Origin: Podarcis muralis
Lineage: Eukaryota
Reading direction: 5' to 3'
Length of the DNA: 64,000 nucleotides
Assembly (NCBI RefSeq): GCF_964188315.1
Contig: NC_135655.1
Location: 67,580,001-67,644,000, forward strand
Shown: positions 1 to 64,000 of the stretch, one piece after another
How the letters are laid out: every line of letters begins with the position of its first letter
Numbering within the stretch: position 1 is the first letter of the stretch
Position numbers and translations under genes: made by a program
Notes under the pieces: model-generated
Seen by the model: only the letters and a program-made list of their open reading frames with translations
Databases searched by the model: none
What the model was told of the DNA's origin: nothing

Positions 1-1009
1 CACCATGGGCTCCCATGGATCCAGAGCTTGATTAGAGCATATCCACATAAAATCCAGTACTCATGAGCCCAATGAGCTCAATGCCCCCACCCCGAAATCT
101 GAGAATTAGCCTTACAGTTTGAGCTAATTGCACATTGGATTTTACATGTGTACATTCTACTAAAAACTTAAAGCCACTCATAGCTGTACAATATGGTCTG
201 AAGGAGAACAAGACTCCCTAGTGGCTGAGCTGGGTGTGAAGGTTCAGTATCAGTCCTCATCACTTGTAGGGAGAAGGTAAAGGAATCAGATATTTTTTCC
301 CCTGAGGAAGATCATCTGCAAAATCATCCCTCTCTACCATGTCACTAGATATATTTTTCTTCCACTGAATTGTTTTAACAGCATTTGAGTTCTGAATTTC
401 TCTTGTACTGTGTAGCAGTGTGTTGAAGCAATTTGTAGTCGCAGTGCAGAAAACAGCCTCCTGCGCTATAATTTTTCCATGCTACGCAAATGATATTTGT
501 CTTTACAAAACATTTTGCAGACTTATGGCATCAATAGCTTGGAGCATTTATGAATAATAATTAATGTATGATGTATGCATCAAATATATTATTTATGATT
601 GCATAATTATAGCACACGTTGTAGACAGCTTTGATTACTGTTATTTCTAGTTTATGAAAATGAGGTTATCGTTGGCCTCTAAACATGCAAACAAGAGAAT
701 TCAAATAACCATAAAATTAGTTGTGTGCAAGTTTTAGTATGTCAAAGAAAAGCAGCATACCAGGATCTTAAGTAGAATTTAATGGAAAGAAAGTATGCTG
801 CAAAACACTGCTTATATAAATAAATAATCAGATATTTAAGCAAAACAATAACAGCAGCCCTGTCACCTATAAATTATTACTTGCACAACAGGGTCTTGTT
901 CCCTGCCCAGTAAATGAGCTCCATTTGTAGAGGACTTGAAAATGATCTTGGTAACCAATGCCTTTTCCATTAAGAAAGGATGGGATATTTCTTCTTCATA
1001 CATCTTGTT

Positions 1010-1145
1010 CAGGCATAGGCGAACTCGGCCCTCCAGATGCTTTGGGGCTACAACTCCCATCATCCCTAGCTAACAAGACCAGTGGTCAGGGGTGATGGGA
1101 GTTGTAGTCCCAAAACATCTGGAGGGCTGAGTTTGCCTATGCCTG
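1010..1145. mobile_element. Palindromic hAT-type MITE
   Basis: The two halves are near reverse complements (caggcataggc...gcctatgcctg), with an imperfect 8-bp TSD atcttgtt/gtcttgtt. Confidence 0.8.
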
Positions 1146-1169
1146 GTCTTGTTTCCAGTATGTGGGGAT

Positions 1170-1690
1170 GAGGTGGCGTCCTCCCAAATACCCTCTGAAA
1201 ATGACCCACCAAGTAGGGCCAGAACCACCGCAAAGCAGTGCCACCCAAAGCAGTGCCACCCACCCCTAACTCAGACAGCCGCTCCAGAAAGATATAATGG
1301 TTGATGGTACGGAAAGCTGCTGGGAGGTTGAGGAGAATTAACAGGGACACATTTCCCCTGTTTTTCTCCCAGCAGAGGTAATCATACAGGGCAACTAAAG
1401 CAGTTTCTGTGCCAAAACTGGGCCTGAGCCCCAACTGAAATGGATCTGGAAAATCAGTTACCTCCTAGAGTGTGTGGATCTAGAGTGTGTGGATCTGGTT
1501 CATGATCACCCACTCAAGAACTTTCCCAAAGAAGAGGATGTTGTCAAATGGCCCATTGTTACTTAGATTTTCCAAAACCAGGGAGGGTTTCTTGAGGACT
1601 GCTTTTACTGCTGACTCCTTCAAGCAGGCAGGGACCATCCCCTCTTCTAGGGAGGCATTAATCACCTCCCTGGCACAGCTGTTTCACAAA
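1170..1690 (-). mobile_element. Degraded L2-clade LINE reverse transcriptase fragment
   Basis: ORF-track peptides LRPSFGTETALVALYD...SLLILLNLPAAFRTINH and INASLEEGMVPACLKESAVKAVLKKPSL match L2 RT motifs (GFRxxHSTETAL, LLDLSAAFDT). Confidence 0.85.
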
Positions 1691-4294
1691 TAACGCTGTC
1701 TACCTTTTGACACCAGTTCATAGGTCTATAACAGTTACAGGATAAATGAGCAGAAGACTTTTTACCTGGCATGCTGATGAAGGGGGAACAGTTTCACCTG
1801 CATAATTTTGACTCTTAAAGAAAAAATGGCAGCCCTATGTAGTTTGGTTGACTTGTCCAAACATTACTTTGGATTTAGCTGAAGTAAGATATACAGTATG
1901 TTCTTTATACGAGCAGAATAATTGCAAAAGCCCTTTATATACAGAACGTTGTGGGTGCTCCTGCCTGTAGTACTTGGGGGATGTGATTTCAAGATTATTG
2001 TCACTTTGCCAAGAAACAAACCTATTTTGAAAATGGAGCAGTATTGTTTCCCTTTATATCGCTGTATTTCCAACTGTATCTCGGCCTGCATAAGGTTGTG
2101 GCTCATTCCATTGGTCTCTGTCACACCTCCAGTGACATAATTTTCTCCTCTTCCCTTTTCTCTGCAAATGCCTCAGCAGTCTTCCTGCAGCTGCAGCATG
2201 TATAATTGTACATATAGGCAGCATTACCGGTTGCACTTTGAATCATCCTTATGATCACTCTATTTTAGAGGAAGCACGCATGTGATTTACAAGTCCCACA
2301 GAAAAGAAAAGATGATCAACACAACACCAATAGATACCTGGTGCAAAACTCGCTTTGACCCACAATGGCCACTCTCAGTATTTTGGCCATTTCATTTGCA
2401 CATGCTGAACTAGTGCACTGCTGCTTTATTGAAGGAAATTTCTGCTTTGAGTATTATAGCCAGAGAAACAAGTGTTGGAGATAACATACAACCTTTTTCT
2501 TCTTCTTACATCTATATTCTGCCTTTCTTCCACCATTGAGCCCAATGCAACATGCACATGACCCATTCAAGCACCGAGCAGACCCAGACTTGCTTATCTT
2601 CAGCAAGTTAGTGGACTCGTGTGCCCTCAATCCATACCCTGGGGCTCAACCTTTATCCCTTTTCATGAAAAGCATGTTACCCAGGGGTCATAGATGACAC
2701 TGTGGGCAGGCAGAATAGGTTTTGTAACCATTTAACTAGGAAATACATGCAGCAAACTGTTGATGAGACCATTTCCTAGATAAACTAGGAATATAGCTGA
2801 ACATGGCATCACCTAACTGCTTAATATTCCAAGAGGTTTGTAGCGTTCTTCCCCGCCATCAAACACTTCTTTTTCTCTTTGACATGCCATAGTGCCTCCT
2901 TTAGTATGCTCTGTCATTGATCATCAGTGAATAGGCCCTAACCTGCAAGAGGTCACATCGCCCTAACTTCAATTTGTTGCAGTCATTAAAGGGTTTTTAA
3001 GAGAAGAGAAGCATACCAAGAAGGAAGGGGAAACAATGGGCATAAATGGCAAAAAAATGCTTTAAAAGATGAGTCCCTGCTGCAAATCGAACTAAAGGTT
3101 ACTCCTGTATTTAAAAGCACGGAAGACTATTGTCCTGAAGTTTCTTAAGCCAAGGTTGACATACTCTACTGACAGTACTAAAATTGCCAACTGTTCATTT
3201 CGCCAGCCTCAGTGTGTCCCTGCTGTGTCTTTGGGGTTTTCTGTTTAGCTTCTTATCAACAGATATGGGCCACTTGTATTGCCAGTTGCAGACAAAAGGT
3301 GGCATACCTGGCTTCATTTGTTCTTATGGTGGCCAATTTTTGGATAAAATTAGCAGAGGCAAGAGAAACAATTTGAAAATGGAAGTTTTGTTTTCCACAT
3401 AACAACTGAGTGTGTGCCCATTTGCTTGAATGTTTGGCGGTGCAGAGGTGTCCTGTGCCCTCTCCTTTAAAATTGTGCCTCTTACTCTGTGATTCATTAC
3501 TAAGGCCAGCCACAAGGAGCTGTATTTGTCACTACCAGAAGATTGCTGACACAACAGAGCACCCAGGGGGTGAGGGGGACACTTAGGAGGCCAGAAACCA
3601 ATATGAAAAAAATGAGCAGTTGTGGTCACCTGCTTCCTCCTTTTGACATATACTTGGCAATAGAATGACTTAAGTATCCATTATTCTTCTGTGTCTTGTG
3701 GGAAGATGGATGTAATGTAAAACAATTGAGTGACGCTTTGTGCCTTTAGTGACCTTTGAAATGTGTTATTGCTTAGTAACATAGTCCATGGTGGAATTTA
3801 CTACAATTATGAGCAGCAACACCCCAAGCCCACAACATACGTAGTTTAACCATGCATGTTAGAAGCTTTATGGCTCATGAAGCAAAGCGCAAAATTAATC
3901 CCTTCAGAACAAACGCAATGTGAAAAGTACATAATGAAGCAATTAGCTAAAAGTAGGAGGGGCAGAAAGGATGTAATATTAAACAGCTTGTTCCCGTAAG
4001 TTCCTTTTTTACTAAGGATGTCTTGCTGGCATCTATTCAGTAATTGATTATGACTGTAAGATTATTAATGGGTTTTAAAGATCAAAACAAATGGTCTGAA
4101 AGTTGTTTGTTTCTGTTACAGAAGTCAGTGTAGCTTGATAAAAGGGCACTGAATTCCAAATACTTAGAAATAGATTTTACTTAGGAATATTTTCCTAAAC
4201 ATTTATATACCACCTTCCATCCTGTTTGGATTTCAGGATAGTGTGCAATCAAAATTTATGTTGCAATAGCAAATACTGTACTAAAACAGCGAAT

Positions 4295-4469
4295 NNNNNN
4301 NNNNNNNNNNNNNNNNNNNNNNNNNNNNNNNNNNNNNNNNNNNNNNNNNNNNNNNNNNNNNNNNNNNNNNNNNNNNNNNNNNNNNNNNNNNNNNNNNNNN
4401 NNNNNNNNNNNNNNNNNNNNNNNNNNNNNNNNNNNNNNNNNNNNNNNNNNNNNNNNNNNNNNNNNNNNN
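4295..4469. other. Assembly gap (175 N)
   Basis: Run of N bases. Confidence 1.
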
Positions 4470-4737
4470 GGGTACACTTGTTAGGGTAGATTTCAGTGGG
4501 CAGCACCTGCTCCAGTCTCTGCCTAACCCAGATGGATTTTCTAATTTAGAAAATATGTGCATGGGGGGGGGGGGGACAGTACTGCAATGTTTCTCCCAGT
4601 GTAAGCCAAGATGAGCACAGCTGAGCATACTTTACCTATTGGTAGCTAATGCTGACAGTGCCCACACTAGTGGCTCCACTAATATTTACATTCATCTTTA
4701 ATTCCCACTCTATCCTTTCAGAGAACTTGACGTTTTC

Positions 4738-4935
4738 AGCCGTGTGGTGTAGGACTAGGACCTGGGAGACTAGGGTTCTAGTCCCCATGTGACCATGAAG
4801 CTCAGTGTGTGACCTTGGGCCAGTCACAGCCTCTCAGTCTGACCTACGTCACAGGGTTGTTGCAAGGATGGAATGGAGGAGGGAGAACTGCACACCACCG
4901 TGAGCTCCTTGGAGGAGAGTTGGGGTATAAATGAA
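4738..4935 (+). mobile_element. tRNA-derived CORE-type SINE (Squam3/MIR-like)
   Basis: Degraded tRNA head (ggactaggacctgggagactagggttc) plus the core tgaccttgggccagtcac...cagggttgttg and tail gagctccttggagg. A related copy lies at 39105-39315. Confidence 0.7.
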
Positions 4936-4947
4936 GTTGTGTTATTG

Positions 4948-5095
4948 GCCAATCCAGCCCAAGTCCTGATGTGCTTGACTTGCAGCTGCTCTCCAGGGTT
5001 TCATGCAATGATCTTTCCCTGTCCTGCTACTTCTATAAACTACACATGCCTGGAATTGAGCCGGGGACTTTTGGCATACTTTGGGCTCTTTCCTC
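4948..5095 (-). mobile_element. Degraded tRNA-derived squamate SINE
   Basis: Reverse complement has a B-box-like ggctcaattccaggcat followed by gaaaccctggagagcagctgc. A related copy lies near 38815-39030 (+). Confidence 0.55.
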
Positions 5096-7004
5096 CTGTA
5101 TTAATCATCCTTATAACTCTTTTGTAAGGTACAGCCATGTAGATATCACCATATTACAAGGGAGGCTAGTGACTTGACCAAGGCCAAGGCTGCTTGATGA
5201 GCTCATGATTCGTTGGCTGATAATCCTTAAGTCACTATGCTGTACTACACTCAAAATCTAATAGAAGCTGTTTTAGTATACACATCATGTATAGCTATTT
5301 TAAACTTTTCATCATGTAAGTTAAATATAACAGAAGGACAATGTTTCCCCTTTAGAATGGAAAAGCCCTAAGCATTTACTTCTAATTTTTTTCAGCACGC
5401 CGGATGCATTTAGGCCAATATTTGTAAAACATTCATCACATTTTCAACAGAGGCTGGGACATTTCCCCTTATAAGTAATTAGATTGGGTTTTGAATCAGC
5501 TCTGCACAAGCAGCTTCTTCTATCAGCCCTTGTCTTGACAGCTCCTGCTTAACATTTAAGATTTTAAGTGAATTCACGCTCCTTGAAGCAGTGTAATTAA
5601 TAAGACTTCAGAAATAGAACAAAGACTGACAGTGTTTAGACAAGAAAGGGAAGACCAATAGGTTTGATTAATTGGAGTTTACTCAGAAACTGGATAATTG
5701 CTGTTTACAAACCATATTAAAGCATGTGTTCAATCAGGCTGGGGTGTGTGTGTGTTTAAAAAAAACCATATGCAGCTTCATTTTGTAGTTAAATTACGGA
5801 ATTAATAATGAAATCAAAGAGACTGTGAAGGAGCATCTTAAATGTCACCTCCTGTTTCTAACTCATTAAAATGTTCAGTTGTTTTTAAATGTAAAGCTCT
5901 TTTTCCCCTTTTAGTCTCATGCCATAGTTGAGCTTTGCACTTTGTTGGTCTTTAAGGCATCATCTGTGCTTTAGTGGCAACATAATTCTCAGGCAGCATG
6001 TGCTATACCTGCCTGACCCCACCCCCCTTGCGAATGGCCTGACAAAATAAAAGAGTAATCTAATTCACTAATGAAAGACCAACAGGGTTGTAGGAAGGGC
6101 AGGGGAAAAGAAAACCTCTACTGTCATATCTCCCAAGCTGCAATTAGTTGGTGACTGTAAAAATGAAGATTGTCTATTTTTTCAGAACAGATATAGCAAA
6201 GCTGTTTAAAAGTATGGTGTTTCTACAGTAAAAAATACTGTTTATTGGTTATCTTAAAACCAAATTTTCCAATATGTATCATATTATGACATAGGATATA
6301 TATTTATACAGAAGAGTCAATTTCTTCAATTCAGTTCCACATTTTCCCCTCAATGTGTTTGCTCTGTCCAGAGCTCCTTTCTTCTTGAAACCTGGTAAAC
6401 TAGGAGAATTTCTAAAACTAATTCCAGAACTATGAAATGTTCCATTTGCCACAGATTTTTATTCCTTCAGTTCATTTGTATTACTTGGCCACTCCAAGTT
6501 GCCAACAAGCGAAGTGTGTTGATAAAATACTGCCCCCCAAAAGAGGGACAATTACAAAATCCTGTCTGTCAAACTCAGCCTTGAATTTAGTCTGTGTTGC
6601 AGGCTTTGTTTCCAGAGCAGAGCCGATAATGTTTGAAACTAGAAATATGTTCCTCAAATTCTTTTTAAGCTTCCCTTATGGTCTGCATGTACTTTTTATT
6701 TGGCCAAAGTTTGTGTTCCTTTTCATTCTCTTCATTTGAACCAGACCTTTTTTTGGAAGGAAGCCTTCTTACCTCTACCAGCTTCTTTTACTCTGCTGGA
6801 ATCCTTTGTTAATCACTCTGACATGTCCTCATGATACATTTCCTGATTTGTAGTGTGTGCTCACATCTGGCTCGTGTGTGTGTCCATGTGTGGCAGTGGC
6901 AGTGTTTTATCAAGGTACACACACGTCGATAAAAAGCCACACAAAAAGAATATTGTTGCAACCATCAGCATAATCAATCAAGATTGCCTTTTTCTGGCCT
7001 TCAA

Positions 7005-7135
7005 AATCATAGAATCATTGAGTTAGCTTTCTAGCCTTCTGGTCTAACTCCCTGCTCATTGCAGGAATCTCAGAGCTAGAGCATCTTCCCCCAACAGTTG
7101 TCTGTCCATTCCAACCTCTGCTTGAAGACCTCCAA
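7005..7135 (-). mobile_element. CR1 LINE 3' end fragment
   Basis: aatcatagaatcat tail (reverse of the ATTCTATG repeat) and ccaacctctgcttgaagacctcc, similar to the reverse of the CR1 at 45934-46532. Confidence 0.7.
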
Positions 7136-8120
7136 GCTGTAATACTAAACATACTTGGGAATGAGCCCCACTGAAAACAGCAGAATTTATTTCTGAGTAA
7201 ACTCCCATAGGAGTGCATTGCCAGCAAGGCAGAACCCACCACCTGCCTAAGTAATTAGTTTCATTATCAGTGTGTTCATGTGCATCAGCAAACAGTGAGG
7301 AAATTATGGAATGAAGTTAAGCAACAGAAAGCTGCAGCACACCACACTCTGCACAAAACTGAGAGCATTCTTTAAAAACAGAACAAAGCAGAATGGTAGA
7401 TGGTGATTCCTAATGCATTATCTCCACTTTGAAAGCAAGACCAGGTAATTTGGAATTCCAAATTCCGGGCACAATTTGGATGACATTCAGAAGTTTTCTC
7501 AATTATTATTTATTCTCTTTCTGGTACAAAACAAATGGTGGGATCTTTTTCATTATTATTCTACATACATTTATACTACTGGTGATTGCTTCTTACTTAT
7601 TTGTGTAGAGGTTTGATGCCCTTGAGACCAAAGCAAGCCCGAGTCCTTGTTTTGAGGGCACTGCAGATTTCTAGGGGGTGGGGGAGCAATTGTCGTCTTG
7701 TAAGCATGAATAGCAAAGCTCTTTCTTGTCTCCCAGCATATGCTGGATGTAATTAGGCAACTGCCCAAAAAAATAGGCCTTGTAAACATCCTGAATACAT
7801 GCCACATTCTCCTAGCCTCGGATGCTGCCAAATGCCTAAATGAGTGTTCAAGCCAAAAGGCCTAAATGTATAAAATAGATCTCTAAACAGAATGCTTTTC
7901 TGATATAGAATATGAATAGTGGGTGGACAAGCCTGGAAAACTCAAGGCTCTGTTTCAGAATGCAGTATTCAGATAGCCTGTCACCTATTCTCAATAGAGA
8001 TGGGACGAGAGACCAGACTGCATTACCTTGCAGGAGAGCACTGTGGAAAGGTGCCCTCTTTTGTTTCTCTTTGTCCTAGAAGAGGGTCTTCTGTATTGGT
8101 TTTATTTACTCGGTACAGTT

Positions 8121-8665
8121 CATTCATTTTTTATTTATTATAATATTTATTAGCATTTTCATTTAAAATAAAACACCGTGTGATTATACAGGCATACCTT
8201 GGGTTGAATATGCTTCATGTTGAGCGTGTTCGAGTTGAACTCCGGGTTTCGCTGCTTGCGCATTCACAGACGCTCAAAATGACGTCATGCGCAGAAGCTG
8301 CGAAAAGCGATGCGTGCGTGCGCAGACATGCCGTCGCCAGTTACGTTTGCTTCTGGATGTGAACGGGGCTCCGGAACGGATCCCGTTCGCATCCCGAGGT
8401 ACCACTGTACATATCTTTAAATTACCTATATTCTGACTCTCTCTAGTCGACGACTTCCCCCTCATCCCTCCCAACTGACATTCTAACTTCCAATTATAAT
8501 TTCATCCGCATTTCTCATTCCCCCCATCTACCTTTCCTTTTACTTTAAGATTCCTTATCATTGTAAATAAGTTTCTATTTTTAACTGACAAACCTTTAAG
8601 CCAGTCCTGTTAGTGTTAAGTGTTTACAATATTCTTTCAAATAAATAATAAATTTACTCCAGTCT
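8121..8665 (-). mobile_element. 5'-truncated L1 3' end with 16-bp TSD, interrupted by a MITE
   Basis: TSD tttactcggtacagtt at 8105-8120 and 8666-8681. The minus strand encodes DWSKFIIYLKEYCKHLTLTGLA*, similar to the ORF2 end DWKKFKIYLKNCCK at about 43770-43828. Confidence 0.85.
8189..8407. mobile_element. Tc1/mariner (Tigger-like) MITE nested in L1
   Basis: TA on both sides, ends cagg(c)ataccttggg / cccgaggtaccactg, CpG-rich interior. Confidence 0.85.
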
Positions 8666-9256
8666 TTTACTCGGTACAGTTTAGGTCATCTTAACACAAA
8701 TGCCCTAGTGTTTTCACTGCAAGTTGTGGTTCCTTTTGTTCAGCTTCATCACGTAAATGTGGCTCCCACGTTTCTGATTTCATTCGAAAAGCATTTTGTT
8801 CTTGCAGAAGACACTTAGTCACAAGCATATGGTGCAAAAATTCACAGAACTGAGTATGTGGGCATCTTGCCTTTGTAAGGATGGCATTGGCTGCAATCAT
8901 AAGCAAACTCACTGCTTCTTACTTCCAAGTAAAGTGACATAGGGTAAGATTAAATAGCTGAAAAAGGATGCAGTTACTTGTCCACTATAGTTGTATGTGT
9001 GGAAGTCTACAAAGGTACTCACATAGACTTTGGCTTGAGTTTCCCAGTGACTATCAGAGTTAGATTTAGGTTTATAATTCAACTGAAGCACTGAAGAGGT
9101 GCATAGTCATAGTACACTTTTCACACTTAAAGGACTGTAGCAGATTATAAACCTCAAATATTTCCTTGTAAATTTTGAAATCCAACAATAGGCTGAAAAT
9201 ATTGACATTTTGGATATAATGGAATTCACTAAACTGGCCAATTTATTTGTTTCTAG

Positions 9257-9442
9257 GTATGGCAGTGTGGTGGCAGCGTTGAAGTTCTTCCTTGCTCTAG
9301 GATTGCCCACATTGAACGAGCTCATAAGCCGTATACAGAAGACCTCACTACTCATGTCCGAAGAAATGCACTCCGAGTGGCTGAAGTCTGGATGGATGAA
9401 TTTAAAAGCCATGTTTATATGGCGTGGAATATTCCTCAAGAG
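9257..9442 (+). CDS. GALNT18: GALNT18 internal coding exon (catalytic domain C-terminal part), 186 nt, phase 0-0
   Basis: ttctag|GTATGG acceptor and GAG|gtgggt donor. Translates VWQCGGSVEVLPCSRIAHIERAHKPYTEDLTTHVRRNALRVAEVWMDEFKSHVYMAWNIPQE, recognised as near-identical to mammalian GALNT18. Confidence 0.96.
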
Positions 9443-9529
9443 GTGGGTCATGAATGAACACTGATACGATCACAATATTTTCCAATTCCCCATATTTTTG
9501 TGAAAAGAATGTTCAAAAATGTATTATAC

Positions 9530-9688
9530 CAGGGCTGTCCAACAAGTAATCCTGGTCGACTGCGGGATCCCCCCCCCCCCAAAAAAAAGCTCAACAACTC
9601 TGGTCAATCCAATAGGTAGATCACTGCCAGTTGTTTATTTTTTTATAGAGCTTGTAGATCACAGTCTCTTGGAAGTTGGACAGCCCTG
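9530..9688. mobile_element. hAT-type MITE
   Basis: Perfect 14-bp TIR cagggctgtccaac/gttggacagccctg and 8-bp TSD tattatac/tattatag. Confidence 0.88.
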
Positions 9689-9696
9689 TATTATAG

Positions 9697-9830
9697 GTAG
9701 GTAGCCGTGTTGGTCTGCCATAGTCGAAACAAGATAAAGAAATTCCTTCCAGCAGCACCTTAGAGACCAACTAAGTTTGTTATTGGTATGAGCTTTTGTG
9801 TGCATGCAAAAAGTACAGATGCACACACAA
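9697..9830. mobile_element. Penelope-like retroelement terminal fragment
   Basis: gtagccgtgttggtctg...gcaccttagagaccaac...gagctttt resembles recalled reptile Penelope terminal repeats. A (CA)n tract follows. Confidence 0.55.
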
Positions 9831-11874
9831 TCACACACACACACACACACTTAACTCTCTGCAACAAACAACAATGTGTTATTCAAATACAGGAGCTAGC
9901 TTAACACAACATGCCAGGCAGGCTATTGCTTCATTGTAAAACATCTTTATCCCCAAATACTATTAATTAGGTGAGAACTGAAACGTGGATTTATTACATA
10001 CGTATATCAATTCATATTTATTCCTTATAAAATAATTATTTCTATATACCAGTGTGAAATGCTTCTGTGTCTCCAAATAATTTAAGGCTACATAAACCAG
10101 CCATCATGCAGACACCCAAATTCAGTGTAGACATAAAATTCTCGTGGTCCCGCAAGTATTTTCTGCAACATACTCTTGACACACTAATACTGCATTACTG
10201 GTGGATTTATTGTTGTGCGGTGCTCCCCTAATGTCACTACATTACTGCTGTCTGGAGGAGCAAAAAAAATGGGACAAAAAGAAGCCAGAGCATTTGTGGT
10301 GTAAAAGGTTACAGGATTTCAAAAGGAAGTTACGGAATATGCGCTGGTTGGAAATGGAATCTTTGCAACCAGCACAAAACTTTAGCAGGCACAAACAGTA
10401 CTGAGGGTGCGATCACATGTGACCTCTTCAAAATCACCATGGGCACAAATAATCATGAATGCACTTGAAAAAGGACATCTTGAGGGACCTTCAATCTCTT
10501 AAGCATACTGGAGCCTGGAAGCCTGCTATAGGCTAACCCTCTTCTTCCCTAGCCCCCTTTCCCTGTTGCATGTGTGCCTGTGGTCCCATCAACACTGGAC
10601 CCATGGGGCAAGCATCCTTGTGCAGTGCCAGGTCTTTTTCAAGTCACTATCAGCATGAGAAAGGTGGAGGGTGTGTGTGACAATGATCCCTTTCCCTGCA
10701 GGTTATGAGGACTGCAGGTATTTATTGCCTGAACAAGGCTCATTTCCTAACCTACCTGATAATAAATATTTTAATGTAAAGTTTATTTATTCTTTATTTT
10801 GTTTGAGTATTTTGAGCTGTGTGTGACGACATAATCTACAGTAAGAATGTCTCATTTTACTTCCTGTCAAAGACTGGTCCTGAATTTGCATTTAGATGCC
10901 TCTCTAGAAATCTCTACCGCATAGCTATAATGAGATAAATTATTGATCTCCACTTACAGGCTCTTTATGAAACTCGTGTATCTTGAACTCCACAAAACTG
11001 TGTTACACCAGCCAAGGCTTAGCTATAAAATGCAATGAAAAGGGGAGGGGGGAAAGGTTTTGCAAATTTCTTCAACAAAAATGGCAACTGAAATCATTGT
11101 TGTTGTTGCGGTTAATTAAATTTCTATGCCGCCCATCATCCGAGGACCACAGGGCAGTTCACAATATAAAAATATGAAAGATAGTAACCAAGAAAAACAA
11201 TACCCCTCACAGACACAGAGTTTAAAGGGCCATAGATTGCTTAATTAGCCAAAGGGCTGGGAGAAGAGGAATGTTTTTGCCTGATGCCTAAGGATATGTA
11301 ATGTAGGCAGCAAGCGAGCCTCCCTGGGGAGAGCATTCAACAAACAGAAAAAGGTGGGCAGGGTTTCTAATTGTTGCAGAGAAATACGAAAGCCAAACAT
11401 CCACATTTGCCCGACAATGGAATCTTTGAAATACACCATACCTTTGCCGGTAGAAAAGTGGTTTCCAGGACAACTTGCTTTTATATATACCACTTGTTTT
11501 TGAATCTTAGAATTGCTTCAATGACATACATGCAGCAATGACATTATTACTGTGGAACTTGATTCAAAATCCATTGAAGTCAGTGAGAATTAACCCACTG
11601 AATGTGAAATATGCTGGATCAGGCCCCCAAATGATGGTGTCTTTTATGTTTAAACACACTGACACAAATACCTCAGATTTTGTATGAAATACCTATTTAT
11701 TTTAGGCAGCTAAAGTATGCTAATCATGTTTCAGTGCACATCCCTGTGTTCTTCCACACACACACCCCTTCACTGAACTGTACAAAAGAGCACGGAGAAT
11801 TGTAACACAAACTGCCAGAGAGCAGGAGGATGGCTTTTATATCTCTGACATGTTTTTTTGGTCAATGTGCACAG

Positions 11875-12012
11875 GATTCTGGAATTGACATCGGTGATAT
11901 TTCTGAGAGGAAAGCCTTGAGGAAAAAGCTCCAGTGCAAGACCTTTAGGTGGTACCTTGTCAGCGTATATCCAGAAATGAGAATGTACTCAGACACTGTT
12001 GCATATGGAGTG
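11875..12012 (+). CDS. GALNT18: GALNT18 coding exon (linker after catalytic domain), 138 nt, phase 0-0
   Basis: acag|GATTCT acceptor and GTG|gtaaga donor. Translates [46 protein letters not shown], with the GalNAc-T CKxFxWYL motif. Confidence 0.96.
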
Positions 12013-12559
12013 GTAAGAGTCCTGCTTATTTACCTTGATTATTCATAGCTGTGGGAAATAATTCTCCCAGATAACAGCCACATTTATTGGTTCATTTATT
12101 TAACTGTTTGGCTGCTTGTTGTTTGACATAGGTGTGATTGTGCTACTCTGCCTCACACATGCATGCGCTGCTGTATCATCTCTGTTTCTGGTGTGTTTTG
12201 AGTCCTTTTAAAGTAGAAACCTGCTGCCCACACAGGTACCGAGCGTAGTCGTCTGTAGCCTACAAGTGGAGGGGCAGAAAGGAAAGAGTTATCTTCTTTG
12301 TTGGGTCGCCTGAGGGAAGTTCTTACTCGCCCTATGCCAGTGGTTATTTATAGAGCTATTTAACAATAGCTAATGTGATATGACATTTAGAATGCATACA
12401 TTCTTCACATTGCGGTTTGTTACCACCTATTACAAGCCATGGTTAGCCTGCTGGGCTGTGTTCGGACATTCAAACAAATCACACGTTGACTAAACAAATC
12501 ATGTCTTAGTGTTATCAGTGAAAAACACTGAGTTGGGGACAGATTCATGTGAGAGAAGA

Positions 12560-12935
12560 TGGGGCTTCAAATATCCTCTTCCTAAATATTTAGGGCTACA
12601 TTTGTAACAGCCAGCATTTTGAGCTGAGCCCAGAAACCAGAGCAGATTGAACAAAGTTAGAATAAGAGACTTGGAAATACAAACCCTGGAAAATTGTGGC
12701 TTTTGCAAGAGTGTTTTCTGTACTCCTTTCAAATTCAGCCCGATGTAGAGTGCATTGTAGTCATCAAATCTGGATGTGACCAAGTCATGTGTGCAATGGC
12801 CCAATCGGCTTTCTCTAGGAAAGATGGTACACCAAATGAATTTGAGCAAATCCCTCATAGCTGTAATTGGCTCAAGGCAATCCAGGAGCAATGCAGGTTC
12901 CAGAAGCACCCCAGACTGGAATGCATCTCTAGGAC
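12560..12935 (-). mobile_element. Old L2 ORF2 C-terminal fragment
   Basis: Peptide HDLVTSRFDDYNALYIGLNLKGVQK resembles the L2 motif HALVTSRLDYCNALYxGLPLK. Confidence 0.65.
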
Positions 12936-14219
12936 ACCTGAAATTGTATTTTTTTTATTAATAATATAATACTTCTTAATGCCCAGATGGCTTTTGAGCA
13001 GTTTACAAAACATAAAAACAAACTGTATAACATTGTTAAACTAAGGAATAATTAAAACTACACCATAATTAAAATATGGAATAAAACGATACCATTAAAA
13101 TATAAAGGGCCATGATTAAAATGTGCACCAAAACAATCCCATTAAAAGCACAGAAATTAAAACAAGAGAATTGCTAGTCCCTCAGTCTTGTAGCTCCTCT
13201 GCTAGATAATGCGTGATGAATTTGACATTTGTGCATTTAAATCCCACTTAAGGTTCATTGTATTCCACGTAGTACATTTTCTCATGAAACTCAGCATTGA
13301 AAAGATGAGAAAGGTAGCAGTGTTCTAGCTGTCAGAAAGTGCCTCCAAATAAAATTAATAAAATAGATTTTTATTCTCAGGTTAACAGCCTGTTCCTAAT
13401 TATGTATACATGTTAGTCCAATTGCAGTGCACTTAATGAAAGTTAAAAATAAAATAAAAACTTACAGTATGACCACAGGCAAAAATAATTCTATGTTTGA
13501 CAAGATGGTTTCTTTTTTAAACACCAGAGATCTAAAGTTAACTCAGACTCTCATAAAAACTGAGTTGGTTTCTCACTTTATAAAAAGAGTGTTTCTTATT
13601 GTTTGGGATGATGCCTAAGGCCTCTGTGATCAAGGATATAAAAACGGAGGTAAAAACAGAACAAGCCCATGGAATAACTGAGTTTTCTGTCACACACTTG
13701 TTGGATAAATCCAACATTTATTTGACAGGCATAAATTAAAAGCTCAGATCAGCCCTGCAAAGGTATCAACTGTGCCAGGCTTCTCAAAGAAGTTCTGAAA
13801 AAAATCTGAAATACTAAAGGGTACTGGTGCAAGACATGAAATTGTCTTGACACAGGAAAGATAAGTAGTGAATGCAGCTGTTCATCTAGTTTCCAAGTGT
13901 ACTTTTGTCACACTGTGTGCATTGCTTTTCTAAAATCATTTGTCCTCTAGATTTGTCAGAAAAGCCTTTGCAAATTGACATATTTGACCAAGCCCTCATT
14001 GGTGTTGATACATGCAGCCACATTGTTTTTAGGGGATTTATTCACAGGCTTAAAAGTTCAGGATTTATGTTGGTATTTCTATCTGTCTCCATTATTTTCA
14101 TGAAACGGAGACCTTTTGGAACATGAGAATCTGCCTTTCACCTGATCAGCTCAATGGCCCATCTAGTTCAGTCTTGTCTCCACAGATTCCAGGATCACTC
14201 CTGGAGTTACATTGAGGAG

Positions 14220-14475
14220 TCTTTCCCAGACCAGATTTATAGATGTATTTAAAAGGAGATTAGACAAAGACATGAAACATTAGTTTATTGAGAACTGCTA
14301 GTCATGATGGCTTATACTGTCTCCAGGATCAGAGGCAATATGCCTCTGAATATTAGTTTCTGAGGAACTACTGTAGGAAAGGAGTTTACTCTCAGGTCAT
14401 GCATGTGGGCTTCCTATCACAATATAGATTAGACATGCCATTGGAATAATCTGACATGACTATTCTTATGTTCTC
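14220..14475 (+). mobile_element. Degraded CR1/L3-type LINE 3' end (TTCTTATG tail)
   Basis: tttaaaaggagattagac...gcctctgaatattag...gtgggcttcc...ttcttatgttc. Related copies lie at about 49985-50172 and 54685-55382. Confidence 0.6.
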
Positions 14476-14512
14476 TTCTTACGTATATTGATATGCCAAG
14501 AATAGAATCATA

Positions 14513-14757
14513 CAACAAAACAACAACACCACAAACTGGCTTATAAATATAAAACCAAATTTACTAGAATAGTAGCTAGAATAGAGATAGACTTAGAACC
14601 ATTAAAACAACAAACCTACTAAGGTGCCATGTGCAAGACAAAGCCAGGATATACTGTAAACATGGAGTGGATAAATGTACAACTCTATCTTAACAAGTTA
14701 CATGTACAGTAAACGTTATACAGACTGGATAAAGTTTGTGGTGGTGTTGTTTTGTTG
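14513..14757. mobile_element. Unclassified TIR element flanked by TA
   Basis: 28-bp inverted repeat with 27/28 match at 14510-14537 and 14733-14760. Confidence 0.5.
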
Positions 14758-15509
14758 TATTATTATCACTGTCACCACATTTGATACTTTATATATATAT
14801 ATATATTTAAGAATAGAATCATGACATGCAAGGTTGCTTGGATCCTACGATAAATTAACTTGGAGGTAATGGAAGCCACCTGTTCTCCCCAAAAAGAATG
14901 TCTCCTTGGTCTTGGGCCCTCCTGAACAAACCGTGATGGAATGCAGGGAATTGCTATTGGGATGAGGGGATGAGGAACTTTACCTCTCATAAATGTTCTT
15001 TTGAGCAAATTTCCTCACTGCTTTAGCATCCCCCAGCCCACAATCCACCTTGTTCAGGAGGGTCTCTGATTCCCCCTGAGTGGCTCTTTTGGTGAACTGG
15101 AGGGCATGTATAGGGGATAGGAAATATCCTTAACTTATCCTGTCATAAGTACTAAGAGTCGTGGCTTTTCCTTCTTATCATTTAGGACCTCCACTAAAGA
15201 GTAACCAAGAAAAAGCCAGTCCCAGAAACAATACAATAATAAGTAATCATAAATTTGCTTGTGGTGTTGGGATCCTAGTGTTACAAAGATTTTAGAGAAT
15301 TGTAATCTTGAATGTAAATGGTGCATTATAGATGATGCTGTAGCATCACATTATTAAACATTCAAGCAATTTTGTGTTTTACTGCCTATAGGTAGTTAAA
15401 ATTTTATTGCCAAGATATAACTTTGATCAAGTATAATACTTGTCCTATTTTAACAAGCATGTATTCTCTTTTCCCTCTCTCTTTTTCTTCCACTGCCTGT
15501 ACTCTGTAG

Positions 15510-15605
15510 CTGCAGAATTCTCTGAAAAGTGATTTGTGCCTTGATCAAGGGCCAGACACAGAAAATATTCCGATCATGTATATCTGCCATGGAATGACGC
15601 CACAG
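15510..15605 (+). CDS. GALNT18: GALNT18 coding exon (ricin-B lectin alpha repeat), 96 nt, phase 0-0
   Basis: Long polypyrimidine tract, tgtag|CTGCAG acceptor, CAG|gttagt donor. Translates LQNSLKSDLCLDQGPDTENIPIMYICHGMTPQ (CLD...CH motif). Confidence 0.95.
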
Positions 15606-16189
15606 GTTAGTGAGACTAATGATCTGATATCTTGCTGTTGCTCTTAGCAGGACGTGTGGGAGGAACCATATTGCATCTGACAGTGGTTTTCCCCCTATTA
15701 CAATACCTCCTTAGGCTGTTTATTAGCTCTTTTATAGTAATGGGAGCATTATTTGTGCCATGGTGTTGAAAATCACTGGTCTATTAATTAGTGCCTCCTT
15801 TATTCACTCTTGAACAAAAGAATGATTATAGGGCTATGTTTATCATGAATTGTTGGCATGGGCCTTTCTTATTGATCTTTTTCAGTAGAAGCCTAATGTG
15901 AATATAATAGTATGTATTCAAAGAAATTTATTTCCTCTCTTGCCCTGCTACACTTTTTGAATTACATGATTTCTTTTAAGCATTTGTAAAATGTTGGAGG
16001 TCATTTCTTAATATGCGCAATCCTTCTTCTAAGAAACTTTTTCCACTTTCTGCTAAGTAAAAGTGGCATTGAAGCTCTTTCAGCTCCAGCAAATACTTAG
16101 AGCTCAGAGGTCCCAGCATTTAATGTTACCTTCTGCTGTAGGAACATTCCATAGGATCATGTCTGCAAGTTTCAGTGGTGCTGCACCAG

Positions 16190-16268
16190 CCCAGTTCTAG
16201 CACTATTCTGGCCCTTCATGTTGGCCTTATCAGCCCCATGCTCTAACCAACTGAGCTATCCAGCCAAG
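16190..16268 (-). mobile_element. tRNA-derived SINE head fragment
   Basis: Reverse complement tggctggatagctcagttggttagagcatggggctgataaggcc contains an A-box and resembles tRNA-Ile. The rest is degraded. Confidence 0.55.
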
Positions 16269-17404
16269 AACGTGTGGGATTAGCTACAACGTATGATACA
16301 CTATGCTATAAAAGTATAAATAATACATACTGTACATCATTTGTTAGCTGTTCTCAGAAGTTTTATTGAGTGGCCATAGACTGACAAATAAAATAAGTTA
16401 TTTGATTTAGCAATATATTTATTAAAAAGTAGGAAGACATCTTTTTTGAGGAGGTTCTGTAATCATATGCAAGCCTTTTGTCAAAGGGTTTTATCCCTCT
16501 TTATTTCTGTAGGTTTATTTTTCCGTTGTTCTTGCTTCTGACAGTTTCATGATTTTTGAATTTACTGTGGAGACTTACAACATTCGCTAAAGCATGAACA
16601 AATGTATACCAGAAGGGAAAAAACTGGCCTTCCTTGCTGAGATCCTGAGTCAATTTTGCTCAGACTTCATGGTCCATGGGAAGCTGTGTGTTTTACATTT
16701 TTGCTGGAATTTGACTTCTTTTCCTGACTGCTTTCCAAATTGATCACACTGGTGGGGTTGCACTTGACGAAATTATGAATGACAAAGACAAAAACATCAG
16801 ACAGCTTCATCTATCTTGCTTATACGTTGCACTGACTGAGGTTGTACATTGCACAGACTGGATGTTGAACCAGATCAAGGGTTTATTGTTCCCCTTCCAA
16901 ACGCCTGTGAAATTACCCTAACCAGCATTTGCCTACGGGTTCTCCAAATAACTAATTTCTCTACTTGGTCTTTCACAAGTTCCTGAGAGTCAGTTTTCTT
17001 CACCTTCTGGGAATACTCTGTAACTCTTTTTTCATCTCCAGTAATGATGCTGGAAAAACACACTGCTAATTCGAATTGGAAATTTTAAATGATATTTCAG
17101 AGGCATGCACGCAAAATGCTTCCTTCACAGTTAGCATCATTTTGTGTTTTTACTAAACTGGTTTGAAACCAAGTGCAATGTGAATAAGACTGCTGTATCA
17201 TGCAACCCAATGCTATAAAGCCTTTGCAGTGGCTGAGATTTAGCTCTGTACTCTCGCTACTCCCTGTAGCACAATATCCATTCTCCACGTAATGAACAGG
17301 AAGGGAAGTCCTGCCGCAGGGAAGGATAGACTTGCTATGAAATAAGGGATAACCATATACCAGGAAAAAACCTTGGGATGATAAAACAATGGACAGTGCT
17401 GGCA

Positions 17405-17532
17405 CAGGGAAGGAATGGGGAACTTGTGACCCTCCAGGTGTTGCTGGACTCCATATCCCATCATCCCTGACCATTGGCCATGCTGGTTGGAGCTGATGGG
17501 AATTGGAGCTCCAACAACATCTGAAGAGCCAC
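17405..17532. mobile_element. Diverged copy of the palindromic hAT MITE family
   Basis: ccctccaggtgttgctggact...cccatcatccct...gatgggaattgga...aacatctgaagagcc resembles 1010-1145. Further remnants lie near 17810, 22190, 24908, 32225, 48470 and 52680. Confidence 0.6.
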
Positions 17533-18865
17533 TGCTGCTTTAAGGTGGGTGGTATGCTCACCGATTTTCCGAGCTGATATAGAGTGAATACACATACAAT
17601 ATGCAAATAAATACAGCGACGAGATAAATTTTAAAATATTTTAGCTGTAAAAAAAACACTGAGTTGCTGTTGAGCTGCTGACACTAGTCACCACAGAGGT
17701 TTCATTTCTGGTAAAATGCATTTCAAATTAATTTGCATCACTTTGGTCGCCAATTTAAACCACGCCTTTATCTTTCTAATGAGCAAGCAGATGACACTTT
17801 AGCACATGAGTGGCTGCCCTGTGGTCCTCCAGATGTTGTTGACCTCCAACGACAGCCAGCATGTCCAATAGCCAAGGACAATGATAGCCATAACTGCTTT
17901 AGCAGATACACATTTTGGAAAAGGCAGTTATGAACAAGACTATACACAGCTAAGCCGCATCAGTTTACGTGACTAAAACAAGTGGGAAAAGAACTATCAT
18001 TAGCATGTTAAAAATGCTTGTGTTTGTGCACAACCTGTTTCATGCAGACTTTCCTCCAGGGATTATGGGCAAAACCCCTCCTCTCTTGGAGAAAAACAGT
18101 CTGGCTTTTCGTGTGTCCAGATATAGTGGGAGTAGAAGCATTTGAGGACACATCCTAGGACTGGTTCCTTTTTTATTAGCTCTAGGGTCATTCCAGAAAT
18201 AATTGAAGTGTCTGGTGCAGACCTGGGGAGTTGTTTGTGCCATTCACTTCCAGTATAAGAAGTCTTGCAGCAAAATGCTGAAACATGAATGGCAGGCATC
18301 TAACACAGTCTGCACCCATCCCTGTACCTTACTAAACCACTGTTGTGCCTTACAGTCCATCTCCAGTGTCCTTGTTGGATGCTACAAACATGGGTGTGAA
18401 GTCCTAGCAATCTGTAGGGGCTTCCTTGGGCTGCTCTGAGTCTCTACCATATGCCCTAAAAATCCTGGATACAAAGAGGGAGTAGTGAAGAAACCAGGGT
18501 TGCATACAGATGTGAGGCAGGGATTTGCTGCTGCTGCTGCTGATGATGATGATGACATTTATTTGTCACTTTTAAAAGCAAAAAGTAACTTGCAAAATTA
18601 AATGAAGCTTAAACTCTAGCACTGCGTGGCACATTCTTCCTTCAGGTTTTGAGAAGTCAAGATTGCTTGTCTTGCAATAGGTCTGTGGCTTAGTGTGGTC
18701 TAAGGTCAAAGCTGGCTTCAATGTGCAAGAATTCTGTTCTCAGTTAGTATGTATTCATGAGATTTCTTCAGTCCCTCATTTTTGCTTTCATGCTTTTTTA
18801 AAGTAAGCTAAATAATATCAGGTTGAACATCTGGAAGTTCAGTTGTGGAGTTGACAAGAAGTACT

Positions 18866-18868
<3 letters not shown>

Positions 18869-18924
<56 letters not shown>
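18869..18924. repeat. (GA)n microsatellite
   Basis: About 28 GA units. Confidence 0.98.
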
Positions 18925-18927
<3 letters not shown>

Positions 18928-20232
18928 CAAAGGCTAGGAATATGGGGAAATATTTTGGAGCTGGCAGATGAACATTTTACATAATTTAATTGTGGTTTCT
19001 GTACATTGTGTCAAGCTCTATGACCTAAATGTTAAATCACCTGTTAGTGAATGTGACCCATGATATATCTAGTAGCCATTTAAATGCTGTGCGATACAGA
19101 ATTTTGTTGTGAATTTGCATATCATTTTACAGTTATCTAAGGTTTTATAGAAATATGGGGTTAAGAAGAAATAACATTTCAAATGTGGCTTGTTCTTATC
19201 CCCTACTTTTACAAATGAATTAGTTTTTGGTAGAAACCATATCTGAGTGGCATTACCACTGGGAAGCAGGATATTTCATTCTTGCTCCAGCTTTAGGACC
19301 ATTTCCCCACTGCCAAGACCACATAGAAGCTCAATTATTGCTGTCGATCAGCTGATCTTTGGTTACAAGGAACCTCTTGGAATGTGCGCTCTCAGCACCA
19401 ATCAGCTGATGGGTGCTGAAAGCACATCTTCAACTGAGGTTGCCGTAAGCACTGATTAGGTGATTGGTGGTTACAGCAACCTCCTTTGAACTTTGATGGA
19501 TGTCAATCACTGATTGACATCCTATTGCTTCTGAACGTCATCTGAAGGTTTTGGAGAATGCTGAAGTTTCTAATGCAGCTAAATGAAACTATTTTAAAAT
19601 AAAGAGCTTTGTGGTCCTCAGCATTGACCGGCAAAGCTCCTGCTGGCCAAGCGCCCTGACCTTGCTGCCACCTTGCCCTGCCCCATTGTCATCCCATTAA
19701 GTGCAGTGCCACCACTGCCCCTCACAAGCCATCACTGGAAGCCATGGATGGGGCTTGCGGAAGACTAAGGCTGCCTCCAGATGGATGAATCCTGGTGCTA
19801 CCCAGTCATTCTTTTTCCACGGTAAGCCACAGTTTCCACGCTATTTGAAGTATTGCACTTTTCCTATGAGTACATCCCACTACTGCTTGTGGCATAGATG
19901 TTGTATGTGTGAGGGGGAAGGTCCAAGTCACCTCTTAGCAGTATTTTGGAACTAATCGCATCTTCACCATAACCCTTGTGGTAGGCACAAAGCAGTCTCT
20001 GCATTGTTTGCCTAGTGTGGAAGCAGACTGGCCATGATAAAGTCAGGTGCATTCACTAGCTGCATTTGGCTGCTCAGAGAGGGGAAACATGTTCCTTTTT
20101 CAAGCTTCTAGATCTCAGCAACTTGGCTTAGGTAGAGTCTTCCTTTCTGTATACAGACAGTAGACCATAGCAATCACCAGCGGAATTTTCATCTGATTTT
20201 ACTGAAATTATTGTAAGTTTAGTTCTTTAGCT

Positions 20233-20378
20233 CAGTGGCGTAGCGTGGGAGGTGCAGGGGGGGCCGGCCGCACCGGGCGCAACATCAGGGGGTAGGGTTA
20301 GGGGGCGCAAATCCATGGGTTAGGGGGCGCAAATTACTTGCCTTGCCCCGGGTGCTGACAACCCACGCTACGCCACTG
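20233..20378. mobile_element. Young hAT MITE
   Basis: Perfect 17-bp TIR cagtggcgtagcgtggg/cccacgctacgccactg and perfect 8-bp TSD ctttagct at 20225-20232 and 20379-20386. CpGs are intact. Confidence 0.95.
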
Positions 20379-21834
20379 CTTTAGCTTCTGTAGCTCCTTG
20401 GAAGTAATCATGATTATTTCAAAATGTTTTTGTTTTTTGTTTTGGAATACATAAAGCAACCCCTTTTAATGACTTTTAAAAAAACCACACCAAACAAGCG
20501 GACAGTGATATAATAAATAAACCATCATTGATGTAATGTCAACTCTGACCTTCAGCTCTGTCTGATGCAGTTATGACAGTGACATTTATGGTAGCCTTAA
20601 ATGAATTCTGCTGCTCAAAACATCATTACCGAGAGCTGCTAGAAGCGAAAAAGGAAGTTGTCTGTACCAAGTCTTTGTTTCCTGAAGTCATAACAGTTTC
20701 AGTAAATGAGTAGCTAATCAAATCAACCAGGTTACTGCAGTTGCCCATCCAAGCTTATATTTCAACAAGACTCTAGAGAGAAAAGGCCCTTCTTGGACAC
20801 AGACAGGCCATCAGCTTCAGCTTGGGATGGAGGTGGTGGGGTGGAATCTCTAAAACCTTTTTAAAATGTGTTTTTGTAGGGATTAGTCATTTCAGGATAT
20901 TTCAGTAAGAGTGACGAAGGCAGTTGGCTGAGCTATACAGGTTCGTTTCATGAGATGCTAGGGAGATATATTTTTCTCTCTCTCTCTCTTGTGCCACATC
21001 CTAGCTGGCTGGCTCTTTTAGTATCAGCAGAAAGTTCCCCAGACTCTTGCAAAACACTGGGGGGGGGGGGGATGGCCTACAAAGTGTGTTTGGTGAAGGT
21101 TTTATCACTGTGTTTTGATGCCGTGCATCATATGTTCCATCATTATCGCGTCTGTAATGAAGTAGATGTCTGCGAAGCTGTTTATTTTCTTAAAACTGAC
21201 TTGAGCATGAAGTAAGCAGCCTGAGGACCAAAACAAGGAACAAGCATGCTATTTGAAGTCTCCTCCTTTCCTGAGGCAAACTGCAATGGGTTATTCTTAA
21301 TTTGATGTTCCCTTTTCTTGGTTTTTTGTCCTATTCTGTTTATCATAGGACTTTGTCACCTAAAATATAAAGTTATAATTTCAATATAAATCAAAAGCCT
21401 ACAGACCAATAGACCCACCTCCAGATTGGGGGAAGCACCTAGGCAGGCTGCCGTTGACCCCTCCCCACCACTGCTGCAGCACTCATCCTGTGTGCAGAAA
21501 CAAGTTACAATATGAACTCAGTCAGAGTTTACGATCTCCCTCAAAGACACTGCTCTGTGTCCCCTCACCATTTGAAATACCCGTGGGTTCTTGTCATTTT
21601 TTGAGGGGCAGGGAGAGGAGGCTCTTTTCAGAAATGCTTTGCAATTTCCTCCCAGAAAGAATTTTCTCTTTTGATGGCTTTGTGTTGCCACGTTGAGGTG
21701 ATTTTATTTCAGCGAGCTCTTGGGTCACGCTGGGTTTGTTGAATATATTGCTGAGGTTTGTTGGTTTTTGTTTTGTTTTGTTTTTGCTGGCTGAAGTTTG
21801 TTGTACTCCCTGATCCTGTTTTGTTCTCATTTAC

Positions 21835-21835
<1 letters not shown>

Positions 21836-21882
<47 letters not shown>

Positions 21883-21970
21883 CCGCCCTATACCTGGAGG
21901 TTTCAAGGCAGTTTACAGAAAATATCAACATAAAAACCACAATATATATATATACTCAAAATAAAAACAA
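21836..21970 (-). mobile_element. L2-type 3' tail with (TAT)n microsatellite
   Basis: (tat)n followed by taccgccctatacctggaggtttcaaggcagtttac. A similar tail lies at about 39825-39890. Confidence 0.6.
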
Positions 21971-22016
21971 CAACCCAATAACACCCCCCCCTGAAGTCAT
22001 CCCCTGATTCTGGGGG

Positions 22017-22049
22017 GTTTGTTTGTTTGTTTGTTTGTTTGTTTGTTTG
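22017..22049. repeat. (GTTT)n microsatellite
   Basis: Direct tandem repeat. Confidence 0.95.
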
Positions 22050-22442
22050 CATTGTTTAAACATTGTTTTTGTTAATTTCATTCTGAGCCAATGGCAGAGT
22101 CTGAACAACAACAGCAACAATGTTAAATAAATTACACCTGGTACTCCTTTGGCACAATCTTATGCATTAGGTTTGTAGTAGCTCGGGGAATGGGGGCCTG
22201 TGGTTACAACGTCCATCATCCCTGACCATTGACTATGCTAAATGGTTGAAGGGCATTGAGATGTACCAGAATCTAGAGGTTCAAAGGTTGCTTATCTCTG
22301 GTGTGTCCACTTGCAGACAGGTGTACACCAAGTCCTGTCTATGGTTAGATTCTTATAGGCCTCAGTTTCTCTCTTCTTTGATATCATAAGCTGTTCAAAA
22401 ATGGGAGGAGAAGGAGGAAGGGTGGTGATTTCAGCTCATAGC

Positions 22443-22443
22443 A

Positions 22444-22491
<48 letters not shown>
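22443..22491. repeat. (AAAG)n microsatellite
   Basis: About 12 units. Confidence 0.97.
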
Positions 22492-25400
22492 GGGAAATTA
22501 CAGCTAAATTTTGATTTGAATATGTAGAAATGTCATTCTAAAGACCTGAAAGCAGAGCTGGTCATTTTCTCTGTTCCACTTGAATGAGAAAATAAGCTGT
22601 AAAATGATATTATTCTAGGTCGGAGAAAATCTATTCCATGCCCGTTAATTCCAAAATCATTGTAAGGATACTTCAGCTATTCTTGAGTATATGTAGGAAA
22701 GGGAGCAGTGTAAGTTTCACATCCATTTCTGGAACTGTAGATTAAAAAATGTTATTTTTGGACTGAAATACAGTTCATAATCATTCAGAATGACTAAGAA
22801 ACAGCTCTGTCTCCTGAGACAGACACATTGATTTCTCAATTTTAGGAAGCATCGTGTTTATGTATTTTGTAACTTACAAATTAAGATAGTGGATTCTAAT
22901 TTGTTTTCTTTCAGACATTTGTGTTGTGAAACGTCCATATAGTTTAATAGATACCATGAACCATAAAATAAAAAACACATGTGGAAGCAGATTGCCTGCC
23001 TAAAACTCCACATTCTTTTCTCCTGTGCTGGGTCACAGCTGAAGGCTGTATGTAGTAGCTAACAGTGGTACTAGGGAGAACATCACAAGCTTTTTGCTGG
23101 AATAATAATAATAATAAATCACGTTCATGTTTTTAAAATCTAGCAGAGTTTAAGGGGAGAGAAGAAAAATGGATATAAAGGCATTGGAAAAGGAAAAGAT
23201 AGAGTTGATTCTTAGATAGGTGAGATAGACCAATAGAGAAGGTAGTGTGGCTGGATGTACAACCGACTATAACCAGTACGAATAGCTACACAGTGAGGGA
23301 ACTGTGCGGCTGTTCCAATTTGTTAATTTAAAAAGGTCTGATTTTCTGAGCTATGACAAAAATGAAAGCTGATAACCTGGGAGGAGCATATTTTTATCAT
23401 ACTGTCATGCAGGTTCCCTGTAGTGAGTGAACAAAGTGAGTGAACAAAGCATGGCTATTTTACAGCAAGGACCCTGTATGGAAGCTGCCAGAATTCTCCA
23501 TAGCTCTTAAACAGGGATGGACTTATGAACCAGAAGTGTAGTCTTGGCTTTCAAATGTAAAAATAATGGGGGAAATACTGATCTAAATGACATACAACGA
23601 CACTTTTCTTTTTATATATATACATTGTTTGGCTTGTAAGATACTGTCTTATAAAAACATTTTTATATACATTTTATATTTTATAAGAAAAGAAACTGGA
23701 ATGAGAATTAAATTGGGCATGTCATATAACCAGTTTTCCTTTGCTAAAAGAAAGCTTTCAGTCCAGCACTGCACAAAGGAGAAACATCCCACGTCAGCAA
23801 CTGTGATGTAAGGAGAGAGCTACCAAAGTGACCAAGGTGGTACCTTGAAGATCACAAGCAAAGAATGAGGGGAACAAAACAGTCAAAAATAGCTTGTGAG
23901 GAAACAGACCTTAAAATCTGCTGAGGCTGCAATCCCATGTACATTTGAGAGGAAGCTTCCTTGAGATTCAGCTTACCTCTGAGGGAACATGCATAGGATT
24001 GCCTTGTCAGTGTTGCATGGAATATGCATTTTCTCAAGTAAAAGCACTCGAAAAGATTGCACGTCTTAAGATATTTTGCCCTTTTAATTATATATGTTGA
24101 TATGTCAAATAGGAGAGTAATGCATCAGTAAAAAATACATATCTAATATGTCATAAAAGTGAAAAGACATGAAGGATGCACATGAGTTCAGCGCTCCTAT
24201 GTTATTAGCTCGTTTAGGGTCACTTCACACAGTACACGTTTTAGAGGCAGACTCCAAATTGTGACTTTAAGAGGTTGTATATATACTAAGCTGCCTATAA
24301 GTAAAATAACTAAGCACACACCAAATATTTATAAGTGCACAGAAATGTACAGCCTGGATCAATCAACAGACAATTCCTGTTCAGGTGTTAAGCATGAACG
24401 GGGAACATAAACACAAGTAGGATCATATACTATCCCTTATATACCCAACAAATCCCTTCAGTCTGTGGAAGAGTTTCTTCTGCAAGTCCCAAAGATCTCA
24501 GAGGCCCACTCCACAATAACTCAGAGCAGAACCTGCCGCTGCTCTGTGGAATAGCACCTCAGTCGTGATACAGCCGGTGCCTGCTACCTGTGCTTTTTGG
24601 AAACAACTGATGTCATATTTGTTCCAACAGGTTTTGTTCTTAGTTGGATAAGTGGGAAATGCCTTGAGTGTCTATTTTGTATTGTTTAGGGGTTTAAAAC
24701 CTTTTTTTGGCCTTTTTTTATTGTACATTGCCTTAAGACAATTGTAGAAGGTGGAAATTGTTCTGTAGTGCATTCCAGAAGCACACCTTGAGATCCTGCA
24801 GCTATAGAGGAATAGCGATATGGTTGCAAGGAGGTCTGTGAGATAGTGTGATCAGCTTTACACAGTTTGCTACAAGATGCTGATATGTGGAGGAAACTAG
24901 GCTCGAGGCAGCCTTCACCAACGTGGTGCCCCCACCCCCTTTGGACCACAGCTCCATCAGCCCCAGCCAGCACTTCCCAAGGCATATAATGGCTGGGAAA
25001 CAGTCCGGAGTAATCTCCGAACCGAGATAAAAAGGCTGGTCCTGAGCACATCCCAATCTCACAATACCTCTGCCCCAACCTGAAGCTATTTTCTGGTTGG
25101 GATGCAGTTCTGTCCATTCAAACATTGAGCTAAATCTGAGCCGATTTTCACAAAATGAAAAGGCCGTAATTGTGTGGTGCCTACTTCAGAGCTAATGCAG
25201 TGTAGTGAATAAAAATGTCGATAGCCTCCCATCAACTCACCGTGGCTGCAGACTAGTCCCTCATTAGCACATTGGGCGCCCGTTGCCGCCTATAAATAAC
25301 TTCCCTTGACATTGCGGGAAAGCCCTGCCTGTATGCAGTAATAAGAATCCGGAAGACGTTTCATGATTATCCCTACGAGCAATTCATTTGGCTGCAGCCC

Positions 25401-27387
25401 TCTTTCTTTTTCCAAAACAGAGCTAAATTGTGGAACAAAACTAGCATTCCATTGTATTATTTCTGCTACTCTTGCTGGCTCATTGTCACACACTTGTTGC
25501 ACTGCTAAATTCTACCGATAACTATAATATTTAGCTTTGTTCTTTGTGCGAATTTGAATTCTCATCCAGCCTTCAGCACCCCTATGGTCTTTTCCCTCCA
25601 AAGCAGCAGTCCACATGCAGCTCTTAATATTTGCAAACCTCTCTCTTTGTTCTACGAAAATGCTTTAAACATGCAAAGGGAAAGTCCTTCTGCCATAGAA
25701 CAGGTAAGTGGCATCTTTGTCAAAATGTTTTTTTTTTTGTTTTGTTTTAGACTTGTAGTAAACAACTTTGAATTCCTTTATATTTTCATTATGAGTCACT
25801 TTGTGTTTCCTTTATAAAGGAAAATCATATCACAATAATCAAAGGAAGAGCAGGACCCCTGTGAGCATCGTGCTGACCCCACCCGGCCAGTTTCAGGCCA
25901 GTGCTGGAGGAGCTGTGTTTACTCCTCTACGGAGGAGTAATCCTATCAATCTGTTTCAAAGTGAGAAGCAAGGGGCACAAAATCAAGCCTCTCATTTCTC
26001 AAAAAAAGCTGATCATTGCAATTACAGCTTTCTGAAGTGGGCTTGGGACACCTCCTGGGATCAGAGATGGCAACTCCAGGTGCGATGCCTGCAGTTCCTT
26101 GCCTAGCTGGGGAGAGCTGTATGGAAGCCTTTGTGTGTGCTTGGTTCTTACCCAGAATATGCAACTTAAAGCCCCGTCTTACACATTTCATTTTAGTCAA
26201 CATTCTGCACACTGTAAGCTTGGTTCACTATAAAAGGAGAAATATGGGTATTTGAATCAATAATAGGTTCACTCTGTTGAGAAGTATGGTTTTTATCCAC
26301 AGTTAGAATTTATTTGGCTTGTTTATTTACTCCACGTACATTTGAGGTAATGTAAATCACATGAGTAAAATAAATATACATACACCGGGAGATGCAAAAT
26401 GTGCACCCCATATGTGGGTCTGTGATGAATTTATGTAAATGCATAGCCATGAGGAGAAATCAAATCAAAACAGTGTAGCATTAACTCACATAGGAGACAA
26501 AGTGCATTTGAAAATTCTGTTTAATTTCCTTGACTGAGTATAACTCTGTTCTGCTAAAAATAAGCATCCCAAATCCAATGCTGTGCTGTTTCATGTCTTC
26601 ACCCTACTGCTGAACTTTTGAGGGTGTTATGGCATAATAGAGAAGACAAACCTCCCCATGCAATATACAAATCAGGCTGAAAGCTTTTTAAACAGGGGTT
26701 TCTTTCTCACACATTGTTAAATATTTGGATGCTTTGGGTAATCAAATGTAGCCCTGGAGCCAGACGACCTTAGTCTCTTGTAAGTTCTTGAATGTCCCAG
26801 GTGCCTCTGTAAAATTTCACCAGAGCCTCAGATATGCTACCGCTAATGTATATATAGGAGATGGGACAAATCTGACAGTTTCAGGTTCTCATTTTCCACA
26901 TTTCTGCATCAGTTTTTTGTTTTAAATGGCCTCATGAAAATTCATTTTAGTGCAAATTTCTCTCAATGTACATATTTTGCATGCCGTTTCGCCTGATACA
27001 AACATTTTTGCAAGAAAATTTCCCCATGTATAGTGTGTTTTAAATGTTTTTTCCTCACTAATATATGCACATTTATGCGCACTCCCTCTAATATATGCAT
27101 TTCAGTAAACATGGGAATGAAAGGGAGAAAGATGCCGTCACTTAGGGTCCCTGGGACACAAGCACCTGATGAACCCCAACTTAGAACATATAGTTAGGAT
27201 TGTGTCCAGGACACAAGATAAGTTATCCTATAACTATCTCCCCCTCCCCCCATTTCTATAGCACACATGTAAAGTACATTGCAATTCCTTATACCTCGTT
27301 TATTCCCTCAATAATCCTATAAGAAAAGTTAGCAGTTTGCCCAGTACACAGATGACCCCCAAACCTCAGGGACTACATTATACTATG

Positions 27388-27654
27388 TAGTGGTACCTTG
27401 GTACTTGAACGGTACCAAGATTTGCTCACAAACAAATTGGCTCCTGAACACCACAAACCCGGAAATGAGTGTTCTGGTTTGCGGACATTTTTCGGAAGCC
27501 AAACGTCTGACGCAGCTTCCGTGGTTTCCGTGGCTTCCAGTTGAGTGCAGGAAGCTCCTGCTGCCAATTGGAAGCCATGCCTTGGTTTTCGAACCATTTT
27601 GGGAGTCGAACGGACTCCCAGAACGGATTACATTCAAGAACCAAGGTACCACTG
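27388..27654 (+). mobile_element. Tc1/mariner MITE (same family as 40170-40420 and 49556-49797)
   Basis: Ends (t)agtggtaccttgg / ccaaggtaccactg. Shared core tgcaggaagctcctgc..ccaattggaagcc. The + strand is an arbitrary family orientation. Confidence 0.85.
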
Positions 27655-29280
27655 TTCTGAAAATTCTGCAGCCCAAAATCTACTCCTTGAAAGATATACC
27701 TCTTTCCTCCAGTTGTGCTTGGCACAGCTCTGCCTGAATTGCAAGTAAATCAAATTCTCTCTTGATAGTTTTGTGTACAGTATGTTACATTTTGCCAGAC
27801 AAAATCAGCCAAGCCTAGATTGTGATTTTTATCTCCACAGGATATTCTCAACAGGGTACAGGCAGCCTATTTTTAGTTTTTGATGCATTAAGCATTACAC
27901 CATTCTATCTAAGATTTTCTGCTCTTTTCTTTTTTTTGCAAATGTAATAGAAATATTGCAGGCTATGGGGGTTAGCACTCTTGAACCTGTTGATCTCCAT
28001 GGGAGAGATTTATGCACGTGCTTAACTCTTCCATTGGAGTAAATGGGACTTGTTAAATTAATTTCACTTTGGCTGACTCATGCTCAATATTGTCAGCATT
28101 CTGCCCACTTAAAACTCTGCCACAGGAAAAGTTCCCACTGCCTTCAGTTGGAGAGTCAGTCCAAACCCCATGTGGTTTCAGTGATATTAGAGAAATTATG
28201 GAAGATGTCCATACAAATAGAGTGTGACCATTAGTATTGTATGAAACAAGTGTTTGCAGTGACAGTTCATATGTTAAATGTCTCTCAGTAAATGTTTAAA
28301 TCTACATTTTATTTAGATACCACATCCATATTTAGCAGCAAATTGGTTTAAGACAATATTAAAAATTCAACTGCAAACAGGAATAAGAAAATTTCTAAAC
28401 AAAGTTAATTCAAGTGTTGTTTTTTTTAAAAAATGCAGAATTCCATTCTGGCTTGCAGAATTACATTGCAGAATGTTCCTAATAATGTATCCACAGAAGC
28501 TGTGTTGGTCTCATTGAGACTTCTGGGTAAGCATGCTTATAATTGCAGCTTTACTGGGTTATGCAAAAATTTCTTTTTTTTCTTGGCCTTTATTTGTGCC
28601 TCTGTTCTTCAACTTTTCACCATAATTTATTTCACATACAATGAAATAAAACTAGACTCACAGTAGAGGAAAATTCCATTGAACTCACATTGAACTCAGC
28701 AAAGCTTACCTCCAAGTCAACATGTAAGGTAGTAAACATACTTTGTTAGCCAGCAACCTTTAACCTGTTTAGCCAAATAGCAACATCCCCATTTATTTTC
28801 ATGGTTGTGGGTTGTACATCAAATAAATCTTAACTCAAAAAGAAAAATAACCATCCAAAATTCTTGCCAAGTGAGAAATGTGTCTTTTTACCTTGATAAA
28901 ATGCCAGTTCATATGTTGCTTTTATGTTTTTTTCATCATGAATGCTATATAACCCAGCTTCTTACTTTTCCCCTTCCAACCAGTTAAATTATCAGTAATC
29001 CTCTATAATACTCATGAACAGAAGGCAGAATCCAACAAAGCAGTTCCATTAGCATAAGGATTTCTGTTTGCACAGTGGAACTGCACTCTCTCCTCCTATG
29101 CACCCCCTCAAATCTGCACTGCACAGTTGGGGGAAAGCCATAGGATAAGGAAAGGGAGGGAAAATGTATTGCACAGACAGAAGGTCTTCCACTAGTAGAC
29201 TACTTTGTTGGATACCACCCGTAAGAGCTGCTATGTCTAATATTTTTGGTGATATTGGTGGTGGTGTTGACGATGATGAT

Positions 29281-29450
29281 ATTATTTATATGCTGCCCAT
29301 CTTGACTGGGTTGCCCCAGCCACTCTGGGCTGCTCCCAACAAAATATTAAAAACGCAATAAAACATCAAACATTAAAAACTTTCCTATACAGGGCTGCCT
29401 TCAGATGTCGTCTAAAAGTCAAATAGTTGTTTATTTCCTTGACATCTGAT
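29281..29450 (-). mobile_element. L2 3' end fragment
   Basis: Similar to 29721-29870 (gggctgccttcagatgtc.tctaaaagtc). Confidence 0.7.
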
Positions 29451-29675
29451 TAAGATCCAATTTTAATTAGCGGCTATGTTTTAGTTGTTACTTATCTTTT
29501 TAATCTGTTGTTTTATACAGTATTATATTATTACTATCTTGTACAATACCTTTAACAAAGAAATGAAAACATTTGTTACTGTCCCCTAATGTGTTGAAAA
29601 TTAGTAGCAAATTTATGGGCATTCTGTCACTGACTTTCCCATTCCTTCCACCTTGAGTCTGATTCAATATTAGTT

Positions 29676-29676
<1 letters not shown>

Positions 29677-29720
<44 letters not shown>
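29677..29720. repeat. (AAT)n microsatellite at L2 tail
   Basis: Direct tandem repeat. Confidence 0.95.
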
Positions 29721-30193
29721 TTTTTATTTATACCCTGCCCATCTCTGGGCGGCTTCCAACAAAGTATTAAAATACAGTAGTCTGCTAAACATTAAAAGCT
29801 TCCCTAAAGAGGGCTGCCTTCAGATGTCTTCTAAAAGTCTGGTGGTTGTTCTTCTCTTTGACATCTGTTGGGAGGGTGTTCCACAGGGCGGGTGCCACTA
29901 CCGAGAAGGCCCTCTGCCTGGTTCCCTGTAACTTGGCTTCTCGCAATGAGGGAACCGCCAGAAGGCCCTCGGTACTAGACCTCGGTATCCAGGCAATAGA
30001 CCTCAGCTCCCAGCCCCTCTAGATGGCCCAGAAGGATGTTATGGTTGATGGTATCAAAAGCCGCTGAGAGATCCAGCAGAACTAGGAAACAGCTCTCACC
30101 TTTGTCCCTAGCCTGCTGGAGATCATCGACCAGCGCGACCAAGGCACTTTCAGTCCCGTGATGAGGCCTGAATCCCATCTGGAAGGGATCCAG
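29721..30193 (-). mobile_element. L2 element with internal deletion (RT segment joined to 3' end)
   Basis: ORF 29975-30178 (-) GFRPHHGTESALVALVDDL...LVLLDLSAAFDTINH is a canonical L2 RT segment and abuts L2 3'-terminal sequence near 29995. Confidence 0.85.
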
Positions 30194-33100
30194 GGTTTAT
30201 TTAACAAAAGTTGAAGTCCGCTTTCTAGAACAAAAGACCTCCACGTGGCTAGAATATTCTTTTAAAATGCAATTGAAAAGCAATAATCAAGAGCAAGTTA
30301 TATCATAAAATTAAATATAAAATAAAATCAGTAATTTATTTATTTTTAAAGTATACCTCATAAAATCACACGCATTGGTAGGCATGCTTGGACAGGCTCT
30401 GTAAACAATACAGTGAAGGCGTCTGCGGGGAATTTCAAAGTGCAGGCGATGCCACACTAAAAGATTGATTTTGTGCAAGTGTGAAATGGCTGCTTTGAGG
30501 CACTTGCAAAAGTGCCAGCTTGGCAGATCTAAGTGGTGGAGTGGGAACATATGAGGTGAGGGAAGTAAATTACTCCACTGTGAGACGAACTGGTGCTCAT
30601 GGCCAGGCCCCTATTGTGTGTGTTAGCCAATACCTTCAATTTGTGCAGGGGCAGCCAAAATGTTGGGGAACGCCAGATTTGTGAACTCCTCAAATCCCTA
30701 TCAACCCGCACTAGCTGGAACTACTAGGAGTGAGGGCTACCCCTGACTCAGCGGATATGTAACTGCTGTTATTTTCCTCATTGCAACACCTCTTTCTGGA
30801 GCTTCTGTGATTGCACAAAACCCAGAAGCACGTGAGTCTCCAAACAGCATGCATGCTGCCCAGCCCCAGTGTGGCTGCAGTAAACAAAGGGTCTACCGGC
30901 TTGTGTGAGCCAGTCTGTTGGCATCCAACGTGCTCTTTAGTCGGTTCTTCATCTTTTAAGTCCTTAAGTACAAGTGGCACAATTTTTGATTCTCTAGGTT
31001 TCCCCACTACCCTCTCATTGTATGTCTTGACAAGGGCAAGACACTAAGAGCAAATAGTGCTAGACATTCAGTCTCCCACGTGCAGGTCCTCCTGTGGTTC
31101 TGACTGTGATAAATACAAAGCTCTCTTTCAAAAAAAAAAAAAAAAAAAAGGTTCAGAAGCCAGCAATTTTAATTCCAGAGTGGAAAGAAAATGCAGTTTG
31201 TTTTTATTTCAGGGATTCATCTGGAAACAAGCAGATTTGTAAGAGACCTCTTAACATTTTATACCAATTTGCTTCTGCTGCAAGTTATAACGGCTTAGGG
31301 GAATTATTGATGGTGCCTGAAAGCTTAGTTTGATTCTCCAAATATTCCTTTATTTGTCTCCCATGTTCAATTTATTAAGTACTTGTGTACAAGAGCATCA
31401 GTGCTTTGCACAATTCAAAGTGACGTCCTAGAAATAATGTACGTTTATATGGTATTTTACCAATGACAGAGATTCACCTTTGGATGAATTCTTCACTTTT
31501 TTAAAAAAAAGGCTCAAACAGAAGGTGTCCATTATCATACTGTTATGCAAGAAATTTTTGAGACTTAGGTTTGGGATAACTGGATACTACAGCTGAGCCG
31601 TCTGTTCCATGGTTTGCTTTTATTTTCTTTGTTGACCTGATAGTTTATTCATGGGCACAGTCTGGACCAGTGCCACTGTTTATAACGTACATAGGTTTCA
31701 TTTAAATTCTGAATGCCAAACTGCCATATTCTTCCTCAGGGTGTTCTGACTATGGCACTGAATTTCTGTGAGTTTTGATTTTTGCTGCAAAACTTGCCAT
31801 TTTGAGGTACACCAGTTGTTGTTTTTAAAGAAACCCCTTCCTTTTACTTTTCATGCATTTCCCCACACATGTTTGCAAGCCATTGAAAGTAATGCACTGC
31901 AGATTGAAAACATCCATCATTCAGAAGTTCCCAATCCAGAGTGTGTTACTTTCAGTAGATTGTGCCTCTCTGTTTACAGTCTATCCCAGCCAGTCAGTAT
32001 TGCACAGCTGGAATTGGACAAGGAAGCTTTGGTCCGGTTGCTTCCTAGCAACTGGCCCTCATTCTTTCTTCATCCAGATACCTGCCTTCCAGTGAGAGTG
32101 CATAAACAAAGCACTACACCAAAAGATGGAGTGTGTCATTGTGAATGCTGAGATGTTCACAAATTGATGGCAAGTAGTGTTGAGCGGAATCAGCATATTC
32201 TAAATCAGAGTTAGTCAATATGGTGCCCTATAGAGGTTGTGGACTAAAACTTCCATCATCCCTTTCCATTGACCATGCTCACTAGGGCTGATGGGAGGTG
32301 TGGTCCAACATCTGTTAGGCACTATATTGGTCATCCTTCGTCTAAGTATTCAGATAACATTCAGGGCCCTATTTATTCATTTTTTATTGTTTGGAAATGG
32401 AGTGGTGGGACCATGCTGGTAACCCTACCTTTGATGTCCTGTTTGGCACTAGCCATGACTCCTGAACACCTGTGGGTTGGTGCTGACCCCTAACTAGGAA
32501 AAGCTGATTTTACTCATAGGCTTGACCTATGCAGACATTCATACCAATACATGTATGCCCAAGAAACATAACCTTGGATGTCATCACACATGACATCAGG
32601 GGTGGATCTAGCAACACAGTCTCATGTAAACGTTTAAGACAGAGAAGAAAGTTGCCTCTTTAAAAAATGATTGAACTGCATGTCAACTAATTAATTAATT
32701 AAAGAAATATCTGGGTTTAAGGAAAACTTTCACAAACCTTTTGGGTGCTTTTGTAAAGCTTGTTTTAGAAACTTGTTGGACAGAAGCTATTTATTGCTTT
32801 TGGAAAGCATGATACAGATCCTGGCTTCCAACTATTATGTTTTTTCTACTTCACTTTCCATGCCTTACTAAAATACGAAGTCTTTATTTCTATGCATTAT
32901 AACTGTGTAGTGTTTGTAGCAGCATTGCATCTCTTGAGAGCTAAATTCAAAAAGCATTGAATTTGCAGATGACTCTGCTTCAATCCTAAGAATACTTATG
33001 TGAAACTAAGTGCCCCTAAAATCAATAGGACTGGCTTCCAAGCAAATGTGTTTACGGCTGCGTTGTAAGTGGAATAAACTAATATTGCTGCTGGAAGTGC

Positions 33101-33631
33101 AGTTTATAAACCAAGATGGAAAACATTTTCTCAAAAACAAATTCCATTGAAATCAATGAAATTTACTTCTGAGTAAATACCTAAGGATTGGCATGAGTGA
33201 CATCTTTATTATTACTTTGAAGCAAGTGGTTTCATCTTATAAAAATATTGCTTGCTGTCAAGCACTTTTCAGATGTGCTTATGAAGATGAGAAATCTTCA
33301 CAATAAATAACTGCTTTGTGTGAGCTGCATTTTGGAGCTTCCCTGATCTGTAACCTGAAAGCTGTCACTGGAGATAGAACAGCAAATGGCACCTTTGCCC
33401 CATGCCCACTCAAGATACATGAGGGGCGCCAACTTGCCCCCCACATTGAGGGGGCCCGGCGTCATTTGACGTCATATGCATGTCATGCGCAATCTGCGGG
33501 GAGCGCAACTAGGTGCTCCTTGTACAGTTTCCCATTGCCCCCTGCTGGTTTTGGGGGGTAGGGAGTGCAGAGGGTGATGCAAAATGGTATTAGTTTTTTC
33601 AATCAATTTCTCATAAAATTTACCCATCTTA

Positions 33632-33979
33632 AAAGGTAAAGGTACCCCTGCCCATACGGGCCAGTCATGTCCGACTCTAGGGTTGTGCGCTCATCTCACT
33701 CTAGAGGCCGGGGGCCAGCGCTGTCCGGAGACACTTCCGGGTCACGTGGCCAGCGTGACAAAGCTGCATCTGGCGAGCCAGCGCAGCACACGGAAACGCC
33801 GTTTACCTTCCCGCCAGTAAGCGGTCCCTATTTATCTACTTGCACCCGGGGGTGCTTTCGAACTGCTAGGTTGGCAGGCGCTGGGACCGAGCGACGGGAG
33901 CACACCCCGCCGCGGGGATTCGAACCGCCGACCTTTCGATTGGCAAGTCCTAGGCACTGAGGCTTTTACCCACAGCGCC
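33632..33979 (-). mobile_element. Full-length Sauria SINE
   Basis: Tail aaaggtaaaggtacccctg, tRNA-like head with B-box (ggattcgaacc read on +), TSD acccatctta at 33622-33631 and 33980-33989. Confidence 0.93.
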
Positions 33980-36900
33980 ACCCATCTTATATAGGGTTAA
34001 AATCACCAGTCTTGTTCCTGTATCCCAGAAGCTCATGTCCCCTTCTTCCCCTTTTGTTCTTAATCCTAAATGTGTATATTTATTAATCTTCATCCCTAAA
34101 TAGAGAAAACATGACTTCATGTAACATGATTAGTGTCTCTGACTCTCCATTAGGCAGATAAATTATAGGATTCTTTTGATCCTTTTAAAAAAAGTAATTA
34201 TTTATCAGGAATAGTTTGTTTTTAATTTTTAAAGTCCACCTTTCCTTATTTCTATTTGAGTTTTGCTGTGTGGTGGGGTTTTTTTCCAGCATTTTACATT
34301 GTTTCAAAGCAGTCAGATTTCAAATTGTTGACTTGAAATGTGAAGCTTGGATTTTGCCTGACATGTTAATTAGAACACCTGCAGGAAAAGATAATCAATG
34401 AAGTGAGATTAATTAGTAAATTGATTCAGCTAGAAATGCCAAAGCAGCTAATCTCCAGGGGGAGATAGAGCAAACTAGTTCCAGATCTCAAGTAATTGTT
34501 ACACTTCAGGAACTTTGAACTGTTAGTTCATTAGCTATTTTCAACTGGTGAGCAGGAAAGTATGAGGTCTATAGGCAATAATAAATAAATAAATAAACAA
34601 ATCACTAGCTCTAGTCTTCTCCAGTTTTAGAGAGGCTACATTTGGACATCATGGTAATACCATAGTTTCCTGTGATGAGAATAAGCCACAGTGAATCTCA
34701 GGTCTGCATGCTCCCCTGTCCTTTCTCCTCCTTTGTCACAGTTGCAAGGAAGAGTGCAGATGCTGTCATTTGCAATTTTCCTTAGCCACAGTTTAGTGTT
34801 ACATGAACCCTAAACTCTGGATAATGTTGACTGTGGTTTATTGCAACAAACCAGCTTCATAACCCATGATTTGAAGCCATTGTGCTTCAAACAAACAATT
34901 GTTAACATCAGCCACAGTTTGTCATGTTTGGATGACGTGACATGCTATGGTTAATTTCAGCTCCTCTCTGTAGCCACACTAGAGGACATAGAGGTGGGAG
35001 AAGTGTAGATCACCGCAGCTAGCTCATTCTCAGCATGCTAAATCAGGAGTGGGAAACATTTTTTAGCTCAGACACTGTATCCACCACCGAGCAGTCACCT
35101 AATATCCTTATAATGTCTGGAGAGTCGAAGTTCAAATTCAAGTCTCTGTTTGCTATTTAAAAAGCAGCAGGCAGAGGCTTGTCCCCAGTCTTGCACAGTG
35201 GGATCATAGTGCTAAGATCAGAGTATGTCTCTGCTGCTGCCTTTTATAATCAAAGTCTCAACTTGCACTCCATTAAATAACAACACTTGGTAATACTTAC
35301 ATGCAGACTTTTCTGCACAGGTATCTCTAGAATGATCAGACCAATAGATAGGAGTTGGCTCTTAAAGATGTTGGTGGATCGTAACACCCCAAGTACCCTC
35401 AAGGAATGCATTCTAGACAGACAGACACGAGCTTACAAAAATCAAGTAGTGATGGAGAGGAGAATTCAGGTTCTGCTGAAGAGAGGCATAAACAGGGCAG
35501 GCTCCGCAATCAAGTGTGTGTCGGGGGGGGGGGGCAAGGCAGGCTCCTCCCATTGGAATGCCATTGTTTGAGATACCAGAGACACTTATGGATGTGGTCA
35601 TGAAACAGACACATGAAGCATGTACCATACATGAAATATGTTCACTGGACTGGTGTGTGTTTGTGTGTGTAAATAGATGGATAGATAGAATAGAGATATA
35701 AATAGATAGATTCCTTAGTGTGCGTAGGAATTGAAAAATGGGAGAGATTTAAGAAAGACCTAGAAGTTTCCTGTTCAGAATTAAGATTCTACACACATTG
35801 GGGCATTTCCAGACTACATTAACTACCTTCAGTGTCTGGGCCAAGCACCATTCTGGTTGCATTAATTGTCAGTTGAATTTATAAAATAAACTATGCTCCT
35901 ACAGATTGCTATTTTGATCCCTTTATCTTTGGTGGTGCACCTAATGCAGCATGGCATCCCTAGCCAATAAAAAGGGTCTTACCAAGCGGTACCCCTAGTC
36001 CTTTATCACGGCCAGTCCACTCATAAGGCAGCCACCTTGTTCCATCCACCGCACCACCAGAGCAGTGAGGAGAAGTTGTGACCGTGGTTTCCAGCAAGAG
36101 CTCACAAGAGCTGCACAAGACCTTGGGAGAGTTCAGAAACAGCTCATGGGATCTCACCAGAAGCCACCGCTGCACAGCCCTGGTAAGCGAGACTTCGGCT
36201 GAGGGGACAGGGGCAGCACCTTCCCATTTCACCTCAGGTGGTGAAATGGGACAGGCCACCACTACTTTTTATTATTTTCCTGAGTTTGGCTGAGGCTTAC
36301 ACTGTTCTCTCCAAAGTCATTGTGAATAGGAGACGGATAGGATCCTGTGTGACTCTAGAACAGCCCTGTTGTATGTAGAATGCAGTAGCACCAAAGATTT
36401 ATAAGAAATAAGGCAGTACTATATCATTATTTATGTTCTCGGATAAATGTAAATATACAACTTCTTTATACTCTAAGGAATTAAGGCAATATGTATTTGT
36501 ATTTCTTAAGATAGTAACATGAGAGCATAGAGTTAGTGCTGGTATAATGCAGAGATAATACCACTGTACTGGCTTTGGGGCCCTTGGTGTTTTTTCAGTT
36601 GTGTACTAAAAGCTTAAGACAAAGCCAGAGATTTGTGAAAACAGTAGGTCTAGTTTTTGCCCCTAAGGAAGAAATTCAATTGCTAGAGGGTTCAAGTTAC
36701 AATCTGCGCCTCTGCATTCATAGCAGTGGGATTGGGATACTTAGAAAGCAAGAGTCTCTTTTGCATGAATCCTGACAACTGGCCAAAAAAAAAAAAAGCT
36801 TTTTGTTGTTTGAATGCTGGTACATCACAATGGTTGAAAAAGCAGAGATATTTCCACTCACAAACTAAGCAATAATTTTATCCCTCTATAAAGGCTTTGT

Positions 36901-39104
36901 CAAGTGCATACAGCGTTTTAGAAAAGTAAGCAAAGCATATTCCATTTATAACCCCAAAACAATTTCTAAAAGGACAAAGGAAGTGACAAGAAAGAAAAGT
37001 AGGATTTTAAAAAAAAGATTTTTACCAGCCATTTTACTCTTGCATATTTGTATTTGCCCTTTAGAAAAACTCAAAAGCTCCAGCAAAAGCTAAGCATGTT
37101 AAAACATACTGATTTAAACAGCATAGAGTTAAGTAAGTACTTTAATTATACAGTAGAAATCATTAGTTCTGAAGTATCTGATGTTGACTGGAGTGTGTCT
37201 GTGTTTGATGTCTCAGGGTATAGTTTTTCATTACAAAAAGATCAATAGAAAATAATTCAGAAGTATTTGTTCAATAAAGAGAAGGAATTATAAAGATCTG
37301 AACACTCCAATTTTAACATTTCAGAAATAAATCCCATTGATTTAAATGACATTTATTTCCAAATAAGTATATTTAGGAGTCTCATGTTGATCATTTAAGT
37401 ACCACTGCTATTTAAATCTCAAAGATTTTTACTGTGATTTTGTTTTGTACCATGTGCTTCATTTTTGTGCTTCAATGCATTTCCACTTCTTTCTATAAAT
37501 GACAATATAAGTCATGCTTTACCTTTCATGAGATTTTACTTTGAGATCTGTGTTTCTGGGTTGCTTCAGTCCTCAATGTAAAATCTACTACCAGCCTCAG
37601 TACTCCTTGCAAGGAGAGATTTCAGTGCTTCAGTCTAGGCTGAGCAAAAATCAGGTAAAAGACAATAAAATCCAAACATTTTTGGAAATGAAGGGGAAAA
37701 GGTGTTATGTGACTGCAAGTTTGAAAAGGGGGGGGGGGGGATGAGTATGTGCACTTTTAATAAAGCCTTAATTCCTTGTGATCAGTTTCCACTACAAACA
37801 TGTACTACAAACATGGATGTCAGAGAGTTCTGATGGAAATGGGAGCAGAAATTGCTGATGTTTGCTAATTCATCCTGTATCGGGAATTGAAATCAATCCA
37901 GCAAATACAATCAGTGTTCACTACTATTTCTTTCAGTCCACAAACAATACAAGATTAATTTTTCCTCCATTTGGATTGCGTTCACTTTAAATCGAAATGA
38001 ATGGGATGGAATAACATAAGGACAATGTAACGTGCACATTATATGTAATTTATGTAATTAATTATGTAAATGACACAAGTTACATATTTCTTTTCCACAG
38101 CAAGGCATGTAACCTAGTTTTTGGTGTAAACTGCCATGGAACAAATCAGTGATGAATGCAGGGCAAAATGGCAAACGATGCCTTCTTAAATCTCAAATTA
38201 CAAATATTCATCAGTTCATGCCCTAAAAAGGCAGAGAAAATGGTAAGAGTGTTGTATTAGGACTATAAAAAGCAATGTCACTGCAAGGCTGACAGTTTTG
38301 TCATTCCAAAGGGGAAAAGTTACCTGCTAGAAAGTAAAGTGCAATTCCTGAATCCACTCATTTCAAATGCGCAACAGCACACCATTCTCCTGTGTGTTTT
38401 CACTTGGAAAAGCTGCCATAAGGATCAGGAATAGCTTTCAGGCTGGGAAATTGGTGTATATTGCATTAAGCTTTCACCAGGGAGCTGGCAATTTATCTTT
38501 CAGATAATCATCTTGTGTTAAGTTGGACACCTTGCTGTAACTTTTTGCTACACGATAGACCAGGCCTCAATGAATAATTTACAGTGATGGGAGCATACTT
38601 CATCAAGTGAAGTCTTTATCACTTACAGCGGGTTTTCAAAGTTTGTTATTAACTTTGTGTCAAATGTTCGTCCCATGATAGCTTGGCAACATTTTATTGT
38701 TAGCATTACTGGAGTCAAGATTTCCCCTTTGAAGAAGATGCTGTTTCCCTGGGCAGAAATTCTGTATCTTACCTAGGTTGATGTGCTTAAGAAATGTGGG
38801 GATGGCTGAGAAAGTACAGTTATTAATCTATTTTAGGAGGCTCGGCAGTCCCCATTGCTTGCATGCTAAGGATCTCAAGACACAAAGCGGGCAGAGCAAA
38901 AGGATCAGCTGCAGATGATGGGGTGGAAAAGGCCTCTGCGGGGAGGTGCTGCCAGTCAGAATAGCTGGAACTCAGCTACATCATCAAAAAGTCTGACTCT
39001 GACCCGGTATAAGGCAATTTCCTGGGTTCCTGAACTATACATGGTGCTAATCACAGTTTGTTCATCCCCTAAAAGATGTTTTCACCACCTCCCTCTTCCT
39101 GTCT

Positions 39105-39315
39105 GGGGTAGTGATTAGGGTGTCAGACTAGGATCTGGAAGGCCAAGTTGAAATCCCTTGGCTGTAATGCTCACTGGGTTACCTTGAGCCCAGTCACTGC
39201 CTCTCAGTCTAACCTAGCTCACGAGGTGGTTGGGGGGATTAAATGAGGAGGGGGGAGTACTAGGTACGCCACCTTGAGCTCCTTGGAAGAAAAGGTAAGG
39301 TGTAGATGCAATCAA
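39105..39315 (+). mobile_element. tRNA-derived CORE-type SINE (Squam3/MIR-like)
   Basis: cagactaggatctggaaggccaagttgaaatccc...accttgagcccagtcac...gagctccttggaag. Confidence 0.7.
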
Positions 39316-40169
39316 TCAAATGTTTGCATGTCACAGGTCTGTTGAATTGTCCCCCACTGGTGGCAGCTATTTAAATTTTAAAGCTGTGCTGGTTAATTGC
39401 TTCCATGCAATTAATGTCGCGTCTAGTTTGGCCGTGTGCCTCTGCAATCAGGGGTGATTAAATGAAAGGCCAATAAGACTTGGGCCAATGGGAACAAATG
39501 GACTTTCAAGTGAACTTGGCTTAGATCAAGCTGCAATATCAGTGTGAAAACGAGTTTGTTTTTTAGATGTGTATGTTGTTTTTAATTTTTGATATAAATT
39601 AGCAATTCAGTAATTCATATATTTGATCAGTCATTAAAACTGGCACACTTTATTTATATCCTAACCTTAAAACTTGGGGTGGGGTGATAAGAAAGTGAAA
39701 CATAACTTCACATTTAGGGTTAATTTAAGCCCTATTCAGGTGTTATGAAACCATGTAGGCTATCATGTGAAGGGGCAGTAGAGGCAACCCCACTGGGTGT
39801 GCATTCCTTCATGTTTCTTTCAAAGCTATTTATTTATTTATTTATTGAGTTTATCTACCGCCCTATACCTGGGGGTCTCAGGGCGGTTAATCTAGCTAGG
39901 CTAGATAAGTAGTAGTTAAGCAAATGAACAATAAACTGGGAAAGTGTAACATGTGTTTATTTAGTGGCCTTAGATAAATGACTTGAAAGATCTGGGGGGG
40001 AGGGAAGCATTTTATAAATAGTCAGCAAATGAATTATTGGACAAGTCCATGGCAGTGAGAACCTCCATGCACATGTTTATAAGGAGATTTCTGAATTGGG
40101 GAGCCAAGATTTTAAAATGTGTTTAGAAAGCAGAAAGTACCCCGCTCCCCCCGCAATGAATTAGTGAAC

Positions 40170-40420
40170 CAATAGTACCTTGGCTCCCGAACGTCTTGGG
40201 AGTCAAACATTCCAGCTCCCGAACGATCGAAAACAGGAAGTGGGTTTTCCAGTTTTTGAACGTTCTTTTGGAAACCAAACATCCAACGGGGCTTCTGCGA
40301 CTTCTGATTGGCTGCAGGAGCTTCCTGCAGCCAATCAGAAGCCATGCTTTGGAAGTAAAACATTTTGGAAGTTGAACGGACTTCCGGAACGGATTCTGTT
40401 CAACTTCCGATTTACTACTG
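40170..40420 (+). mobile_element. Tc1/mariner MITE
   Basis: Degenerate ends caatagtacctt / tactactg|ta. Same core and orientation as 27388-27654. Confidence 0.8.
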
Positions 40421-42141
40421 TACAATTGTGCATTTGTTGAATGGAATCTATTGTGTCCCAGAAGAGTTTTGTGTCATGCAAACCACAAGCTAGCATGCAT
40501 TTAAGTACATTTAGGGTTGTATCTAACTAAATCATTTACTTCAGTGGAGCTACTCTGTGTATGGCTTAGCTGAATATAACCCTTAGCCCCAAACCAAATG
40601 ATTTAACTGGATGTAGAAATACAGTCAGAATCCATTTGTTTTATCTTGTTAGTGGTAAAATAACAAATACTAATATGTAACAGCCCAAAGCTTCTGCTGG
40701 TGTTTTTCCTTCCCTTTCCTTCCTCTATAATGAATCTATAAGCAAGTCATAAAAAGGAATCTGATTTCTTCTTGTTGTTTAATCTCCAAATCATTCAGTC
40801 CTCTCTTTCTCTGCAAAAGTATCTGCTTTACACACTTGAGCATTCAATAATCTGTCTAAAAACTTTACCAGGGCACTATAACTGCTCTGCTTGCATACAT
40901 ATTTTAACCTACTACTTTTTTAAAAAAAAAATCTTTATTAATCTTGTCTTGATAAAAAAAAGCCACCCTCCATTTATATCAGCACATCATAAATTCTTGG
41001 AGTCGATATGGAGTAAACGGCAGCATATAAAATGTGAGTAGGGTATTAGGACAGATTAATACAGAAGTTAATTACAGATCAGAAGGAGCTGTAAAAAGCT
41101 CACTTCTATCATTCTTTATTAGGTTGTTGACAAGAGCTTGCAAATATTTTTGATATGGAGGAAGTATAAGAGAGACCATAGATGAAGTCATATGAACCCA
41201 AATAATCACAATTATCTGCAAAAGCAGTATGAATGAATGATAGAAGTGAGCTTTTTACAGCTCCTTCTGATCTGAAATTAACTTCTGTATTAATCTGTCC
41301 TAATACCCTACTCACCTTTTATATGCTGCCATTTACTCCATATCTACTCCAAGAATTTGCTGCAGTAAACACAAATCCCTTTCCTGATCTGCAGAGCCCT
41401 CGACTATTTTATGTGTGCTCTTTCTTTCTCCTCCTTTGTGCTTAATATTTTACGACAAAGTACTCACTGTTGCATGTACAAATATGATGTCAATTATACA
41501 CAGCATCAATAATAAATAGATACCAAGAAGTGCTATCAAGACCCACGAGAAGGCATTTCCCTCAAACTTTTCTAAAACACAAGTCCATATGGAGTGTGAA
41601 GACTCACACATCATCCGTTTCAGTGATTAACATTTAATGGCGGAGCAACAATAAGATCACACAATCGTTATCTTCGGCACTGCCCACATGCTTGGATGCT
41701 TCTTGAAGCCTGATCTAGTTAGACAACTTGTGCCTTTGAAAGAGAGAGACAAGTGTGGTTGTTAGCAGTCTCTGTGGTATGAAGGTGCCAGGAGTGCCAT
41801 CTGTTGAGATCCAAAGTGAGATGTCAGTTGAGTCAGAGCAGAAGAACATATTATCTGTCTCAATGACAACAGAGACTTCTCAGAGCCACAGAGATTCAAA
41901 GGTCTCCTTTTTGTTAATAGTGTCAACGATTATCAACCAGTCTTGAAGATCATATATGGCATGAAGTGAATCCAAGGCCAGGTCATTTCACATCACTGTG
42001 TTTCTAGAGCAAATGTCAGCCTCCGTTCTGTATTTTGTATCATTCTGGTGCAATTGCTTTAGTCAATTTAGCACTCTAAAATTCAAGTACTCCAGCTTCA
42101 ACCATTTGGCTTGTGTGTATACATTACAGAATATAAACACA

Positions 42142-44114
42142 CGGAGCCAGACATTACAAGTTAAGGGCATTTGCAGATGACCTAGTATTAACCTTGCAAC
42201 AGCCAGATACTAGTACTAAAAGAGTATTAGAACTAATTGAGATATTTGGTCAAGTAGCAGGATTTAAACTGAACAAACAGAAAACGAAAGTGTTGGAGAA
42301 AAACCTAACATTGGCGGAAAAAGAGAAGTTTCAGAGTGAAACAGGTTTAGTGATAACGAAAAAGGTGAAGTACCTGGGGGTAAACCTAACATCCAAGAAT
42401 GTGAACTTATTTAAGGACAATTATGATAAATGTTGGACAGAAGTAAAGAAAGATCTAAAAATATGGTCAAGGTTGAGACTCTCATTGCTAGGCCGAATTG
42501 CTGTTATCAAGATGAATGTATTGCCTAGAATGTTGTTTTTATTCCAGACGTTGCAGATCTTGGTTAAAATGGACTGTTTCAAGAAGTGGCAGAAAGACAT
42601 ATCTAAATTTGTCTGGCAGGGCAAAAAGCCCAGAATAAAATTTAAGATTTTAACTGACGCAAAAGATAGAGGGGGGTTTGCCCTGCCGGACTTAAGACTC
42701 TATTATGAATCGGCGGCTTTTTGCTGGCTGAAACACTGGCTGCTTCTTGAGAATACAGACATTTTGGATCTGGAAGGGTTTGATAATAGATTTGGCTGGC
42801 ATGCATACATATGGTATGATAAAGTTAAAGTGCATAAAGGTTTCAAAAACCATATTGTTAGGAAAGCATTATATAATGTGTGGATGAGGTACAAAGACTT
42901 ATTGGAAAGTAAAACTCCCAGGTGGTTGTCACCAATGGAAGCTAAAGAGGTGAAAAAACTTAATATGGAGTCTAAATGGCCAAAATATTGTGAAATTATA
43001 GAGCAAGACGGTGAAAAAGTTAAATTACAGAGTTATGAGAAACTAAAGTCCAAGGTACGAGACTGGTTGCATTATCTTCAGATAAATGAGATATTTAAAC
43101 AGGACAGGAAAATAGGCTTCCAGATGGAGAGGTCAAAATTAGAAACAGAACTGTTAGAACCCAATACTAAGAATCTGTCTAGAATGTATAATTTGCTGTT
43201 GAAATGGAATACACAGGATGAAACGGTGAAATCAGCTATGATTAAATGGGCACAAGATATTGGCCATGACATTATGTTTGCTTACTGGGAACAGTTATGG
43301 ACCACCGGTGTTAAGTTTACGGCATGTAATGCCTTAAGAGAAAATATAATGAAAATGATTTACAGGTGGTACATGACCCCAGTCAAGCTTGCAAAAATTT
43401 ACCATTCGCCCAATAATAAATGTTGGAAATGTAATGAGGCTGAAGGTACTTTTTATCACCTTTGGTGGACCTGCCCGAAGATCAAAGCCTTTTGGGAAAT
43501 GATCTATAATGAAATCAAGAAAGTCCTTAAGTGGACTTTCTCAAAAAAACCTGAGGCTTTTCTCTTGGGCATGGTCAACCAAGTGGTGCCAAGGAAGGAC
43601 AGGACATTTTTTATGTATGCTACTACAGCAGCAAGAATTCTTCTGGCAAAGTATTGGAAGACACAAGAACTACCCACTCTGGAAGAATGGCAGACGAAGG
43701 TGATTGACTATATGGGACTGGCAGAGATGACCGGCAGAATCCGTGACCAGGGGAAAGAGACAGTGGAAGAAGACTGGAAGAAATTTAAAATATATCTTAA
43801 AAATTGTTGTAAAATTGAGGAGTGTTAAGATGTTAAGGAATTAAGAAATAGAGAATTGCAGCTGAAATTAATAAGTTAAAGAAAAAAGAATCTAATGAAA
43901 GTGATTGAAATAATTAATTAATTTAAGGAGTTGCTGAAGAAATGTAAAACAAGGATGCATAAAAGGGGAGGTATGGGGAAGTCCGGGAAGTAAGGTGTAT
44001 GAAAATAAGATTATGAAATTATACATGTTTATATGTTTGTATGTTTTTGTTTTGTGTATGGTTTGTTTTTATTATGTGTTTGGAAAATCAATAAAAATTT
44101 ATTTTAAAAAAAAA
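42142..44114 (+). mobile_element. Young 5'-truncated L1 (ORF2 RT C-half, CCHC knuckle, 3'UTR, poly(A))
   Basis: 16-bp TSD acagaatataaacaca at 42126-42141 and 44115-44130. The frame is open from YKLRAFADDLVL (RT catalytic motif) through KCWKCNEAEGTFYHLWWTC to a stop at 43828. AATAAA at 44090-44095 is followed by an A-tail. Confidence 0.97.
42143..43828 (+). CDS. L1 ORF2 C-terminal fragment (no start codon, transposon-derived)
   Basis: The 544-aa ORF in the track plus an in-frame upstream extension GARHYKLRAFADDLVLT. Confidence 0.85.
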   Translation, partial: GARHYKLRAFADDLVLTLQQPDTSTKRVLELIEIFGQVAGFKLNKQKTKVLEKNLTLAEKEKFQSETGLVITKKVKYLGVNLTSKNVNLFKDNYDKCWTEVKKDLKIWSRLRLSLLGRIAVIKMNVLPRMLFLFQTLQILVKMDCFKKWQKDISKFVWQGKKPRIKFKILTDAKDRGGFALPDLRLYYESAAFCWLKHWLLLENTDILDLEGFDNRFGWHAYIWYDKVKVHKGFKNHIVRKALYNVWMRYKDLLESKTPRWLSPMEAKEVKKLNMESKWPKYCEIIEQDGEKVKLQSYEKLKSKVRDWLHYLQINEIFKQDRKIGFQMERSKLETELLEPNTKNLSRMYNLLLKWNTQDETVKSAMIKWAQDIGHDIMFAYWEQLWTTGVKFTACNALRENIMKMIYRWYMTPVKLAKIYHSPNNKCWKCNEAEGTFYHLWWTCPKIKAFWEMIYNEIKKVLKWTFSKKPEAFLLGMVNQVVPRKDRTFFMYATTAARILLAKYWKTQELPTLEEWQTKVIDYMGLAEMTGRIRDQGKETVEEDWKKFKIYLKNCCKIEEC

Positions 44115-45024
44115 ACAGAATATAAACACATATACACAGTGCCTCTCACCAAATGTTTTACCTATGGTGCCTTGGCCCCTCTGAACTGTGCCCCTGCATT
44201 CTCAGTACCTAGGACTTTCCACCCCCTTCTGAATGATTATAAAACCGATCTGGCACCTTTTTGATAGTAAGCGCAAGTGGTCTATTTCTAGACAATTCTG
44301 TTATTCTATCCTGATTCAAGTGGAGCACATCCCTTTTGTATAGGTCTATCTTGTCTGAAAATATTCTCCAGACCCACCCCCCTCAACACCATTAAATAGA
44401 TGATATCTAAAAACTTATGCTCTGTACAAAACACAAAAAGATAGATGTTCTAGTTCTTGCTTTCCAATTAAGACAGTGAAGTTCAGTGGGTAGCTAACAA
44501 GAAGAGGGTATTTTGGTAGCAGCACATATACTATGGAATAGCTTCTCCAGAAAGGCCCACCAACTACCTTTTTTATGGTATTTTCAGCACCAGGTGAAGC
44601 ATCAAGTCTTTTAAACTTTTCTGTTAAATTCATGCTGTGCATTGATTTATGCTCTATCTGTTGTATCTTGCTTACTTTTATTGTTTGTTAACCTGTAAAA
44701 TCCTGAACTACATATATTAAATTAAGATGACGAATACAGATGGTAATACCCAGGTAACTTACCACAGTTTGCATGAACTATATTGTCCTACCAAGCAGGT
44801 AGCTTGATCTGCCTTCTCTCACCCCTGTTTGATAACTTCTCAAATGATATTTTGAAAACTTTAAAAGATCACACTGCTTCTTACTAGAAAAAAAAGACTT
44901 TTGGTTGCTGAAGCGTGGTGTGAGATTCAGTTCAGGTCCATGCATTAACTCTTGCCATTGGTTTCTGATAGAAATGTTGCCTGCATCTTCAAAGCCCTGA
45001 ATGTGTTCTGTTTTCTCATTGCAG

Positions 45025-45189
45025 AACGTCTATTACACAGGTAACCAGCAGTTCCATGTGGGTGTTCTAAGTCCTACCATTGATGATGATGACAACAGAT
45101 GCCTGGTAGATGTGAACAGCAGACCCCGACTAATTGAATGCAGTTACGCCAAAGCCAAAAGGATGAAGCTTTACTGGCAATTTACTCAG
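45025..45189 (+). CDS. GALNT18: GALNT18 coding exon (lectin beta repeat), 165 nt, phase 0-0
   Basis: ttgcag|AACGTC acceptor and CAG|gtgatt donor. Translates NVYYTGNQQFHVGVLSPTIDDDDNRCLVDVNSRPRLIECSYAKAKRMKLYWQFTQ. Confidence 0.96.
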
Positions 45190-45394
45190 GTGATTTTTAT
45201 TTTTATTTCAAAACAAAACACGAGTTTGCAGCTTTCACTGAATTATGAATGACTTCTCAGCTCTGCAAATAAGAAATGACTGTGTTACTTTGAAAAGTAA
45301 ATGGTAGATGAGATGGGAAGCTTCTGCCTCTGGACGGTGTTACTTCAGACTGCAGGTATGAAGGCTTAAACCAGGGATAGGGTACCATTTTCAT

Positions 45395-47180
45395 TTTTTT
45401 AAAAAAAAATAATTTTTATTAAGTTTCATATTGCCAAATTAAACATACCAAACCAATTAGTTCAAATTATAACAATACATATCATGTAATGAAATTATTT
45501 TCCGAATTATAAATTTTTGTGGGGGGTACCCATGCTTCTTGATCGGCAGGAGTCCAATCCTCAACTGTTTTCTGCTGCTTTCATATTAAGAATGATGTTT
45601 CCAGTCTCCTCTTCTCAATGCTTATCATTACTCATTCTCCTTTTCTTTCACCTCCAAATTGCTCTGCAAGTGGGTTGAAAAAAACAGTCTTGTTTGTATT
45701 TCTGTGTGGACTTTGTACTGCTCTCTCATAAATCCCAATAGTTCAGGCAGTTCCGCTCGAGCAAGCGATCGCCATCTTGTCGTTCGAATGAAATACAGTC
45801 CAAAAGCTCGCTCTTTAGCTTTCCCGACCTGTTGCATCGTAAATTAGTCTTTTTCCAGGAGGGCTGCCCCTTCCAGTTCGCAATCTCTTCGAAAATAATA
45901 AATCTTCGGCTCGCCTTCCCCAAGACCAAACCTCTGGGCCTCATCAATAGGAGTATAGCATCTAGATCAAGGGAAGTAATAGTGCCACTGTATTCTGCTC
46001 TGGTCAGACCTCACCTGGAGTACTGTGTCCAGTTCTGGGCACCACAGTTCAAGAAGGACACTGACAAACTCGAACGTGTCCAGAGGAGGGCAACCAAAAT
46101 GGTCAAAGGCCTGGAAACGATGCCTTATGAGGAACGGCTAAGGGAGCTGGGCATGTTTAGCCTGGAGAAGAGGAGGTTACGGGGTGATATGATAGCCATG
46201 TACAAATATATAAAAGGATGTCACATAGAGGAGGGAGAAAGGCTGTTTTCTGCTGCTCCAGAGAAGCGGACACGGAGCAATGGATCCAAACTACAAGAAA
46301 GAAGATTCCACCTAAACATTAGGAAGAACTTCCTGACAGTAAGAGCTGTTCGACAGTGGAATTTGCTGCCAAGGAGTGTGGTGGAGTCTCCTTCTTTGGA
46401 GGTCTTTAAGCAGAGGCTTGACAACCATATGTCAGGAGTGCTCTGATGGTGTTTCCTGCTTGGCAGGGGGTTGGACTCGATGGCCCTTGTGGTCTCTTCC
46501 AACTCTATGATTCTATGATTCTATGATTCTATCCTGCAACACAGGTCTCGTAACAAATCTCCATTCTAACTGCGTCACAAGAGAGCCCTTCTCTTTCCAA
46601 GTCCTTTACAGAGTTAAACCTTTAAATTCATATTATTCCCACACAGATCATTTTCAGTCCCATTTGCCAATTAGTTGCTGTGACGAGTCTTCTAAGAGGG
46701 AGAGTTACTAGTTAATCACATAGAGGGGGGGGAATAAAAAGCCACCCCCCCTTTGAGTTCCGTTGCACTCCAATCCACATACCAGCTTGTCTGTAATACT
46801 TTGATGTAATCTTCCGTCTCAGTCGTCTTCATTTCAGCGGTACAGTTGTTAGCAGATCAAAACCTCCTGCCTCTCTTGAAGCATGTGCGTTATCTTTCAC
46901 CAATTTTTTTTCTTTTAAGTAACGCAACTAGTTTCGCTCCTGGAAGTAGCTTCGGAGGAGTCCCGAGACTCGCCAAGGGTTGTGCACCCAGTGCCTCACC
47001 CCCTCCTTCTTCCGAACTCAGGGGTGATTTATGGCAACAGCGGGTGATAACTACATCTCTCCCCCCTGGAGAGATGTTAGGGAGACTGATATACTCCCCA
47101 TAATCAGCCTCTAATTACCTCGTGCGAGCTGGATAGATGTTAATATCCGCCATCTTCCAAGGCGCCCCTAGCGGCCCCCC
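45395..47180 (-). mobile_element. ORF-less L1-derived element (5'UTR-like promoter fused to L1-type tail) containing a nested CR1
   Basis: 11-bp TSD accattttcat at 45384-45394 and 47181-47191. The minus strand starts GGGGGGCCGCTAGGGGCGCCTTGGAAGATGGCGG (YY1-type AAGATGGCGG) and ends AATAAAAATTATTTTTTTTAAAAAAA, similar to the tail of the L1 at 44090-44114. Confidence 0.8.
45934..46532 (+). mobile_element. Young 5'-truncated CR1 LINE (ORF2 C-terminus and (ATTCTATG)n tail)
   Basis: Open frame [19 protein letters not shown]...[11 protein letters not shown]...FKQRLDNH, tail ctatgattctatgattctatgattctat, possible 3-bp TSD cct at 45931-45933 and 46533-46535. Confidence 0.95.
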
Positions 47181-47228
47181 ACCATTTTCATAGCAAGGTA
47201 TGCATTCCCTCATGGACAGCTTGCCAGT

Positions 47229-47290
47229 AGTGGGTAGGGCCAGATAAAAAGTGGGTGGGGCCAGATAAAAAGTGGGTGGGGCCAGATAAA
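47229..47290. repeat. About 3 copies of a 21-bp tandem unit agtgggtggggccagataaaa
   Basis: Direct inspection. Confidence 0.9.
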
Positions 47291-49113
47291 TGTCTCATAA
47301 CTTTGTATAATAAGCTTCATTCTAGTCACATGGAAGCCAGAGGTTTATGCATGCCCTCCCCAAAACATCTTTTCCTTTTCCATCCAGAAAAGCAAGAGAC
47401 ACTAACACAGTTCAAGGACATAGTCCAGCAAAGCAAAAGCATTTCAGGAGGCCATAGATCAGGGCTGGTGAGGGAGCAACCTGGGAACAGTCCCAAGGGT
47501 TGAATAGAGAGGCCTCAGCAGTCATATTTGGCCAGTAGAAAAGAGGTTCTCCATTTTTGGTTTCCATGACGGAATGCTCCCCCCACAAACCAAAAAAAAG
47601 ATCCCAACCTATAGAAAACTTAGGGAGACACCAGAGAGAAGACTGGATAACTGGGAGGGGGGGTCAAAATTATTTATGGATATGCATAGTGGCATCCCTT
47701 TTGAATGCTTGTCACCATCTTTACAAGTGGTGGTGTCCATGAAATAATGCTGCAAGTTAAAATAGATGTCAGAAAACACTCCTCCTAACGCCCACAGACA
47801 AAGCTCTGAAGAAGGGAAGATGAAGCTCCTTTCTTTGTCTCCTGATGATAAGAGGCAAAGGAATAATTAAAGGCATGCTGTTCAGAAAGGATTGTTTTGC
47901 TAATACCCAGTGTGATTAAAGTGTTGTTGTTTCAGAACACATAATGTGATGCAAAGTAGGTTTGCATGCTGTAAGCTACAAGGGAACTAATGAGAGTAAT
48001 CAAGGACTCCGAGAGATGTTTGCACATTGTATTGTACTTGCTTCCATTTCATCTAGCAAAACGAGTATGCCTCTCTGAGAAAAGGAAAAAAATCTCTTTA
48101 TAAGAATGCTCAACTAATCATATTTTAACATTTACAACACTGTGAAAATGCACAGGGTAAGGCAGTGCTGCTATCCTGAATGAAACTATAAACTTGAGAG
48201 TAGTCCTTACGGCCTACGTGAAATCACAGTGAAGTAAATTTTTTTGAGTGCCTGTATGAAAACAGAGTGCTTTAAATATCCTGCTACCCAAAACTTTCCA
48301 GTGGAGTTAAAGCTCAAGCCAAGAACAATAACAAAGCTTCAAACAACTTTCAGTGGCCTTCCAAATCCTAGTTTCCCTTTCCATGCTATTCATTATTGTT
48401 AAATTCAGCTTCTTATCCTAGCATTTGGAAAGCACATATAAAGCCCAATCACCTGGGAAGCTTTTGACTACGATTACGGAGTCATTGGGGTAGTGAAGAG
48501 CTGGTGGTACTGGGTTCCAAGACAGCTGGAAAAGGTCTGTGAAACAAGCCCTAACACAGCATTTGGAGGGAAGGCCAAAGGAGAAGTGTTGCAGTCTTGT
48601 TATTGCATTTATTGTAAGAATATTTAAAATAATAATAATAATGTTGCATTATAAACTAGGTCGTAAAAACAGAGCTGCTCACGCACTCTCCCAAACTCTC
48701 CACCTGTATCAACCCAAAGCCCATGTGGGTATGAATATAGCTAAATAGATTGTTTCCAAGGAATTGGTTTCAGCGGAAACTAATTATATAACAGTTTAAA
48801 TGGCAACAGCATTGCATTTCGTAAATACATTCAAATTGTGAAGAGACTGAAGTTTGACTTTTGTCCATACCTAACTAAGTGTTTGGAAGGAATGGGGAAG
48901 AGTGAGGGAGCTGTCAAATTGCAGCTTAGAGTGAATCAAAGATTAAATATCTCAATGGGAATATGAAACCGTTTGTTAAAAACAGACCAGAATGTCTATA
49001 TTTCCACACACCCTCTAAGAGAATTTTCCTAAGAGATATAGTAGCAGCCGCTGCAATTGTAGTTAGCCATGGTGCTTACAACTTGAAGGCAACTACTGTA
49101 CAAGCAGATGTCT

Positions 49114-49114
<1 letters not shown>

Positions 49115-49154
<40 letters not shown>
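49115..49154. repeat. (GT)20 microsatellite
   Basis: Direct tandem repeat. A second (GT)n tract lies at about 49796-49828. Confidence 0.97.
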
Positions 49155-49156
<2 letters not shown>

Positions 49157-49528
49157 ACGCAGGTGTCACTGTGGTCTAAACCACTGGGCTTCTTGGCCAG
49201 GCCTATCAGAAGGTCAGTGGTTCAAATCCGCTTGATGGTGGTGAGCTCCTGTTGCTCTGTCCCAGCTTCTGCCAACCTAGCAGTTCAAAAGCATGCCAGT
49301 GCAAGTAGATAAATAGGTACTGCTGCGGTGGGAAAGTAAACGGCATTTCTGTGCGCTCTGCCTTCTGCCACAGTGTTCCATTACACCAGAAGTGGTTTAG
49401 TCATGCTGGCCACATGACTCGGAAAGCTGTCTGTGGACAAACGCCAGCTCCCTCGGCCTGAAAAGTGAGATGAGCGTCGCACCCATAGTCGCCTTTGGCT
49501 GGACTTAACCATCCAGGGGTCCTTTACA
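49155..49528 (+). mobile_element. Sauria SINE (older or different subfamily)
   Basis: Head ggacgcaggtgtcactgtggtctaaacc...ggttcaaatcc, core gcaagtagataaataggtac, tail ggggtcctttac. Confidence 0.88.
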
Positions 49529-49555
49529 CCCCCACCCCCGGTCTGTATATATATA

Positions 49556-49792
49556 CAGTTGTACCTTAGTTCTTGAATGGAATCCGTTCTGGAAGTCTGT
49601 TCAACTTCCAAAAATGTTCGAAAACCAAGGTATAGCTTCCAATTGGCTGCAGGAGCTTCCTGCACTCAATCGGAAACCACGTCAGACATTCAGCTTCCAA
49701 GAAAGGTTCGCAGACTGGAACACTCACTTCTGGGTTTGTAGCATTCAGCAGCCAAAACGTTCAAGTCACAAGGCATTTGAGAACCAAGGTAC

Positions 49793-49797
<5 letters not shown>
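49556..49797 (-). mobile_element. Tc1/mariner MITE, inverted relative to 27388-27654 and 40170-40420
   Basis: TA|cagttgtacctt ... ccaaggtacgagtg. The interior is the reverse complement of the other two copies. Confidence 0.82.
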
Positions 49798-49831
<34 letters not shown>

Positions 49832-52800
49832 AATTGAGTGTATTGTAATCCATTCACTCCCAAACCATGACTGCCATATTGAAAGCATGTTCTTAGGCCA
49901 TTTTCAAGTGTGGTAGTATGGGGTTGAAAGAGGTTGTGCATAAGCAGCAATCAAGAGAGAATGTAGCCTGAAGAACTTTATGTCTACCTCCACTGCCAGA
50001 GGCAATCGGCCTCTGAATACCAGTTGCTGGGAATCACAAATAGGGAGAGTCCTCTTAGAGTCAGAACCTACTTGTGGGCTTCCCATAGGCATCCAATTAG
50101 CTGCTGTGAGAACAGAATGCTAGGTTATATGGGCCTTTGGCTTGATCAGCAGGATCCTTTTTATGTTCTTATAGCAACATAAGACATGTGTGGAGTCAGG
50201 GGGAGTTAAATTCAGCATTGTGGAAGTGCTTGCCTGCTGACCGGCTGAGACAACCTCGTTGTTACCTGACTGCTTTTGCCGCCTGTGTATTCCAGGCACT
50301 AAGGGCATTAGAGCTACCCTCCCCCCCCCCCCCTTGGTAGGTGCTCATTTCCAGTGGCCTTACATTGGTTCTCTGTTTCATTTGTGTGTCAAGTGAAGAA
50401 CCTGTGTTGACTAGGATGCAGACAGAATTCGAAAATGGCTTTTTGTCCTCTAGTGCCAGCAAGTGCATAAATACATCCAGAGACTGAAAGGCATTCTCAG
50501 CAGCAGTCTTGGACATTTGATATATGTAGAACAATTCCCATGTAAAATGCTTGAGAAACAGAATTGAAAACTGTGTACAGTGCATTTTGATAAGTATTTT
50601 ATTCAAAATTATAACGTTGTTCTAAGTGCTGTACGAGCTTTCACATTCCAGCACTCTGATATAAGGCTGTATACAGATTATATGGGCCCTCAAGGCAAGG
50701 AAGGACACAGGGCATTTATATCACAAGCTGCTCTGGTTGCCCAAAGAAATATGTTTATGGAGTTTAAAGTCTCAACGCACCCCAACCATTCAAGAATGGC
50801 TACTGAAAGCAGATGATTTATCCATCAATGAAAAACATAGTTTACAGAAAACAAGATAACACATAGTGTGATATTTTTCCCTCCTCCACCCCTTCCTCTA
50901 GGGAGTGTCTTGGGCCAAATTAATGTATGGTCTTGATAACAACATGTCCCAGGCTCAGAGGCTTTTGCTGTTTGTTTTTAACTCCTCCACCCATAAAAGC
51001 CATTATTTATTTCTCTTATAACTTTGAAAAGTCTTATTGCACCTAGCCAAGCCTTCTATTTTCTCAGTGGCTAACCAGTGGCCAGCTTGTGGAAGCCACA
51101 AGAAGGACACATATTGGTGCAATAGCAACCGATATTCAGAGGCAAAATGCTTCTGTTACTGGAAGTCTACAGACAACCCCATGACAGCTGAGCATCCTTG
51201 GGAGTCTTTGGTGAGGAACTTTTATCGCCCTAATCTGCATGCTTATTTTCAATCTCAAATCTAAAAGCTTAGTAAGATGTGAATTACTTAACTCTAATTT
51301 ATGTATCTCTTTCCTGTTTATTCAGGCAGCTAAAGTCTCAGCACACCCCAACAATTCAATTTCATTTAAATTGGGGAGAGGGGAAATTGTGTTTTCATTG
51401 GAGAAAACATATACCAGCCTCCCTAAATTATGTGAATGTACTTGTTTTCAAGCCTGTTTGTTGAAATTGCTTCTCCATGTGTGCTTTGAGACTATTTTTA
51501 ATGAGACTTCTTTCTGGGAACAGTCACGTCAGGGATCTTAGAGAACAGGATGAAATCACAACCTATATAGTCAAACACATGCTCTTATGTGCAATTTGCT
51601 CTATGGCAAATGAAGGAGCTTATGGGAAATGCTGGTTTCATTCTTAGTTGGGTAAAGATTTCTACCCATTTTCAACACACCACCCAACCAAAAAACAAAA
51701 ATGGTTACTAAGGTAACATTTCCCCCCCTCAGTTTTGTTCATGACACATTAAAATCCTTCAGTTGAGCACTTAATTTTCCAGCATATGTCCTTTTAGATG
51801 CCCAGTGACACCTGTTAGAAGGTATATGGTTCTGAGGTCCAAGGAAGTATTGCTGATGCCTCTACTTAACATTTCTGTCACAGCACCTCTTCCCATTCAT
51901 CTCCCTGCATTGATAGCACTGCTTGGTAGTTATTAAAGGACCCTCTGAGTATAATTATGCCCTGTTGGGATGCACCACATTGAGTGGTCTAAATGTTAAC
52001 TAAACTCAGCAGAAGCACAAAGCAAAATTGATGTTGTGGTAACATGATACAGCTGCTAAGTAACCAGGCAAATGGTACACTCATCCTAAATCATTTAACA
52101 CGTTTCACCATCTTTTGCTGTGGTTCATAATTGTTCCCCAGAAATGGCCTGTCAGGCTGAAATAGTGCACTACTCTCCTTAGTTTAACAATACAATAAAA
52201 GCACTGGGATGTTGAAAAGAGAGAGTAAAAGAAGGGGGCTTACGTTCAGTATTTTCCAAGTGATGTTTACCATCTTTTCCACTTGACTTCTTTGCTGTTG
52301 CTTTTTGTCTTGTTTGCTCAAGATTTGGATTGTTTTTCTTTGGATGGAGAAGGGGCTGTTAGAAAAAGGATAAACTGAAAACTAGAAACAATTAAGGCTC
52401 ATGTTTTATTGTCCAGCTTTCGACTGAATTCTGCAGCTCTGGCCGACTTTACAACGACCATATCCACAACTGGAAACCATGTAGGCTGAGTACATTGGAG
52501 GGAAGCTAGATTGTGACCACAGTCTCCATACTGATCTCCATGTGTCCATTGGCCTGCAACAAAGAAAGATCCCCATTCATGTAGAGAGCTTCCATGCAGA
52601 AAAAGCTCAATGCCAGCTTCCCACAGCCTGGTGTTTTTCAGACTTTTTGACTACAAAGTCCATCAGTGCCTGCCAGCAGAGGCAGGGGTCAGGGATTATG
52701 GGAGTTGTAATCCAAAACCTCTGGAGGGCACCAAGTCAGGGAAGGCCACTGAAAGAGCCCATGAACACAGGGAAAGTGGAACTGCAGACAGCAGCTAACA

Positions 52801-53272
52801 CAGTCCTGTTGCTCCTCCACATGTTCAAAGAATTGAGGAGTTGGAAAGACCACAAGGGTCATCTAGTCCACCTCCCTGCAGTGCAGGAATCTTCTATGCC
52901 ACATAGTTTCCAGCTGTGTGAAAAGGACTGAAATGCCACTCTACTTTTGATTTACTTCATGCAGGGGTAGATTTACTGGTGCAGTGTTTTGGGATGATCA
53001 TCTCTGTTTAAGAAGATGGCAGTTGCTATCTTGTTTTGCTTTGCTGAAAGTATCACTACTACCACAGATCCTCTTGCAGGCTGGAATTGTATGTTCTGGG
53101 ATTCTTGTTTGATTATAGAAATGAGTGTTTTCATATGAAAAAGGTAACTGGGAGTGGCATTAAACTTTCTTTTAAACCTTGGGAGAGCAATAAATACAGC
53201 AGCAGCATTACCTTCTCCCTGATGCTTTTTATTTAGCAGCTCTCTCAATATTTTATGAGTGCATCTAAAATA

Positions 53273-53478
53273 CAGTGGTACCTCGGGTTAAGTACTTAAT
53301 TTGTTCCGGTGGTCCGTTCTTAACCTGAAGCACCACTTTAGCTAATGGGGCCTCCTGCCGCCGCGCCGCCGGAGCACGAATTCTGTTCTCATCCTGAAGC
53401 AAAGTTCTTAACCTAAGGTACTATTTCTGGATTAGCGGAGTCTGTAACCTGAAGTGTATGTAACCCGAGGTACCACTG
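53273..53478. mobile_element. Tc1/mariner MITE
   Basis: Perfect 18-bp TIR cagtggtacctcgggtta/taacccgaggtaccactg, TA on both sides. Confidence 0.93.
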
Positions 53479-53688
53479 TATAAAGTAACCTGAGTGAAGC
53501 CTTTGATAGGCAGCCAGCTTTAATGGAGCTTTCTTGTTGACAGTCATGTTTTTCTCTCCCCTCTCCTACTGATTGTTTGGGGTGTGCTTGTGTCAACACA
53601 GACTTCTTGCCTGCACTGAAGTCTTTAGGTTTAAAGAAGATGGCTGAGTTTGCTTCCATGGGAGCCAAGTGTTCACACACATTCATTG

Positions 53689-54354
53689 CATAGCTGTCAA
53701 CCATCTCTTATTTGGCGGGAAACTCCCTTATCCCAGTGCCATTTCCCGCTGCTGTCCCTTATTGATGATGTCCCTTAAATTTCCCGGGTTTCAAAGGAAG
53801 CAGCCGGCCAGGGAGGAGGGAGGCTCCAACTGTGTTGCTTGGCTGCGTTGCTCACCCAATAAGGAGTCTAAGAACGACTGGGGGGTGGAGCTTGCATGCC
53901 TTGTGCCGATCAAATCGACCTTGTTGCCTGGGGACTCGCCTTTGCTCAGCACTTCCCAGCAGAAAGGTGACAGTGGTTTTCCTTGCTGCATCCCCTTTGC
54001 CGGGTTGCTGCGTTGTGAGGCTTCGTTTGGCTGCTGGCTGGGCTTTCTGCCTTTGGCTCGGAGGGGCTCAGAAGTTGAACATACCTGTGCTCAGAATCGG
54101 ATGGATACGTCATTGATGGCCCACTCACCCTTGCCGGGGAAAAGGTCTGTTTGGAGTGGGGCACATGGTGGGGGGAAAGGAAAGGCACTCTCGTGGGAGG
54201 GGGGCTTTTGGATTTGTTTTTGAGGCTCCTTCGATTGACTGTTATGGGGGAAAGGAAAGGAGCTGGTTGACTAAAATCCCTTATTTTGGCTGCTGATCCC
54301 TTATTTTCGAGGCTGCTGGTCCCTTATTTTCAAATCTGTAAGGTGACAGCTATG
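53689..54354. mobile_element. Non-autonomous hAT element (666 bp)
   Basis: TIR catagctgtcaacc / ggtgacagctatg, perfect 8-bp TSD attcattg at 53681-53688 and 54355-54362, and three tccctta subterminal repeats near each end. Confidence 0.9.
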
Positions 54355-54684
54355 ATTCATTGACAGTTGTAGCCATCACCTCCTAATGCTTCAAGGGGGA
54401 ATGCAGGTTCTATTGAGAATTGGGGGCTCCGATTTTGCAGAAATGCAAGCTCCGATTTTGCAGGTGTAATACCTGAATACCTGGTTTCTTGCAGAGGAAC
54501 CTGGGAGACTTTATTAGGTGTTGGTGATGGAGGAAGATTGAAGCACTTGTTTGGAGATGGGGGGAATTTTTGCATGTTGACATCACAGGCTTCATAAGGG
54601 TCCTCTCTAGACTGTCACCCCCCCCACCCTTTCATAATACTAGAACTCACAGCCATCCAAAGGAACTGAATGTTTAGATTCAGG

Positions 54685-55382
54685 ACAGAAAAAAGAAAGT
54701 ATTCCTGCAGTGCATAGTTGAACTTTGGAATTAGCTCCCACAGCAGGCAGCGATGGCCACCAACCTAAAAGGTAAAGGTAAAGGTACCCCTGCCCGTACG
54801 GGCCAGTCTTGACAGACTCTAGGGTTGTGCGCCCATCTCACTCAAGAGGCCGGGGGCCAGCGCTGTCCGCAGACACTTCCGAGTCACGTGGCCAGCGTGA
54901 CATCGCTGCTCTGGCGAGCCAGAGCCGCACCTTCCCACTAGTAAGCGGTCCCTATTTATCTACTTGCACTCGGTGGTGCTTTCGAAGTGCTAGGCTGGCA
55001 GGCGCTGGGACCGAGCAACGGGAGCGCACCCCGCCGCGGGGATTCGAACCGCCGACCTTTCGATCGGCAAGCCCTAGGCGCTGAGGCTTTTACCCACAGC
55101 GCCACCCGCGTCCCGGCCACCAACCTAGATGGCTTTAAAAGAGGAATAGGCAAATTCATAAAAGAGAGGACTGTCAAAGGCTACTACTCACGCAGGGTAT
55201 GCTCTGTCTCTGCAGTGGGAAGCAGTAATGTTTCTGAACACTAGTTTCTGGAAATTACAGGGGAAAGTGCTTTTGCGCTCAAATCCTGTGTGCACAGGCC
55301 TCTGGTTGTCTGCTGAGAACAGGATGCTGAACGATGTGGGTCATTGGCCTGATCCAGCAGGCTCTTTTTATGTTCTTATGTA
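54685..55382 (+). mobile_element. CR1/L3-type 3' end (TTCTTATG tail) interrupted by a Sauria SINE
   Basis: gatggccaccaaccta[SINE]gatggctttaaaagagg...ggcctgatccagcaggctc...ttatgttcttatg. Confidence 0.75.
54768..55114 (-). mobile_element. Full-length young Sauria SINE
   Basis: 13-bp TSD ggccaccaaccta at 54755-54767 and 55115-55127. Highly similar to 33632-33979. Confidence 0.95.
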
Positions 55383-58300
55383 CAGGAGAGAATCAATTGC
55401 ATGCCAAGATATTTAGTGGATTAAAGTGCTCTCCAATACTCTTGCAGAACAAACCCATTAAAAAAAAAAAGCAAGCAAACTTTTTGTGTTAAAGAAAATG
55501 ACTGGAAAATGCACTAGAAAGTGTGGGATAGCAGAAAATCCACCCAAACGAAGCAGGTTAAATGTTCAGTAAACAGCAGGTGTTGAATAACCTTCATGCA
55601 AATAGTTCAGAATGAATGCGCAATAAACAATAGATAAGCCCAGTTCTTAATCCAGTTCAGCCCTATTAAACTCAGTTGGGCTTGCATTATTAACTTTCCT
55701 TCAGTATTTAATTTCCATTGCTATATGCCATTGTCTTCCAGCCGGATTTAAATTGTCTTTATTAAAATGTCTTAATTAAAAAAAGTATTAGATGTTCATA
55801 TATAAAATAGTTGTTAAGTACCACAAAAATAATATAAATGGTTATCCACTCTAGCATTCCCATTATAAGGGAAATAGATTGCAAGAGTTGATGTTAATGA
55901 AAACTATAAATGCATGCACATTTTGAGGGCATTTTTGAATATTCTAATACAAGCATTCAGTCGGATTCATCATTATACTTCATTATTGTAAGTCTGCAAA
56001 ATAGAAAATCACTTTGTAAGTCAAGAATCTCAGTAAAGAAAGCAGTTTCCCACAATTGGGACAGAAATGTTAGCAAAAAGTATTTTTTGATCACTGCTGT
56101 ATAATGGCTTGCCTTGTGCACTTTGGTAGGAAAACCTAACTACTATAGAGACAGACTTCTGAATAGTAGTCCTGAGTGGCTCTGTCATTCATGGTAGGGA
56201 CTCTGGTCTAATGCAGACTCCCATTCTGGATGGGAGAGGCAAGGTGACTTTTGCCAAATCCCCTTTCCCCTGATCTGCACTGTGGAGAATATCCCAGTCG
56301 TCTAGAGTAGGTTTTCTGGAGGGTGAAAAGGAAAGAAAAATAAACAGCTTCTCCTCCTACCTTCCTTTGAGGGGCAGTGTTTTTACACTTTGAATTTTCA
56401 GTATATTGCAGGTTCCTTTTGGGAAGCTCAGCTTTGTGAAATTTGTCCCTATTCACTGACGCTGACACTGTGGTGTTCTAAGAGGATTGGCTTTGCACAG
56501 TAAGAATAAACACTGAGGAACAGGAAATAACATGTCAACCATCCTGAAATATTTCGATGAAGGGTGGTATATAAATCTAAGCAATAATAACAACAAAAAC
56601 TGTAGCAAACCTAGGTGAAAGAAAACCCAAATCCTTACTGTAGTTATACCACATTGGTTATTGAACATGGATGTATCCAGCAAACCAAGGATCTTATACT
56701 GAATATGGTTATATCACTCATAGAATGTGCTCCCTTCTTACTGGATTGTTGCAAACTCCATACTGGTGTAAGGAACAAACATTATGGGAGCGACCCAACA
56801 CCTTTCCAGTAGATTTGGCAGGACTTTCCTTCCTCCTCACTGCAACCCCCAATCTGCATTGGAGGGGATGCCAACACCCCAGAGCCAGTTTTGGGGTGCA
56901 CAGGGGGCCACAGGAGAGAGGAAGGGTAAGTCCCGTTTGCACAAGCAAGACACCACAGTTGGCTATCACCCTCCTGTAATTCACTGACCATTTTGCTGTG
57001 GTGTAATAATAATGTTTCATGCTACATTTATCACAGGATAATTAATTATAACCTTTCATTTCATATCTTGAATGTGTAAACTGTCTTATCTTAGGAAATT
57101 GTCTAATAGTTGGGGCAATAGTTGCAATTGTGAAACAATTAGTTGGGTCAATATAATCACTCAGTGACTTGCCACTTACTAGTTGCAGTCTTCCAGTCAG
57201 TCAACCAAAGCCAAGACATATATGAATTAGATAATTGATATATGAGCAGCCCATCTCCTCTTCATGTCCGCTCCAATGGGCATGAGTCAATCCAGTACTT
57301 CAGTCTAGTAGTGCAAAACTGATTTGTAATATACTGAACGCTGATACAGCTAATGCAGTGAGCAGAGAATGGGGTTAAAATAATCCAATAAATTATTTAT
57401 TGTGAATCATTCAACTAGGAATATATGCTATGCACAATTGGATGCCATTATCCTTTTTAAGTACCCAATCTTTGTACAACTCCTGCTTTTATCTCCCTTT
57501 ATCCCTTTTATCTACATAGCTGCTTTTGTCTTAATAGTGACTAACACTTCATATTCAACCTTGAGAATCTGACTTTTGTTTAGCAGAAAGGGAAAGGGAA
57601 GAAAGTATATTCTTTTTTCTCCATTGAAGAGGGTAAAAAAAACAAAAGATTGAAATTAATAGAATTTATCAGAATCACAAATCATAGGACGGTATTAAGT
57701 TTGGACAACAATGTCAGGATAAGATTAATAGTTCTTTTCCCGATTAAGTAGATCAATCTCTCCCTTTGTTATAGGAGTCATTCATAGCCTTTCAGAGTAA
57801 ATGTAACCTTGAAAGCAAGTGGTAATTAGCATTTAAAGAGAAAAATAATAGTCAAGCTCTAATCTTGTATTAGGTGTATGGTAAATAAAATTGTTTGAGA
57901 CTTACTGTTTTTATATATATTAAATTCTGCTTTATTGGCTCATCTGGCATAATTCACAACCCTCTGAACACCAGTTGTCGGAGAACACCTGCAGGACCCC
58001 CAGGTATAGGGGCAGTATATAAATTCAGTAAACAATAAAATAATAATAAATGCACCCATCTCCTGCTTTTAGGCCTCCCATAGGCCTCTGGTGGGAAGTG
58101 GAATGCTGAACTCTTGGTCAGATTCAGCCAGGCTCTTCTTAAGGCCAGTTACCCAACCAGAATGGTGGGGAACTGGGTTCTCTTTCCTTTGTGATACTCT
58201 CCTGCTTGGGATTAAAACTTTGTGACTAGAGATAGTTTACAGAGCAAAAGATAGGAAACCAGCTGGCTGGTGATGCCATGCAGTCTGCTTCTGATCTCAC

Positions 58301-58920
58301 AATCTTAAGGTAGAATATGGAAGGAAGTGCCTGACATTCGAGTGAGGATCTGTTAGATACTGTGCAGGTTTTATCCTGTCCTTGGACTGGATAGTCCTTC
58401 AAATAGAGGACTCTCCTCTGTAAAGTAGGACACCTGGCCACCCTAATTAATTTGTTACTTTAAAGTGTTACTTTAAGAAGCCTCCTTTTCTTTTCACAAA
58501 TGTAGCATATTTTTCCATTGCTACAAGAAGCATTATATGGGGGAAAATATGTGAAGTCCTAGAAGTGGAAAACTGCAGAGTTACTTGACAGTGGTAAATC
58601 AGCCAAGTGGTTGTAATATCTGGTTGCTGTTGATTTTTATACAGGCAGGATATCACAGAATTTATTTCTGTTAGAAGCTTCCTATTTCTGTTGAAATGAC
58701 TATTGTTACATTTTATTCCATTTTTGAATCACTCCATATGAAGAATCTCAAAATGCTTTCTCAATACAATTGAGTCTTAGAACAGAATGGAGAAGGTGTT
58801 ATACAAACTTAACTAGGCAAAGACAGATGTGGTTCAAAAAGATATCAGATTGTAGTAAATCAGCAATGGCTATTCTACAAATGCAAATTAAAAGCCCGCA
58901 GTTAGTTATACTGAAGTAAT

Positions 58921-59430
58921 TCCTATACGGCCTAGGACCCTCGTACCTACGGGACCGCCTCTCCTGGTATGTCCCACGGAGGACCTTACAGTCTTCAAAT
59001 AAAAACATCTTGGAGATCCCGGGCCACAGGGACGTTAGGCTGGCCTCAATCAGAGCCAGGGTTTTTCCGGCTGTGGCCCCGATCTGGTGGAACACTCTGT
59101 CACAAGAGACTAGGGCCCAGCGGGACTCTTTCCGCAGGGCCTGCAAGACAGAGCTGTTCCACCAGGCCTTTGGCCAAGGCACAGTCTGACCCCCTCCTTT
59201 GGTAATCCTCACAGAACTCTAGCCCAATGGTTGCCATTAATTTGATTTTGAATTGATTTTAGAATGAATTGATTTTAGAATACATTTCAATTAATTGATT
59301 GTGATTTTATGTAAACTGTGTTACTTTTATTGTTGTTAGCCGCTCTGAGCCCAGCTTCTGCTGGGGAGGGCGGGATATAAAAATTATTATTATTATTATT
59401 ATTAATATTATTATTGTTGTTGTTGTTATT
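58921..59430 (+). mobile_element. L2 3' end with (TTA)/(TTG) tail
   Basis: cggcctaggaccctcgtacctacgggaccgcctctcc...gttagccgctctgagccc...gggcgggatataaa followed by a microsatellite tail. Confidence 0.8.
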
Positions 59431-59790
59431 AAAATGCTTAGGATTGCAGAATAGGGTTGGACAAATCTACAGAAGGCTATTTACTCTTGGGTGTTTGCGA
59501 AGCTTCTTTCTAAACCTGCTGCCATCTTTGACATTTGCACTGGGTTTTGTAGTTTCTGTGTCTTGTAGCATAATCTCACTGCACGTTTATTTGGGAATCT
59601 TAGTAGGACATACACTTAAGCAAGTTTGCACAAGACTATATTGGCTTATAAGAATTTATATCCTTCGCTTCTTCCCAGGAGCTGTGTACACAGGTCTAAC
59701 CCCATTTTATCCTCACAACAACATTGTGATATTGCCACTTCTTGACTAGGTATTCTAATGTGGAACTGACTCTCTTGACCCAGTAATAAT

Positions 59791-59899
59791 CATAGAGTTG
59801 TGAGGGACCACGAGGGCCAGGAATCTTTGCCCGATGTGGGGCTTGAACCCACAACCCTGCAGTTAAGAGGCTCATGCTCTACCAACTGAGCTATTCCAA
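59791..59899 (-). mobile_element. tRNA-Lys(CTT)-derived SINE with CR1-like tail
   Basis: Reverse complement tagctcagttggtagagcatgagcctcttaactgcagggttgtgggttcaagccccacatcgggca has A-box, CTT anticodon and B-box, followed by gtggtccctcacaactctatgatt. The acceptor and anticodon stems are broken. Confidence 0.75.
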
Positions 59900-60204
59900 T
59901 GGTTAATATTAGCAGGATGTACCTGCTGAAACATGGAAGGTTATGTAGCTTCCAGTGGGAGAACAATGAGTGGGCAATGCTAAAAAATACTCCTGGCTGG
60001 AAGCACTCAGGATACTCTTGAGACCCATGATAGATCTTCATGGCTGAGCAGTGAATTGAATCTTGGTTTCAATCTGACTGTTCCCCCCATGGATACTCAC
60101 TTATGGCTGACTGCTGAATGACTCTTAAATCCAAATGATCATGAGACGGAAGTGGTGATAGGTGACTTTTGATTAAATGTGTTTTTCTTTCTTCGTTTTT
60201 AAAG

Positions 60205-60351
60205 GGAGGTCCAATCCAGAACAGAAAATCCAAACGTTGTCTGGAGCTGCAGGAAAACAGTGATAATGAATTTGGATTTCAGCTAGTTTTACAGAAATGT
60301 TCCGGCCAGCGCTGGTCTATCACAAACATCCTGAAAAGCTTGCCGTTATAG
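60205..60351 (+). CDS. GALNT18: GALNT18 terminal coding exon (lectin gamma repeat) with stop codon
   Basis: ttaaag|GGAGGT acceptor. Translates GGPIQNRKSKRCLELQENSDNEFGFQLVLQKCSGQRWSITNILKSLPL followed by TAG at 60349-60351. Confidence 0.96.
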   Translation, partial: GGPIQNRKSKRCLELQENSDNEFGFQLVLQKCSGQRWSITNILKSLPL

Positions 60352-60850
60352 ACTTTCAGGAAAAACAACAACAATCCTTCTACACAATTCTCTTGCTACT
60401 GTGTAGCAACCGTTTGCAATGTTGCCTGCTGTACTATATATTTTTTTCTTCCTCTTTTAACCTTTGTGTGTGCGTGTATGAGTGGCTGGGTTTGGATTTG
60501 TGGGCTGAGAACAGAGATTTTTATTTCATAATGACATTTTCATGGCATTTATAGAGATGCTGAATGACAGGTAATGGTAGAATATCTTTAAATATTTTGA
60601 ACTGTAAATAGGGAACAAATGGAGAATATTTATAACTCGGACAATAAAATTTTATTGATTAAAAACACAGCCTAATACTGTCTTTGATGAGTTTGTTGTG
60701 GAACAGGTTTGAGACAACCCAAGTGCTGAATAGATTTCTAATCTGCTTTTTTCTTACGCCTTTGCAAGGAACACTCCCTACATCAGTGCTACACATTCAT
60801 TTACGAAGACATTCCCTTGCATAAAAATAAAAACTGTTGGCATTTCAACC
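60352..60850 (+). other. GALNT18: GALNT18 3'UTR (end uncertain) with candidate poly(A) signals
   Basis: Follows the stop codon. AATAAA at 60643-60648 with GT-rich downstream sequence (gagtttgttgtgg), a second AATAAA at 60826-60831, and a TGTAAATA Pumilio-type motif at 60603-60610. Confidence 0.6.
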
Positions 60851-61004
60851 ATAAATAGTATCACAGCATTTGTGTATATTTAAAAATACACATAACATTT
60901 TAGAATTGCTACATGTCATTTGCCTTTCTTCATTCCTTTATTTATTTGCACTGTGGTAGCACCTTAGAGATTCATTTTCCCAGGGAGTATTTAAAACAAA
61001 TATA

Positions 61005-61357
61005 CAGTGGTGCCCCGCAAGACGAACGCCTCGCAAGACGGAAAACCCGCTAGACGAAAGGGTTTTCCGTTTTGGAGGCGCTTCGCAAAACGAATTTCCC
61101 TATGGGGTTGCTTCGCAAGACGAAAAAATCTTGCGCGTCCCCGCGGGTTTTTTCCGCTCCCCCCCCCTTTCCTAAGCCGCTAAGCCGCCTATCAGCTGTT
61201 CCGCTGATAACCCGCTTAACAGCTGATCGCGAAAAGCTGCTAGACCGCTGTAGCGCTAATCCGCTAAGCTGTCAATGGGCTTGCTTCGCAAGACGAAAAA
61301 AACGCTAGACGAAGAGAATCACGGAACGGATTCTTTTCGTCTTGCGAGGCACCACTG
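61005..61357. mobile_element. Young CpG-rich Tc1/mariner MITE just downstream of GALNT18
   Basis: TIR cagtggtgccccgcaagacgaa versus the reverse complement of ttcgtcttgcgaggcaccactg (21/22), TA on both sides, repeated internal gcaagacg motif. Confidence 0.93.
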
Positions 61358-64000
61358 TATTCTATATATTTACTGATGAACACCACAGGCCCACATTTTA
61401 GCTTTTTCGAAAATACTGACTTATCTATCCTACGGGTCCCCCCCACTGAGATTCCAGAGGGTTTTCTGTGACCCCACAACACCCCCTTACTATTATTCTA
61501 CAAAATGTGATGCTAAAAGGTAGAGGTAACACTACGCTATATCTGCATATATATTTTTATTCATAAAAATACCTACTTTTTCACTTTAGCTGCACACCCA
61601 GAGAGCTGACCTTGGCCTGAAAAGTGTTAGCCACCACTGTGATACCTCAAACCCAAACTATTACTAACATATAGGGTACTTGGGCAGATGGGCTGTTTAT
61701 TTGCCAACATTTGGTGGTTATTATCTACTTTGTATTACTATTATCCCATCACTTTTCACACTGCAAAAAGTCCAATAAGAGAAGTGAATGGATATTGCAC
61801 TGGAAAGGACAGAACCTCCACTGGTTACCCCTAATGTCTTATAATCTCTGCATGAATATATATATATTAGCATGAATGCTTAATAGACAAGCAACTCTAG
61901 CACAGGCTTTACACAAACCTATCAGCATGTATGCTCAATATACAACTCCTCTGGAAGCTCCCAAAGTTAGATAGTCCCACACTGGCAGACTTAACTGCTT
62001 TATTCATTACTCTACTTTGTAACAGATAATGCCACCTCCTGTTAAAGCAGTCACAAAATAAAGATAGAGATTTCAATCACAAGTTCTTACTATAATTGAA
62101 AAGCTAATATATGAAGCCTTAACTCTTCTGGGATAGGTTGAGAAAATAGGCTGCTCTCAGTGCAAAATGGTACATCACCACTAAGGTGATAAGAGATTCA
62201 TTAGCATTAATGACGCAGGTTCAAAAAACCCTGTTGAACACAGCTTATATGTACTCTGGGCAAATGAAGTATTGACTGGAGGTTTATTATTCTGTAATTC
62301 ACTTTCAAACTCAACTATGAGTCAAATGCTAAATTTAAAGCTAAGTTGCCACCTGTGGCATATAATATCTTTGCTCTGCCAGTTTTTCCTCTGCTTAGGG
62401 GACGATCAAGATATCAAGTGTTTAAAGTGCTAAAAGTGAAGGCAAAGTCAGCCAACAGATCCTAATACACTTAAAACTAATAATGAAAAATGCTTCAGGA
62501 TTCTGTTTTCTCTTTGTCTGGGGACACATTTTAAAAATGCAAAAAGGCAGGAGAAATTAAGCCTTATGTCCTCTTTTTTCTCATATTTCACAGTGTGGGC
62601 TCAGCTAGTAAATATGTTTTTGATAGTAAGGAAGATGAAAACATCTATTTGTTAGCAGACAAAAGCATATATACAGCATGGTAGTATTTGATACATTTTG
62701 TTAAAGGTAATGGAGCCAAACAAAATAAAATGGCACTTGAGCCCATAGAGATGAGAAGGACAAGATGAAGAAATATATTAATCAACCCTACCTCTCAAGT
62801 AATGCCAGTTTTCTGCCATACAGCAAAAGACCTTCCTCCATTGTTACTATAGAGAAAAGAGAGAAAGATAAATGGCTTCCATTTAATTGGGCCTCACAAA
62901 AAGGTCTCTGGCAAAAGTGTGAACTTTACTTCACCTGTTCATTTCTCCAAAGAGGTATGAATTATTCTTTATACTCACCTAACACATTTAGGACTGAACA
63001 GCGGATGTGGAACAAAATCTACAGGGAGGGGAGGTTTTTTTGAGTAGCTATTGTAAGTATTCTCTACACATTGGTTTCTATGTCTCCTTTTGTTTTTATT
63101 TGTATGCAACTAATCTTGCTTTTTTATGATAGCACTTGCTCATTTTAAATTATGCACGTATTTCTTAAAGTGATTCCTTTAGACAGGTGTTGCATCTAAT
63201 GATCATGACACTAGAAGACAGCTACCCCTGTGCAGCCCTCAAAACCATCTCCAGAGTGTTAGGTGACCTCAACAATGTGGGACTAAGATGTATGGGACTG
63301 CAACGGAAGGAGGTTAACACCTGAAACTGGGTGAAGGAACTGTGCCCAAGCGGAGCACTCCTCTTGTGAGATTCTGCCACCCAATTTCAGGCACTTGCCC
63401 CTCTCTCATTGCAGACCTTTACAACACGGACTACACTGTTCAGAAGGACCACACAGCCCTCTGAAGAGGCTTCATGGAGTTAAGGGTCTACACAGCAGGA
63501 GATTGGAAAGGAAAAGATCGGTTGCCTTACTTTGCAACCTGTGCAGCCATTGCATACAGCCCATAATCTCCTGGAGCTTGTAAAAAATTACCAAATTTCC
63601 CCCTATTTTACAGTGTTCTCAGTATCAATGTTCTTAATGACTGTTTGACAAGGACCAATTTACACAAACTATGTGATGCTTCAAATTGCTGTTTGTTTTG
63701 GCTTATAGTAGACACGTTGCATGCAGGCACCCCTGAGTGGGCTAGCAGTGGCTTGCTACAAGATCTGTTCTGGTCAAGATATACCTGCAGACAACTAGCT
63801 CACCAGGCACAGCAATTTCAAGCAACTGTCCCAGTTGGTCATGAAGGTTGGACCTATATCATGGTCATTTACACCTAGAAAAGGCCAGCAGCATGATGAT
63901 GATAAATGAGAAACAACTTCTGTGTATCTTATTCTAACTAGGATAGCATATAAGGAACGGGCTGGCATCAGTTGAATTCCATCTGGAGGACTAAAGGTTG

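Follow-up and report, generated by a model that had tools for sequence, protein, structure and literature searches.

A probable L1-mobilised, ORF-less retroposon family in Podarcis, represented by a 1.2-kb copy that a CR1 insertion has split

The stretch of DNA analysed here (hereafter the window) comprises 64 kb of the Podarcis muralis genome (NC_135655.1, positions 67,580,001 to 67,644,000), and all positions below are counted from its first letter. Between 47180 and 45395 on the minus strand it carries a non-coding repeat unit that is flanked by an exact 11-bp target-site duplication (TSD) and interrupted by a fragment of a CR1 element. The unit is intronic and runs antisense to an expressed plus strand exon at about 45025-45186 (45021-45234 at its widest), and of the two ends of the element the 3′ end is about 200 bp away from this exon, the 5′ end 2 kb. 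In a stranded RNA run (X23) this exon was covered to a depth of at most 8 and on one strand only. A previous reading of the same DNA, made from the letters alone (the sequence-only reading), had described a promoter 2 kb downstream of a GALNT18 exon and pointing antisense toward it. Distance and orientation were as described, and the exon itself could be resolved only to GalNAc-transferase-like: its translation presumably represents a ricin-B lectin domain, which would fit a GalNAc-transferase, and a PDB sequence search with it returned nothing useful. Several smaller repeats lie in the surroundings. Three tandem copies (perfect to 97%) of a 21-bp unit (AGTGGGTGGGGCCAGATAAAA) are found at 47229-47290, 38 bp from the 5′ TSD, and this bin showed raised depth and indel variants in the DNA runs. 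Within the otherwise single-copy flank, positions 47375-47481 were covered at about 20x in each of the two DNA runs and therefore hold a small unannotated repeat. Another repeat, GC-rich, about 350 bp long and probably a SINE, occurs in the window at 33631-33983, 49155-49527 and 54766-55114 with 75-83% identity between copies, and also twice in the unrelated P. lilfordi locus L001 (6506-6865 and 12809-13166).

The limits of the unit are given by a single pair of 11-mers. By direct reading and by script, exact copies of ACCATTTTCAT were located at 45384-45394 and at 47181-47191 and nowhere else in the 64 kb; when up to one mismatch was allowed there were six matches against 3.0 expected, two of the six being the exact ones. 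The single exact pair (47191-47181 and 45394-45384) therefore places the unit at 47180-45395 on the minus strand, with the duplication reading ATGAAAATGGT in the orientation of the element. On the 3′ side the start of the repeat marks the end of the single-copy flank contigs of two runs, which stop at 45395 and 45426. Read along the minus strand, the left junction runs ...ccttgct ATGAAAATGGT and then GGGGGG, so that the unit opens (47180-47147) with six G, the 18 nt CCGCTAGGGGCGCCTTGG and a YY1-type box, AAGATGGCGG, at 47156-47147. A second box, CAAGATGGCG, follows on the same strand at 45779-45770. The motif AAGATGGCG has two occurrences in the window against 0.11 expected, both of them within the element and on the same strand, and a self-comparison of the unit gave no monomer repeats that would link the two AAGATGGCG boxes. 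At the right junction AATAAAAATTATTTTTTTTT passes into AAAAAA and then into ATGAAAATGGT accc.... The poly(A) signal AATAAA lies at 45420-45415 and the A-tail at 45400-45395, the latter counting 6 A, or 7 with the first base of the TSD. The TSD, the G-run with AAGATGGCGG and the second CAAGATGGCG are thus all located where the sequence-only reading had put them, and of the AATAAA and A-tail that it gave as the end of the element both are present, the tail with only 6-7 nt. Hallmarks of L1-mediated target-primed reverse transcription are accordingly found in the AATAAA signal, the short A-tail, the exact TSD, whose 11 bp lie within the expected 7-20 bp, and the A/T-rich target; the nick site deduced from them, TTTTCAT/AG on the bottom strand, is non-canonical (CAT/AG as against the classic TTTT/AA). 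For one diverged contig of another copy the alignment stopped at 47181 and 249 further letters remained unmatched. Position 47180 may putatively be the 5′ end of the family, with a truncation point as the alternative.

Inserted into the unit on the plus strand, and hence antisense to its host, is a 5′-truncated 3′ fragment of CR1 at 45934-46533. It measures 600 bp and was recognised by a 204-aa plus strand ORF carrying CR1 reverse transcriptase C-terminal sequence, by a terminal 8-bp microsatellite (TCTATGAT)3.6 at 46504-46532, by a depth above 1 million in the DNA runs (about 40-55 thousand-fold) and by its joints. DNA contigs of two runs and three RNA reads cross the insertion site with joints that lack the CR1, from 45933 to 46534 and from 45931 to 46536 (TA between). 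Because these CR1-less joints belong to other copies, the CR1 entered after the host copy had been inserted and is private to that copy. A nested CR1 had been proposed at 45934-46535; the insertion is real and its limits differ by 2 nt.

Excision of the CR1 leaves 1,186 nt, in which the longest stop-free stretch counts 74 codons and for which Pfam searches with ten stop-free pieces returned no match, in agreement with the 1.18 kb free of L1-like ORFs that had been noted before. No ORF1 remnant, whether intact or decayed (coiled coil, RRM, CTD), was detected in the unit by ORF, Pfam or tblastn analysis, and a protein search with an 85-aa antisense ORF of the 5′ head gave no candidates. An Rfam search (E<=1) over 45000-47600 gave one chance snoRNA match straddling the 3′ end of the element and nothing else. 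We considered and rejected a SINE, as the same search gave no Pol III head of the tRNA, 7SL, 5S or snRNA type and 1.2 kb is too long for one. The 1,186 nt divide into three parts. The 5′ half (46534-47180, 647 nt) is non-coding; its first 340 nt or so are CpG-enriched and are the most repeated of this half, and the observed/expected ratio of CpG is 0.66 in the first 300 nt against 0.27 in the whole window. In the middle part (45556-45933, 378 nt) this ratio is about 1, with 1.04 at unit positions 648-900 around the second CAAGATGGCG. The 3′ module (45401-45555) is AT-rich, with GC falling to 0.29-0.31, and carries an L1-type terminal box, GAAACTTAATAAAAATTATTTTTTTTT, at its end; it was delimited by the drop in GC, by a step in repeat depth and by alignment to L1 tails. 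Both the richness in CpG and the switch in sequence near 45500-45560 had been remarked upon in the sequence-only reading, and both were borne out, the latter by the GC drop together with the repeat depth, which changes abruptly by a factor of about 20 at 45555/45556.

To place the unit in the genome, positions 44700-47900 were compared with two DNA contig sets (X1 and X38), a further, small contig set and the raw reads of an RNA run, and the depth of the flank, 29 in X1 and 17 in X38, was taken as single copy. Apart from the CR1, raw depths within the element ranged from 370 to 15,000 and from 170 to 4,800 in the two DNA runs. Expressed as multiples of single copy they amount to 10-19x at 46626-46839, 21-48x at 45556-45876, 48-106x at 46840-47160 and about 170-530x at 45395-45555, multiples that give orders of magnitude only, summed contig depth being a rough proxy and not a copy number. 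The steps suggest a modular origin with head, body and L1-like tail, with the qualification that the 88% likeness cut-off could alone yield a profile of high 5′ and low middle depth, and that the very high bin at 45449-45555 may include a short unrelated abundant repeat with loose ends at 45502. At this position (about 1079 of the element) several contigs of other copies match up to that point and then differ (reverse complement of the consensus ...CCAAATTACAAAA), which suggests a subfamily or else another abundant repeat with its likeness confined to the segment at about 45502-45555.

Other copies of the unit were present as separate contigs with 89-97% identity to the element. A 476-nt contig of another copy covers 45407-45869 at about 91% identity, and the composition switch at 45500-45560 is therefore part of the family structure; diverged contigs bridge both this region and the CR1 site, so that dispersed copies have the same internal arrangement. 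Intermediate-frequency variants, common to several contigs, were found at many positions in the DNA runs, and the sharing of variants by subsets of contigs fits the existence of subfamilies. In word-index searches both halves of the element were recovered from many runs, of 8 and 5 studies, with the same species label, and parts of it were weakly present under a second species label (10% of words). Within the 64-kb window there were no further copies apart from those of the CR1, and a 23-mer of the head had 0 exact matches among metagenome contigs. The unit is one copy of a non-coding retroposon family of about 1.2 kb with tens of copies in the Podarcis genome.

The relation of this family to L1 was examined against eleven L1 loci of about five lineages, obtained by two ORF2 searches, an ORF1 profile search, and cluster and contig look-ups. 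They represent lineage A (L001 and L006), lineage A2 (L007), lineage B (L002, L003, L004, L009 and L010), a fourth lineage (L011) and contigs of other species (L005 and L008). A lacertid ORF1 profile (lineage A2) found 1,825 proteins in the protein library. In blastn searches (word 7, E<=0.01) the unit had no match to the L1 5′UTRs, ORF1s or ORF2s of lineages A1 (L006), A2 (L007), B (L003, L004 and L010) and the fourth (L011); several of the loci include ORF1 and upstream sequence, and some of the 5′UTRs are short or possibly truncated. Searches with tblastn, using unit pieces of at least 18 aa against the L1 loci, gave chance scores only, and a comparison with the ORF1-bearing loci (L003, L004 and L006-L011) gave no similarity. 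The only blastn matches of the unit were 33 nt at the 3′ terminus of L1-A and 42 nt at 76% in L002, the latter away from the L1 3′ end. The box AAGATGGC[GC] is absent from about 140 kb of lizard DNA containing the sampled L1s. The complete L1-type promoter end of the sequence-only reading thus could not be upheld, as the 5′ end of the unit matches no sampled L1 5′UTR and the box does not occur in those loci. The label mini-L1 is likewise unsupported, since there is no homology to any sampled L1 5′UTR, ORF1 or ORF2 and the L1 tail is limited to 30-35 nt. Because the sampling of lineages is incomplete and some 5′UTRs are short or truncated, a parent among the unsampled L1s may exist, unlikely as we hold this to be.

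What the element has in common with L1 are its last 30-35 nt, which contain a terminal box GAAAnTYAATAAAAA that is shared by the Podarcis L1 lineages A, A2 and B. Lineage A ends in ...TTTGGAAAATCAATAAAAATTTATTTT(A)n, A2 in ...GTAAAATCAATAAAAAAAAATT(A)n and B in ...TTATGAAAATTAATAAAAAGAATT..., and the element in ...ATATGAAACTTAATAAAAATTATTTT.... Compared with dinucleotide shuffles, the last 166 nt of the element gave z scores of 5 with L1-A and of 3.2 with L1-B. After removal of the last 36 nt the signal was gone for three of the four L1 tails, and a weak residual was left against the L1 copy of the window itself (z 3.6, 3/300 shuffles). The similarity to the L1 tail at 44090-44114, which had been put forward earlier, accordingly extends to the last 30-35 nt and not to the rest of the unit. 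Judged from these alignments, the 3′ terminus of the element appears to be of L1 type, and body and 5′ head are without demonstrable homology to the sampled L1s.

Some observations were made on the L1 loci themselves. The L1 copy of the window (42142-44114, plus strand) is 5′-truncated and belongs to lineage A; its 544-aa ORF2 C-terminal frame is still open and its 3′UTR ends in AATAAAAATTTATTTT(A)10. Its DNA shares 91% identity with a copy from P. lilfordi, and its ORF2 C-terminus 94-95% identity with P. muralis and P. lilfordi proteins. Podarcis L1 lineages with about 54% identity in ORF2 keep a 3′ box (G/T)AAAAT(C/T)AATAAAAA after a GT-rich stretch (window 44090-44114; L001 12290-12326; L007 about 9760-9790; L002 about 11545-11582). 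Such a box, similar in lineages so diverged, might have a role beyond that of a poly(A) signal. Locus L001 was considered as an orthologous locus and rejected, the match being confined to the L1 part, and L008 and L009, which were reached via ORF1-like proteins of 187-239 aa and considered as HAL1-like elements, turned out to be ordinary L1 fragments. Upstream of the L1 in L010 of P. muralis (882-3251) there is an open frame of 790 codons whose start is typical of a Copia/gag-pol-like polyprotein.

Transcription was followed in the one stranded RNA run, X23, of which 12% of the reads were used; the library was recognised as stranded because the adjoining plus strand exon was covered only by read pairs with the first mate on the minus strand. 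RNA depth over the element was 0.2-5 on both strands, with summed bin means of about 17 for sense and 18 for antisense. The few reads on the element carried variants of other copies rather than those of this copy, and the three RNA reads across the CR1-less junction were antisense. Minus strand starts near 47180 had been suggested as something to look for, and no cluster of read starts was seen there in X23. The X23 sample contains no positive evidence for promoter activity of the 5′ head, be it of this copy or of the family. Another run labelled 'RNA?' (X25) was rejected as evidence for expression and treated as DNA because its ratio of CR1 to element depth equals that of the DNA runs.

Taken together, we consider the unit to be probably one copy of an ORF-less, polyadenylated and non-autonomous Podarcis retroposon family of about 1.2 kb that is mobilised by L1, a copy which was later split by CR1. 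The sequence-only reading had left two alternatives, a spliced or deleted L1 transcript and a non-autonomous family parasitising L1. Its statement that the whole unit was inserted as one ORF-less RNA agrees with the single exact TSD pair and with the preserved junction between 5′ half and 3′ half in other, CR1-less copies, and of its two alternatives the second is favoured by the 10-500x depth and the contigs diverged to 89-97% identity. The template would have been an RNA made from a source copy by Pol II, polyadenylated and ending at the AATAAA of the element itself. L1 ORF2p supplied in trans would have captured this transcript and copied it at a nicked A/T-rich site (bottom strand ...TTTTCAT/AG), in the manner of SVA (PMC3287187) and of processed pseudogenes, and reverse transcription at the nick would have produced the 11-bp duplication and the A-tail. 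The CR1 inserted into this copy later, in opposite orientation. The family itself would be modular, with a CpG-rich 5′ head, a family-specific non-coding body and an AT-rich 3′ module that carries the L1 terminal box, and its founder may go back to template switching or to a deletion. In the head, the G-run and AAGATGGCGG about 25 nt downstream would correspond to a YY1-positioned Pol II start, and the arrangement resembles the YY1-positioned start of human L1 (L1Hs) and of many housekeeping genes.

The same arrangement can be turned into an argument for an internally deleted or spliced autonomous L1, whose 5′UTR and promoter would be seen in the head and whose 3′UTR would be seen in the 3′ module. 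The order of G-run and AAGATGGCGG mirrors the 5′ end of human L1, and the terminal box is of L1 type. That the 5′-terminal 340 nt and the 3′-terminal 160 nt are more abundant than the body would be expected if both were common to a more numerous parent; lizard genomes furthermore hold many L1 lineages, of which about five were sampled. However, beyond 33 nt the unit has no similarity to the 5′UTRs, ORF1s, ORF2s and 3′UTRs of L001-L011 in blastn (word 7) and tblastn searches, AAGATGGC[GC] does not occur in the 140 kb or so of L1-bearing lizard DNA, and the likeness of the tails is lost without the last 36 nt, save for the weak z of 3.6 against the L1 of the window. We therefore regard descent from a deleted or spliced L1 as unlikely. 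A AAGATGGCGG close to the start is also typical of the starts of housekeeping genes, and the copies could accordingly be processed retrocopies of a single host gene, transcribed by Pol II from a YY1-type start into an mRNA or lncRNA; L1 would have made every one of them independently from this source, and none could spread further. The poly(A) signal, the A-tail, the TSD and the lack of any TE protein signature would be expected of such retrocopies as well, but they would account poorly for tens of copies with variants common to subsets of contigs, for a depth that climbs toward the 5′ end rather than dropping, for the step-like boundary of the 3′ module and for a unit without any coding potential, so that we hold this explanation to be improbable. 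Hardly any weight can be given to a one-off chimera or a chance juxtaposition of two separate insertions: it is supported solely by the composite appearance of the unit and by the change of depth at 45555, whereas one exact TSD pair encloses the whole unit and other copies keep the junction both across the CR1 site and across 45500-45560.

An L1-mobilised, protein-less retroposon family, which is the reading we prefer, has counterparts in other vertebrates. SVA elements of hominids are composite, non-coding retroposons that are mobilised in trans by L1 (PMC3287187). The Podarcis family resembles them in its kilobase size, the lack of a protein of its own, the poly(A) signal and A-tail, the L1-type TSDs, the occurrence in multiple copies and the apparently modular build. 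It differs in that it is unrelated in sequence, has no VNTR, Alu-like or LTR-derived parts and is much lower in copy number, and its mobilisation in trans and its transcription by Pol II are deduced from the features of the copy. A stricter lizard analogue of SVA, in which a Pol II-transcribed, YY1-headed and protein-less element with a body unrelated to L1 mimics the L1 3′ box GAAAnTYAATAAAAA, is a more demanding proposal that we regard as rather unlikely. HAL1 (half-L1) is described in PMC5753468, which cites Bao & Jurka 2010, as a non-autonomous L1 derivative that encodes only ORF1p. The Podarcis unit shares with HAL1 that it is non-autonomous, dependent on L1 and longer than a SINE, and differs from it in having no ORF1 remnant and no shown homology to the L1 body, as HAL1 keeps ORF1. 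SpIREs (spliced integrated retrotransposed L1s) and internally deleted L1 copies can be recognised as L1 to either side of the gap and are not known to amplify. The unit is similar to them in its L1-type ends, in the missing coding sequence and in its insertion as one RNA, whereas its 5′ side matches no sampled L1 and it occurs as a family. Chimeras formed by template switching of L1 (U6-L1, mRNA-L1) have a clear 5′-truncated L1 3′ part. In the unit, too, one TSD pair encloses a 5′ part of cellular type and a 3′ end of L1 type; in contrast to those chimeras it is L1-like over 30-35 nt only and belongs to a family of copies with this structure. By analogy, template switching could have given rise to the founder.

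Long non-coding retroposons that depend on L1 have been documented in primates (SVA), and a form bearing ORF1 (HAL1) in mammals. No description of long non-coding, L1-dependent retroposon families in squamates was found in the searchable literature; the kind is known from the SVA and HAL1 classes of L1 parasites, and within that literature the Podarcis member appears to be undescribed. At the locus studied here, the insertion has brought CpG-rich sequence of YY1 type into an intron, in antisense orientation and some 200 bp away from the expressed lectin-like exon. If the 3′ box were indeed mimicked, the L1 reverse transcriptases of lizards would recognise 3′ sequence and not merely poly(A). 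Squamate genomes have many L1 lineages running at once, and such a family could reveal which of them it exploits and whether the conserved 3′ box is of importance.
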